From positions 1,890,001 through 1,922,000 of the forward strand of contig FP565575.1 in NCBI GenBank assembly GCA_000091165.1: a DNA stretch of 32,000 nucleotides. The letters are read 5' to 3'. This document shows positions 1-32,000 of the stretch, in pieces. The notes below the pieces were generated by a model. The model made no database searches. It saw only the letters and a list, made by a program, of their open reading frames with translations, and was not told where the DNA came from. Source of the stretch: Candidatus Methylomirabilis oxygeniifera (GTDB lineage: Bacteria; Methylomirabilota; Methylomirabilia; Methylomirabilales; Methylomirabilaceae). The translations under genes were made by a program, and so were the position numbers. Position 1 is the stretch's first letter. Each line of letters starts with the position of its first letter.

Positions 1-2
1 TC

Positions 3-158
3 GATGAGATCCGGGATGTGCGCCGCCGCATCTCAGCGCGCGTTGCGCATGATCCCGCCCGATTAGTGGCCCACTACATGGAGCTACAGAAACAGGACCA
101 GGATCGGCTGATTGAGACCGAGAAAACCGCCCAGCGCATCGATCAGTCGGCCGCCTAA
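3..158 (+). CDS. 3' end of a CDS entering from upstream of the window; product unknown
   Basis: The frame is open from the window edge to TAA 156-158 (...DEIRDVRRRISARVAHDPARLVAHYMELQKQDQDRLIETEKTAQRIDQSAA*). It is missing from the ORF track only because it has no start in the window. The stop codon lies inside the GCCTAAC motif of the following attC-like element. Confidence 0.35.
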   Translation, partial: DEIRDVRRRISARVAHDPARLVAHYMELQKQDQDRLIETEKTAQRIDQSAA

Positions 159-215
159 CTTTGCGCCCCAGCCAGACGCTCGCTCCACTTGTACGGCTGA
201 GCGTGGTTGTTATAC
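149..215 (+). repeat. attC-like imperfect palindromic element A
   Basis: GGCCGCCTAAC at 149-159 contains GCCTAAC (RYYYAAC). CGCCCCAGCC at 164-173 can pair with GGCTGAGCG at 195-203, leaving one extra base. A 5-nt spacer precedes GTTATAC at 209-215, which is one position off GTTRRRY. Both ends are shared with element B at 2778-2866. Confidence 0.4.
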
Positions 216-260
216 CCCGCCTGTGCCGATGTCGTAGCGAAGCGAATCTTCGTAAGGTGA

Positions 261-296
261 GTAATCGTTGACAAGCTGTAATCGTTCGATTACACT
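261..296 (+). promoter_or_regulatory. sigma70-type promoter with operator-like repeats for the killer/antidote operon
   Basis: TTGACA at 268-273, a 17-nt spacer, and TACACT at 291-296. A perfect inverted repeat GTAATCG-tt-CGATTAC at 278-293 overlaps the -10. A further GTAATCGTT copy at 261-269 overlaps the -35. The ATG at 303 is only 6 nt past the -10. Confidence 0.55.
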
Positions 297-302
297 CTAT
301 CT

Positions 303-596
303 ATGTTCTTGATAAAACTCCTGCCCGAATTTACCGCATGGCTGGACGGTCTGTCCGATGCGTCGGTGCGCGGGGTGGTCGCGGCGCGCATCAAGCGTCT
401 GGAGCGCGGCTTGATGGGGGACGTGGAGCCGGTCGGCGACGGGGTGTCGGAGTTGCGCATTCATTTCGGTGCGGGCTGGCGCATGTATTTCGTGCAGCGT
501 GACGGTCAGTTGATTGTGTTGCTCGTCGGTGGCTCCAAGCGTACCCAAAAGACTGACATCAAGCGCGCCAAGGCATTGGCGGCGCTCTTGGACTAA
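303..596 (+). CDS. addiction module killer protein (RelE/ParE-superfamily, HigB-like toxin)
   Basis: 97 aa. FTAWLDGL...ARIKRLERG..GDVEPVGDGVSELRIHFGAGWRMYF..RDGQLIVLLVGGSKRTQKTDIKRAK matches the pattern of the putative addiction module killer family. It is immediately followed by the antidote gene. Confidence 0.85.
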   Translation: MFLIKLLPEFTAWLDGLSDASVRGVVAARIKRLERGLMGDVEPVGDGVSELRIHFGAGWRMYFVQRDGQLIVLLVGGSKRTQKTDIKRAKALAALLD

Positions 597-611
597 GTGA
601 AGGAGATGACT

Positions 612-917
612 ATGATCCAACGTATCAAAGTAGCTGACTTACCCGAGTTTGATGCCGCGCCGTATCTCGACAGCGAGGCGGCGATTGCGGCTTACCTGAC
701 GGATATTCTGGAAGCGAACGATTCGGCTTTGCTGGCGTCGGCATTGGGAGACATCGCTCGGGCGCGTGGCATGAGCGAGATTGCCAAGGCATCCGGACTG
801 ACCCGCGAAGCTTTGTACAAGGCGCTCAGACCCAATGCGAAACCGCGCTACGACACCATCGCGAAGGTCTGTGCGGCGCTCGGGGTGCGGCTGGTGGCAC
901 AGGCGATTCATGCGTGA
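612..917 (+). CDS. addiction module antidote protein, HTH type (HigA family antitoxin)
   Basis: The ORF track starts it at GTG 597. ATG 612 is preferred because GAAGGAG at 599-605 lies 6 nt upstream. DAAPYLDSEAAIAAYL...GDIARARGMSEIAKASGLTREALYKALRPNAKPRYDTIAKVCAALGVRL is the typical antidote HTH pattern. Confidence 0.85.
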   Translation: MIQRIKVADLPEFDAAPYLDSEAAIAAYLTDILEANDSALLASALGDIARARGMSEIAKASGLTREALYKALRPNAKPRYDTIAKVCAALGVRLVAQAIHA

Positions 918-1211
918 GCCTCCAAAGTTGACCGCCCGAGGAGATAGGCGCCACAATGGTGCCTAATGAACGGCTCAACCAGGCAACTACCCGACCGCAA
1001 TGAATGGCTGAATGCCTCCACGCTTTCCCTCGAAAAGGCAGTCCAGACGCCTGCTTCGCCACGAGAAGCCACGAAAAGCGCTTGACCGCCTTCCAGATTT
1101 GGCGTAATAGATCGTTAGTTACCTTTCTTTCCCTTGGAGAGGTGTGTCTGCCGCTTGTCTGCCAGGCAGGGAGGATAGCATGGGGCAATCTCACTAAAAC
1201 GGGGGCAATTC

Positions 1212-1309
1212 ATTGTCCTGCCCTTCCAGGTCATCGAGCAGGTGGACGAGCTGCACGCCGAAAGGCCAGAGGACACGTCACCACAAGGATTGCTTTTTGA
1301 CGAACGCGG
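1212..1309 (+). pseudogene. short fragment of a DNA methyltransferase N-terminus (paralogous copy of 3075-3172)
   Basis: It reads IVLPFQVIEQVDELHAERPEDTSPQGLLFDERG with no start codon and no continuation. By hand alignment it is about 91 percent identical (9 mismatches in 98 nt) to 3075-3172. Confidence 0.6.
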
Positions 1310-1393
1310 GCTATCGTCTGCGTCGCTCAGTTCAAGTCGTAAGACGGCTGCACACGGCTTGCCTGATGAACAGTACCTACACTACCGGGGTCG

Positions 1394-1633
1394 ATGAGGC
1401 TTGAGGTTGTTGGTCCAATTGCAGACGTTGAGGTTATCGCGTCAGGACCAGCAATTCGGGCGCGCTCCTACCTTCGCAAGGCGTATGGTCGAGGTCGATG
1501 GCGGAAGTGAAAGGGTGTTGCCACCGTTCGCCTGCCGAACGGCGCTTTGCGGAGGGTAGAGTTGCGTTGGTATGAAGCGCATGATATTGGTAGGAGAGAC
1601 CTGAGAATCAAACGCTACTTGGAAGACGTATGA
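1394..1633 (+). pseudogene. small conserved-hypothetical gene interrupted by an in-frame TGA (1508-1510)
   Basis: ATG 1394 ... GRGRWRK-TGA-KGVATVRLPNGALRRVELRWYEAHDIGRRDLRIKRYLEDV-TGA. The stop overlaps the next ATG (ATGA at 1630-1633). The part after the internal TGA has no in-frame ATG or GTG start of its own. From memory, the KGVA.VRLP.G...E.HWYEAH.IG pattern belongs to a widespread small-protein family. Confidence 0.45.
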
Positions 1634-1866
1634 AAACGACGATGAAGCCGTTTGCGCTGTGTATCGATAACACAGACTATCAGGCATCACTCATCCTTGG
1701 CAAGGTCTATCATATTCTTCCGGATCCAAAAGCTGCCAAAGATGATCTTGTGCGCATCGTCGATGAGAGCGGCGAAGACTACCTCTATCACAAGGGGCTT
1801 TTTGTCTTTGTGGACTTTCCGAAAGTAGTGAAGAAGAAAATCCTCGCCCTTGCGACTGCTGCCTAA
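1630..1866 (+). CDS. small conserved hypothetical protein (partner of 1394-1633)
   Basis: 78 aa with an ATGA overlap onto the upstream ORF. The RIVDESGEDYLYHKGLF motif is recognised from a recurrent small-protein family of unknown function. Its stop codon lies inside a GCCTAAC motif at 1861-1867. Confidence 0.6.
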   Translation: MKTTMKPFALCIDNTDYQASLILGKVYHILPDPKAAKDDLVRIVDESGEDYLYHKGLFVFVDFPKVVKKKILALATAA

Positions 1867-2195
1867 CTCAAATTCGGACACTATGAATACGGTCAAACGG
1901 CTTGACCGCCCACGGCTGCCATGCGAGAGTCTCTTGGGATTCCGGCTGGTGGTCGCCGGCTGATGTTCCAAGCCGGTCTCGATAACAAGGCTGCCGGCGC
2001 TGCCGCTTTGCCGCCAAAACCCCCGCAGCCACGCAGCAAAAGGCGCCCAGGGGAGATGGGACCCCTGCCAGATTAGGCGGCGAGCCCGTCGGCCCTAAAC
2101 AGATTAGGCCGGTCTGCCTAATTGTAGTTAAGCGGTCAGGACCCAGTCATTGGCGAGTGTCCGCATCCAGGCTATTGAGGCGACGAAGGGTTGAG

Positions 2196-2777
2196 ATGGT
2201 ACGGTTCCTCTGGTCGGAAAGAACCTGGGCCATCGTGAGCGCCGTGTCTGGCATGGTCGCGGCGCTCGCGGCGACGTTCACCGTCTATCAGGCCATGACA
2301 ACTACGCGTGAGGACAGGGAAGCGAAGCGACCCTACTTCACGATCGAGGCGCCTGGCATCAAACCCCTGCCGAAGAGTCCACCGTACCGAATTCAAATCA
2401 CAATGCGGAACGTCGGTGTCCATCCTGCAACCAGGTTGAACGGAAAGATCCTGTTCGTTGATGCGAACCTCGCTACGAAGCCGGCGTACGCTTTCGACTT
2501 TTCGGTAGCAAACGATGTACCTTCGGGATCTCCGACCCCGTGGTACAACGACTCCCTTATACTTCCAAATGACGTGCCGCCGATGTACGTCGTGCTAGCC
2601 GCTTCGTATAGCGACACCATTATCGGCAAGGACTACTCGCAGGCTTTTTATATGCGGTGGGACGGCGTCAAGAATGGTCAGACACAGCCAGATTTCGTTC
2701 ATGTGTCGGCTTCCGAGCGGTCTCGCATCGAACAAGCGCTGCGAACTGAGATCGAAGGCGTCATTCAACGGAAGTGA
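2196..2777 (+). CDS. hypothetical membrane-anchored protein (single N-terminal TM helix)
   Basis: The ORF track gives 2157-2777 (GTG). ATG 2196 gives MVRFLWSERTWAIVSAVSGMVAALAATFTVYQAM. No family was recognised. It is flanked by GTTAAGC at 2127-2133 and by attC-like element B. Confidence 0.5.
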   Translation: MVRFLWSERTWAIVSAVSGMVAALAATFTVYQAMTTTREDREAKRPYFTIEAPGIKPLPKSPPYRIQITMRNVGVHPATRLNGKILFVDANLATKPAYAFDFSVANDVPSGSPTPWYNDSLILPNDVPPMYVVLAASYSDTIIGKDYSQAFYMRWDGVKNGQTQPDFVHVSASERSRIEQALRTEIEGVIQRK

Positions 2778-2866
2778 GGCCGCCTAACCTCGCGCTGGGG
2801 CCGTCGCGCCGGCCCCGTGCGTGCTCGCGTGCCACCGTGGCGCGCGGCTGAGCGCCGGCGTTATAT
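2778..2866 (+). repeat. attC-like imperfect palindromic element B
   Basis: GGCCGCCTAAC at 2778-2788 starts 1 nt after the stop codon at 2775-2777. GCGCTGGGGCC at 2792-2802 can pair with GGCTGAGCGC at 2846-2855. A spacer precedes GTTATAT at 2860-2866. There is an internal GC-rich palindrome GCCACCGTGGC. The architecture matches element A. Confidence 0.4.
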
Positions 2867-2924
2867 TTTCCATCGCGCCTCTCGGTCTGATACTGGGTAG
2901 GACATCGAGAAAAAGAGAAGTTTC

Positions 2925-3218
2925 ATGCCACGACTGACTGAACAAGAACAACAAGAGATCATCCGCTATATCGAGGCGGACAAGCCGCTGCCGGATAAGT
3001 TTCGCTTCCTGCTCCTCGAGGAGAAGCGGGAGGTGGAGCTAGTTTGGAACGGCAAGAGCAGCGAGGTCAGCAGTATCGTTCTGCCCTTTCAGGTGATCGA
3101 ACAGGTGGACGAGCCGCGCGCCGAAAGACCAGAGGACACGTCACCACAAGGATTGCTTTTTGACGAGCGCGGCCGCCAGCTTAAGGGCTGGACGAACAAA
3201 CTGGTTCCTCATCGCTGA
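2925..3218 (+). pseudogene. N-terminal fragment (about 95 codons) of a site-specific DNA methyltransferase (R-M Mod-type)
   Basis: MPRLTEQEQQEIIRYIEADKPLPDKFRFLL.E.KREVELVWNGK...VLPFQVIEQVDEPR...LFDERGRQLKGWTNKL is the characteristic N-terminus of large adenine methylases. The ORF then diverges and stops, and no catalytic domain is present. Confidence 0.65.
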
Positions 3219-3477
3219 AGAACGAGCCGCAAAGGCCAAGGTCGTTATCAGCACGCGCTTCAACAGCCAGCAGCAGGTGTTTCTCGATTTTGTGCTGTCA
3301 CACTACGTCAGCGTCGGGGTGGAAGAACTTGATCAGGACAAGCTCACTCCCCTATTGCGGCTCAAGTATCACAACTCCATCGCCGACGCCGTGGCCGATC
3401 TGGGCAGGCCGGATGAGATCGGGCGTGTCTTCACAGGCTTCCAGAAGTACCTATATCAGCAGCAGGCGGCCGCGTGA
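3160..3477 (+). pseudogene. C-terminal fragment of a type I restriction enzyme R subunit (EcoEI R C-terminal-like domain)
   Basis: QQQVFLDFVLSHYVSVGVEELDQDKLTPLLRLKYHNSIADAVADLGRPDEIGRVFTGFQKYLYQ matches the HsdR C-terminal domain pattern. The helicase and nuclease parts are absent. Recognisable similarity begins near 3215, in a different frame from the methylase fragment. Confidence 0.55.
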
Positions 3478-3612
3478 CACGCAAGAACCAAGAGTTCGTC
3501 GAGGGAGTGCCTGGCATGTTGGAGGTATTTAGCGGTGACGCTCGACGATCGCATCTGCTACTCTCTAACACCAGAGAATGGTTGTCGGCGCGACAGTTCG
3601 GTGCTACTACTT

Positions 3613-3759
3613 ATTAACAGTCTCATAATTGAATCGACACCCATTGAGAAAATCTCCCCTCGCCCCTCTTTTCCAAAGAGGGGTCAATCCTTCCTTTGAC
3701 AAAGGGAGGCGAGGAGGGATTGTTCGATCATGTGAAACTATTATTATGAGACGGTTAAT
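3613..3759. repeat. inverted-repeat-flanked composite hairpin element
   Basis: ATTAACAGTCTCATAAT at 3613-3629 and ATTATGAGACGGTTAAT at 3743-3759 are reverse complements with 1 mismatch. They enclose 3649-3722, where outer arms AATCTCCCCTCGCC/GGCGAGGAGGGATT flank two 9-bp hairpins: CCCCTCTTT-tcc-AAAGAGGGG at 3663-3683 and CCTTCCTTT-gac-AAAGGGAGG at 3689-3709. Confidence 0.75.
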
Positions 3760-3777
3760 ATTTTCACGCCGGCAATA

Positions 3778-3827
3778 AATCTCCCCTACCCCATTTGCCG
3801 AAGGGGGGCAGCGAAGCGGGGGGATTT
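3778..3827. repeat. C-tract/G-tract hairpin repeat unit
   Basis: AAATCTCCCC...GGGGGGATTT outer arms around CCCCATTTGCCGAAGGGGGG. It belongs to the same family as 3649-3722, 12982-13028, 13606-13771 and 18530-18658. Confidence 0.7.
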
Positions 3828-3844
3828 GAAGAGGTGGTAAAGGT

Positions 3845-4264
3845 ATGAACCTGGCTGAAACAACCGCGACTATCATCCACACCGTGCTGGCGCACTACCC
3901 CGCGACGCAGGCCATCTACCTGTTCGGCTCGTACGGCGCAGGTGACGCTTGGCCGGATAGCGATGCGGACATTGCCCTGCTCTTCACCCCGGAACAGGCC
4001 AAAGCAGAACACAACCTGCCCCTGAGTCAATGCCGCTTTGATCTGGAAGATGCCCTGTCCAAAGAGGTGGATCTGCTCAATGCCCGGCAGGTGTCCACCG
4101 TCTTTCAAAAGGAAATTATTGGCGGTGTCCGTATCTATTGCGCCGATCCGTATGCGGCGGATGAATTTGAAATGCTGGTCATCTCCTATTACCAAAAGCT
4201 GAACGAAGAGCGGCGGGAAATCCTGGACGCCTTTGACAAAACCGGGAGGGCGTACGCCGTATGA
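3845..4264 (+). CDS. mntA: nucleotidyltransferase-domain antitoxin (MNT, MntA-like)
   Basis: 139 aa with the LFGSYGAGDAWPDSDADIALLF minimal nucleotidyltransferase motif. An ATGA overlap links it to the downstream HEPN gene. Confidence 0.85.
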   Translation: MNLAETTATIIHTVLAHYPATQAIYLFGSYGAGDAWPDSDADIALLFTPEQAKAEHNLPLSQCRFDLEDALSKEVDLLNARQVSTVFQKEIIGGVRIYCADPYAADEFEMLVISYYQKLNEERREILDAFDKTGRAYAV

Positions 4265-4677
4265 ACGATATCGTCATCAATAAAATTCAAAGTATTCAGC
4301 GGTGTATCGAGCGCGCGCGGCAAGAATACCGGTCAGACCCTGACGGGTTCGCAGTCAATCACACCTTGCAAGACGCGGCGGTGTTGAATGTGTTGCGGGC
4401 GTGCGAACAGGCGATTGACCTGGCCAATCATGTGATTCACACGTACAAGATGGGCATTCCCACCGCCAGCACAGAAAGTTTCGATCTGCTGCTGGCAAAG
4501 CATGTCATTGACGTGGCCCTGTCGGAGAAACTTAAACAGATGGTGCATTTCCGCAACATCGTCATTCACCAGTACCAGCGCATGGACATAGAGATTGTCA
4601 CATCGGTGATCGTTTCCGGCCTGGATGATCTGGTTCAATTCGGCGACCGCGTCAAGGAGTTTATCGGTGAGCGTTAG
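4261..4677 (+). CDS. hepT: HEPN/DUF86 toxin (HepT-like)
   Basis: 138 aa. RNIVIHQY fits the Rx4HxY HEPN motif. It is translationally coupled to mntA. Confidence 0.85.
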   Translation: MNDIVINKIQSIQRCIERARQEYRSDPDGFAVNHTLQDAAVLNVLRACEQAIDLANHVIHTYKMGIPTASTESFDLLLAKHVIDVALSEKLKQMVHFRNIVIHQYQRMDIEIVTSVIVSGLDDLVQFGDRVKEFIGER

Positions 4678-4712
4678 GCATTGCAGCCGTACAATCCGAG
4701 GAGTGTCCCGAC

Positions 4713-5096
4713 ATGTCACCAGACATAGACCTGTTCATTGCGCTTGAGCGCCGCGTGTGGCAGGCGCTGGCAGATGGCGATGTCAGCGCCGACTCACGTC
4801 TTCTCGATCCCAGATATCTCGGCGTCTATGCAACCGGCTTCGGTTCAAAAGACGACCATGTGGCGCAACTGCGCAATGGCCCCATTGTTAAAAGCTTCGC
4901 CATCGAGGATCCTCGACTCCTGGTGTTCGCACCGGACACCGTGCTACTTGCCTATCGAGCAACCTTTATACCGGCCGGCAAAGCTGATCCGCAGGTGGTC
5001 CACATCATGTACGTGTCGTCAGTGTGGAAACAACGCGGCGCTGACTGGGTCAACATATTCAGTCAAGACACGATGGCAGATGAGGCTGCCACGTGA
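4713..5096 (+). CDS. SnoaL-like / DUF4440 (NTF2-fold) protein
   Basis: 127 aa. The pattern LERRVWQALADGDVSADSRLLDP.Y.GV...G...K..H..QL ... VSSVWKQRGADWVNIFSQDT is typical of DUF4440. GAGGAG lies 9 nt upstream of the ATG. Confidence 0.55.
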   Translation: MSPDIDLFIALERRVWQALADGDVSADSRLLDPRYLGVYATGFGSKDDHVAQLRNGPIVKSFAIEDPRLLVFAPDTVLLAYRATFIPAGKADPQVVHIMYVSSVWKQRGADWVNIFSQDTMADEAAT

Positions 5097-5213
5097 CCAG
5101 GGGTGACCCTGCGTTCACTCGCGCACGCGCCCCAGGTACCGCACATCTTCAGTCGGGGCGCAGAGTCACAACGGTTGTCGGCATAACTCATTTTTACGAA
5201 GGGAGACACAGCA

Positions 5214-5342
5214 ATGGGTGACAGTGGAAAAAAGGATAAAGGCAAAAGGGAAACGCAAAAAAAGGCCCAGCTTGATCCAAAGGCCAAACGAAAATTGAAA
5301 CAAGAAAAGAAGCATAAGTCCAGCTCCATCTCTTCCAGGTGA
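5214..5342 (+). CDS. lysine-rich microprotein (42 aa)
   Basis: MGDSGKKDKGKRETQKKAQLDPKAKRKLKQEKKHKSSSISSR. GGGAG at 5201-5205 lies 8 nt before the ATG. It is too short for the ORF track. The 108-aa ORF on the opposite strand (5063-5389) is its low-complexity mirror image. Confidence 0.4.
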   Translation: MGDSGKKDKGKRETQKKAQLDPKAKRKLKQEKKHKSSSISSR

Positions 5343-5535
5343 CCTTCAATCACGCAAGGGAGTTGTGTGCCGGTCGCCGACCAGACCATTCACACTATGT
5401 CACTGGCAGCACAACCAGTCGATTTACCCGCCAGGCATGGCGGTTGCGGTTGCGCGTGCAATCAATGTCGCTCGACGCCATAACCGGCTGATGATCTCGA
5501 GCATTGAGGCAACTATTCACGCCAAGGAGGGACAC

Positions 5536-5865
5536 ATGGCTGGAGTAAAATTTATTGTAATCTACCCTCGTCCGACTGATATTGAAGCCTTCGAGAAGGT
5601 GTATCAGGACGAGCACGTACCCATGGCGGTTGAAAAGCTGGTCGGCAAGACCAAACTCGTAGCGACGAAGGTACTGGCTTCTCCTCAAGGGACACCACCT
5701 TTTTACCGTATCGCCGAGGTTCACTTCCCGTCGATGGAAGCCCTGGAGGCCTGCGCCGCTTCAGCAGGGACGAAGGAGACATTGGCCCATGCCGTGTCTA
5801 TCTCCACCGGAGGTACACCGATTTTTTTAGTCGCCGAAGAGGAGACTTTCGCCTTCGCCCCATGA
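5536..5865 (+). CDS. EthD family reductase
   Basis: The start is moved from 5365 to ATG 5536, which has AAGGAGG 6 nt upstream. MAGVKFIVIYPRPTDIEAFEKVYQDEHVPMAVEKL...FYRIAEVHFPSMEALEA fits the EthD (TIGR02118-type) pattern. Length is about 109 aa. Confidence 0.75.
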   Translation: MAGVKFIVIYPRPTDIEAFEKVYQDEHVPMAVEKLVGKTKLVATKVLASPQGTPPFYRIAEVHFPSMEALEACAASAGTKETLAHAVSISTGGTPIFLVAEEETFAFAP

Positions 5866-6010
5866 GCTCTGACCCTGGCGCAGGAGATTTCCGCATCGAT
5901 CGGCATGACGATCGACCCTGACCTCTGCATCCTAATGACTACGACACCGAAAGGTGCATGGGAGTTCACCAACTGCTTCGCCGCTCTGACGTGACACCCG
6001 GCCCGGCCCG

Positions 6011-7261
6011 ATGAAACGTGTTGTTGTCATTGGAGCGGGTGCGGCGGGGACTATGGCCGCGATCTTTGCGGCCTCCAGCGGCGCCGAGACGCGGCTCCTC
6101 GAGCGCACGAATGACGGCGGACGCAAAATTCTCATCAGCGGGGGCGGCCGGTGCAACATTCTGCCGGCCGTCGTTCATGAGTCTCGCTTCGTCACCGATT
6201 CTTCACCTCACACCCTTCGAAAGATGCTCCGCTCCTGGCCGCTAAGCGAGCAGATCGCGTTCTTCGAAGGCAAAGCCGGGATCCCCCTGATGGAAGAAAG
6301 GGAGTCGGCGAAGCTGTTTCCACAATCCGAAAGCGCGCGCGATGTTCGCGACAGGCTGCTGGCGCTCGCGCGCGCCAGAGGCGTCGTGATCGAGACCGGC
6401 GCGTTGGTCACCGGCCTTGTCCCGGCCGGCAACGGCTGGCAGATCGAACGACGCGGAGGATCATCCCTGCAGGCCGATGCCGTCGTTGTTGCCACAGGCG
6501 GCCTCTCCTTTCCCGGTACGGGAAGCGATGGCCTCGGGCTTCGCATCATCAAGACGCTGGGGCATACGATCAACCGAACCTACCCGGCGCTGACCCCGCT
6601 GACGGCGACGGTCCGGCGAAAGCCGGGCACGACCGGTGGCGCGCCGTTCGCCGCGCTTTCAGGCATTTCGCTGCCGGTCACGCTGACCGCCCGCGCAGGA
6701 ACCTTGGAGTCCACATCGACAGGAGGATTTCTTTTCACCCACCACGGCTACAGCGGGCCCGCCGTGCTCGATGTGTCTCATGTCGCGGTACGCTCACGCG
6801 CCGAGATGGACGCTCCCGCGCGTCTCGTTGTACGATGGACGTCATTGAACGATAAGGATTGGGAATCGGTTTTCGGTTCGCGCGGTTCTCGAACGGTGCT
6901 GAACGCTGTGGCGGCTCAGTTACCGCGTCGACTCGCCGAAGCGCTGATCGATTTCGCCAGGATTGATATTCGCCGAACACTCTCGCAACTGACCCGTGAC
7001 GAGCGGCTCCGTCTCATCGACATCCTCGTACGATGCGAACTGCCGTGGTCGGGAGATGAGGGGTACGGGAAGGCCGAAGTCACCGGCGGTGGTGTGTGTC
7101 TGTCGGAGATCGATCCGAAGACTTTGGAAAGCAAGATTCACAAGGGTCTGTTTCTGTGCGGCGAGATACTCGACGCCTTCGGACCGATCGGCGGCTACAA
7201 CTTTCTCTGGGCGTGGGCGACCGGGCGCGCCGCCGGCCTTGGCGCCTCACGCACGCACTAG
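6011..7261 (+). CDS. NAD(P)/FAD-dependent oxidoreductase, HI0933 (BaiN-like) flavoprotein family
   Basis: 416 aa with the VVVIGAGAAG Rossmann motif, GGGRCN, and C-terminal GEILD..G.IGGYNF.WAW.TG. Confidence 0.85.
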   Translation: MKRVVVIGAGAAGTMAAIFAASSGAETRLLERTNDGGRKILISGGGRCNILPAVVHESRFVTDSSPHTLRKMLRSWPLSEQIAFFEGKAGIPLMEERESAKLFPQSESARDVRDRLLALARARGVVIETGALVTGLVPAGNGWQIERRGGSSLQADAVVVATGGLSFPGTGSDGLGLRIIKTLGHTINRTYPALTPLTATVRRKPGTTGGAPFAALSGISLPVTLTARAGTLESTSTGGFLFTHHGYSGPAVLDVSHVAVRSRAEMDAPARLVVRWTSLNDKDWESVFGSRGSRTVLNAVAAQLPRRLAEALIDFARIDIRRTLSQLTRDERLRLIDILVRCELPWSGDEGYGKAEVTGGGVCLSEIDPKTLESKIHKGLFLCGEILDAFGPIGGYNFLWAWATGRAAGLGASRTH

Positions 7262-7306
7262 GTCATTAATCATGCCCTCTCTCAATCTGAAATAGTCGGT
7301 TCACCG

Positions 7307-9214
7307 ATGGCTCTTATTACACTCGATCATGTCTCCATCGCGTACGGACACGTCCCGCTGCTCGACGATGCCAGCCTGCAGGTCGAAGCCGGCGAACGTG
7401 TGTGCGTGATCGGCCGGAACGGCACCGGCAAATCCACATTGCTTCAGATCCTTAGCGGAGATCAGACCCCCGACAGCGGTTCGGTGTGGCGACAGCCTGA
7501 GATTGGGGTCGCGCGGCTTGTGCAGGACGTTCCCCTGTCGTCCAATCGCCCTGTGTTCGACGTCGTCGCGGAAGGGCTGGGCAACCTCGGCGAGTTGGTG
7601 GCCGCCTACCATCACGCGGCGGTGGATGTGGCCGAACGAGGCACCGACATCTCGCTCGACAAGCTGGGCAGGCTGCAGCGCGAGCTCGAAGAGCGGGACG
7701 GTTGGCGCCTCGAACAGCGCGTGGAAATCGTCCTCGATCGTCTGGGTCTCCCGGCCGAGGCCATCGTCGACAGCTTGTCAGGAGGCTGGCGGCGGCGCGT
7801 GCTGCTGGCGAGGGCGCTGGTGGCCCAACCGCAACTCCTCCTGCTCGACGAGCCTACCAACCATCTCGACATCGACGCGATGATCTGGCTCGAAGAGTTT
7901 CTCAAGACGTACGCAGGTGCGGTGGTATTTGTCACCCACGACCGGGTGTTTCTCCAGAATCTGGCAACACGGATCGTAGAGCTGGATCGCGGCACACTGA
8001 CGTCGTGGCCGGGCGACTACGCGACCTTTCTCCGCAGGAAGGAAGAATGGCTTGCGAGTGAGGCGGCGCAGAACGCCACGTTCGACAAGCGGCTCGCTGA
8101 GGAAGAGGTGTGGCTTCGCCAGGGTATCAAGGCGCGGCGGACGCGGGATGAGGGCCGGGTTCGCGCGCTGCTGGCCATGCGACAAGAGCGGGCCGCACGG
8201 CGCGCGCAGGTCGGTAATGTTTGTCTGCAGGCCGAGATCGGCGAGCGCTCGGGTCGGCTCGTATTCGAGGCCGTCGGTATCTCGAAATCGTTCGGCGACA
8301 AGCCCGTCGTCCGCGATCTGTCGTTACGCGTGATGCGCGGGGATCGTGTGGGGTTGATCGGTCCGAACGGATCGGGTAAGACGACCCTGCTTCGACTGTT
8401 GATCGGCGAACTCACGCCCGACACGGGCAACGTGAAGCGCGGCGCCAACGTTCAGGTGGCGTATTACGACCAGCAGCGCGAGCAGCTCGATCCCCAGCGC
8501 ACGGTATTTGACACGGTCGGCGATGGAAACGACACGGTCACGGTGAACGGCCGCACGCGGCACGTCCACGGATACCTCCGCGATTTTCTGTTTCCACCTG
8601 AGCGTGCGTACGCCCGGGTTCAGACACTGTCTGGCGGTGAGCGAAATCGCCTGGTGCTGGCACGCCTGTTCACGCAACCCGCCAATGTCCTCGTCCTTGA
8701 TGAGCCCACAAATGATCTCGATATCGAGACGCTGGAATTGCTTGAATCGTATCTCATCGAGTGGCCGGGAACGCTGCTGCTCGTCAGCCACGATCGCGCG
8801 TTCATCGATCACGTCGTCACGAGTACGCTCGTCTTCGAAGGTGGCGGACAGGTGCAGGAGTACGTCGGTGGATACGAGGACTGGCTGCGGCAGCGCGGCA
8901 CCAGGGAAACAGCGACCAAGGCGCAGCCGGAGAGGACGGTACGCCCTGCGCAACCGCCCGTGACGGTGGCGACCAGAAAGAAACCGACCTATCGCGAGCA
9001 AAGGGAACTCGAGCAGCTTCCGGCGCAGATCGAAGCCCTGGAATGCGAGCACGCGCAATTGACCGCCTCGATCACAGACCCCCTCTTTTACCGGCAACCG
9101 GCCGATTCGATCACGCAGGCGCTCGCGCGCCTCGATGCGCTGGCACGCGAGCTTCACGACGCCTACACTCGCTGGGACGAACTTGATTCCCGCATTACGC
9201 GCGAACGTGTGTGA
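7307..9214 (+). CDS. uup: ABC-F family ATPase Uup
   Basis: 635 aa with two ABC cassettes (GRNGTGKST / LSGGWRRR / LLLLDEPTNHLD and GPNGSGKTT / LSGGERNR / VLVLDEPTNDLD) plus a C-terminal coiled-coil tail. Confidence 0.9.
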   Translation: MALITLDHVSIAYGHVPLLDDASLQVEAGERVCVIGRNGTGKSTLLQILSGDQTPDSGSVWRQPEIGVARLVQDVPLSSNRPVFDVVAEGLGNLGELVAAYHHAAVDVAERGTDISLDKLGRLQRELEERDGWRLEQRVEIVLDRLGLPAEAIVDSLSGGWRRRVLLARALVAQPQLLLLDEPTNHLDIDAMIWLEEFLKTYAGAVVFVTHDRVFLQNLATRIVELDRGTLTSWPGDYATFLRRKEEWLASEAAQNATFDKRLAEEEVWLRQGIKARRTRDEGRVRALLAMRQERAARRAQVGNVCLQAEIGERSGRLVFEAVGISKSFGDKPVVRDLSLRVMRGDRVGLIGPNGSGKTTLLRLLIGELTPDTGNVKRGANVQVAYYDQQREQLDPQRTVFDTVGDGNDTVTVNGRTRHVHGYLRDFLFPPERAYARVQTLSGGERNRLVLARLFTQPANVLVLDEPTNDLDIETLELLESYLIEWPGTLLLVSHDRAFIDHVVTSTLVFEGGGQVQEYVGGYEDWLRQRGTRETATKAQPERTVRPAQPPVTVATRKKPTYREQRELEQLPAQIEALECEHAQLTASITDPLFYRQPADSITQALARLDALARELHDAYTRWDELDSRITRERV

Positions 9215-9250
9215 CGGACACACGAAGTTTCCGGCGGCGTTGCATATCCC

Positions 9251-9278
9251 TGTAAATCTCCGCAATTCCTGCTATAAT
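9251..9278 (+). promoter_or_regulatory. possible promoter of the ybiT-like gene
   Basis: TATAAT at 9273-9278 with a weak -35 TGTAAA at 9251-9256 and a 16-nt spacer. The ATG at 9287 is 8 nt past the -10 and has no Shine-Dalgarno sequence, which suggests a leaderless start. Confidence 0.3.
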
Positions 9279-9286
9279 ATATCGCT

Positions 9287-10885
9287 ATGATTTCAGTGAG
9301 CGACGTGTGCATGCGGTTCGGCTCGAAAATCCTGTTCGAAGACGTGACAACCACGTTTTCAGCGGGACGGCGCTACGGCCTGACGGGCCCCAACGGCGCC
9401 GGCAAGTCGACGTTTATGAAGCTGCTCACCGGCGAGATCGACCCGCAGGTGGGCACGGTATCCGGACCGCGCAAGCTCGGCGTCCTCAGCCAGGACCAAT
9501 ACGCCTTTGACCGGTTCCGCGTGATCGACACCGTCATCATGGGCAATAAACGCCTGTGGGCGGCCCTTCAGGAGCGCGACGAGATCTATGCGCAGCCTGA
9601 GATGACCCACGAGGCCGGCATGCGCCTCGGCGAGCTCGAGGGTATTGTCGGTGACGAAGACGGCTACTCGGCAGAAAACGACGCGGCCCTGCTGCTGCAG
9701 GGGCTCGACATTCCCGACGACATCCACGACTGGAAGATGGCGGAATTACAGGGCGGGCAGAAGGTGCGTGTGCTGTTGGCGCAGGCCCTGTTCGGCCATC
9801 CCGAGGCGCTGCTGCTCGACGAGCCGACGAACCACCTGGACCTGGATTCGATTCACTGGCTGGAGGAACTCCTTGGCCGGTACGAGGGTACACTCATCGT
9901 CATCTCGCACGACCGCCATTTCCTGAACAACGTCTGTACGCATATCGCCGACATCGACTATCAGACGATCATTACCTACACCGGCGGCTACGACGACATG
10001 GTGGTCGCCAAGACACAGATTCGGTCAAAGATCGAGTCTGAGAACGCGCAACGGGCAAAGAAGATCGCGCAGTTGCAGGACTTCATTCAGCGTTTCGGGG
10101 CGGGCACGCGTGCGAGCCAGGCCACATCGCGGCGCAAGGAAGTCGAACGGCTGCGGACGACCGATCTGGCCCGCTCGAATATTCAGCGTCCGTACATCAA
10201 GTTCCCGATGAAGCGGCCGTCCGGAAAAGTTGCGGTGGAGTTCGAGAACCTATCGAAGGGCTTTACGAACAATCCTGTTATTTCCGGCTTCAGCGCCATC
10301 GTCAATCGAGGTGAGAAGATTGTGCTCGTCGGCCGCAACGGGGCCGGAAAAACCACGTTGCTGAAGGCACTGCTGGCCGATGCGCCGGACTTGCCGGCCT
10401 CCCCTGCCGATGTGGACTGCGGCAAGACGACGTGGGGGTACGGGGTGTCGATCGGCTACTTTCCACAGGACCACACCGGAGAGATCGAGAAGGGACTTAC
10501 GGTAGCGGATTGGCTGCACCGTTTCGATCCGGATGCGTCACGGCAGGACATTCACGGACTGCTGGGACAGATGCTGTTCAGCGGCGAAGAAGGCCACAAG
10601 CCGACCGACGCACTTTCCGGCGGCGAGACCGCCCGGCTGCTATTCTGCCGCATCATGCTGCTGAAACCGAACGTACTCGTCCTGGACGAGCCCACCAACC
10701 ATCTCGATCTGGAATCCATCAACGCGCTGAATGTGGCGCTTCAGAGGTTCGAGGGCACCGTGCTGCTGGTCACGCACGATCAGGACCTGCTCGAAGAAGT
10801 GGGCACGAGGATATGGCACTTCGAGCACGGCAAGATTGCGGATTTCAAAGGAAGCTACGAGGAATACGCGTCGTTGTCGGCCTGA
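9287..10885 (+). CDS. ybiT: ABC-F family ATPase, YbiT-like
   Basis: 532 aa. The N-terminus VSDVCMRFGSKILFEDVTTTFSAGRRYGLTGPNGAGKSTFMKLL closely resembles E. coli YbiT as I recall it. The second cassette has GRNGAGKTT / LSGGETAR. Confidence 0.85.
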   Translation: MISVSDVCMRFGSKILFEDVTTTFSAGRRYGLTGPNGAGKSTFMKLLTGEIDPQVGTVSGPRKLGVLSQDQYAFDRFRVIDTVIMGNKRLWAALQERDEIYAQPEMTHEAGMRLGELEGIVGDEDGYSAENDAALLLQGLDIPDDIHDWKMAELQGGQKVRVLLAQALFGHPEALLLDEPTNHLDLDSIHWLEELLGRYEGTLIVISHDRHFLNNVCTHIADIDYQTIITYTGGYDDMVVAKTQIRSKIESENAQRAKKIAQLQDFIQRFGAGTRASQATSRRKEVERLRTTDLARSNIQRPYIKFPMKRPSGKVAVEFENLSKGFTNNPVISGFSAIVNRGEKIVLVGRNGAGKTTLLKALLADAPDLPASPADVDCGKTTWGYGVSIGYFPQDHTGEIEKGLTVADWLHRFDPDASRQDIHGLLGQMLFSGEEGHKPTDALSGGETARLLFCRIMLLKPNVLVLDEPTNHLDLESINALNVALQRFEGTVLLVTHDQDLLEEVGTRIWHFEHGKIADFKGSYEEYASLSA

Positions 10886-10933
10886 CGTACGTCTTCAGCA
10901 ACATGGCACGCCGACCGGTGGCCCGGACTGTAC

Positions 10934-11938
10934 ATGCATAGCGTCCTTTCTTCCTCTCGAAATATCGCCATCCTGGGAGGCGGAGCGGCGGGCATGTCCT
11001 GCGCGCTGTGGTTGAAACATCTAAGTTTTTCGCCTGTCCTCATCGAGCCGGGCACGGCGCTCGGCGGGCAATTGTTAGAGATTCATCGGATCAACCGTTG
11101 GATATTGGGCATCCCGGGACAGACGGGGCCGGCGCTCGCTGAGCTGTACGGCCGGCATGTTGTCGATGAAGCTATCGACGTCCGCCTTGGTGCCAGGCCC
11201 GTCTCCGTGATGGCGGAAGATTTCGGTTTCAGCCTGGTTGTGCGAGAAGGTGAACACCGCACGGCATCGCTGCCTGCGCGGGCACTCGTCATCGCCACGG
11301 GGTTGCGCGTCAACGCCTCGGACATCCTGCACCCAATCCCGGGAGCCCTGGCGCTGTACGAATCCGACCTCTTATCGTTTTTCCCTCTGGACCATCTCGA
11401 ACCGATGGAAGCCCTCAGAGGAAAGCGGGTAGCTGTGATAGGCGGCGGCGACAACGCCCATTTCACTGCCAAGGATCTCGCCTCCAGAACCGCCCTCACC
11501 CATTTGATCATTCGCTCGCGGCCCAAGGCGCAGCCAATGGTGCGTCAAGAGGTGGAAGCACTCATCCAACAGGGGCGCATCCAGGAACATGGCGGCGCGC
11601 TCATCACCGGCTTTCATCAGGGATCCGGCGGCATCACCATTACTTTGACGCGAAACGAGTGCACAACCCAACATATCGAGGTTGACCGGATTTTCGCCCG
11701 CACCGGCTTTACCCCGAATACGGAATTCCTCGCCGGGCTCGGCCCCCTGGCCGGGCTGGAACGAAATGGCGACGGCTATGTGCAGGTCGATGCCTGGAAG
11801 CGCGCGTCGCTGCCTTTCGTGTACGCCGTCGGCGATGTCGCCAACCCCGACCATCCCTCCGTGGTCACCGCCATCGCCGACGGCGCGACGGCGGCGCAGG
11901 CCATCGCCCAAGACGTGGGAACATCAGCATGGGCTTGA
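10934..11938 (+). CDS. FAD-dependent pyridine nucleotide-disulfide oxidoreductase (thioredoxin-reductase-like; no CxxC seen)
   Basis: 334 aa with IAILGGGAAGMSCA (FAD), VAVIGGGDNA (NAD(P)H) and YAVGDVAN motifs. Confidence 0.8.
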   Translation: MHSVLSSSRNIAILGGGAAGMSCALWLKHLSFSPVLIEPGTALGGQLLEIHRINRWILGIPGQTGPALAELYGRHVVDEAIDVRLGARPVSVMAEDFGFSLVVREGEHRTASLPARALVIATGLRVNASDILHPIPGALALYESDLLSFFPLDHLEPMEALRGKRVAVIGGGDNAHFTAKDLASRTALTHLIIRSRPKAQPMVRQEVEALIQQGRIQEHGGALITGFHQGSGGITITLTRNECTTQHIEVDRIFARTGFTPNTEFLAGLGPLAGLERNGDGYVQVDAWKRASLPFVYAVGDVANPDHPSVVTAIADGATAAQAIAQDVGTSAWA

Positions 11939-12924
11939 ACACGCCGCTGGTCTGGATCGTGGATAGCGCCTACACCGGTGAGTTATATGCCCGTCTCGGC
12001 GCGGCCGAGCGGCTGGGCTACGGCTACGAGACGATTCCTGTGCCCGGCGGCGACGCCGGGGCTTACGGCAAGCTGCTGGAAGACCGTTACAACTACGCCT
12101 GCCGGGACGGCGAATCCAGACCTATAATCCTGTTGAGCGGAACCGGCGAGGACACGATCGGTCCTATCGCGGATCTCAAGGGTGTGTTCCAAGGACGGCT
12201 ACTGAGCGTATACCTGGCTTCCATCCTTCCGGACGAACCCGATCGGCGCCTTCAGGAGTACGATATGGTCGCCTCCCCTCAGTTGAGCGGCACCAACGTC
12301 GTCACGACGGTGGGCGTGGTGCATAGGATGACGAACCACCTGCTGGATCAAGCGTTCCATCGGCACCAGGATCTGTTCGCCGGCTTGACCCGCCCCCTGG
12401 TGGGCTTACTGGTGGGCGGTAACACCCGCTACTGTTTCGGTTTCCACGAAGACCATGCTCGGTGCTTGGGCAGGCGGGTCGCGAGTATCGTCGCATCGCT
12501 TAAGGGGAGCCTGATGGTCACCAACAGCCGCCGAACCCCGAATGAAGCTCTGGCCGCCTTGCTGGACGAGGTCGCATGCCTGGATTGCCGCTTTTTCGAC
12601 TGGCAACAAGCCGACTCCGATCTGTATCCCGCGCTGCTCGCCCATGGCGATCTGTTTATCGCCACCGGAGATTCGGTCTCCATGTGTTCCGAAGCCAGCT
12701 ACACGGGCAAGCCGCTGCTGGTGGACATGAATGACTGCGCCACCGAGATCTACCATCGCCATATCATCGGCAAACTCATCGCGTATGGCGCAGCCAAGCC
12801 GCTAAGCGACACGTTCCAGCCCTGGACCTACACCCCGCCAGATCCGACGGGGGCCGTGGTTGCGGCAATCCGCGAGCGGCTTGCGGAGAAGTGGCCGCTC
12901 TTCAGCAGGGAGGGAAAGAACTGA
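11929..12924 (+). CDS. ELM1/DUF1022 family protein (putative glycosyltransferase-like)
   Basis: 331 aa. LVGLLVGGNT ... VTNSRRTP ... ATGDSVSMCSEASYTGKPLLV matches the ELM1 family pattern. It overlaps the upstream gene by 10 nt. Confidence 0.65.
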   Translation: MGLNTPLVWIVDSAYTGELYARLGAAERLGYGYETIPVPGGDAGAYGKLLEDRYNYACRDGESRPIILLSGTGEDTIGPIADLKGVFQGRLLSVYLASILPDEPDRRLQEYDMVASPQLSGTNVVTTVGVVHRMTNHLLDQAFHRHQDLFAGLTRPLVGLLVGGNTRYCFGFHEDHARCLGRRVASIVASLKGSLMVTNSRRTPNEALAALLDEVACLDCRFFDWQQADSDLYPALLAHGDLFIATGDSVSMCSEASYTGKPLLVDMNDCATEIYHRHIIGKLIAYGAAKPLSDTFQPWTYTPPDPTGAVVAAIRERLAEKWPLFSREGKN

Positions 12925-12981
12925 AGAACCTCCGTCATACATTTTTATTCTTAAGGGTCCACAGGGTCACCCATGCATCAT

Positions 12982-13028
12982 AAAAATCCCCCCAACCCCC
13001 CTTTGAAAAAGGGGGAGACGGAGGATTT
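12982..13028. repeat. C-tract/G-tract hairpin repeat unit
   Basis: AAAAATCCCCCCAA-CCCCCCTTTgaaAAAGGGGG-AGACGGAGGATTT. It shows the same outer-arm and inner-hairpin design as the other family members. Confidence 0.7.
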
Positions 13029-13136
13029 CAGCCGAGGTGTCGGGTTACGCGACGCCAATCCGACCTATGGCCTGATGGACTCAATTGACACAACAGACAC
13101 AACAAACGCTTTACTGGGAGAATTAAGGAGGGAGCC

Positions 13137-13553
13137 ATGAAGCGATCGGGTTTACTGCTTACCTTAACCTTGACAGTTGGGATCGCGCTGGGGGTGATCG
13201 GGACCCAGGTCTTGAATGCGCAGCAGGCACCGATGAAACGTACTGTGCTCATCAAGACCGATCTGGCAGGGATTGAAGGGAAAGAGGCTGTACTGGCCTT
13301 AGTAGAGTTTGCGCCGGGAGCGGCCACCGATCCCCACTATCACCCCGGAGAAGAGCTGGCTTACCTCCTTGAAGGGTCGATCAGCTTCGAAGCTCAGGGG
13401 AAGCCCCCTATCACCTTCAAGCCCGGCGATACGTTCCATCAGCCGCCGAAACAGGCGCATCGCGTAAAGAACCTCAGTGCGACCATGCCAGCTAAGGCCT
13501 TAGCGTTCACTATTTCGGAAAAAGGCCTACCCCTTACCGTCCCCGTGAAGTAG
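13137..13553 (+). CDS. secreted cupin domain protein
   Basis: 138 aa. AAGGAGGGAG Shine-Dalgarno sequence, N-terminal signal-like segment (LLLTLTLTVGIALGVIGTQVLNA), and cupin motifs HYHPGEE...G...F..GD..H.P....H. Confidence 0.8.
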   Translation: MKRSGLLLTLTLTVGIALGVIGTQVLNAQQAPMKRTVLIKTDLAGIEGKEAVLALVEFAPGAATDPHYHPGEELAYLLEGSISFEAQGKPPITFKPGDTFHQPPKQAHRVKNLSATMPAKALAFTISEKGLPLTVPVK

Positions 13554-13605
13554 TCGCGGCTAGCTGAGCGACACCCCATGCGGCCGCGGCCGCACCGCGG
13601 CCGAC

Positions 13606-13771
13606 GAAAACCCCCTTAATCCCCCTTTGCGAAAGGGGGAGGCAAGGAAGCGCATCAGTAATACCCTCCCCTTAAGAAATGGGGAGGCACGGACGCGTAT
13701 CAGGAATATCCCCCCATTTTTGAAAGGGGGGTTAGGGGGGTTTGTCTGAAGCTGACGCCTGATAGCTGAAG
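13606..13771. repeat. modular composite of three hairpin repeat units abutting the tRNA-Met 3' end
   Basis: Module 1 is at 13606-13658, a related module 2 at 13659-13704, and the terminal module at 13705-13771 (CCCCCCATTTTTGAAAGGGGGG-TTAGGGGGGTTTGTCTGAAGCTGA...GATAGCTGAAG). Modules 1 and 3 are homologous to 18530-18658. Confidence 0.75.
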
Positions 13772-13772
13772 T

Positions 13773-13849
13773 TGGTGGCGGTGACTGGACTCGAACCAGT
13801 GACGCCGCGGATATGAGCCGCGTGCTCTGACCGACTGAGCTACACCGCC
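13773..13849 (-). tRNA. tRNA-Met (anticodon CAT; an elongator or lysidine-modified Ile2 identity cannot be separated by eye)
   Basis: The reverse complement folds as a cloverleaf: GGCGGTG-TA-GCTC-AGTCGGTC-AGAGC-A-CGCGG-CTCATAT-CCGCG-GCGTC-ACTGG-TTCGAGT-CCAGT-CACCGCC-A-CCA. All four stems are fully paired and the CCA is encoded. Confidence 0.9.
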
Positions 13850-13964
13850 AAAAACATTCGCGGACCTTAATGAGTATGTATGGTATTGCGCAACGCTTGT
13901 CAAGCGGAAGGAGCCCCGGCTGGACGGTACAGCTCGTCCTGCTGGAGCCTTGACGAGATCAGCC

Positions 13965-14273
13965 TCAGAGCAGCTTGGTCATCACCTTGGCATCCCAGTC
14001 TTGCGCGAGATCACTCAGCTCCTGGGCCAGCCGTCGCCCTTCTTCATCCGTCGTCCAGAGCTTCTCCCATGCATCGAGATCCGCATAGGCTGAGAACTCC
14101 CAGAGTGCCATATACTGAGGGCGATGCCCCACGTAGAGGTCACGGGAAAAAAGACCGACGAGTTTGAACTGCGGGAGAGCCTTTGCGAAGTGGTCGGCAA
14201 ACCGCTGATACGCTTCGGCTACCTGCGTCCGCTTAACCCCTGGCTTTTGATCGAACTCGATCATATAGAACAT
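13965..14273 (-). CDS. hypothetical protein (102 aa)
   Basis: The start is trimmed from 14366 to ATG 14273 (MFYMIEFDQK...) because GGAGGG lies 7 nt upstream. No family was recognised. Confidence 0.5.
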   Translation of the reverse strand: MFYMIEFDQKPGVKRTQVAEAYQRFADHFAKALPQFKLVGLFSRDLYVGHRPQYMALWEFSAYADLDAWEKLWTTDEEGRRLAQELSDLAQDWDAKVMTKLL

Positions 14274-14470
14274 CGCCTGTCCCTCCACGTGGCGTCCCTG
14301 GTCACGATGTCGCATATCTCTCTGCCGAACATGACCGAACTGTTTTCGTGCAGCGTAGCTTGCCATGCACTCGCCAAGATGTCAAACATTTTTCCTGACC
14401 CACCGAGAGCGCTCAGCCGTTTCAGGCTCTCAATCGGCCAGAGCATCAGAGAAAGGAGTGATGTAGCGAT

Positions 14471-15991
14471 TCAGATATTGGTCAGAACCGACTCGCCGGC
14501 GGCGCCGGTCAGCGCCTTCTCGGAGGCCTCGCTGAGGGCCTTGACATGGCGGCGATCCGTGGTGAAGACCCGGTAACGGGCCACCTTGGGCGGGATATCG
14601 CGAAATAGCTCCATCAGGGGTCTCGGCGACACTTCGCCCGTAGCCGGATTGTACATGAAGATCTGCTTGCTTCCTTCGGCCAGCGGGTTGATGGGACGGG
14701 GATCGAGCGCGGCCATGTCCACTTTGAACTCGATTCCATGCAGGCGCTTGGCCAGATGGCGGCGAATCGCCTCTTCCAGATGTGTGGCAGTCTGAAACTG
14801 AACCATCCGCTGCGATTCCTCGATAGTCGAGACAAAGTCATAGGCCATCTTCCACTTGACCTTCCGACCCGAGATCTTCCCCCACTCCGCTCCCAGCGCC
14901 CGCTCATGCGGATCTTTTGAGCCGGCCCACTCGCGGACCCGCTCGAGAAGGAACCAATCGGTCAGCTCCAGATATCGGTCCAGCGCTTTGTACGGATGAT
15001 ACGGGGCAATCCGCGCCATCGTCTCCTTGAAGATCTCCTGGACGTGCAGGTCGATGGCCCGGGTCGTCCGATGATGGTAGACGTTCACGTAAAGAGCGAT
15101 CTTCGCGTTCAGGAACCGCATCAGGGCCGACTCTCCCGCTTTGTGCAAGGTCAGCCCCTGCGGCGTGAAAAACGTGTACAGCAGCAGCCGCTCGATGTCC
15201 ACCATATCAAGCGAGAAGCCGGTCATATAGGCGTCTCGCTGCACGTAATCAAGGTTGTCCACGGTATAGATCCCGGAAAAAAGCGGGCGGAGCGCCAACA
15301 GCCACTCCGGAAAGCCGCCCGCAGAACCCGTTCTCAGCCCTGTCGAAGCCCGCCCTGAGCTCAGTCGAGTGGCGCCGGTCTCCGGCTTCTTGATTAAAAA
15401 GGCGATCTGTCCGGGATCAAGTCGTTCATTCGACCGAAACGACCCGCTTGGGCTTCGTCGGATCGCTTTGATGATCCCCCCCAGCTTCTTCGTGATGATG
15501 GCCATTCCAAGGATCTCATGGTTCAGCCGCTCGCCGCCGACGTGAAACTGCTGCAGGAAGTGATCGTCGAAAAAATGCCCGAAGGGACCGTGCCCCACGT
15601 CATGAAGCAACCCGGCAAGCCTCAGTAGCTCTTCAATGAACGACTCCGACGGCAGCGATTCTCCGAATGTCTCCTTCAGACTGGGATAGAGGTGTCGAGC
15701 GAATTTGCCGGCCATATGCATGGTCCCCAGGACATGCTGGAACCGACTGTGTTCGCCGGAAGGATAAACCCACCAGGTACTCTGGAGTTGGTGAATGCGG
15801 CGCAACCTTTGGACCCAGGGGCTATCAATGATCTCCTTCTCGGTCCGTTCCAACCGGTCACCCATCGGAACGGTGAAGAGGATATAGCGGTGGATCGGGT
15901 CTGCCAGCAATGCCAGCCCTTCGTAGGGTGACGTCAGCGGCGTGCCGCCACTCCCGATCGCCTGCAACGTGGTAATACGAGATGCAGTCAT
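14471..15991 (-). CDS. HD-domain phosphohydrolase (COG1078 / SAMHD1-like dNTPase superfamily)
   Basis: 506 aa. RFQHVLGTMHMAGKFARHL ... LAGLLHDVGHGPFGHFFD ... DNLDYVQRDAYMTG. It starts 11 nt after the helicase stop codon. Confidence 0.85.
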   Translation of the reverse strand: MTASRITTLQAIGSGGTPLTSPYEGLALLADPIHRYILFTVPMGDRLERTEKEIIDSPWVQRLRRIHQLQSTWWVYPSGEHSRFQHVLGTMHMAGKFARHLYPSLKETFGESLPSESFIEELLRLAGLLHDVGHGPFGHFFDDHFLQQFHVGGERLNHEILGMAIITKKLGGIIKAIRRSPSGSFRSNERLDPGQIAFLIKKPETGATRLSSGRASTGLRTGSAGGFPEWLLALRPLFSGIYTVDNLDYVQRDAYMTGFSLDMVDIERLLLYTFFTPQGLTLHKAGESALMRFLNAKIALYVNVYHHRTTRAIDLHVQEIFKETMARIAPYHPYKALDRYLELTDWFLLERVREWAGSKDPHERALGAEWGKISGRKVKWKMAYDFVSTIEESQRMVQFQTATHLEEAIRRHLAKRLHGIEFKVDMAALDPRPINPLAEGSKQIFMYNPATGEVSPRPLMELFRDIPPKVARYRVFTTDRRHVKALSEASEKALTGAAGESVLTNI

Positions 15992-16002
15992 CGATCACCC
16001 CT

Positions 16003-18483
16003 CTAGATCAATGCGGATTCCAGAACGATGCCACGATCCAGCATCTCAGTTGCCCGTGAGAGCGTTCGCGTCAGATCGGCGGGCAACTCCGGGCTCTCTT
16101 CGAGTTGCCGACACAGGTCGATCAGCCGGCGGAAGGCCCGGATGAGGTCGCCCTCATGCCCCCCGAAACTCTGTTCCACCAGCGCCAGCCAGTCGTCCTC
16201 GCCGGATACCCACCGATGAGTGGCCGCCAGATAGGTCGTGTGCATCGAAACCGGAAGCTCAACCTGGTAGGATCGCTGGACCTTGTCCACCTCCTGGCTC
16301 AGCTCTTCCAGTGTCTTTACGCGCCGGCGAAGGTGCGCCTGATCGCGGAGGAACAGCTTGGCCGCCGCCTGCTCGGTTGCTCGCGGTTCCTCAACCAGGC
16401 ATGAGAGAAGGCCCGCCAGCTCTTCAGGTACAAGCCCCTGCAGAAGTCCGGAGAAGGCCACCCGAGCCACCAACAGTTCGTTGTCGTGGCGCAGTGACGC
16501 AATCAGGCGGCCTTCCGCACCCAACCGTCCATCATCGACGTAGCCGAAGTACTGGAGAATTCCCACAACCCGCAGGAACTGTTCCCAGTAGGAATTCTGA
16601 AGTTGCTGTTGCGTCTGATGGTGACGCTCCAACATCTGCCCCAGGCGTCGCGACTGTTTGAGTTGTCGTTCCCGGAGCGACCGTTCCGCGCAGCGGTGGC
16701 AAGGCATCTGGGAGAGGGCAAGGGCCATCGCGTCCAGTTTGGACCTGCTCTCCTCGTAGTTACCCCAGAAAAAGGTCGGAGAACCTGCAGATCGTCGACC
16801 CCGGCCCCGGCCACCTCCACGACCAGCCCGCGCCGTCGCCACCCGCAGCGTCCCGATCCGCTGCCGCTCCTGCTCAATCGCAGCGCGCCGCTCACGATAC
16901 TCAATCAGCGTGCTGACCGGGCAACAGGGTGATGTCATGCCCTCGGCGTCGGCCAGTCTACGGATTAACTCCTCTTGTTCCCTCCGGCTGACCTCGATCT
17001 TTCGACGATTCTGGAACTGGCCGAAGCTCTTCTCTATGGTCTTCCGGATCGCCTCGGGCTCGCGTTGCATTTCAATCAGCAACGCCGCGCTGCTGTAGCC
17101 GATCCGGAATCGGCTGTCGATCGGTTCCGGATCGCCTCGTACCAGACGAACGGCGTCTTCGACCCCCTCCGCAGAATCGAGCGCCATGAGGCAGGTCCCT
17201 TCAGGATCGATCCCCCGTCGCCCGGCCCGCCCGGCCATCTGGAACAGCTCTCCGACGGTGAGCCCCCGGAACCCGAGATCGCTTCGCTTGCGAAGTCCAC
17301 CGATCACGACGCTCTTAGCCGGCATATGAATCCCCAGGCTCATCGTTTCGGTCGCAAAGACCACCTGCACCAGTCCCCGCTCAAACAGGAGTTCGGTGAG
17401 CCGCTTCAATGCCGGCAGGACGCCGGCGTGGTGCAGCCCCGCACCTCGACGGAGCCCGCTCAGAATCAGTCGATTCAGATCGCTCTCAAGACTGATGCTC
17501 GGGTAGTCGAGAAGCGTCTGTTGGATCGTCTCCTCAACCTCCTCACCCCTGGCGGGATCCAGGAGCGGCTCGCCGCGCTCCAGGAGACGAGCGAGAGCTC
17601 GCTCGCATCCAGATCGACTGAAGATAAAGTAGATGGCCGGCAGCCAACGGCGCGCCCGCAATGCGGCAATCGCGATACTCTCGTCGAGCGCGCGACGGCG
17701 GAAGGGGCGGTGCCGACCTTCCCTACGTCGTTCCCATCGGCCCGCCTCGCGCCCCTCCGATACGCTTCGGTCAGAAAAGAACGCGTGCAGGATCCGCCGG
17801 ACCGAAGCCGGTTCCGGCGGCCAGAGCTGCCCCTCCCTGTCGCAGAGCAGGTACTGCAGCGGCACCGGCCTGACCGGATGGTGGATAGGCCGGATCGGGC
17901 GATGTGTCTGGCCGATCCACTCGGCAATCTCCCTGATGTTGCTGACAGTGGCCGAAAGAGCAACAAGCTGGACCTCAGGAGGGCAGTTGATGATGATCTC
18001 TTCCCATACGGTCCCCCGCCCGACATTCCCCATGTAGTGGCATTCGTCCAGCACCACATAGCGAAGCCCCTCACATTCCCCCCCGTAAAACTTGTTTCGG
18101 AGGATCTCTGTAGTCATGACGACGAGAGGCGCGCGAGGGTTGACCTTCACGTCGCCGGTGAGAATGCCGACCGTCTCTTCACCCCACTGACGGGTGAAAT
18201 CGGCATATTTCTGGTTGCTCAAGGCCTTCAGAGGGGTCGTGTAGGCGATACGATGCTGATGGGCCAAGGCTCGAAAGATCGCGAATTCAGCGATAAGGGT
18301 CTTGCCGGCGCCGGTCGGCGCGGACACGATCACGGAACTGCCCTCCGCAATCAGACCGATAGCCTCTTCCTGGAACGGGTCGAAGGGGAACGGATACCGG
18401 TCGCGAAACGCGTCGATCAGCGCCTGCGCGTCCCGCGGCATGGACGATGAATCGATCTCGATGGGCCTGTCTCCTTTCGGCAT
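16003..18483 (-). CDS. Ski2-like DExH-box helicase (HelY-type) with a DSHCT-like C-terminal domain
   Basis: APTGAGKT (motif I), VVLDECHY (DExH), LSATV, and helicase C motifs (HHAG..P, QMAGRAGRRG). The C-terminal ...GRLIASLRHDNELLVARVAFSGLLQGLVPEELAGLLSCLVEEPR is DSHCT-like. The start is set at ATG 18483, because the track's extra 32 codons up to 18579 lie in a repeat element. Confidence 0.9.
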   Translation of the reverse strand: MPKGDRPIEIDSSSMPRDAQALIDAFRDRYPFPFDPFQEEAIGLIAEGSSVIVSAPTGAGKTLIAEFAIFRALAHQHRIAYTTPLKALSNQKYADFTRQWGEETVGILTGDVKVNPRAPLVVMTTEILRNKFYGGECEGLRYVVLDECHYMGNVGRGTVWEEIIINCPPEVQLVALSATVSNIREIAEWIGQTHRPIRPIHHPVRPVPLQYLLCDREGQLWPPEPASVRRILHAFFSDRSVSEGREAGRWERRREGRHRPFRRRALDESIAIAALRARRWLPAIYFIFSRSGCERALARLLERGEPLLDPARGEEVEETIQQTLLDYPSISLESDLNRLILSGLRRGAGLHHAGVLPALKRLTELLFERGLVQVVFATETMSLGIHMPAKSVVIGGLRKRSDLGFRGLTVGELFQMAGRAGRRGIDPEGTCLMALDSAEGVEDAVRLVRGDPEPIDSRFRIGYSSAALLIEMQREPEAIRKTIEKSFGQFQNRRKIEVSRREQEELIRRLADAEGMTSPCCPVSTLIEYRERRAAIEQERQRIGTLRVATARAGRGGGRGRGRRSAGSPTFFWGNYEESRSKLDAMALALSQMPCHRCAERSLRERQLKQSRRLGQMLERHHQTQQQLQNSYWEQFLRVVGILQYFGYVDDGRLGAEGRLIASLRHDNELLVARVAFSGLLQGLVPEELAGLLSCLVEEPRATEQAAAKLFLRDQAHLRRRVKTLEELSQEVDKVQRSYQVELPVSMHTTYLAATHRWVSGEDDWLALVEQSFGGHEGDLIRAFRRLIDLCRQLEESPELPADLTRTLSRATEMLDRGIVLESALI

Positions 18484-18529
18484 CTTTATGAGCAACACCC
18501 CATGCAGTACGAGCCACACCACCGTGCAC

Positions 18530-18658
18530 GAAAACCCCCTCAATCCCCCTTTACAAAAGGGGGAGGCAGGGACGCGCATCGGTAGCCCCCCTTTTTTACG
18601 AAAGGGGGGTCAGGGGGGTTTGTCTGAAACTGATGGCTGAGCGCTGATAGCTGAACGC
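18530..18658. repeat. modular composite hairpin repeat (homolog of 13606-13771)
   Basis: GAAAACCCCCTCAATCCCCCTTTACAAAAGGGGGAGGCAGGGACGCGCATCGG followed by TAGCCCCCCTTTTTTACGAAAGGGGGGTCAGGGGGGTTTGTCTGAAACTGATGGCTGAGCGCTGATAGCTGAACGC. By hand alignment the first module is about 89 percent identical to 13606-13658. Confidence 0.75.
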
Positions 18659-18913
18659 TCTTCTCTGAGCAACAGTAGCAGATTGCGCCAGGCACTTCAA
18701 CCAGTTCGGCTCTGTCTTGAGTGATCTGCTTGCTCCGGGAGGTTACGTCGTGTAGATTAGTAAGAGGTACTGGAGGGACTTCTGCGATCGACTTCAGGCG
18801 TGTTCGGACGGTGGCTCGAGGTCATTCAGTCGATTGTCAAGCAGCAGCAACAACAGAGGAACGCCACGATCCTCGGTCTCATGGATCGGTAAGACATCAG
18901 AAAGGCTTTCAAC

Positions 18914-19144
18914 ATGCCAGAGGAGCAATCGCGAGCCGAAGAGGCGATCCGGGAGCAGGTACGAGTTGCAGTCGAGGCGATCGAGGGGGCGTTGGAGGGA
19001 ATCGTACGCTTCCTGACGCCGCTGCGACCGACCATGCGGAATGAGCTGATCCAGTTCCTCGGCCCCCACGTGGAACAGGCACGGCACGCTAAGGAATCGC
19101 TCGAAAGGATTCTTCTGGAATTACAGCAGAAGAAGGAGTCGTGA
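18914..19144 (+). CDS. hypothetical small helical protein (76 aa)
   Basis: The ORF has non-repetitive, helix-prone sequence but only a weak ribosome-binding site. It converges on 19148-19357 with a 3-nt gap between the stop codons. Confidence 0.3.
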   Translation: MPEEQSRAEEAIREQVRVAVEAIEGALEGIVRFLTPLRPTMRNELIQFLGPHVEQARHAKESLERILLELQQKKES

Positions 19145-19147
19145 GGG

Positions 19148-19357
19148 TCAGACCTCCGCGCTCGGCTTATCCCCGGAAGATTCAACTATTCGGACATAAC
19201 CCAGGGTCCGCAGGAATCTCTCCCCCTCAGTCGATTTGAGGAAGCTCAGCAGATAGTCGCTGAAGCTTTTCGCCATATCCGACGAGAGGTACGGCGGATG
19301 GCCCATTGCGCACCAGATCGTAATCTTATGGTACAGGCTCTGCACGTCTCCTATCAT
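19148..19357 (-). CDS. hypothetical protein, last gene of the mla-like operon (69 aa)
   Basis: ATG 19357 is preferred over GTG 19375 because AAGGAG lies 6 nt upstream. It directly follows mlaC. It is not recognisably STAS/MlaB-like. Confidence 0.45.
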   Translation of the reverse strand: MIGDVQSLYHKITIWCAMGHPPYLSSDMAKSFSDYLLSFLKSTEGERFLRTLGYVRIVESSGDKPSAEV

Positions 19358-19371
19358 AGCGGACTCCTTCT

Positions 19372-20037
19372 TCACCGAACCTTCGACTTTGGAGTACCGA
19401 GCTCAGCCCTCTCCTCACCCTCGACCTTGGCCTGCATCTTCTTCACTAGATCCTGATAAGAGGAGGTACGAATGATCTTGCTGAACTGGGTGCGATAGTT
19501 ATTCACCAGACTGACACCCTCGACGACAATGTCATAGACCGACCATTTGGAGTCGGCCTTTTGCAGACGGTAGGCGATGGGGATTTCCTGATTCCGTTTG
19601 GTCACGATCTTGGTCCGCACCTCGGAATAGTTGCCGTCCGTCGTCTCTTCCAGGTACAGGATCTGCTCGCCCGTATACCCCTCGACCCGATCGACATAGG
19701 CCCGTTCCAACAGATCGGTGAACAGACCGACGAATTCACTGCGCTCATCGGGCGTACGCTCGCTCCAGTACCGGCCCATGGAACGTTTCGACATCTCAGA
19801 GAAGTCAAATCGCTCCAATACGGTCTTGCGGAGTTGGGCTCGACGCTCCTTGGTCTTCCGCTCACCCTTGAGGGCCGGATCGGTCAGGATCTTGAGCACC
19901 TGGTCAACGGTTCCCTTGACCTGATCTGTCGCCGGACCGGCAAGACTCTGTCCCGGCATCCACAACACGGCCACGGCTGCCGCGATGAGCGTGAACGTCT
20001 TCCATCGATACCTGGCATCGGAATACTTCGCGGTCAC
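19372..20037 (-). CDS. mlaC: phospholipid-binding periplasmic protein MlaC (Ttg2D family)
   Basis: 221 aa with a signal peptide. ...RRAQLRKTVLERFDFSEMSKRSMGRYWSERTPDERSEFVGLFTDLLERAYV... is the typical MlaC pattern. It overlaps the upstream OMP gene by 4 nt. Confidence 0.85.
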   Translation of the reverse strand: MTAKYSDARYRWKTFTLIAAAVAVLWMPGQSLAGPATDQVKGTVDQVLKILTDPALKGERKTKERRAQLRKTVLERFDFSEMSKRSMGRYWSERTPDERSEFVGLFTDLLERAYVDRVEGYTGEQILYLEETTDGNYSEVRTKIVTKRNQEIPIAYRLQKADSKWSVYDIVVEGVSLVNNYRTQFSKIIRTSSYQDLVKKMQAKVEGEERAELGTPKSKVR

Positions 20038-21428
20038 TTCGCTTCCTCCTTCACGGCTCGACCTGTGGCATGTTCAATGTTCGCAAGCGAAAGGTTATAA
20101 TTATACATCGCTCTATAGTTGTCGGCCCGCAGTTTGGCGTACGCCTCCGCGGCCTGGCCGAGCTCTTTGGACTCCCCAACCCCGAGGTCGTAGTTCGCCT
20201 TGGCCGCCACCAGCCATTTCTTCGCGTTCCGCCACCCGTCCTCCGTAGCCCTCAGCGTCTCCTTCGCCTCGTCCAGCTCCCGATGGGCCTTCCGCACCTG
20301 TAACGGGATCCCCCGCTCTGCGAACGACTTCATCTCCCCAACCTTCAGGTGCTCCGCCTGAGCCGCCCGGATCTTCCCACGGGTAATTCCAAAGTCGAGG
20401 TCATACTTAAAGCCCAGGACAATCGCAGTGTACCGATCATTCAACGGATCAAAGGCCCAGGGATTCTGCTGGCGAGTACGGTTGCCGGCCTGCGCATACA
20501 CCCCGTTCAGCGCAAGAAAAAACTGCGGATACAGGTTACTCTCCTCTGCTTTGACCAGCGCCTCTGTGGCCTTGAGCCCGGCCCGCACCTGGGTCATTTC
20601 CGGTCGCAGCTCCAACGCCGTCCCCGCCCCTCGATCCACCTGCTCCACGTCCCTTGGCGCCGCCTGCAACCCTATCGCATCCAGTTCGAACGGTTGGGTG
20701 CGATCAAGACCTGCGTAGAACATCAGACCGCCCGTAGCCAGATCATACCCCTTCTGGGCCTCTTCCCGGTTCTTCAACACTTCGCCTCGAAACGCTTTTA
20801 ACTTATACAGATCCACCTCATCAACCCCTGGTGTCTCCGCCTTGAGCTGCCGCTCCGTCTTCTGGATCGCCTTGTCGAGGTCCTTGGCGATCTCATCAAT
20901 CAGCCCAAGCATATCGCTCGCCAGGAGTCGGCCATAGTACAGCTCCTTCACCTTCAGGATCAGGTCGGCAGCCTTCTCCTCTACCTTTGCCTTCTCGACC
21001 TTTATCCCTTCCTCCGCAGCCTTTCCGAAGCCCTCGAGCTTGCCAAAGGTGTAGAGCGGCTGGACCAGTCTCATCTCAACCCGCTCGAAGACGTTGTTCA
21101 CGTGGGGGTCATCTTTTCGATCGGGAGAACCGCCCTGGACGGTTCCACGAGCTCGAGGGGACGGACCCACTATGGCGGTCACCTCAACCTGAGGGTACCG
21201 ACCGGCGTCGGCCTGATCTTTCTTCGCCATCGCCACCTCAGCGCCTCGTTGCGCCTGACGAATCTCAGGGCTCGTGGCCAGCGTGCGCTGGATTAAATCC
21301 TTCAGGGTGTAGCCGGCCTTTGGTGTCGGCGATTGTGCAGACACCGGCCGTACGATAGCCACCGTTGTCATGAGCGCCAGCGGCAGCATAATCCGATACG
21401 CCTGTCTCATTCGGCCTGCATACTTCAT
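20034..21428 (-). CDS. TolC-family outer membrane efflux protein
   Basis: 464 aa with a signal peptide (ALMTTVAIVRPVSA). It shows the two-repeat OEP pattern (LKDLIQRTLATSPEIRQAQ..., ...YDLGVGESKELGQAAEAYAKLRADNYRAMYNYNLSLANIEHATG). Confidence 0.85.
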   Translation of the reverse strand: MKYAGRMRQAYRIMLPLALMTTVAIVRPVSAQSPTPKAGYTLKDLIQRTLATSPEIRQAQRGAEVAMAKKDQADAGRYPQVEVTAIVGPSPRARGTVQGGSPDRKDDPHVNNVFERVEMRLVQPLYTFGKLEGFGKAAEEGIKVEKAKVEEKAADLILKVKELYYGRLLASDMLGLIDEIAKDLDKAIQKTERQLKAETPGVDEVDLYKLKAFRGEVLKNREEAQKGYDLATGGLMFYAGLDRTQPFELDAIGLQAAPRDVEQVDRGAGTALELRPEMTQVRAGLKATEALVKAEESNLYPQFFLALNGVYAQAGNRTRQQNPWAFDPLNDRYTAIVLGFKYDLDFGITRGKIRAAQAEHLKVGEMKSFAERGIPLQVRKAHRELDEAKETLRATEDGWRNAKKWLVAAKANYDLGVGESKELGQAAEAYAKLRADNYRAMYNYNLSLANIEHATGRAVKEEAK

Positions 21429-21480
21429 GAGCGCCTCCTTCGAGATCAGCGGTTCGACATACGCCTAAGATTGCCTCTTC

Positions 21481-21921
21481 TTAAAGCTTGCCAAAAATAT
21501 AATTTGAGATGAGCTGCTCTATGTCTATAGGATCTTCAGTATCCCGAAGTTTACCGCCAGGCCGAACCAGCGTATCGGAACCTCCTGGCGTAATCCTCAC
21601 ATACTTCTCGCCGATCAGCCCTTTTGTCCGGATCGAGACGATCGCGTCATCCTGAAGTTTGACGTCAGAATCGATGCTCATGACAACAACGGCCCGATAA
21701 CTGTCCAGCCTGATCGTTTTGACCCTACCGATCTCGACTCCGGCGATCTCGACCACCGCCCCATTCTTCAAGCCGGCCACCGAGTCGAACTGGGCTGATA
21801 CAGGATATCCCCGATCGCCGACCACCTCAAGCCTGCCGAGCCTGATCGAGAGCCACGCTAAGCTCACGATTCCCACTACCACGAATAGCCCTACCAGCGT
21901 TTCCATGGTCAGTCGCTTCAT
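21481..21921 (-). CDS. mlaD: MCE-domain protein MlaD
   Basis: 146 aa with an N-terminal TM helix. F.SVAGLKNGAVVEIAGVEIGRV..I.L....AVV.M.I......L..DA...I.T.GLIGEKY is the MlaD pattern. Confidence 0.85.
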   Translation of the reverse strand: MKRLTMETLVGLFVVVGIVSLAWLSIRLGRLEVVGDRGYPVSAQFDSVAGLKNGAVVEIAGVEIGRVKTIRLDSYRAVVVMSIDSDVKLQDDAIVSIRTKGLIGEKYVRITPGGSDTLVRPGGKLRDTEDPIDIEQLISNYIFGKL

Positions 21922-21995
21922 TGATCTCGCTCTCCGTCCTGATCTCTTGACAACCCCGCCATCACAGCTTGAACCTCTACAACAGATCGCGTTGC

Positions 21996-22742
21996 CTACT
22001 CCGGACCAGTCTGACCATTGCTGGCCCCGGTGATGAACTGACGGATGATAGGATTGGCGGAGGTCATGATCACCTCCGGACTATCGTGCTCCACAATGAC
22101 CCCATTGTGGAGCATCGCTACCGTCTGAGCAATATCGAAAATCTCCGGGATGTCGTGACTGACCACGACTGCGGTAAAGCCGAAGCGCTTATGGGCATCC
22201 AGAATCAGACGATGGACCGAGTGCAGCAGGATCGGATCGAGGCCCGTCGTCGGCTCATCAAAAAGGATGATTTGCGGATCATGGACTAAGGCTCTTGCCA
22301 GCGCTGCCCGTTTCTTCATCCCTCCGCTCAGTTCTGCGGGGTATTTATGCGGCATATCAGCAAGCCCTACGGCCTCCAGTCGCTGCATCGTGCGCTTGGC
22401 GATCTCCCCTTCCGACAGTCGGGTCTTTTCCCGAAGCGGGAAGGCCACATTGTCGAACACCGTCAGCGAGTCGAACAACGCGCACCCCTGAAACAGCACG
22501 CCGAACTTTTCGCGCACCAGATCCAAGGCCTTGCCGCGAAGCCGTGCGAGGTCGGTCCCATCGACCAGCACCTGACCGCTATCCGGCCGCATAAGGCCGA
22601 TGAGGTGTTTGAGCAGTACGCTTTTGCCGCCTCCGCTCCGTCCAATAATAGCCGTGACCTGCCCTTTGGGAATGGTCAGGTTTACCCCCCTGAGCACCTG
22701 TTGCTGCTCAAAGCTCTTACGCAGATCAATGAGCTGAATCAT
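21996..22742 (-). CDS. mlaF: ABC transporter ATP-binding protein MlaF
   Basis: 248 aa with GRSGGGKS (Walker A), LSGGMKKR (signature) and ILFDEPTTGLDP (Walker B). Confidence 0.9.
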   Translation of the reverse strand: MIQLIDLRKSFEQQQVLRGVNLTIPKGQVTAIIGRSGGGKSVLLKHLIGLMRPDSGQVLVDGTDLARLRGKALDLVREKFGVLFQGCALFDSLTVFDNVAFPLREKTRLSEGEIAKRTMQRLEAVGLADMPHKYPAELSGGMKKRAALARALVHDPQIILFDEPTTGLDPILLHSVHRLILDAHKRFGFTAVVVSHDIPEIFDIAQTVAMLHNGVIVEHDSPEVIMTSANPIIRQFITGASNGQTGPE

Positions 22743-22755
22743 CTTTCAAGCAGGT

Positions 22756-23526
22756 CTAGAAAAGGACGGCGGTCATGAAGTAGTTCCAGACCAGCACCAG
22801 AACCGACGACAGGACGACAGCTTCGGTCGTTGCCTTCCCCACGCCCTCGGCCCCATATCCGGTATAAAACCCCTTGTACGTACAGACCCATGTGACAATG
22901 AGGCCAAAACTCAGCGATTTCAGAAAACCGCCCTGTATATCACTCATCTCCACCATATTCCGCATTTCGGAGAAGTAGGTGCCTGCGCCGACACCAAGCA
23001 TCTTCACTCCAACGAGATAGCCGCCGAAGATCCCCACGACATCGAAGATAGCCGTCAGAAGGGGAACCGAAATGAGTCCGGCGACCACTTTGGGAACGAC
23101 CAGGTGTTTTACGGGATTCACGGCCATCGCCTCCAGCGCGTCGATCTGCTCGGTAATCCGCATGATGCCGATCTCTGCGGCGGAGGCCGATCCAGCCCGT
23201 GCCGCCACCATCAGAGCGGCCATCACCGGTCCCAGCTCCCGGATCAGGCTCAGGCCGACGGCCGGACCGAGAAGCGCCTCGGACCCGAACTTCCGAAGGG
23301 TGTAGTACCCCTGAAGTCCGAGCACCATTCCGCTGAAAGCCGCAGTCAGAAGAATGATAGAACTTGACTTGACCCCGATAAAATAGATCTGGCTGACGAT
23401 ACGCCTGAACTTTAATGGTGGCAGGACCGCCCAGAGACCGGTGGAACCCAGAAAGATGGCCATATGCCCCATCATCCGGACCTGCTTAAGAACCGTGCGT
23501 CCGACCGCCTCCAACGGGTTGCCCAT
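22756..23526 (-). CDS. mlaE: ABC transporter permease MlaE
   Basis: 256 aa, multi-pass membrane protein. LIRELGPVMAALMVAARAGSA..AEIG.M...EQIDALE.M is the MlaE signature region. Confidence 0.9.
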   Translation of the reverse strand: MGNPLEAVGRTVLKQVRMMGHMAIFLGSTGLWAVLPPLKFRRIVSQIYFIGVKSSSIILLTAAFSGMVLGLQGYYTLRKFGSEALLGPAVGLSLIRELGPVMAALMVAARAGSASAAEIGIMRITEQIDALEAMAVNPVKHLVVPKVVAGLISVPLLTAIFDVVGIFGGYLVGVKMLGVGAGTYFSEMRNMVEMSDIQGGFLKSLSFGLIVTWVCTYKGFYTGYGAEGVGKATTEAVVLSSVLVLVWNYFMTAVLF

Positions 23527-23921
23527 GCTCTACTCCAAGAGAAACTCTCAGCGCGTCGGCAAAGGAACCGACAGTGTCGTAGAATTGCATACGCTCTCCA
23601 AGTTGTCAATTATTTCCTATCGTTTCCCGGCCTGAATCCTGAGTCGGACTCTGATTCTGACTCTCAATACCCCGGACCCGCTCCACCGGCACATGGAATC
23701 GTCATCCGTGGCACACTGCCTGAAGAAAACTCTTGTACCGGTATGATGGCTGTCCTATCATATTCTTGCTGATTTCTTATGAAAAAAGCGCCGACCACCA
23801 GCACGCAGCCGGTCAGCCAACCAGGAATACCTGAAGGCTGAACGCTGATTGCTTGGTGATTCTGATACCGCGCCATCGGGTCGAACATTGGCGCTCAGGC
23901 GAGGAGGCTGAGTTGAGCACG

Positions 23922-24671
23922 ATGCACATCCCTACCACCTCAATAACTTTCGACTGCCCAAACCGTAGGACGCCTCATTGGCGCCGGCCCGCGCTCGTCG
24001 GTTTCGCAGTGATACTGCTGGGGCTTGTATCGATAACGTCCGAAGCCAACCCCGTTTCTCACCCAGTCAGCATTCCGCTGCCTATCAACGGGACGATAGA
24101 TGAGAAGGGAATTCCGGTCGGCTGGGATCTGGAGGTCTTCGAGGACCATCCCCAGATTAAGCTCGAATCACTCAAGGATGGTCAATTCGGTATCCGTCTC
24201 GTGAGTACAGAAAGCTCCTTTGGGCTGCACAAAACGGTAGAGGTCGACCTGAAAGAGTTTCCGATACTGAGCTGGCGGTGGAAGGTGGATCGCCTTCCCG
24301 TTGCAGGTGATGCCCGCGACAAGAGTAAAAACGACCAGGCCGCTCAGCTTTATGTCATCTTTCCCCACCCGCTGATCAAAATGCGAAGCCCTACGCTCGG
24401 CTACCTCTGGGACAGTAATGCCCCGACAGGAACCATTACGGATGGGTATTCCCCCGTCACCCCGATCAAGGTGATTGTCCTGCGGAGTGGAAAGCAGCAG
24501 TTGGGCAAATGGGTCCAGGAGCGTCGCAATGTTGCCGAAGATTACGTACGGCTTTTCGGCCAGAACTCGCTTCCTAAAGTGGGGCGTGTCGCCATCTGGA
24601 TCAACACCCAGCACACCAAATCAACCGCCCAGGCGTCCTTCACCGATCTTCAGTTCCAACGAGCCAATTAG
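23922..24671 (+). CDS. DUF3047 domain protein (secreted or membrane-anchored)
   Basis: ILSWRWKVDRLPVAGDARDKSKNDQAAQLYVIF ... LGYLWDSN ... VAIWINTQHTKSTAQASFTDLQF fits DUF3047. The start is ambiguous: ATG 23922, TTG 23913 (GAGGAGG 5 nt upstream), or the track's 23853. Confidence 0.7.
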   Translation: MHIPTTSITFDCPNRRTPHWRRPALVGFAVILLGLVSITSEANPVSHPVSIPLPINGTIDEKGIPVGWDLEVFEDHPQIKLESLKDGQFGIRLVSTESSFGLHKTVEVDLKEFPILSWRWKVDRLPVAGDARDKSKNDQAAQLYVIFPHPLIKMRSPTLGYLWDSNAPTGTITDGYSPVTPIKVIVLRSGKQQLGKWVQERRNVAEDYVRLFGQNSLPKVGRVAIWINTQHTKSTAQASFTDLQFQRAN

Positions 24672-24949
24672 GCAACGACCTGCGCCATACCCCTACGCAC
24701 GTTACCATCTCGACCACTGGAGCTTTCGCTTCCGGTAGGGTCCTCGGCGGACTAAGCGAAGCTGCGAGCGGCCCAATACGCTGCTGCCGCCTAATCGGTG
24801 CGTGAATCCGGTGCCAGGCGCTTGTCACCAACGGTGGCACGTGGTATGCCTCAGTCGCAATCATACGCCGAAGTCAACTGCTGGTTAATGCTCGTAAGCT
24901 GGCTCCCTTAGCGGGTCCGCACTATTGGCGGAGAGGGACGAAGGAACCT

Positions 24950-25159
24950 ATGAAGTTTCTCGTAGTCTTAGAAGTTGGGGAGGATGGCTACATCGTGGCG
25001 GAGTGCCCCGCCTTGCCGGGTTGCGTCTCTCAGGGGCGAACCGAGGAGGAAGCTCTGGCGAACATCCGGGAGGCGATCCAGGGAATTGTGGCAGTTCGAC
25101 AGAAACACGGCCTTCCGATCCCCGAGGAGCGCGTGGTCGAGATCGCGGTCCCGGCCTAG
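24950..25159 (+). CDS. hicB: HicB family antitoxin (UPF0150 fold only, no DNA-binding tail)
   Basis: 69 aa. YIVAECPALPGCVSQGRTEEEALANIREAI is the HicB N-terminal domain pattern. GAAGGAA ribosome-binding site. Confidence 0.85.
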   Translation: MKFLVVLEVGEDGYIVAECPALPGCVSQGRTEEEALANIREAIQGIVAVRQKHGLPIPEERVVEIAVPA

Positions 25160-25335
25160 TGGCGAAGCTCCCGGTCATTTCAGGTCGGGAAGCAGGGAAG
25201 GCGTTCGCCAAGCTCAACTTTGTGTACGATCACCACCGAGGCTCTCACATGATCTACTATCACCCATCTGGCCGTCACCTCTCCATCCCGGACCACAACG
25301 AACTAGACAGAGGAACCCTCCGCAAGCTCATTTGA
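25159..25335 (+). CDS. hicA: HicA toxin, truncated by a premature opal codon (probable pseudogene or attenuated toxin)
   Basis: The GTG start overlaps the hicB stop (TAGTG). VAKLPVISGREAGKAFAKLNFVYDHHRGSHMIYYHPSGRHLSIPDHNELDRGTLRKLI is followed by TGA at 25333-25335. The same frame continues YAGITVEEFLALLQDS-TAA, which is the normal HicA C-terminal helix. Confidence 0.7.
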   Translation: MAKLPVISGREAGKAFAKLNFVYDHHRGSHMIYYHPSGRHLSIPDHNELDRGTLRKLI

Positions 25336-25386
25336 TACGCTGGGATCACGGTGGAAGAATTCCTCGCGCTTCTTCAAGATTCCTAA

Positions 25387-25488
25387 TCCCCTACCTTCTC
25401 TCGGATCGAGCATAACGCGAGCGATGCCACCATCGAAACGCTGCTCAAGGTGGCACGAGTCCTCGAGCCTCTCTCGACTTCGAGGTGA
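25387..25488 (+). pseudogene. possible remnant of an XRE-family HTH protein C-terminus
   Basis: FSRIEHNASDATIETLLKVARVLE resembles the recognition-helix end of HTH_3 domains. There is no start codon and no N-terminal helices. Confidence 0.3.
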
Positions 25489-25551
25489 AAGCGGACAGTA
25501 GGCTATAAACCAGACAGTTACGGCCTCTACCTCGACTGAATCCAGATCATA

Positions 25552-25764
25552 CCACCGCTGCTCTCAGAGGGTCTCCCATTCCTCGGGACTCAAGTGGGCT
25601 TGGCGCAGGATGGATCGTAGGGTGGGAACGGCAATGTCGCGGGAGTGGATCGGCACGGTGACCTTTCGGTTATCCGGGTGGACATAACGGGCATGGCTCC
25701 CGGTCTGCCTGCGCAGTTGAAAGCCTGCTGCTTCTAGTTTGCGGATAACTTCCCTTGGCCGAAG
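25552..25764. repeat. 213-bp duplicated segment, copy 1 (hicA body plus 12 nt of 3' flank)
   Basis: Identical to 27880-28092 except for 3 T/C transitions, by hand alignment. Confidence 0.9.
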
Positions 25765-25779
25765 CGGGCTAAGCGGCAT
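25564..25779 (-). CDS. hicA: HicA family toxin
   Basis: 71 aa. REVIRKLEAAGFQLRRQTGSHARYVHPDNRKVTVPIHSRDIAVPTLRSILRQAHLSPEEW. It overlaps the upstream hicB by 11 nt. Confidence 0.85.
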   Translation of the reverse strand: MPLSPLRPREVIRKLEAAGFQLRRQTGSHARYVHPDNRKVTVPIHSRDIAVPTLRSILRQAHLSPEEWETL

Positions 25780-26026
25780 GGGCGGGAAGCTTCACATGAA
25801 CGTAGAACCCCTCTTCCCCTTCTTCGCCTGGCGGGACAGGCTCACCCTCTTCCTGAAGGCACTCCACGTGAAAGGCGACCATTGTCTTGATATTCGTCAG
25901 GGCCTCTTGCACGTCCGCTCCCTGGTCGGCAATGCCAAGGGCTGGCACCTCCGCCACCACACTGCCCGTCTCCGGATCCTTTGTCACCAGGACGCGATAT
26001 TGCAGGATTGCTGCTACACTCATCAT
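25769..26026 (-). CDS. hicB: HicB family antitoxin
   Basis: The start is trimmed to ATG 26026 (MMSVAAILQYRVLVTKDPETGSVVAEVPALGIADQGADVQEALTNIKTMVAFHVECLQEEGEPVP). The track's longer ORF runs into the integrase remnant. Confidence 0.8.
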   Translation of the reverse strand: MMSVAAILQYRVLVTKDPETGSVVAEVPALGIADQGADVQEALTNIKTMVAFHVECLQEEGEPVPPGEEGEEGFYVHVKLPAHAA

Positions 26027-26100
26027 CCCCCCCCTCTCACTCCTCACCGATTCAAGTAAAGAGTCTACCAGCGTCGCTTCCGGGTGGCAACCACCTTCCG

Positions 26101-26295
26101 TCAACCGCTCCACCGCGCCCGCAGGTGGGTCGCCTTCTTGATGGCCAGCTTGCGCTTCTGGTGGAAGTCTCGAGCGACTGACTTCGCCGTCCCGATCCGT
26201 TCCCGGTGCCGATGCCCGTAGGAACACACCTACCGCACCCACCAGAGCCCGTCACGTTGAAACAGCCCTCGATCTACACCGCCTTTGCGTGCCAT
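26101..26295 (-). pseudogene. N-terminal remnant of a tyrosine recombinase/phage-type integrase with an in-frame TAG
   Basis: ATG 26295: MARKGGVDRGLFQRDGLWWVR-TAG(26230-26232)-VCSYGHRHRERIGTAKSVARDFHQKRKLAIKK.... The G.WW.RY...G.R.RE..G..K..A....KRK..I pattern is typical of integrase arm/N-terminal domains. The catalytic domain is absent. Confidence 0.55.
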
Positions 26296-26301
26296 CTTTG
26301 C

Positions 26302-26712
26302 TCACCTGCGGGGGCGGGGATCGGTCGCGGCTGGGTAGCAATCAAAAGAAACAGTCATCGCGAATCCATCGTCTCCACTGACAGAATAGAGAGAACTCCC
26401 CTCCCTGTATTCGACCACCATCGGGGGAGGGTTTTTACCTGGATGTTTCCTCGTGAGATCTTCCTCGTCTTCTCTCGCAAATTCCACGGCAATCCGGGCG
26501 AAGCCCTTAGCCAATTTCTTGCATTCGGCTAAATTGGTTGTCGAGCTTTGGATTTCCCATGAGTCCGCCTCGTATGGACGATCATGAAGATACAACTCCG
26601 TCTTTTTCCACACGACCCATCCATTCCCTTCTTCTTTCGCCCACAACCTTCCTCCAAAGAAGCCGACAGCAACGGCAAGCGCAATACCCCAGACGAGAGC
26701 GAGTCGCTTCAT
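26302..26712 (-). CDS. hypothetical secreted protein
   Basis: 136 aa with a signal-like N-terminus MKRLALVWGIALAVAVGFFGGRLWA. No family was recognised. Confidence 0.5.
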   Translation of the reverse strand: MKRLALVWGIALAVAVGFFGGRLWAKEEGNGWVVWKKTELYLHDRPYEADSWEIQSSTTNLAECKKLAKGFARIAVEFAREDEEDLTRKHPGKNPPPMVVEYREGSSLYSVSGDDGFAMTVSFDCYPAATDPRPRR

Positions 26713-26767
26713 CGTATTAGCCCCCCACGCTGCATACTCGTGTTTCTCTCTGGCTAACCCAGGTTTC

Positions 26768-27025
26768 TTAGCGGGCTAAGTGTTCTTTCACCTGTATCCG
26801 CAATAGGGTGGTATAGCTTAAGCCCTTCGCCTCTGCCATCGCCTCGATCTTGGTAATGTCCCCGGGATCAAGGCGAATGTTGATCGCCCGCTTCGGTCGC
26901 CTGACAAACCGGATGCCAGCTTCGGCCGTCTCCTGGGCATGCTCCGCGAAGCTGTGAGTGTCCCAGTACGCCGCCGCCTCTCGATCTGTCGGGAGTGATG
27001 GAATTCGTTTCACCTGTTTCTTCAT
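26768..27025 (-). CDS. BrnA/CopG-type antitoxin family protein
   Basis: 85 aa. EAAAYWDTHSFAEH ... KRAINIRLDPGDITKIEAMAEAKGLSYTTLLRIQVKEHL matches the CopG-antitoxin/BrnA pattern. It starts 15 nt after the relE stop codon. Confidence 0.7.
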   Translation of the reverse strand: MKKQVKRIPSLPTDREAAAYWDTHSFAEHAQETAEAGIRFVRRPKRAINIRLDPGDITKIEAMAEAKGLSYTTLLRIQVKEHLAR

Positions 27026-27040
27026 TTGCCACGCCTCGCG

Positions 27041-27295
27041 CTATAATCCTCGGTAGACCTCCCGCCGGTGTTTGATTCTCAGGACCTCCACCGTACGCGC
27101 CTTGTCGTCGATATCGTGAAGCACCCTGATATCCCCAACCCGTATCCGCCATGCCCCCGTGCTGAGCTTAACGCAGCCCTTAGGCCGAAGGGTCCCGGTC
27201 AGGGATGCGAGAGCCTCGCGCACCCTCACCCAGGTATCACCTATGAGCCTGTCCAGGTCTTTCTGCGCTCTAGGACCGAGTAGCAGCCGGTACAC
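27041..27295 (-). CDS. RelE/ParE family toxin
   Basis: 84 aa (GTG start). AQKDLDRL ... RVREALASL ... RPKGCVKLSTGAWRIRVGDIRVLHDIDDKARTVEVLRIKHRREVY is the ParE_toxin pattern. Confidence 0.8.
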   Translation of the reverse strand: MYRLLLGPRAQKDLDRLIGDTWVRVREALASLTGTLRPKGCVKLSTGAWRIRVGDIRVLHDIDDKARTVEVLRIKHRREVYRGL

Positions 27296-27548
27296 GCTTT
27301 TTCCGCTTGGTTAGGTAGGCGTCCAGGCTGATCCGCTCTCCAGGGGCCTGACGCGCCTCGACGGCGTCCATCGCGTCCTGTAAGTCTTCCAACTCCTCCA
27401 GCAGGCGGTTGTAGGCGTCAAGGCTCAGCAGGACCGCTGCCCCTTTGCCGTGCTGAGTGAGAATGGCCGGGCCTTTCTCCAGTGCCGCCAAGACCTCCGC
27501 TTGGCGTTTCCTCAATTCAGAGATGGGAATCACCTCGTTGATCCGCAT
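27270..27548 (-). CDS. Phd/YefM family antitoxin
   Basis: The start is trimmed to ATG 27548 (AAGGAG upstream). MRINEVIPISELRKRQAEVLAALEKGPAILTQHGKGAAVLLSLDAYNRLLEELEDLQD. It overlaps the relE start. Confidence 0.8.
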   Translation of the reverse strand: MRINEVIPISELRKRQAEVLAALEKGPAILTQHGKGAAVLLSLDAYNRLLEELEDLQDAMDAVEARQAPGERISLDAYLTKRKKRVPAATRS

Positions 27549-27563
27549 ACACAGCTCTCCTTG

Positions 27564-27624
27564 TGGAAGCAATACATGGTCTTCAAATGCTACCAAATAT
27601 ACAGCGAGGGTATTTGAGCGTCAA
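27564..27624 (-). promoter_or_regulatory. promoter and operator-like inverted repeat of the phd-relE operon
   Basis: On the minus strand: TTGACG (27619-27624), a 17-nt spacer, and TATATT (27596-27601). The inverted repeat TGGAAGCA (27564-27571) / TGCTACCA (27588-27595), 7 of 8 complementary, lies between the -10 and the ribosome-binding site. Confidence 0.5.
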
Positions 27625-27735
27625 GCGATGTCACAAAGACAATTCAAAGGGAAGCTAAGTAAAACTCATGGCAGGGGAGGGGAAGCAATCGCCAAAGCTA
27701 ACCCCAAAGCCCACAGTTTTACGGAGATGTGAGAC

Positions 27736-27770
27736 TAGTGGCCGAGACGTGCGGGGTCGAATCCACCTAC
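27736..27770 (-). other. degenerate partial copy of the tRNA-Sec 3' end (att-like direct repeat)
   Basis: tagtggccgagacgtgcggggtcgaatccacctac aligns with 29253-29288 (tggtggcggaggcgtgtgggggtcgaacccaccaac). There are 29 matches, 6 mismatches and 1 gap, in the same orientation as the tRNA. Confidence 0.5.
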
Positions 27771-27879
27771 GTCATTTCCTCAAGTAATTCCACTCGGTTC
27801 AGAGCCAGTGGATTCCCGGTCACGGTCTGGGTCACGGTTTCACGCCCGGCTTCCACCGTTCGCCCGTCACTCACGTGTT

Positions 27880-28092
27880 CCACCGCTGCTCTCAGAGGGT
27901 CTCCCATTCCTCGGGACTCAAGTGGGCTTGGCGCAGGATGGATCGTAGGGTGGGAACGGCAATGTCGCGGGAGTGGATCGGCACGGTGACCTTTCGGTTA
28001 TCCGGGTGGACATAACGGGCATGGCTCCCGGTCTGCCTGCGCAGTCGAAAGCCTGCTGCTTCTAGTCTGCGGATAACCTCCCTTGGCCGAAG
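27880..28092. repeat. 213-bp duplicated segment, copy 2
   Basis: See 25552-25764. The three differences are at 28046 (C versus T), 28067 (C versus T) and 28078 (C versus T). Confidence 0.9.
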
Positions 28093-28257
28093 GTTGAGCA
28101 CCACCTTCCGGCCAATTCTTCGCGCTGGCAACCCGACCCGTGCCCGCAACCGCCGATTTTCCAGGCTCCTGGGGCTTGCCTTAACCTCCTCCCGTTGAAC
28201 CGTTTCGTCCACCGAAATGATTTTTGTCACGAGACCCCCCTTTCTTGTCCGTACCAT
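27892..28257 (-). CDS. HicA-domain protein with a novel ~55-aa N-terminal extension (no adjacent hicB)
   Basis: 121 aa. The C-terminal 66 aa are the duplicated HicA (2 substitutions, K->R and Q->R). The N-terminus MVRTRKGGLVTKIISVDETVQREEVKASPRSLENRRLRARVGLPARRIGRKVVLN was not recognised. An alternative GTG start (VTKIIS...) follows AAAGGGGGG. Confidence 0.55.
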   Translation of the reverse strand: MVRTRKGGLVTKIISVDETVQREEVKASPRSLENRRLRARVGLPARRIGRKVVLNLRPREVIRRLEAAGFRLRRQTGSHARYVHPDNRKVTVPIHSRDIAVPTLRSILRQAHLSPEEWETL

Positions 28258-28320
28258 CTTTCATCCCTGTTACCGCTCATAGTAGAGTACACACTTTACC
28301 TATTCAAGCAAATTACATTA

Positions 28321-28329
28321 TGGTAGAAT
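28321..28329 (+). promoter_or_regulatory. possible extended -10 promoter element for 28373-29035
   Basis: TGGTAGAAT (TGnTAGAAT) lies in the AT-richer divergent intergenic region. No good -35 was found. Confidence 0.3.
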
Positions 28330-28372
28330 AGTGTTATTTCCGGGAACGTCCACATAGCGAAAGGAGGTAAAT

Positions 28373-29035
28373 ATGGTGACCAGGGCGAAGCGCGTTTCAG
28401 GGATTTCGACGAAAGACGCCATCATGCTAGAGAAGTACCAGCGAGTCCTCCAGACGACACTGCAATGGTCAGTGATGGCGCCGCGAGAGGATCGCTTGCG
28501 ATGGATACTGGAATTCGCGGCAGAGGATATTGACGCCCTCACGCCCGACGAACGGTTCGAGCGAGCAGTACGATTGAGGTGTTTCATGTGGCCGGATTCT
28601 TCATTGTGGTGCTCGAACCCTTCATCCCCGCCTAGAACTCTCCTGATGCCCGATGCCGTACTGCACCAGGTGCACGCGGAGATTAATCAAGGGCTCCGGG
28701 TGGTTCTTGGTGAACAGCGTAACGAAGAGTGGTATGTCCCTGGCCCGGTGCGGATAGCGTTCTATCGGGCCTCGCCACGCTTCAAGAAAGGACCGAAGGC
28801 AGAAACAGCGCCTGGACGTACTCGATTTGCGTTTCGGTGGGACTGGGGAGACGATGCGGGCGCAATTCTCGCCGGGATCATTCACCTCATCCACGATGCG
28901 GGATCGCGCTTGCGAGGTTGCAAGGAGTGTGGGAAGGCGTTCATCGCTGTGAAGCGGCAACTCTATTGCGGGGAGGACTGCTCCCAGCGCAAGCGGGATC
29001 GTGATAAACGGTATCGATCACAAGCTAGGGAGTAG
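28373..29035 (+). CDS. hypothetical protein with a C-terminal CGNR-like zinc finger (distant ABATE/CGNR-type architecture)
   Basis: 220 aa with a strong ribosome-binding site (AAAGGAGG, 5 nt before the ATG). The C-terminus LRGCKECGKAFIAVKRQLYCGEDCSQRKRDRDKRYR shows the C-x2-C ... C-x3-C plus basic-tail pattern reminiscent of CGNR zinc fingers. The N-terminal ~180 aa were not recognised. Confidence 0.6.
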   Translation: MVTRAKRVSGISTKDAIMLEKYQRVLQTTLQWSVMAPREDRLRWILEFAAEDIDALTPDERFERAVRLRCFMWPDSSLWCSNPSSPPRTLLMPDAVLHQVHAEINQGLRVVLGEQRNEEWYVPGPVRIAFYRASPRFKKGPKAETAPGRTRFAFRWDWGDDAGAILAGIIHLIHDAGSRLRGCKECGKAFIAVKRQLYCGEDCSQRKRDRDKRYRSQARE

Positions 29036-29255
29036 GCGTTCTGAAGGACTCAGCGTCTCGGCTTCCGAAAGTTCTGAAGCCTGTACGTACCGTGGGGGCG
29101 GCACTCCCCATCGTTCCATGACGGGAAGCCCTTAAGCCCCCACCCCCTGTCATTCATCGTTTCGGTCGATCAAGCTGACCGTGATTTCAGTCACGGTTCG
29201 TGGTCGAAAATGGTCGTTTTCCATCGTACTCTAGCATGGATAGTTAGCAGGATGG

Positions 29256-29350
29256 TGGCGGAGGCGTGTGGGGGTCGAACCCACCAACCCGGTATTAGCG
29301 GGTGCGCTGGTTTTGAAGACCAGGAGGGCCACCGGGCCCATTCCGCCTCC
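29256..29350 (-). tRNA. selC: tRNA-Sec (anticodon TCA), selC
   Basis: The 95-nt reverse complement is GGAGGCGGAATGGGCCCGGTGGCCCTCCTGGTCTTCAAAACCAGCGCACCCGCTAATACCGGGTTGGTGGGTTCGACCCCCACACGCCTCCGCCA. It has a long acceptor stem, a 5-6 bp D-stem with the 4-nt loop CGGT, the anticodon loop CTTCAAA, a long variable arm (ACCCG..CGGGT), the T-arm GTGGG-TTCGACC-CCCAC and discriminator G. The length and layout match E. coli selC as I recall it. Confidence 0.9.
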
Positions 29351-29453
29351 AGCATAATCTGGTAAGAACCTGACAGCGCTTCGCAGGTCCGGTCAGAGCT
29401 TCAGGTAAGGTAGGATGTTAGCAGCTTGTTACCGCTGGCCGGCGCAGGATATC

Positions 29454-29798
29454 CTATGCCGGATGCCAACTGAGGGACCGCCCACCCAACAGGTGAACGT
29501 GCAGGTGATAGACTGCCTGCCCACCCTCACTGTTACAATTGATTACCAGTCGAAAACCCCGATCCGCAATCCCGATCTGCCTTGTGATCCGGTTCGCCAC
29601 CAACAGGAGGTGGCCCAGCAGCCGATCATCAGCCTGGTTCGCATCGAGGATGGTCGCGAGGTGTTGACGGGGAACAATCAAGATGTGGATAGGGGCCTTC
29701 GGGTGAATGTCTTCGAAAGCTACCGACTGCTCGTCCTCATACACAATCTTCCCCGGACGTTCACCATTGGCTATCTGACAAAAGAGACAGGTATCCAC
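29454..29798 (-). CDS. HIT family (histidine triad nucleotide-binding) protein
   Basis: 114 aa. CLFCQI..GE ... HILIVPR.H ... GGQAVYHLHVHLLGG. Confidence 0.9.
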   Translation of the reverse strand: MDTCLFCQIANGERPGKIVYEDEQSVAFEDIHPKAPIHILIVPRQHLATILDANQADDRLLGHLLLVANRITRQIGIADRGFRLVINCNSEGGQAVYHLHVHLLGGRSLSWHPA

Positions 29799-29807
29799 AC
29801 CCTCGTC

Positions 29808-30503
29808 CTATCGATATTCCGCCTTGCTCTTTTTCCCGTAGCGCTTGCGCAGTTCCCGAGCTACCTCTGACGGCGCGATCCCGTGATACCCCAGCAGGAC
29901 CAGCGCGTGAAACCAGAGATCGGCGGCTTCGTAGACAATCTCCCCCGAGTCCCCATTCTTGGAGGCCACCACCAACTCGGTCGCCTCTTCGCCGACCTTC
30001 TTGAGGATCTGATCTTGACCTTTGGCGAACAACCCTGAGACATACGAATCCGGCTGTGGCCTCGCCTGTCGATCCTTGATAACCTCGAAGATCTGTTGGA
30101 GAATCGCAAGGCTCCCGCCGTAGACCGCCTCCGGATCGAACTGCTGTCGCGCTAACTCCTCCGGCACCTCTGAGTCCGGATGCAGGCGACGGAAAAAACA
30201 GGACCGTCGACCGGTATGGCAAGCCGCCACTACCTGCTCGGCCTTGACCAGCAGGGTATCCTCATCGCAGTCGACATAGATCTCGCGCACGCGCTGAATG
30301 TGGCCGGACTCCTCCCCCTTTTGCCAGATGCGCTGCCTCGATCGGCTATAAAAATGGGTAAGACCGGTCTCGACGGTCAGTCGCAGCGACTCTTCATTCA
30401 TGTAGGCAAGGGTCAGGACCTGGCCGCTCTCAGCATCCTGTACAATGGCCGGGATCAGCCCCGATGCATCGAACCGAATTTGCGCACGATCGAATCGCTC
30501 CAT
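29808..30503 (-). CDS. hisI: bifunctional phosphoribosyl-AMP cyclohydrolase / phosphoribosyl-ATP pyrophosphatase HisIE
   Basis: 231 aa. The HisI part is GLIPAIVQD...[10 protein letters not shown]...[18 protein letters not shown]....I..DCD.D.LL..V....ACHTG..SCF. The HisE part is SY...L...G...I.KK.GEEA.E......N.......E.ADL.FH..VLL. Confidence 0.9.
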
Positions 30504-30509
30504 AGCCCT

Positions 30510-31349
30510 TTAATCCCGCACCGGGACGCCACGGCCACGCAGGTACGCCTTCGCATCCTGGATTGCGTATTCACGGAAATGAAAGATTGAGGCAGCCAGC
30601 GCAGCGTCAGCCCTCCCTTTCACCAATGCCTCATACAGATGATCCAGCGTACCAGCGCCTCCCGAAGCGATGACCGGGATCGTCACGGCATCTGCTACTG
30701 CGCGAGTGAGGGCCAGATCGTAGCCATCCTTCGTCCCATCTCTGTCCATGCTGGTCAGCAGGATCTCCCCGGCCCCGAGCGCCTCCCCTTGCTTCGCCCA
30801 CCCGACAGCATCAAGTCCGGTCGGGGTCCGTCCACCATGAGTGTAGACCTGCCAGCGCGGAGCGCCGGATGGGGTGTGGGGTGTGGGGTGTGGGGTGTGG
30901 GGACCTGCTACCTCAACACTCGACACTTGACACTTGACACTATCACTGACCCGTTTCGCATCGATGGCGAGGACAATGCACTGGCTTCCGAACCGCATGG
31001 CGGCCTCAGTAAGCAGTTCCGGGCGCTCGACGGCCGCCGTGTTCAGCGAGACCTTGTCGGCGCCTGCGAGCAGCAGCGTTCGAATATCCTCTACCACCCG
31101 GACTCCACCACCAACGGTGAGGGGGGTAAAGGTCATCTCGGCCGTTCGACGGACCACATCAAGTAAGATGTCCCGCCGCTCATAGGAGGCGGTGATGTCG
31201 AGAAAGACCAGCTCGTCAGCTCCCTGTTGGTCATACAGCGCCGCCACCTCGGCCGGATCGCCCGCGTCGCGGAGATCTACAAACCGCGTCCCTTTCACGA
31301 CACGCCCGTCTTTCACATCCAGACATGGGATGATCCGCTTTGCCAGCAT
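30510..31349 (-). CDS. hisF: imidazole glycerol phosphate synthase cyclase subunit HisF, with a ~25-aa low-complexity insertion
   Basis: [21 protein letters not shown]...RDAGDP...A..Y...[12 protein letters not shown] ... GADKVS.NTAAV ... [17 protein letters not shown]. At 279 aa it is longer than the ~255 aa I recall as typical. The extra segment is [30 protein letters not shown]. Confidence 0.9.
30871..30950. repeat. two adjacent heptanucleotide tandem arrays inside hisF
   Basis: (GGGGTGT)4GGGG at 30871-30902 on the + strand. Degenerate (CACTTGA)n at 30917-30950: cactcga cacttga cacttga cactatc actgac. Confidence 0.9.
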
Positions 31350-31352
31350 GAT

Positions 31353-32000
31353 TTATTTTGCCGCCGCAATCGCTTCGTTCAGTGAGAATCTACCCTCGTA
31401 CAGGGCCTTCCCGACCAGGGCACCAATGACGATAGTGGGTTCAAGCGTCGCGACTCGCCTGAGATCGTCGAGTGTGGCAATCCCTCCGGACGCGATGATC
31501 GGGTGGCGGGCCGCCTGAGCCATTTGTTGCAACGCGCCCAGATTCGGTCCCGTGAGCATCCCGTCTCGCTCGATATCGGTATAGATAATCGCTGCCAGCG
31601 GAAGATCGGCCGCTCGTATCGCCAGATCGGCCGCGAGCAGCTCGGTGGCCTCCACCCAACCCCGTACCGCAACCTTCCCGTTTTTCGCATCGATTCCGAG
31701 CAGTACGCGACCGGGATAGCGATGGGCAGCCTCCCTCAAGAATCCCTCATCCTGGATGGCAGCCGTCCCAATGACGGCTCGCTCGATGCCGGAGGCAAAC
31801 GCCTGCTCCAAGGCAGCTAGATTCCGTAATCCGCCACCAAGCTGCACAGGAATCTTGATCGATCGGGCCACTTGGGCAACAACGGAAAGCTGCTGCGGCG
31901 TTCCGGCAAAGGCGCCGTCAAGATCGACCACGTGCAGAATCGGCGCCCCTTCATCCTCCCACCTCTTGGCCATAGCGACCGGGTCGGCGGAATAGGCGGT
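31353..32000 (-). CDS. hisA: HisA (ProFAR isomerase), 5' end beyond the window
   Basis: The frame stays open to position 32000 (…[32 protein letters not shown] ... GGGLR ... IIASGGI). The track's M at 31973 is internal. The stop codon lies 3 nt before the hisF ATG. Confidence 0.9.

What the first reader, a model, noticed from the sequence alone, without database searches (positions are those of the whole stretch)
149..2866. attC-like elements at ORF boundaries suggest an integron-type gene cassette array (no integrase in the window)
Two elements (149-215 and 2778-2866) share both ends. The 5' end is GGCCGCCTAAC, which contains GCCTAAC and fits the attC inverse core RYYYAAC. The 3' end is GGCTGAGCG, a 5-nt spacer, then GTTATAC or GTTATAT, one position off the attC core GTTRRRY. 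In both elements an inner box next to the 5' end can pair with GGCTGAGCG while leaving an extra base: CGCCCCAGCC at 164-173 with 195-203, and GCGCTGGGGCC at 2792-2802 with 2846-2855. That is the R''-L''...L'-R' layout of attC sites. The lengths of 67 and 89 bp fall within the usual attC range. The GCCTAAC motif overlaps or abuts the stop codon of the preceding + strand ORF three times (153-159, 1861-1867, 2782-2788). A canonical GTTAAGC at 2127-2133 lies 24 nt before the ORF at 2157. Every gene here is short and in the same orientation, and the content is what chromosomal cassette arrays usually carry: TA pairs with their own promoters, orphan proteins and gene fragments. More degenerate GCCTAAT/ATTAGGC motifs occur at 961-967, 2073-2079, 2103-2109 and 2116-2122. 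If this is right, the array would be either a cluster of attC sites lacking an integrase (CALIN) or the distal part of a chromosomal integron.
Basis: partly seen in the sequence, partly recalled or inferred. Interest (0 to 1): 0.65.

Follow-up and report, generated by a model that had tools for sequence, protein, structure and literature searches.

The report
Fossil integron cassettes in Methylomirabilis
Two short DNA elements at the left end of the window are genuine integron cassette recombination sites (attC), left over from a decayed integron in a methane-oxidising NC10 bacterium; this is a known kind of relic, though I found no report of one in this phylum.

Summary
The two elements exist exactly as described (153-215 and 2782-2866, + strand). 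I built an attC covariance model from 42 independent attC sites that lie next to intI genes. In the 32-kb window it hits only these two elements: 35.6 bits (E 1.4e-6) and 21.7 bits (E 0.003). In 1.28 Mb of unrelated GC-rich control DNA, the best chance hit scored 16.3 bits.

About 200 nt upstream of attC1, outside the window, lies a 45-codon remnant of a tyrosine recombinase. Its closest relatives are integron integrases. The 10 kb beyond it holds housekeeping genes, so no intact integrase is nearby.

In a sister Methylomirabilis genome, homology with the window begins exactly at the G|TTATAT core of attC2. To the left of that point both genomes carry unrelated ORFs and unrelated attC sites. 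That is the behaviour of a cassette boundary.

The right half of the island (about 2.9-5.9 kb) consists of restriction-modification and toxin-antitoxin debris, not recognisable cassettes.

attC1 no longer folds as a hairpin, and attC2 folds only marginally.

Verdict: a decayed integron that IntegronFinder would class as a CALIN (cluster of attC sites lacking an integrase). It is a new member of a known kind, of modest interest.

The parts
1..158 (+). 3' part of a 61-aa ORF that starts 27 nt before the window. Its TAA stop lies inside the R'' box of attC1. Taken as the cassette gene of attC1.
   Evidence: gene called at L001 9671-9856. No Pfam or NCBIfam match.
153..215 (+). attC1, a degenerate attC site of 63 nt. 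R'' GCCTAAC 153-159; L'' region 164-173 with an unpaired C at 168; L' GGCTGAGCG 195-203; R' GTTATAC 209-215.
   Evidence: Model R1: 21.7 bits, E 0.003, model positions 1-73; the minus strand scores only 8.4 bits. The bottom strand does not fold as a hairpin: z = 0.02 and 0 end-to-end pairs.
303..917 (+). HigB-like toxin (303-596, PF05973) and HigA-like antitoxin (606/612-917, PF21716), with their own promoter-like site at 268-296.
   Evidence: TTGACA-17-TACACT, 10 of 12.
1212..1309 (+). 98-nt fragment of a Mod-like methylase N-terminus, a 91% duplicate of 3075-3172. Gene debris.
   Evidence: family D1. Several assemblies break here.
1630..1866 (+). 78-aa orphan ORF whose TAA stop sits in GCCTAAC (1861-1867). 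There is no attC after it.
   Evidence: No R1 hit, even in the island-only search.
2196..2777 (+). 193-aa orphan ORF (an alternative GTG start at 2157 gives 206 aa). Cassette gene of attC2.
   Evidence: Only 44 homologue clusters in 5.8 billion proteins, spread across distant taxa. Homologues sit directly after attC hits in L010 (31.3 bits) and in L179/L181 (22.7 bits).
2782..2866 (+). attC2, an attC site of 85 nt. R'' GCCTAAC 2782-2788; L'' 2792-2802 with an unpaired G at 2797; L' GGCTGAGCG 2846-2854; R' GTTATAT 2860-2866.
   Evidence: Model R1: 35.6 bits, E 1.4e-6, full length. Primer-consensus match. Homology breakpoint with L189 at 2859/2860. Folds end to end (15 of 23 terminal nt paired) but z is only -0.99.
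2860..2941 (+). Conserved junction sequence to the right of the crossover point (TTATATTTTCCATCGCGCC...ATGCCACGACTGACTG). It is shared at 93% with the sister genome L189. Its first 25 nt also follow a second attC in L189.
2925..3218 (+). 97-aa ORF, an N-terminal fragment of a Mod-like DNA methylase. The family assignment rests on recognising the sequence; no Pfam hit.
   Evidence: Duplicate of its 3' part at 1212-1309.
3217..3491 (+). 3' end of a type I restriction hsdR gene (the EcoEI_R_C domain ORF is 3160-3477). Remnant of the intact hsdMSR operon seen in the sister genome.
   Evidence: PF08463, E 5.7e-12. 94% identical to the end of the 775-aa hsdR at L189 8282-8556.
3492..4662 (+). Segment absent from sister genome L189. 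It holds an inverted-repeat element (arms 3612-3629 and 3743-3760) and the MNT (3845-4264) / HEPN (4261-4677) toxin-antitoxin pair. Not bounded by attC sites.
   Evidence: (I6).
4663..5368 (+). DUF4440 gene (4713-5096) and a small lysine-rich ORF (5214-5342). Shared with both sister genomes at 89%, so this is conserved island content, not a demonstrable cassette.
5536..5865 (+). EthD-family gene, absent from both sister genomes. In its slot they carry BrnT/BrnA or a 72-aa ORF. No attC detected.

Best explanation
The left end of the window belongs to a decayed chromosomal integron in Candidatus Methylomirabilis oxyfera (NC10). It lies in a variable island between gdhA and an HI0933-type flavoprotein gene.

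An integron integrase once inserted promoterless ORF-plus-attC modules here. It did so by recombining the folded bottom strand of an incoming attC at the G|TT of the R' core. Two such sites survive:
- attC1 (153-215) follows a 61-aa ORF.
- attC2 (2782-2866) follows a 193-aa orphan ORF.

The integrase gene has been reduced to a 45-codon C-terminal remnant about 200 nt upstream of attC1, just outside the window (L001 9522-9656), on the same strand as the cassettes. The attC sites that must once have separated the modules between attC1 and attC2 (the HigBA pair, gene fragments, the 78-aa ORF) have been lost.

The sequence starting at TTATAT to the right of attC2 is older flanking DNA. It is shared with a sister species and carries the debris of an R-M system and other defence and TA modules.

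The array is now inert. There is no local integrase. attC1 keeps its sequence boxes but no longer folds. attC2 still forms the hairpin and could perhaps be used by an integrase supplied in trans.

Shown here: attC identity by model, the homology breakpoint at R', the IntI-like remnant, and the cassette context of the ORF193 family elsewhere. Inferred: that insertion was IntI-mediated at this locus, the order of events, and present inactivity.
For: - Model R1 was built only from attC sites next to intI genes (85% of cells paired, covariation above all 500 shuffles). With filters off it hits only 2782-2866 (35.6 bits) and 153-215 (21.7 bits) in the window. Both hits are on the + strand and full length.
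- Controls. In 358 kb of intI loci, every hit of at least 20 bits outside the Methylomirabilis copy (L001) and L010 lies on the cassette strand upstream of intI; attC hits there score from about 20 up to 69 bits. In 1.28 Mb of unrelated genomic loci the best chance hits are 16.3 and 15.8 bits. The only strong hit there is an attC in another NC10 genome (L102, 33.6 bits).
- The right end of attC2 matches the Stokes attC primer consensus with 1 mismatch in 20.
- The recombinase remnant [41 protein letters not shown] scores best against TIGR02249 integron integrase: 60.2 bits against 53-55.5 for the Xer models. It is 62% identical to IntI1 residues 277-321. Its closest database relatives (67-86% identity) score as IntI by a 20-40 bit margin. 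Hits at 66% identity (P0051, P0053) are XerC.
- Homology with sister genome L189 starts at window 2859, the C before GTTATAT. To the left, each genome has a different ORF and a different GCCTAAC...GTTATAT element.
- Homologues of ORF193 are rare and patchy. In two unrelated arrays of small same-strand ORFs they sit directly after attC hits.
- The upstream 10 kb is housekeeping, so there is no live intI nearby.
Against: - Only two attC sites are detectable. The 2.57 kb between them holds at least three gene units with no attC.
- attC1 is weak (21.7 bits). Its bottom strand folds no better than shuffles (z = 0.02), against -2.1 or below for all 42 training sites. attC2 has z = -0.99.
- The recombinase remnant covers only the most conserved 45 residues shared with Xer proteins, and its margin over the Xer models is 5-7 bits. 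It lacks the IntI-specific extra domain and the GVRSP tail. One catalytic residue is changed (HxxR to HxxQ).
- Its orientation, on the same strand as the cassettes, is the less common arrangement.
- No attI or Pc could be identified.
- The training set was chosen partly by arm complementarity, which biases the folding comparison.
- All available M. oxyfera contigs are 100% identical, so strain-level cassette turnover could not be tested.
Confidence: 0.72

Rival explanations
1. The attC sites are genuine, but there was never a resident integron here. Cassettes were inserted at secondary sites (GTT or GNT) of a defence-island hot spot by an integrase encoded elsewhere or acting in trans. The neighbouring recombinase fragment is an unrelated Xer-type or island-integrase relic.
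For: - The locus is a mosaic hot spot carrying R-M, TA and IS elements in the three sister genomes.
- The remnant's margin for IntI over Xer is only 5-7 bits.
- Cury et al. list secondary-site integration as one origin of CALIN, and found no intI pseudogene near 95% of CALIN.
- M. oxyfera is reported to carry a group IIC-attC intron outside any array. That hints at attC-like targets elsewhere in the genome.
Against: - The remnant lies about 200 nt from attC1, and its nearest relatives are IntI.
- attC-bounded junctions occur at the same locus in a second species (L189, two sites). This fits a locus-resident system better than independent secondary insertions.
Confidence: 0.2
2. The two elements are not attC sites. 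They are copies of a lineage-specific repeat (REP- or MITE-like), or hairpins like those of intrinsic terminators, that happen to resemble attC ends.
For: - A terminator-like hairpin plus T-rich tail is called inside attC2, at 2838-2857.
- Neither element folds better than shuffles.
- Methylomirabilis genomes carry other small palindromic repeats near these sites, e.g. AAATGGGGTCAGACCCCAT.
Against: - Both are full-length hits to a model trained on unrelated attC sites. No comparable hits occur in 1.28 Mb of control DNA.
- There are no further copies in the other 29 kb of the window or in the flanks.
- The two elements share only the R/L boxes, not their interiors, as attC sites do.
- The count of terminator-like sites is below the shuffle expectation: 5 found against 6.2 expected.
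Confidence: 0.05
3. The window holds the distal part of a live, large sedentary chromosomal integron whose intI and attI lie further upstream.
Against: - The 10 kb upstream of the window contains clpP, clpX, bamD, ksgA, an AIR-synthase-like gene, eno and gdh. There is no integrase other than the 45-codon remnant.
- Only two attC sites exist, and they are not homogeneous.
Confidence: 0.02

Closest known systems
CALIN (cluster of attC sites lacking an integron integrase; Cury et al. 2016, IntegronFinder)
   Same: There are two attC sites 2.57 kb apart, within the 4-kb clustering limit, on one strand, each after a small ORF, with no functional intI nearby. CALIN are proposed to be degraded integrons, and a minority (15 of 279) have an intI pseudogene within 10 kb.
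   Different: The array is at the minimum size of 2 sites. One site has lost its fold. The neighbouring intI trace is so short (45 codons) that IntegronFinder's pseudogene screen, which needs more than 50% profile coverage, would miss it. The host is an NC10 bacterium, a phylum for which I found no report of attC sites or cassette arrays.
Sedentary chromosomal integrons with an inactivated intI (for example the Xanthomonas integrons next to ilvD; from my own knowledge, not tested here)
   Same: A fixed chromosomal locus between conserved housekeeping genes, an integrase decayed by deletion, cassette content that differs between related species, and orphan and TA genes as cargo.
   Different: Those arrays keep many homogeneous attC sites. 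Here only two dissimilar sites remain, mixed with R-M and TA debris that is not attC-bounded.
[quoted passage not shown]
   Same: The intI-like remnant is on the same strand as the cassettes and attC sites, with its 3' end facing the first cassette. Such a group is described.
   Different: The orientation of a 45-codon remnant could equally result from a rearrangement. No attI is identifiable. Phylogenetic placement of so short a fragment is not possible.
Class 1 integron attC sites (59-base elements) and the Stokes HS286/HS287 consensus
   Same: The same box layout. attC2's right end differs from GCSGCTKANCTCVRRCGTTA at 1 of 20 positions. The left end TAACCTCGCGCTG is identical to that of an attC next to an environmental intI (L095). 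R' variants with T at position 5 (GTTATGC) also occur in genuine arrays.
   Different: Scores are lower than most attC hits in the intI-associated arrays, which reach 69 bits. The L'' of attC2 has two substitutions (GG for CA) that break pairing with L'. The interior of attC1 is unpaired.

Membership tests
attC recombination site | Inverse core R'' (RYYYAAC) at the 5' end and core R' (GTTRRRY) at the 3' end, 50-150 nt apart | tested here: met
   GCCTAAC...GTTATAC (63 nt) and GCCTAAC...GTTATAT (85 nt). R' deviates at position 5 (T). The same deviation occurs in genuine intI-adjacent arrays, e.g. GTTATGC.
attC recombination site | Inner L''/L' boxes that pair with an unpaired (extrahelical) base on the R''-L'' arm | tested here: met
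   The R1 alignment places both sites on all 18 model pairs, with the unpaired column at 168 (attC1) and 2797 (attC2) and only a few non-standard pairs in each. In the training alignment that column is the unpaired base between covarying pairs.
attC recombination site | Significant full-length match to an attC covariance model | tested here: met
   35.6 bits (E 1.4e-6) and 21.7 bits (E 0.003). The best chance hit in 1.28 Mb of control DNA is 16.3 bits. The model is my own (R1), not IntegronFinder's.
attC recombination site | The bottom strand folds into a stable imperfect hairpin | tested here: inconclusive
   attC1: z = 0.02 and 0 end-to-end pairs, so not met. attC2: 15 of 23 terminal nt paired but z = -0.99, so marginal. 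All 42 training sites have z of -2.1 or below, median -4.7. The training set was partly selected for complementarity.
attC recombination site | Lies immediately 3' of a cassette ORF, in the same orientation | tested here: met
   R'' overlaps the TAA stop of the 61-aa ORF (156-158). It starts 5 nt after the TGA stop (2775-2777) of the 193-aa ORF.
attC recombination site | Crossover at G|TT of R', seen as cassette-wise variation between genomes | tested here: met
   For attC2 only. Homology with L189 starts at window 2859, and the sequence to the left is unrelated. There is no informative comparison for attC1.
attC recombination site | Recombined by an integron integrase | not testable with these tools
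   Needs a suicide-conjugation or excision assay.
Complete integron | Intact intI with the IntI-specific additional domain and catalytic residues | tested here: not met
   Only residues equivalent to IntI1 277-321 remain. HxxR is changed to HxxQ. There is no other IntI-like HSP in L001 or the window.
Complete integron | An attI site and Pc promoter next to intI | not testable with these tools
   attI sequences are lineage-specific and unknown for NC10. No candidate could be defined.
CALIN (IntegronFinder definition) | At least 2 attC sites no more than 4 kb apart, with no intI nearby | tested here: met
   Two sites, 2,566 nt between them. No intI ORF lies within 10 kb upstream or in the window.
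Sedentary chromosomal integron (large array) | Many cassettes with homogeneous attC sites | tested here: not met
   Only 2 sites. They share the R/L boxes but not length or interior.
REP/MITE-like dispersed repeat | Copies scattered in non-cassette contexts | tested here: not met
   No further copies in the window, in 20 kb of L001, or outside the homologous island in sister loci. The whole genome was not available.

The most novel reading that the evidence does not exclude
[quoted passage not shown] On this reading, the conserved junction G|TTATAT-TTTCCATCGCGCC shared between species marks the original end of the array, the right-hand side of the ancestral attI. Cassettes upstream of it have turned over since the species split. 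That would make this a lineage-specific integron class in a phylum where no integron has been described.
Probability: 0.3. Interest if true: 0.45.

Novelty: new member of a known kind. Interest (0 to 1): 0.3.

Why it matters
It extends the known host range of integron relics to the NC10 phylum of nitrite-dependent methane oxidisers. I found no paper describing attC sites or cassette arrays in that phylum in the searchable library. It also gives a concrete locus, gdhA to flavoprotein, where cassette gain and loss can be followed across Methylomirabilis genomes. In addition it shows how a decayed integron merges with R-M and TA debris into one variable island. It does not change what is known about how integrons work.

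Tried and rejected
- **Rfam.** A scan of the window found nothing in the region. No Rfam match was found in the region, so this says little.
- **Plain MFE folding.** Folding both strands gave no signal, so folding alone neither confirms nor refutes.
- **My own arm-complementarity scanner.** It recovered attCs next to intI with few false positives: 77 hits against 2 control loci. But it scored attC2 only 15 and missed attC1, so it was too crude. I used it only to harvest training sites.
- **Published attC covariance models.** Those of Ghaly et al. are held as text but cannot be run with these tools.
- **Synteny scan of GTDB genomes.** Using the flavoprotein as query returned mostly Acidobacteriota and Gemmatimonadota at 62-72% identity and only one NC10 locus. 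It served as a 1.28-Mb negative control instead. Sister genomes were reached through protein look-ups.
- **Lysine-rich small ORFs.** I suspected that window 5214-5342 and the ORF before the L102 attC are homologues. BLASTP gives E = 18, so this is rejected.
- **GTTAGGC at 4673-4679.** I considered it as the R' of a cassette carrying MNT/HEPN. The sister genome has GATAGGC inside the homologous stretch, the junction lies about 10-15 nt to its left, and the model finds no hit. Rejected.
- **GCCTAAC at 1861 as an attC relic.** It cannot be shown. There is no model hit and no comparative data.
- **Strain-level cassette variation.** All eight other contigs carrying higB are 100% identical to L001.
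- **P0059.** It could not be looked up.

Full report
**Where the window comes from.** The window is 100% identical to contigs of Candidatus Methylomirabilis oxyfera (phylum NC10). Examples are ENA 'Methylomirabilis_oxyfera_contig_232' and GCA_009026205.1. Window position equals L001 position minus 9698. The finding lies in a 7.4-kb island of small, same-strand genes. The island sits between gdhA (minus strand, upstream of the window) and an HI0933-type flavoprotein gene (window 6011-7261).

**Observation.**
- The bipartite 3' motif GGCTGAGCG-N5-GTTATAY occurs exactly twice in 32 kb, counting both strands, against 0.33 expected.
- GCCTAAC alone is not enriched: 4 found against 2.5 expected. Its overlap with stop codons is partly automatic, because the motif contains TAA.
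- Rfam reports nothing in the region.
- Simple MFE folding of either strand is no better than shuffles.
- The right end of element 2 matches the published degenerate attC primer GCSGCTKANCTCVRRCGTTAGSC (quoted in PMC2669170). It has one mismatch over the first 20 positions, against 0.13 matches expected.

**An independent attC model.** No attC model was on hand, so I built one.
- I fetched class 1 arrays from plasmids and 80 metagenome loci that encode IntI1 or relatives at 70-100% identity.
- I harvested candidate attC sites on the cassette strand upstream of intI with a simple scanner. It found 77 hits in 248 kb of array side, against 2 loci in 541 kb of control DNA.
- I removed redundancy and outliers, leaving 42 sites, and aligned them (A1).
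- I wrote an 18-pair R/L-box structure for the alignment. 85% of cells form standard pairs, 15 of 18 pairs show changes on both sides, and the covariation score exceeds all 500 shuffles and all slid controls.
- From this I built model R1. The window's own elements were not used.

**Result of the model.**
- With filters off, R1 finds exactly two sites with E < 1 in the whole window: 2782-2866 (+, 35.6 bits, E 1.4e-6) and 153-215 (+, 21.7 bits, E 0.003). Both cover model positions 1-73. The reverse strand of attC1 scores only 8.4 bits.
- In 358 kb of loci, apart from the two Methylomirabilis sites and L010, every hit of at least 20 bits lies on the cassette strand upstream of an intI. attC hits there, many of them not in the training set, score from about 20 up to 69 bits.
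- In 1.28 Mb of unrelated GC-rich genomic loci the best chance hits are 16.3 and 15.8 bits.
- So both elements are attC sites by an empirically controlled test. attC2 is in the lower part of the range of attC hits in the intI-associated arrays, and attC1 is at its bottom.
- Searching only the 7.4-kb island adds nothing.

**An integrase remnant.** About 200 nt upstream of attC1, outside the window (L001 9522-9656, + strand), the sequence translates to [41 protein letters not shown]. This is the C-terminal catalytic region of a tyrosine recombinase (PF00589, E 1.3e-10).
- Its best NCBIfam match is TIGR02249 integron integrase (60.2 bits), against 53-55.5 bits for the Xer models.
- It is 62% identical to IntI1 residues 277-321. 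No other IntI-like segment exists nearby.
- Its nearest database relatives (67-86% identity) carry the IntI-type tail ...MIYTHVLNRGxxGVRSPxD. They score as integron integrase by a 20-40 bit margin. Hits at 66% identity (P0051, P0053) are XerC.
- The remnant lacks the IntI-specific extra domain, and one catalytic arginine is changed to Q. It is a pseudogene fragment whose IntI origin is probable, not proven.
- It lies on the same strand as the cassettes. That arrangement is known from the 'inverted integron-integrase' group.
- Further upstream are only a TA pair and then gdh, eno, an AIR-synthase-like gene, ksgA, bamD and clpXP. There is no live integrase nearby.

**Cassette behaviour.**
- The 193-aa ORF before attC2 belongs to a tiny family: 44 clusters among 5.8 billion proteins. 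The family is scattered over Marinimicrobia, the gammaproteobacterium Ca. Venteria and Paucibacter.
- In Venteria the homologue starts 25 nt after an attC (31.3 bits) whose right end reads GCGGCTGAGCGGCAACGTTAGAG.
- In another metagenomic array of small same-strand ORFs, a homologue directly follows an attC hit of 22.7 bits.

**Sister genomes.**
- L188 (flavoprotein 89% identical) has the same gdh-to-flavoprotein synteny. Its island is only 1.9 kb, with no attC.
- L189 (91% identical) carries an intact type I R-M operon, DUF4440 and BrnTA. It also has two attC-type elements, at 6-69 (24 bits) and 2802-2858 (10 bits, GCCTAAC...GTTATAT).
- Homology between the window and L189 begins at window 2859, the C before GTTATAT of attC2, and runs at 93%. 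To the left, each genome has an unrelated ORF and an unrelated attC. That is the signature of recombination at G|TT.
- The same 25 nt (GTTATATTYTCCATCGYGCCCCTCG) also follow the other L189 attC. I cannot fully explain this.
- A third NC10 genome (L102) has an attC (33.6 bits) 2.7 kb upstream of its flavoprotein orthologue, between IS110 copies.

**What is not cassette-like.** The comparison also shows that the right half of the island is not a demonstrable cassette array.
- Window 3217-3491 is the 3' end of the sister's hsdR, at 94% identity.
- The ORF at 2925-3218 and its 91% duplicate at 1212-1309 are methylase fragments.
- 3492-4662 (an inverted-repeat element plus MNT/HEPN) is an insertion relative to L189 and has no attC boundaries.
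- 4663-5368 (DUF4440 plus a small lysine-rich ORF) is shared by all three species.
- The EthD gene occupies a slot that holds other genes in the sisters.
- The 2.57 kb between attC1 and attC2 holds HigBA (with its own promoter-like site), debris and the 78-aa ORF, with no attC. The intermediate sites, if they existed, are gone.

**State of the sites.** All 42 training attC bottom strands fold far better than shuffles (z of -2.1 or below, median -4.7). Most form an end-to-end hairpin, with a median of 17 of 23 terminal nt paired.
- attC1 has z = 0.02 and no end-to-end pairs.
- attC2 pairs 15 of 23 terminal nt, but z is only -0.99.
- The training set was partly selected for complementarity, so the contrast is somewhat inflated. 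An independent attC (L010) still gives z = -6.2.
- I infer that attC1 is dead as a recombination substrate and that attC2 may still be usable.

**Interpretation and comparison.** The best reading is a decayed integron. It keeps an intI stump, two surviving attC sites with their ORFs, and an old array end shared with a sister species, all embedded in a variable island of defence and TA genes.
- By IntegronFinder's operational definition it is a CALIN: at least 2 attC sites within 4 kb and no intI.
- It is not a complete integron, because intI fails the test. It is not a large sedentary array. It is not a dispersed repeat.
- The main rival, at about 0.2, is that the cassettes arrived by secondary-site insertion from an integrase encoded elsewhere, and that the recombinase stump is unrelated.
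- A chance or REP-like origin, or a live integron further upstream, is very unlikely.

**Novelty.** CALIN and degraded integrons are well known. I found no paper describing attC sites or cassette arrays in NC10/Methylomirabilis. The only integron-related mention is of a group IIC-attC intron in M. oxyfera 'not in an array'. This is a new member of a known kind, and its interest is modest.

Noticed in passing
L001 9522-9656 (window -176 to -42, outside the window): A 45-codon C-terminal remnant of a tyrosine recombinase on the + strand. Its best match is integron integrase, and HxxR is changed to HxxQ.
   Followed up: yes
L001 8480-8514 and 9451-9485 (upstream of the window): 35-nt direct repeats (80% identical, each containing a TTGAC -35-like box) flank a 110-aa/99-aa putative TA module. 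The first copy lies just after the point where homology with sister genome L188 ends (L001 8475). This suggests the module was inserted or duplicated there.
   Followed up: partly
window 1212-1309 and 3075-3172: A 98-nt direct repeat (91% identical) made of methylase N-terminal coding sequence. Several independent short-read assemblies end within the first copy.
   Followed up: partly
window 3612-3760, and 3650-3665 / 3777-3792: An 18-nt inverted repeat (94% complementary, 113 nt apart) encloses G/C-rich hairpins. The motif AAATCTCCCCTNNCCC is repeated twice, just upstream of the MNT/HEPN pair. It looks MITE-like. The whole segment is absent from sister genome L189.
   Followed up: no
L189 87-111 and 2930-2954; L188 about 8399-8420: The palindrome GAAATGGGGTCAGACCCCAT recurs near the attC junctions in sister Methylomirabilis genomes. 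It may be a small dispersed repeat of this lineage. In L189 it interrupts the ORF start that is intact in the window (ATGCCACGACTGACTG...).
   Followed up: no
window 2860-2884; L189 63-87 and 2852-2876: The same 25 nt (GTTATATTYTCCATCGYGCCCCTCG) follow three different attC sites in two species. It may be the ancestral array end or a duplicated cassette start. Unexplained.
   Followed up: partly
L102 7219-7275: Another NC10 genome has an attC (33.6 bits) whose R'' reads GTCCAAG instead of ...AAC. It lies between a lysine-rich 37-aa ORF and a DUF2196 (YwbE-like) gene and is flanked by two IS110-family transposase genes.
   Followed up: partly
window 13776-13849 (-) and 29260-29350 (-): A tRNA gene and a selenocysteine tRNA gene (Rfam gathering-score hits). 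Neither is connected to the island.
   Followed up: no
L185 45-732 and L186 493-1150: In some metagenomic contigs, a homologue of the 193-aa ORF lies just downstream of an MNT/HEPN pair. The same two gene types sit about 1 kb apart in the window. No attC was detected there.
   Followed up: no
literature (PMC3001079): M. oxyfera FP565575 is listed as carrying a group IIC-attC intron (CBE67152) 'not inserted into an integron cassette array'. This hints at an attC-like target elsewhere in the genome.
   Followed up: no

Follow-up and report, generated by a model that had tools for sequence, protein, structure and literature searches.

A probable degenerate composite islet of toxin–antitoxin genes at the 3′ end of selC in Candidatus Methylomirabilis oxygeniifera

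The window analysed here, a 32,000-nt stretch of the Candidatus Methylomirabilis oxygeniifera genome, contains the gene for the selenocysteine tRNA, selC, which is recognised by ARAGORN and by the Rfam model RF01852 (67.4 bits, E = 1.2e-12, gathering score 47) exactly where the first-pass annotation had placed it. As that annotation also stated, the DNA on the 3′ side of the tRNA gene (24716–29255, 4.54 kb) carries only toxin–antitoxin (TA) modules, pseudogene relics and two orphan genes, and beyond it Pfam identifies genes for a DUF3047 protein, MlaE and an ABC ATPase (Table 1). On the DUF3047 side, an alignment of the gene's flank shows all relatives parting from the window past about 24715, and blastn matches end between 24714 and 24736 in five related loci (L081, L083, L084, L099 and L002), which places the outer edge of the variable DNA at about 24715, some 43 nt past the DUF3047 stop codon. 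The islet proposed in the first pass is confirmed in its core, but the interval measures 4.58 kb instead of 4.3 kb and does not begin at 24921. On the tRNA side, the strong homology of the two best-matching relatives, L001 (98% identical over the last 118 nt) and L002, stops at 29251 and 29241, respectively, about 5–15 nt from the tRNA 3′ end, and more distant relatives align across selC itself only, the 3′ 45 nt of which are almost invariant among relatives. The variable DNA thus directly follows a tRNA gene on its 3′ side and has its breakpoint at the tRNA end, as in a genomic island; selC is both the target of integration and, still intact, the attL side.

Table 1. Features of the selC–DUF3047 interval and its borders, in window coordinates
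Feature	Position	Strand	Basis
Conserved 3′ flank of DUF3047 gene	24672–24715		Alignment of relatives; blastn end-points
CopG antitoxin pseudogene relic, two in-frame stops	24737–24800	−	Repeat family D2
hicB1 (24950–25159) and hicA1 (25159–25335, tail to 25386)	24950–25386	+	Pfam
XRE-type HTH gene, C-terminal relic	25393–25503	+	blastn-level likeness to L085; tblastn
hicB2 (25769–26029) and hicA2 (25564–25779)	25564–26029	−	Pfam
Tyrosine integrase N-terminal relic, internal TAG	26101–26295	−	Likeness to L002 integrase
orf136, orphan, N-terminal hydrophobic segment	26302–26712	−	No family match
Orphan CopG/BrnA-type antitoxin, partner toxin missing	26768–27025	−	PF12441, 36.6 bits
phd (27270–27548/27596) and parE (27041–27295)	27041–27596	−	Pfam; TIGR01552
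Decayed copy of selC 3′-terminal ~33 nt plus 1 nt (attR relic)	27737–27770	−	Smith–Waterman and shuffles
Two GTCACGGT copies, 12 nt apart	27819–27838	+	Motif count; 49–68 nt inside tRNA fragment
hicA3, complete HicA domain, no adjacent hicB	27892–28104	−	Pfam
xis′ relic (excisionase-like HTH_17), abuts hicA3 in frame	28093–28257	−	tblastn to L002
orf220, rare orphan, C-terminal CxxC...C...C motif	28373–29035	+	No family match
Block of element DNA next to selC (attL arm)	29170–29238	−	Conserved in L002, L003, partly L087
selC (tRNA-Sec, anticodon TCA, CCA encoded)	29256–29350	−	ARAGORN; Rfam RF01852

The cargo consists mainly of type II TA genes. HicA and HicB-type domains are encoded by adjacent small genes in the first hicBA pair, where hicB1 matches UPF0150 (31.9 bits) and HicB_lk (28.6 bits) above their cut-offs and hicA1 matches HicA (50.5 bits), although a premature in-frame TGA interrupts the latter and its conserved tail runs on past this stop. 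The second pair rests on position and size, since hicA2 scores 75.6 bits against PF07927 and hicB2 only 17.6 bits against HicB_lk, below the cut-off of 27. The third HicA (PF07927, 72.7 bits) is encoded in a reading frame that spans 27892–28257 when its in-frame xis′ part is included, and its product is given as 70 aa by NCBI and 112 aa by ENA. A 213-nt repeat has its copy 1 (25552–25764) at hicA2 and its copy 2 (27880–28092) at hicA3; the copies are identical at 210 of 213 positions, with all three mismatches within the last 47 nt. The phd (PF02604, 53.5 bits) and parE (PF05016, 40.3 bits) genes overlap by 26 nt, as antitoxin and toxin of a type II module, and in L003 a homologous block immediately follows selC, with others present in L099 and L082. 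The orphan CopG antitoxin has a homologue in L002 (69% aa identity) that comes after a BrnT toxin, and the CopG relic is 71% identical to positions 26931–26989 inside the intact CopG gene; a similar relic (71%) abuts the DUF3047 flank in L002 at 17696–17760. The XRE relic, whose translation was read by eye, shows 90% nucleotide identity to L085 5009–5121, about 100 nt from the L085 selC gene. TA modules are common elsewhere in the same genome as well (window positions 300–4700). Their over-representation within the islet may reflect resistance to deletion.

Neither orphan matched a family in Pfam, NCBIfam or PADLOC, and orf136 also had no PHROG match and no homologue in the related loci. For orf220, which is putative mobile-element cargo or a regulator, only five homologues were found among 5.8 billion proteins. 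In L119 and L120, as in the window, the gene and a neighbouring HTH_17 gene are oriented divergently, and L120 has a 622-aa AAA_25 primase-like gene next after the homologue. PADLOC defence-system models returned a weak HicA-like match only. A repeat search detected no imperfect inverted-repeat family between the TA genes of the kind found in integrons, and the integrase relic resembles a phage-type integrase.

That relic, listed in the first pass as an integrase remnant, proved to be 68–69% identical to the N-terminus of the L002 integrase over 49–53 aa (69% over 49 aa, E = 5e-21). The L002 protein extends further, with a SAM-like domain followed by PF00589 (66.7 bits); the relic has 64 codons without the catalytic domain, which Pfam did not find anywhere in the window, and similar N-terminal relics are present in L082 and L004. 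The interval also holds a recombination-gene relic missing from the earlier list, xis′, which is 41–45% identical to L002 10650–10847 (tblastn, E = 4e-7). The L002 homologue matches PF12728 HTH_17 (28.6 bits, cut-off 27) and PHROG excisionase families, and the assignment of xis′, which has no direct Pfam match, is transitive via that protein (45% identity). Recombination functions therefore survive in the window as remnants and not as a functional element, and mobility cannot be shown there because it has neither an integrase catalytic domain nor an intact excisionase.

Next to selC itself lies a block of element DNA that is conserved in L002 (80%, E = 2e-5), L003 (72%, E = 1e-7) and in part L087, that falls within att-bounded DNA in L002 and L087, and that is absent from L001, L004, L081, L085, L097, L099 and L100. 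The block contains GTCACGGT at 29190–29197 and an inverted TCACGGT at 29178–29184. There are four copies of GTCACGGT in the window against 0.89 expected, three of them near the two ends of segment 27771–29255, a count to be read with the caveat that the motif, and with it the arm-site argument, was chosen post hoc. In L002 and L087, ACCGGCAC occurs twice near selC with the same 12-nt spacing as GTCACGGT in the window, and these repeats are candidate arm-type protein-binding sites.

Internal evidence for site-specific integration comes from a 34-nt segment at 27737–27770. The first-pass annotation had reported a copy of the tRNA end at about this position, and it stands up to scrutiny: of all selC matches on the two strands of the window, this segment scores highest (28 matches, 5 mismatches, 1 gap; Smith–Waterman score 21), and the score was reached only once in 300 dinucleotide shuffles of the window sequence and once in 2000 when the downstream 5 kb were shuffled. 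It copies the 3′ part of the tRNA only, spans the exact 3′ terminus including CCA, and lies in direct orientation downstream of the selC 3′ end; neither Rfam nor ARAGORN makes a call there. By these features it is a true copy of the selC 3′ terminus. Two departures from selC are common to this segment and the attR of L002 (TAGGTGGA versus TTGGTGGG). The likeness of their flanks, which was equalled in 47 of 5000 shuffles when anchored and 229 of 3000 when unanchored, is only suggestive. A distal direct repeat thus exists for the inner segment, and none was found at the outer boundary near 24715. The first-pass proposal that an integrase inserted DNA at the 3′ end of selC and duplicated the att site is supported by the inner 1.5 kb (27771–29255), which is bounded by selC and by this copy, read as the attR relic of the newest insertion and former end of the tRNA gene.

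The relatives, all of which are MAGs or metagenome contigs in which contig ends cut several intervals and integrase frameshifts may be assembly errors, place the window in a hypervariable setting. Among ten Methylomirabilis-like genomes the DUF3047–selC interval ranges from about 0.56 kb in L004 through 1.2 kb (L085), 1.8 kb (L100) and 2.0 kb (L097) to 4.6 kb in the window, 4.7 kb (L081), 6.8 kb (L087), 8.3 kb (L002), 8.9 kb (L099) and more than 10 kb (L084). Its cargo differs from genome to genome, and its two breakpoints remain constant, one where the tRNA ends and the other ~43 nt beyond the DUF3047 stop. Neither outcome that the first pass had named as refuting the islet was seen: the relatives do not carry a shared gene set with no repeat-bounded variation, and the 27737–27770 copy stands out from shuffled sequence. 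Three of them have clearer copies of the selC 3′ end, in L087 (11539–11585, 45 of 47 nt), L002 (14909–14951, 43 nt) and L085 (4263–4302, 35 of 40 nt), the L002 copy being placed 40 nt after a tyrosine integrase gene (PF00589). The empty selC–DUF3047 junction that the first-pass annotation had proposed to look for was absent from the sampled relatives, and part of the islet may be older than the divergence of these species because even L004, with the shortest spacer, retains an integrase N-terminal relic. L002 has undergone more than one event, since more islet DNA (an S8 peptidase gene and ParE′–CopG′ relics) lies beyond its own attR. Base composition, also suggested as a check, gave a divided answer: the islet's tetranucleotide correlation (r = 0.77) is the lowest of any 4.5-kb window, but its GC content (0.573) equals that of the flanks and by L1 distance it is not the most deviant.

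A third repeat of the tRNA end had been suggested at 24921–24945 (+), and this candidate was dropped. It has only the 8-mer TGGCGGAG in common with selC, a word that occurs five times in the window, once just 70 nt further on within hicB, and it scores 8 against selC and 10 against the 27737–27770 fragment where shuffled sequence averages 12; nor is the motif kept in the closest relative, L083, which reads TGACCGTGGAG. The segment is the region upstream of hicB1, and the GGAG it contains could be the ribosome-binding site of that gene. The tidy model of two tandem insertions (24.9–27.7 and 27.8–29.25 kb) is unsupported because it depended on this repeat. No distal repeat of the tRNA end was detected for the outer ~3 kb, where the integrase relic sits mid-segment among the CopG and XRE relics and the blocks are common piecemeal to L082, L085, L099 and L002; this part is a patchwork and not one clean insertion.

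Overall, we consider it likely that 24716–29255 is a composite islet, degenerate and without remaining mobility, at a selC integration hotspot. It would have been built by small integrative elements that carried genes for a tyrosine integrase and an HTH_17 excisionase and targeted the 3′-terminal ~35–47 nt of selC. Recombination of selC with an element's attP, which itself copies the end of the tRNA gene on the 3′ side, would have restored the tRNA while displacing its former 3′ end downstream. In the order and number of events that we infer, the newest would have left 27771–29255, comprising the attL arm, orf220, the xis relic, hicA3 and the attR arm, and ending at the displaced tRNA end. The DNA beyond (24716–27736) would be what deletions and rearrangements have spared of at least one earlier element; it holds phd-parE, the CopG antitoxin, orf136, the integrase N-terminus, hicBA2, the XRE relic, hicBA1 and the CopG relic.

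Several other histories can be envisioned. In one, a single ancient L002-like insertion in a common ancestor was followed by internal deletions, by duplications (the 213-nt hicA repeat being one) and by homologous cassette exchange between relatives, which together produced all that is now seen, the 27737–27770 fragment included, with no second integration. This is rather improbable but has points in its favour: the attL arm, xis′ and the CopG–orf–integrase N-terminus follow the order of their counterparts in L002, where they belong to one att-bounded element, the integrase relics in the window, L082, L004 and L002 suggest age, and the 213-nt repeat attests that recent duplication or gene conversion within the islet occurs. 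What internal rearrangement leaves unexplained is a direct-orientation copy of the tRNA 3′ end in mid-islet, a prediction of tandem integration; moreover, in the place that the fragment takes in the window, L003 has phd-parE directly after selC, and the islet DNA beyond the L002 attR speaks for more than one event there. It is hardly credible that the fragment's likeness to selC is mere chance, or a generic T-arm-like sequence in a fast-evolving intergenic or accessory region. The copy is short and imperfect, one window shuffle did equal its score, and the RNA-finding programs pass over it, but a chance match would not be expected to be the best on both strands of 32 kb, in the right orientation and with the exact CCA terminus, to have far better counterparts at the same kind of position in three relatives, and to lie beside recombinase relics; this explanation is largely refuted already.

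An origin without integrase, in which slippage or unequal crossing-over duplicated part of selC in tandem and TA cassettes then gathered by their own mobility or by flank recombination, would fit the abundance of such modules elsewhere in the genome, their piecemeal distribution among relatives and the lack of a functional integrase in the window. We regard it as very unlikely given the integrase and excisionase relics inside the interval, the L002 repeat directly after an integrase gene, the element-side block adjoining selC in four genomes (window, L002, L003 and L087), and the failure to find integron-like or other cassette repeats. That the islet, or just its inner 1.5 kb, remains an excisable element, mobilised in trans by an integrase encoded elsewhere in the genome, is hardly credible. 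Candidate arm motifs at both ends of 27771–29255 would suit such an element, and satellite-type elements without their own integrase exist as a precedent, but 6 of the 34 positions of the attR copy have changed, the acceptor-stem part being affected too, xis is truncated, and two independent M. oxyfera assemblies, identical across the islet, agree with several read sets and yield no alternative junction contigs.

A composite islet of this kind has close parallels. In Enterobacteriaceae, tRNA-associated islands such as LEE occupy selC, pheU and pheV, can be as small as 3.4 kb and may carry TA genes (PMC6174562). The islet resembles the enterobacterial selC islands in its position at the selC 3′ end, the direct repeat of that end, the tyrosine integrase (here a relic) and an occupancy that varies between strains. 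It differs in its host, a methanotroph of the NC10 phylum, in having lost all recombination functions and lacking virulence or metabolic cargo, and in an integrase relic that is no P4-type CP4-57 integrase beside the tRNA gene; the best-preserved relative, L002, has its integrase at the far end, abutting attR. Where elements accrete in tandem at one tRNA att site, the newest adjoins the intact tRNA, older units are more decayed, and the displaced tRNA end serves neighbouring elements as attR and attL. The islet follows this pattern in its newest segment, its displaced tRNA end and its more decayed older part, but no more than one internal att relic can be detected, an outermost repeat is lacking, and rearrangement of the older part has gone further than a simple array would allow. 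Type II TA modules such as HicAB, Phd/ParE and BrnT/BrnA (CopG) are stabilising cargo of mobile DNA, and the predicted HicA (three copies), HicB1, ParE, Phd and CopG antitoxin conform to them at the Pfam level, as small overlapping gene pairs enriched in accessory DNA. Departures from the standard arrangement are the orphan CopG antitoxin, the orphan toxin hicA3, the premature TGA of hicA1 and the sub-threshold HicB2. The islet belongs to a well-known type of genomic island and has an unusual bacterial host, in which small mobile elements would have entered the 3′ end of a tRNA gene and left mainly toxin–antitoxin genes behind.

The selC islet, measured from the 3' end of the tRNA-Sec gene to the DUF3047 stop codon (24671), covers 4.58 kb. 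DUF3047, MlaE and the Mla ABC ATPase lie beyond it, and the HIT protein and hisIE-hisF-hisA lie on the other side of selC. The window sequence agrees with two Candidatus Methylomirabilis oxyfera assemblies at every position across 5.6 kb, and a permissive Rfam scan of the interval returned no further tRNA-like pieces.

Features between selC and the DUF3047 gene, in order from the tRNA
Feature	Position	Strand	Basis or remark
selC	29256-29350	-	ARAGORN and Rfam RF01852, 67.4 bits (gathering score 47); CCA encoded
orf220	28373-29035	+	no family match
hicA3 (third HicA gene)	27892-28257	-	Pfam; N-terminal extension not HicA
phd-parE	27596-27041	-	Pfam
CopG-type antitoxin gene, no toxin	27025-26768	-	Pfam
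orf136	26712-26302	-	no family match
Integrase relic	26295-26101	-	64-codon frame with internal TAG
hicB2-hicA2	26029-25564	-	Pfam
XRE-type relic	25393-25503	+	short, C-terminal
hicB1-hicA1	24950-25335	+	hicA1 ends at in-frame TGA; conserved tail to 25386
CopG pseudogene	24737-24800		TD*AAAAYWAARSFA*

Relatives were gathered by a HisIE scan of genome contigs and a DUF3047-protein scan of metagenome contigs, and the same neighbourhood is found in about a dozen Methylomirabilis-like genomes, with selC present in ten. The distance from the DUF3047 stop to the selC 3' end is about 0.56 kb in contig L004, 1.2 kb in L085, 1.8 kb in L100, 2.0 kb in L097, 4.6 kb in the window, 4.7 kb in L081, 6.8 kb in L087, 8.3 kb in L002, 8.9 kb in L099 and more than 10 kb in L084. 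Judged by eye from translations, the contents differ as well: L001 has different TA-like pairs, L083 has DUF488 and a fragment of a P-type ATPase, L081 a restriction-modification-like methylase together with a HEPN protein, L099 two copies of ParE besides XRE/ImmA-like genes, and L002 an S8 peptidase. The breakpoints of this variable DNA, by contig alignment, are fixed. On the tRNA side, strong homology to the two best-matching relatives there ends at 29251 (L001) and 29241 (L002), about 5-15 nt from the tRNA end, and on the other side it ends at about 24715, some 43 nt past the DUF3047 stop, in L081, L083, L084, L099 and L002. The variable DNA is thus 24716-29255; the first-pass annotation had placed its outer limit at 24921. 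No truly empty site was found among the relatives, the shortest spacer (560 bp, in L004) still keeping an integrase relic. In that contig the relic, of an integrase N-terminus, lies at 3241-3312, and an ORF of 90 aa, hydrophobic in its N-terminal segment and with a Q/E/R-rich tail, at 3344-3616.

Two Methylomirabilis MAGs with HisIE 82% identical (L005, L006) show no selC downstream of the HIT gene and no nucleotide-level match there to the window's DUF3047-mla block, so the his-HIT-selC linkage may not be universal in the genus. L001 (DATMXF010000178.1) carries a Patescibacteria MAG label, yet its his-HIT-selC region is about 93% identical in nucleotides to that of M. oxyfera, and it is probably a mis-binned contig.

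In three relatives the 3' end of selC is repeated further downstream: L087 (11539-11585, 45/47 nt, 5.9 kb from selC), L002 (14909-14951, 43 nt, identical over the last 22 nt and 4 nt of flank, 5.4 kb away) and L085 (4263-4302, 35/40 nt, 0.9 kb away). In L002 a tyrosine integrase gene (13820-14869) has its stop codon 40 nt before the start of the repeat; its product has a SAM-like domain and PF00589 (66.7 bits), and the gene also carries an in-frame stop and a frame change. The N-terminus of this integrase matches the window frame at 26295-26101 with 69% identity over 49 residues (E = 5e-21), which bears out the earlier call of an integrase remnant there. Comparable relics occur in L082 and in L004 (E = 1e-6, in a search of 566 nt), and no integrase was detected in the att-bounded segment of L087 with the L002 protein as query. 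By eye, that segment (11585-17502, with the 45/47-nt repeat at its bounds) seems to contain IS3-family (OrfA/OrfB) transposase genes and an IstB-like relic, alongside genes for an NAD-dependent epimerase and a universal stress protein.

The window has such a copy too. A Smith-Waterman query made of the 3'-terminal 45 nt of selC and 15 flanking nt was aligned to the whole window on both strands. Its top match, 27737-27770 (28 matches, 5 mismatches, 1 gap; score 21), is oriented like the tRNA. Dinucleotide-preserving shuffles reached that score in 1 of 300 cases over the whole window and in 1 of 2000 over the 5 kb past the tRNA on its own strand (null mean 12.0), so that the copy originally proposed at this place holds. 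The copy takes in the 3' part of the tRNA alone, which is what an att site should show. A third copy had been suggested at 24921-24945, and this one falls away: it has in common with selC only the 8-mer TGGCGGAG, which occurs five times in the window, it scores 8 and 10, below the null mean, and the motif is missing from the closest relative, L083. The window fragment and the attR of L002 differ from selC in the same two ways, on the side presumed to derive from the element (TAGGTGGA versus TTGGTGGG), which hints at related attP sequences. Similarity between the flanks past these two copies was reached by 47 of 5000 anchored and 229 of 3000 unanchored shuffles; their orthology is only suggestive and was set aside as evidence.

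The inner segment, 27771-29255, retains what look like parts of an element. The L002 element encodes a protein of 66 aa that matches HTH_17 (PF12728, 28.6 bits) and PHROG excisionase families; the N-terminal extension of hicA3 (28093-28257) shares 41-45% identity with it, and on this resemblance we read the extension as a truncated excisionase-like gene (xis') adjoining hicA. The 65-70 nt next to selC (29170-29238) are kept in L002 (80%), in L003 (72%) and partly in L087; they lie inside att-bounded DNA in L002 and L087 and are absent from the seven other relatives, and are therefore element DNA rather than native tRNA flank. Within the inner segment are three of the four window copies of GTCACGGT (0.89 expected), a pair of them at 27819-27838 with 12-nt spacing, at a distance of 49-68 nt from the tRNA fragment. 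The third shares 29178-29197 with an inverted counterpart, at 59-78 nt from the end of selC. ACCGGCAC occurs twice near selC with the same 12-nt spacing in L002 (9613-9632) and L087 (17372-17391). GTCACGGT in the window and ACCGGCAC in the relatives, a motif picked post hoc, are found near the att ends and are candidate integrase/excisionase arm-type sites; the ACCGTGAC/ACCGGCAC repeats are putative arm sites.

The remaining gene of the segment, orf220, is rare: a search of 5.8 billion proteins gave just five homologues. On two metagenome contigs (L119, L120) it likewise lies divergent to an HTH_17 gene, followed on L120 by another HTH_17 gene and a gene for a primase-like AAA_25 protein of 622 aa; the set is a typical mobile-element module. 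Neither orphan, orf220 nor orf136, matches PADLOC defence-system models, and orf220 has no match in Pfam or NCBIfam, gives only weak zinc-ribbon-like matches in PHROG, and yields an AlphaFold2 model (5 sequences, pLDDT 55) too low in confidence for a fold search. An AT-rich divergent intergenic region of 115 nt (28258-28372) separates orf220 from the xis relic, and the recurrence of this layout in L119 and L120 suggests a regulatory switch region.

The older part, 24716-27736, is the remains of earlier elements and no single clean insertion. Its integrase relic lies in the middle, and its pieces recur separately: phd-parE directly after selC in L003 (and present in L099 and L082), the order CopG, unrelated ORF and integrase in L002, a fragment of hicB2 against the DUF3047 flank in both L082 and L110, a match of 90% identity to the XRE relic in selC-adjacent DNA of L085, and a counterpart of the CopG pseudogene against the same DUF3047 flank in L002. 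Of the first-pass annotation, insertion into the selC 3' end is upheld, the copy at 27737-27770 marking the end of the inner segment. Its model of two tandem insertions is not upheld: no distal repeat is detectable in 24716-27736, and the blocks there are shared piecemeal with relatives.

Joining the two parts is a 213-nt direct repeat (25552-25764 and 27880-28092) that spans most of hicA2 and hicA3. It is identical at 210 of 213 positions, the mismatches all falling within the final 47 nt, and other paralogues in its region are alike at only 70-80%, a pattern indicating that duplication or gene conversion took place recently. Contigs from public short-read runs (L116-L118) end within the repeat. 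hicA3 is 99% identical to hicA2 and lacks an antitoxin of its own; the sole matching one is hicB2, the partner of hicA2, in the older part. Recombination across the repeat would delete hicB2 and the older DNA and keep a hicA, so the orphan toxin would counter the very deletion that the repeat favours. It is conceivable that hicA3 thereby freezes dead mobile DNA beside selC, and that selC-targeting orf220-HTH_17-primase mini-elements form a lineage-specific Methylomirabilota family; we regard this combined proposal as improbable. If true, the interlock would be a built-in mechanism holding such DNA in place.

The in-frame TGA of hicA1 (25333-25386 region) was considered as a selenocysteine codon and rejected: HicA2 has Arg at the aligned position (CGA to TGA), which is in the non-catalytic tail, and the typical HicA tail YAGITVEEFLALLQDS runs on in frame past the TGA. 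By alignment hicA1 is a nonsense-truncated toxin near a Sec tRNA gene, with no reason to suppose Sec readthrough. A second TA-rich stretch, at 300-4700, has few long ORFs and a lower GC (0.52-0.56). From translations only, one pair there is a RelE/HigB-like killer (303-596) and its HTH antidote (597-917), and another an MNT nucleotidyltransferase (3845-4264) and a HEPN/DUF86 protein (4261-4677).

Base composition is of little help as a sign of foreign origin: the GC of the islet equals that of its flanks, and its tetranucleotide profile correlates with the remainder of the window at 0.77, the lowest value of all 4.5-kb windows, with an L1 distance that is not extreme. An integron was rejected, as the interval has no attC-like repeats. 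The locus features and the comparative pattern are best explained by the classical model of integrase-mediated insertion, within which we infer the order of events, the arm sites and the cause of the TA enrichment. Elements with a tyrosine integrase would enter selC by recombination between the gene and their copy of the tRNA 3' end, one insertion after another would pile up beside the tRNA, and later deletions would strip the recombination genes, with TA modules preferentially retained. That elements accrete in tandem at tRNA sites is established, as is TA-rich accessory DNA, and the islet reveals no new mechanism; of some interest at this locus are the rare orf220 module, the integrase beside attR in the best-preserved relative (L002) and the orphan hicA3.

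selC is a well-documented island site in E. coli (PMC6174562). The tRNA target is the same here, whereas the islet is degenerate and belongs to an NC10 bacterium; the literature searched gave no account of islands or selC in Methylomirabilis. For annotation, the gain lies in the pseudogene relics int', xis', CopG' and XRE', the truncated hicA1 and the 213-nt repeat that breaks short-read assemblies. For the organism, selC emerges as an integration hotspot beyond Proteobacteria, in a methanotroph lineage known almost only through enrichment cultures and MAGs, and the span from the his operon, HIT and selC to DUF3047-mla offers a defined locus for following accessory-gene flux among Methylomirabilis populations.

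Follow-up and report, generated by a model that had tools for sequence, protein, structure and literature searches.

Heptanucleotide tandem repeats are over-represented in many bacteria, and the HisF loop described here, part of an enzyme whose structure is well studied, offers a tractable case for studying them. Cyanobacteria reportedly carry a family of heptanucleotide repeats known as STRR (credited to Mazel et al. 1990), and the Rickettsia palindromic elements (RPE; credited to Ogata et al. 2000) are said to lie in frame within housekeeping genes and to be translated. The G-rich heptamers GGGAATC and GGGGA(C/T)T of Xanthomonas and Nostoc show a preference for four units, and no function was found for them (Rehm et al. 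2015, PMC4692102). The TAACTGA heptamer of Beggiatoaceae occurs as direct repeats that are common to distant phyla and have no known function (MacGregor 2015, PMC4679880). To these we add the contingency simple sequence repeats (SSRs) of Haemophilus, Neisseria, and Campylobacter and the enterobacterial REP/BIME elements.

The locus to be set beside these systems is the hisF gene of Candidatus Methylomirabilis oxyfera, lying in a stretch of 32,000 nucleotides that was analyzed as a whole (hereafter the window). It contains a pair of heptamer arrays, which likely form an in-frame copy of a dispersed heptamer-array element, one that evolves fast and is tolerated. Our literature search returned no paper that ties either Methylomirabilis/NC10 or the interior of hisF to heptamer arrays. 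Like the Xanthomonas/Nostoc heptamers and STRR, the element is made of tandem 7-nt units in about four to five copies, probably occurs at many loci, and differs in length and sequence from one close relative to the next; its arrays may be paired in inverted orientation, and those with G-rich units conform to the G-quadruplex (G4) consensus. However, those repeats are mainly intergenic and poor in open reading frames (ORFs), whereas the hisF element is translated within a conserved enzyme at a site that is kept across relatives. Moreover, its host belongs to NC10, and most units in the relatives are not G-rich. With RPE it shares that it is short, apparently dispersed, and translated in frame where the protein fold allows for it at the surface; in some relatives, its counterparts are also predicted to form hairpins. 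RPE, on the other hand, are non-tandem palindromes of 100–150 bp with a conserved sequence, whereas we are dealing with heptamer arrays of 60–140 nt that are barely palindromic in M. oxyfera. Given this difference in architecture (tandem heptamers), no homology is expected. The contingency SSRs likewise combine a unit that is not a multiple of three with a location inside an ORF, so that slippage by one unit would cause a frameshift, but they have many units, are located near the 5' end of genes for surface or restriction-modification functions, and come with out-of-frame alleles within populations, none of which is seen at hisF. REP/BIME elements are brought to mind by the array pairs that relatives carry at operon junctions (hisB-hisH and murA-hisG), although REPs are not tandem heptamers. 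Finally, the TAACTGA repeats directly precede start codons and are for the most part direct repeats (PMC4679880), whereas arrays of the hisF family usually form inverted pairs.

The host gene codes for the cyclase subunit of imidazole glycerol phosphate synthase and occupies positions 30510–31349 on the minus strand as an intact ORF of 279 amino acids. It is part of a his operon with the order hisA - hisF - hisIE - HIT, in which hisA (31353–31973) and hisIE (29808–30503) adjoin hisF, and the HIT gene (29454–29798) adjoins hisIE. The product matches the TIGR00735 profile over residues 1–278 with 382.2 bits (cut-off 294.55) and carries the catalytic aspartates D11 and D130, which are invariant across the HisF alignment. 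Full length, a score above the profile cut-off, both catalytic residues, and the his operon context together assign it to HisF, and the protein is 100% identical to the HisF of Candidatus Methylomirabilis oxyfera, phylum NC10. With the window gene as the reference, the hisF core yields dN/dS values of 0.03–0.06 against its orthologs, meaning that it is under strong purifying selection. Since the reading frame is also intact in all orthologs that were read as DNA, hisF is a working and strongly constrained gene, of which the loop is an indel hotspot. An assembly artefact was considered and dismissed, as the 840-nt hisF sequence is base-for-base identical in three independent assemblies of the strain (ENA ERZ24907703, Logan SRR023516, and Logan ERR13927253) and the relatives share the architecture.

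The insert consists of two arrays with a short spacer in between. In gene orientation, the 5' array (arm 1; 30912–30948 on the plus strand) is a degenerate (ACACTYG)n, corresponding to AGTGTCR on the coding strand, where the successive units are AGTGTCA (twice), AGTGTCG, and AGTGTTG, encoding 10 residues. TRF delimits it at 30912–30941 (4.3 copies, 91%), and it fades out by approximately 30948. The spacer (30903–30911 by the TRF limits) counts 9 nt and reads ACCTGCTAC on the plus strand. The 3' array (arm 2; 30870–30902, plus strand) is perfect, reading T(GGGGTGT)4GGGG on the template strand (TRF period 7, 4.7 copies, 100% matches, score 66) and thus (CCCCACA)n on the coding strand, which encodes 11 residues. 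An earlier reading of this DNA made from its letters only (the sequence-only reading) had reported (GGGGTGT)4GGGG inside hisF, which TRF confirms. It had placed the second array at 30917–30950; a degenerate 7-nt array is indeed present, but its TRF limits differ, and the 14-nt gap that follows from the older limits shrinks accordingly to the 9-nt spacer given above. Tandem arrays with few copies of a 7-nt unit (mode about 4) are what characterizes heptameric SSRs and STRR, and the hisF arms as well as the arrays of the relatives (3–10 copies) conform to this. A pattern search allowing up to 3 mismatches found 3 overlapping matches, compared with 0.06 expected in shuffled sequence, and a scan of the 32-kb window for periods 4–11 detected no array besides the hisF pair.

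Both arms lie in a hypervariable segment (30855–30953, minus strand; codons 133–165, RVSDS...SGAPR) of 33 residues, located in the loop that connects strand beta-5 to the beta-hairpin preceding helix alpha-5. In insert-free close orthologs, which are 254 amino acids long, the 8-residue sequence RIDNSAER takes the place of this segment, a difference of 75 nt. The window gene is therefore exactly 25 codons longer than these orthologs, where the sequence-only reading had estimated about 25, and the 30-residue peptide that it had described between KRV and RWQVYTHGG is found in the ORF translation precisely as claimed. Solved HisF structures match the window protein in two blocks, residues 1–135 and 165–278 (1e-80 to 1e-105), from which it follows that the insert replaces a few residues just past the Asp130-bearing beta-5 and before the beta-hairpin.

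Mapping the insert onto a structure, as the sequence-only reading had proposed, leads to the same place. AlphaFold2, run with a 50-sequence alignment, returns a confident (beta-alpha)8 barrel (pTM 0.83) with beta-5 at residues 125–133 and the hairpin at 166–180, whereas residues 136–161 have a pLDDT below 50 and lack secondary structure; the encoded peptide is thus predicted to be disordered. We take the loop to face the catalytic side of the barrel, opposite to the face on which HisH docks, as is the established geometry of such barrels. The peptide itself is the plain translation of whichever heptamer is present. A 7-nt unit read across three frames gives a period of seven residues (e.g., PHTPHPT), which explains the odd composition of the peptide without having to call on a function. 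That the insert might be a hairpin bypassed during translation, for which T4 gene 60 and the yeast mitochondrial byps are precedents, was rejected on the grounds that all variants are free of stop codons and have a length that is a multiple of three.

The picture widens when the same loop is followed through related proteins. The relatives belong to NC10/Methylomirabilota where the source names them, while most metagenome contigs are unclassified and one homolog is labeled Patescibacteria. In alignments of 50 homologs and of the 120 best homologs, the segment is bounded by AIDAK and W166. In the larger set it is 7–54 residues long, set in cores that are conserved (0–23% divergent). Even proteins with cores only 1.6–4.7% from the window protein (segment masked) have segments of 8, 13, 18, 29, 33, and 37 residues, the first of these being the RIDNSAER form.

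At the DNA level, orthologs were compared at eleven loci, and eighty further hisF loci (63–82% identity) were taken from metagenomes. The locus closest to the point is L001, with 87% DNA identity to the window, where (CCCTCCA)4.4 replaces (CCCCACA)4.7 while the left arm and the total length are the same; in other words, all units of the right array have changed in concert. M. lanthanidiphila (L007) has AGTTTCG-type units followed by (ACCCGAA)4.6, and arm 1 of the window is homologous to the left arms of both L001 and L007. L009 combines GTTCCAG arrays with subsequent GGAACYC arrays, i.e., an array and its inverted complement, and L010 does the same with GTTCACA arrays and their complement. L011 carries (CCCCCAA)4.7, L002 a degenerate CCCACAC array without a left arm, and L004 no insert at all. 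Over the 30 insert-bearing hisF loci (7 assembly loci, the window included, and 23 metagenome loci), autocorrelation peaks at lag 7 in 26; its mean at this lag is 0.49, compared with 0.23–0.29 for other lags. The array-bearing site spans lineages whose HisF proteins are 63–92% identical, and turnover of the arrays is much more rapid than that of the remainder of hisF: their length and units change, one arm may disappear, or the entire insert may be lost. The ortholog alignment that had been suggested as a check thus yields segments with heptamer inserts that differ by locus; an equivalent non-repetitive loop in all close orthologs is not what the alignments show, given the 7-nt periodicity of most inserts.

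The two arrays probably represent paired arms of a single element. For 25 neighboring array pairs pooled over loci, the match between one unit and the inverted complement of the other averages 5.2/7, against 3.4/7 for random pairs, and 20 of the 25 reach 5/7, compared with 12.6% of random pairs. The gap between the arms in relatives is 3–43 nt. In the window, the arm 1 unit agrees with the reverse complement of arm 2 at 5/7 positions, a score that 12.6% of random pairs equal. The right arm looks like a complement, ACACTCG, which by drift would have become ACACCCC in the window and ACCCTCC in L001. The hisF inserts of L009 and L010 are predicted to form strong RNA hairpins (z -5.0 and -6.1), and across the hisF inserts the RNA fold z ranges from -6 to +1.4. 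The fold of the window insert consists of GUGU/ACAC blocks of four base pairs in a 7-nt register and is no better than that of shuffles (z +0.39); the repeat finder reported no inverted repeat in this insert at seed 6. A hairpin was thus rejected as a present-day feature of the window allele, and since the inverted relation is weak in the window, it is the relatives that argue for a hairpin origin. An Rfam search of the element gave no match at E values up to 1.

Arrays of this kind also occur outside hisF. When 706 kb of hisF-bearing loci were scanned with TRF, period 7 was the commonest class (147 of the 631 rows, whereas periods 6 and 8 account for 38 and 73). For M. oxyfera itself, approximately 41 kb was examined, namely the 32-kb window and 10 kb upstream of the window end; the latter comes from another assembly of the same strain (L215), which is identical to the window where they overlap. 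The prmC gene holds two elements in this sequence. At its annotated 5' end, (ACACCCC)4.0 is read as 12 residues, translated only if ATG 1381 is the true start, and in its linker (AGTGTCA)2.3 followed by (CAACACT)4.3 is in frame and read as SVKCQGSETQHSTLNTRHSQ. An intergenic (GAGTGTC)4.4 is located in the murA-hisG spacer. The units of these prmC and murA-hisG arrays are those of the hisF arms, and on this basis the hisF insert can be seen as an in-frame copy of a dispersed heptamer-array element. The four elements in the approximately 41 kb all lie within 10 kb, so dispersal over the whole M. oxyfera genome is an extrapolation. A search for other arrays had also been suggested; it was rewarded in prmC (twice) and the murA-hisG spacer, and the window holds no further array.

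The same holds for relatives. At locus L137, up to 6 elements are found in 16 kb, with array pairs at the murA-hisG junction, the hisB-hisH junction, the C-terminal tail of hisD, and, in frame, the interdomain linker of prmC. The prmC gene of L147 has (CCCCAGC)4.6 at the same linker site, bringing the lineages with prmC linker arrays to three (M. oxyfera, L137, and L147). In-frame insertion at sites compatible with the fold is therefore seen in several unrelated genes (the HisF loop, the PrmC linker, and the HisD tail in L137). Heptameric SSRs are predominantly intergenic; here, the hisF and prmC linker copies are translated, and intergenic copies exist as well. Within one genome, units taken from different loci are somewhat more alike than units drawn from separate genomes (4.91/7 versus 4.10/7); the excess is modest, and base composition may account for part of it. 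Neither terminal repeats nor target duplications, which would be a signature of transposition, were identified at the elements examined.

Taken as a copy of a dispersed element, the hisF insert would consist of two arms, each with approximately four to five tandem copies of a 7-nt unit, placed in frame after beta-5 of HisF. Members of its family would usually comprise an array and, after it, a second one that is roughly the inverted complement of the first. They would be scattered over M. oxyfera and hisF-bearing relatives, both in the spacers between cistrons and within genes whose proteins tolerate them. The arrays would change by replication slippage and by homogenization within an arm, and the element would be tolerated rather than useful, with a loop that is presumably neutral. 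As hisF is needed, frameshifted products would be removed by selection. In M. oxyfera the 3' arm may have drifted to the C-rich CCCCACA, which would have weakened the hairpin and left the G4 motif of the template strand as a by-product. The sequence-only reading had offered, as a fallback, a tolerated loop expansion through slippage. This comes close to the evidence, to which must be added that the arrays are also seen as arms of one element recurring elsewhere.

A purely local origin, in which in-situ slippage on native hisF sequence (AGT GAT AGT G) at a permissive site produced arrays unrelated to any others, is the nearest rival. The left array does adjoin the native codons AGTGATAGTG, where AGTG is already present twice, the HisF site is generally tolerant of indels (the HisF of E. 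coli is longer there), and the window is free of other arrays. We nevertheless hold it to be unlikely, as identical AGTGTCA and ACACCCC units are found in prmC and the murA-hisG spacer of the same genome, array pairs occupy other gene junctions in relatives, and paired arrays that are inverted complements of each other are not a product of simple slippage. Less probable still, and in our estimation very improbable, is the contingency (phase-variable) locus that the sequence-only reading had proposed, in which gain or loss of a single 7-nt unit would toggle hisF within the population. As it had foreseen, the unit is not a multiple of three and lies inside an ORF; by computation, a change of one or two units in either direction leads to a stop at 174–202 amino acids, while a change of three keeps the frame. 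The length at the site also changes fast over evolutionary time, and one metagenome-assembled contig terminates within the array. The latter emerged when both possible frameshift tails were queried against 5.8 billion protein clusters: no frameshift-tail protein was found, and the one scored of the 14 candidates drawn was a 155-aa partial HisF (GCA_009026205.1), the contig of which ends 2.6 units into the array, a break that could be explained as a k-mer artefact but could also hint at heterogeneity in copy number. However, the array spans codons 150–160 of 279, i.e., the middle of a gene for a biosynthetic enzyme under strong purifying selection, and not the promoter or the vicinity of the 5' end of a surface, host-interaction, or restriction-modification gene. 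It has only 4.7 units, the three strain assemblies (assembled sequence, not raw reads) are identical, and no out-of-frame allele is present among the orthologs read as DNA. For the GGGAATC and GGGGA(C/T)T repeats, phase variation was likewise thought unlikely (PMC4692102). The rapid evolutionary turnover points to an elevated indel rate at the hisF loop, and in the simplest reading a prototroph would not survive two thirds of the slippage events, which are therefore purged, making the array a liability rather than a switch.

The remaining alternatives ascribe a function to the insert, either as nucleic acid or as peptide. The five GGGG runs with TGT loops satisfy the G4 consensus (at least four runs of three or more G, loops of 1–7 nt), and the G-rich strand is the template strand of hisF, as the sequence-only reading had correctly noted. 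Such a G4 could act in cis, and the coding strand or its mRNA could do so through an i-motif or hairpin; either might pause RNA polymerase or ribosomes or stabilize the mRNA, thereby tuning the distal his genes. The fold of the single plus strand is predicted at -32.6 kcal/mol with G-quadruplex terms compared with -4.8 without them, C-tract arrays of approximately four to five units are found at the hisF site in four lineages (window, L001, L002, and L011), and the array pairs of relatives at operon gene junctions are REP-like. Related G-rich heptamers of Xanthomonas and Nostoc form G4 in vitro, but a regulatory role was not found for them (Rehm et al. 2015, PMC4692102). We consider a cis-acting role improbable, since many close relatives have either no insert or arrays without G tracts (L004, L009, and L010), the structure is not conserved, as the spread in RNA fold z attests, and Rfam provides no match. 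As copy numbers of four to five are equally typical of AT-rich units, the G4 motif is probably a by-product of a C-rich unit variant. At the level of the protein, the Pro/Thr/His-rich peptide might be an adaptive loop with a function of its own, such as binding a partner or gating the active-site face. Its proximity to the catalytic Asp130, which it follows by a few residues, its position on the catalytic side of the barrel, and the consistent preservation of the frame would fit. This is nonetheless the idea to which we give the least credence of all, because sequence, length, and even presence vary among near-identical cores, and the peptide merely translates the resident heptamer and is disordered by prediction.

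Beyond a tolerated copy, a more far-reaching suggestion is that the arrays represent a distinct class of dispersed elements in Methylomirabilota and other uncultured lineages. Their units would be kept alike within a genome by an active process (an insertion/slippage mechanism, gene conversion, or a trans-acting protein reading the heptamer), and they would persist in frame at fixed permissive sites (HisF loop 5 and the PrmC linker), with G-rich template variants acting on transcription or replication of the operon. We regard this as speculative and rather doubtful. Unless a trans-acting factor or an effect of the G4 comes to light, the element has modest practical importance. Its interest lies elsewhere: the natural hisF alleles (without insert, with one arm, with two arms, and with different units) record how arrays expand, homogenize, and decay under a frame constraint, and they illustrate that this class of heptamer repeats can reside inside essential genes, like the Rickettsia palindromic elements. 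They also hold a warning for annotation, as low-complexity inserts in conserved proteins, of which PHTPHPT is an example, may be translated repeat DNA rather than motifs with a function.

Two smaller observations concern the searches. Seemingly giant inserts at some metagenome loci, with hisF matches of 1.1–1.2 kb, were discarded as tblastn matches that extend into the paralogous hisA. The (GGGGTGT)n unit, lastly, is at home in cyanobacteria too: 78 of the 120 matches listed are cyanobacterial by their record titles, and TRF delineated, among the matches listed, at least 138 cyanobacterial GGGGTGT arrays of 2–23 copies, at least 90 of them with 3–5 copies and several located beside an inverted partner.

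Besides hisF, prmC also has a conserved hot spot for in-frame heptamer arrays, in its interdomain linker. M. oxyfera prmC, which lies about 8-9 kb past the 3' end of the window and is covered by another assembly of the same strain (L215), carries two heptamer elements. One of them, (AGTGTCA)2.3 + (CAACACT)4.3 at L215:1786-1842, is in frame and sits between the PrmC_N and methyltransferase domains. This linker site is shared by two further lineages, with units AGTTCCG/AACCCGG in L137 (2818-2917) and unit CCCCAGC in L147 (2884-2915). The other element, (GAAGCGC)3.6 + (ACACCCC)4.0, is found at the annotated 5' end of the gene (L215:1402-1466), and translation of its arrays requires ATG 1381 to be the true start.

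In some relatives, inverted heptamer-array pairs occupy the majority of junctions between his operon genes (L137:4713-4789, 6739-6813, 7898-7927, and 8551-8623; L009:17-120), and a single such pair makes up nearly the whole hisB-hisH spacer. These junction-filling pairs resemble the REP elements of enterobacterial operons.

Certain heptamer units seem to be common to different phyla. TTGGTCA, the unit of the cyanobacterial STRR2 repeats, forms arrays in several hisF-bearing metagenome contigs (L147:11382-11411, L138:11313-11365, L142:1352-1385, and L158:480-510). The cyanobacterial loci analysed often carry AACTGAT, which corresponds to the TAACTGA of MacGregor 2015 (PMC4679880).

Among the arrays called with TRF in the 706 kb of pooled hisF-bearing loci, copy numbers of about 4.1-4.9 are also typical of units that are not G-rich, the lower bound being partly fixed by the TRF score threshold. 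Therefore, G4 formation may not be the cause of the four-unit preference reported for G4-forming repeats (Rehm et al., PMC4692102). Regarding the hisF array itself, a contig of a metagenome-assembled genome (GCA_009026205.1, WBTX01000028.1) stops 2.6 units into the (CCCCACA) array (L216:1941-1965), and the 5' part of hisF on this contig is identical to that of the window. Either the assembly broke off at the repeat here, or the truncation points to heterogeneity in copy number.

Elsewhere in the window, 45 nt are tandemly duplicated at 13631-13715 (1.9 copies, 82%). This duplication contains runs of G5 and C7 (GAAAGGGGGAGGCAAGG...CCCCCCCTTAA), and (AGGGGGGTT)2 comes after it at 13725-13742. 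Small toxin-antitoxin genes, namely HicA, Phd/YefM-ParE, CopG, and HicB-like, are clustered 3' of the his genes (window ~24950-28230, equal to L215:13120-16400). Past the window end, an opposite-strand DUF4189 gene and a 78-aa ORF lie between M. oxyfera hisH and hisA (L215:8294-9274). In the relative's locus L002, the ORF directly preceding hisA (565-774) has a weak GATase match and so might be what an insertion left of the hisH 3' end.
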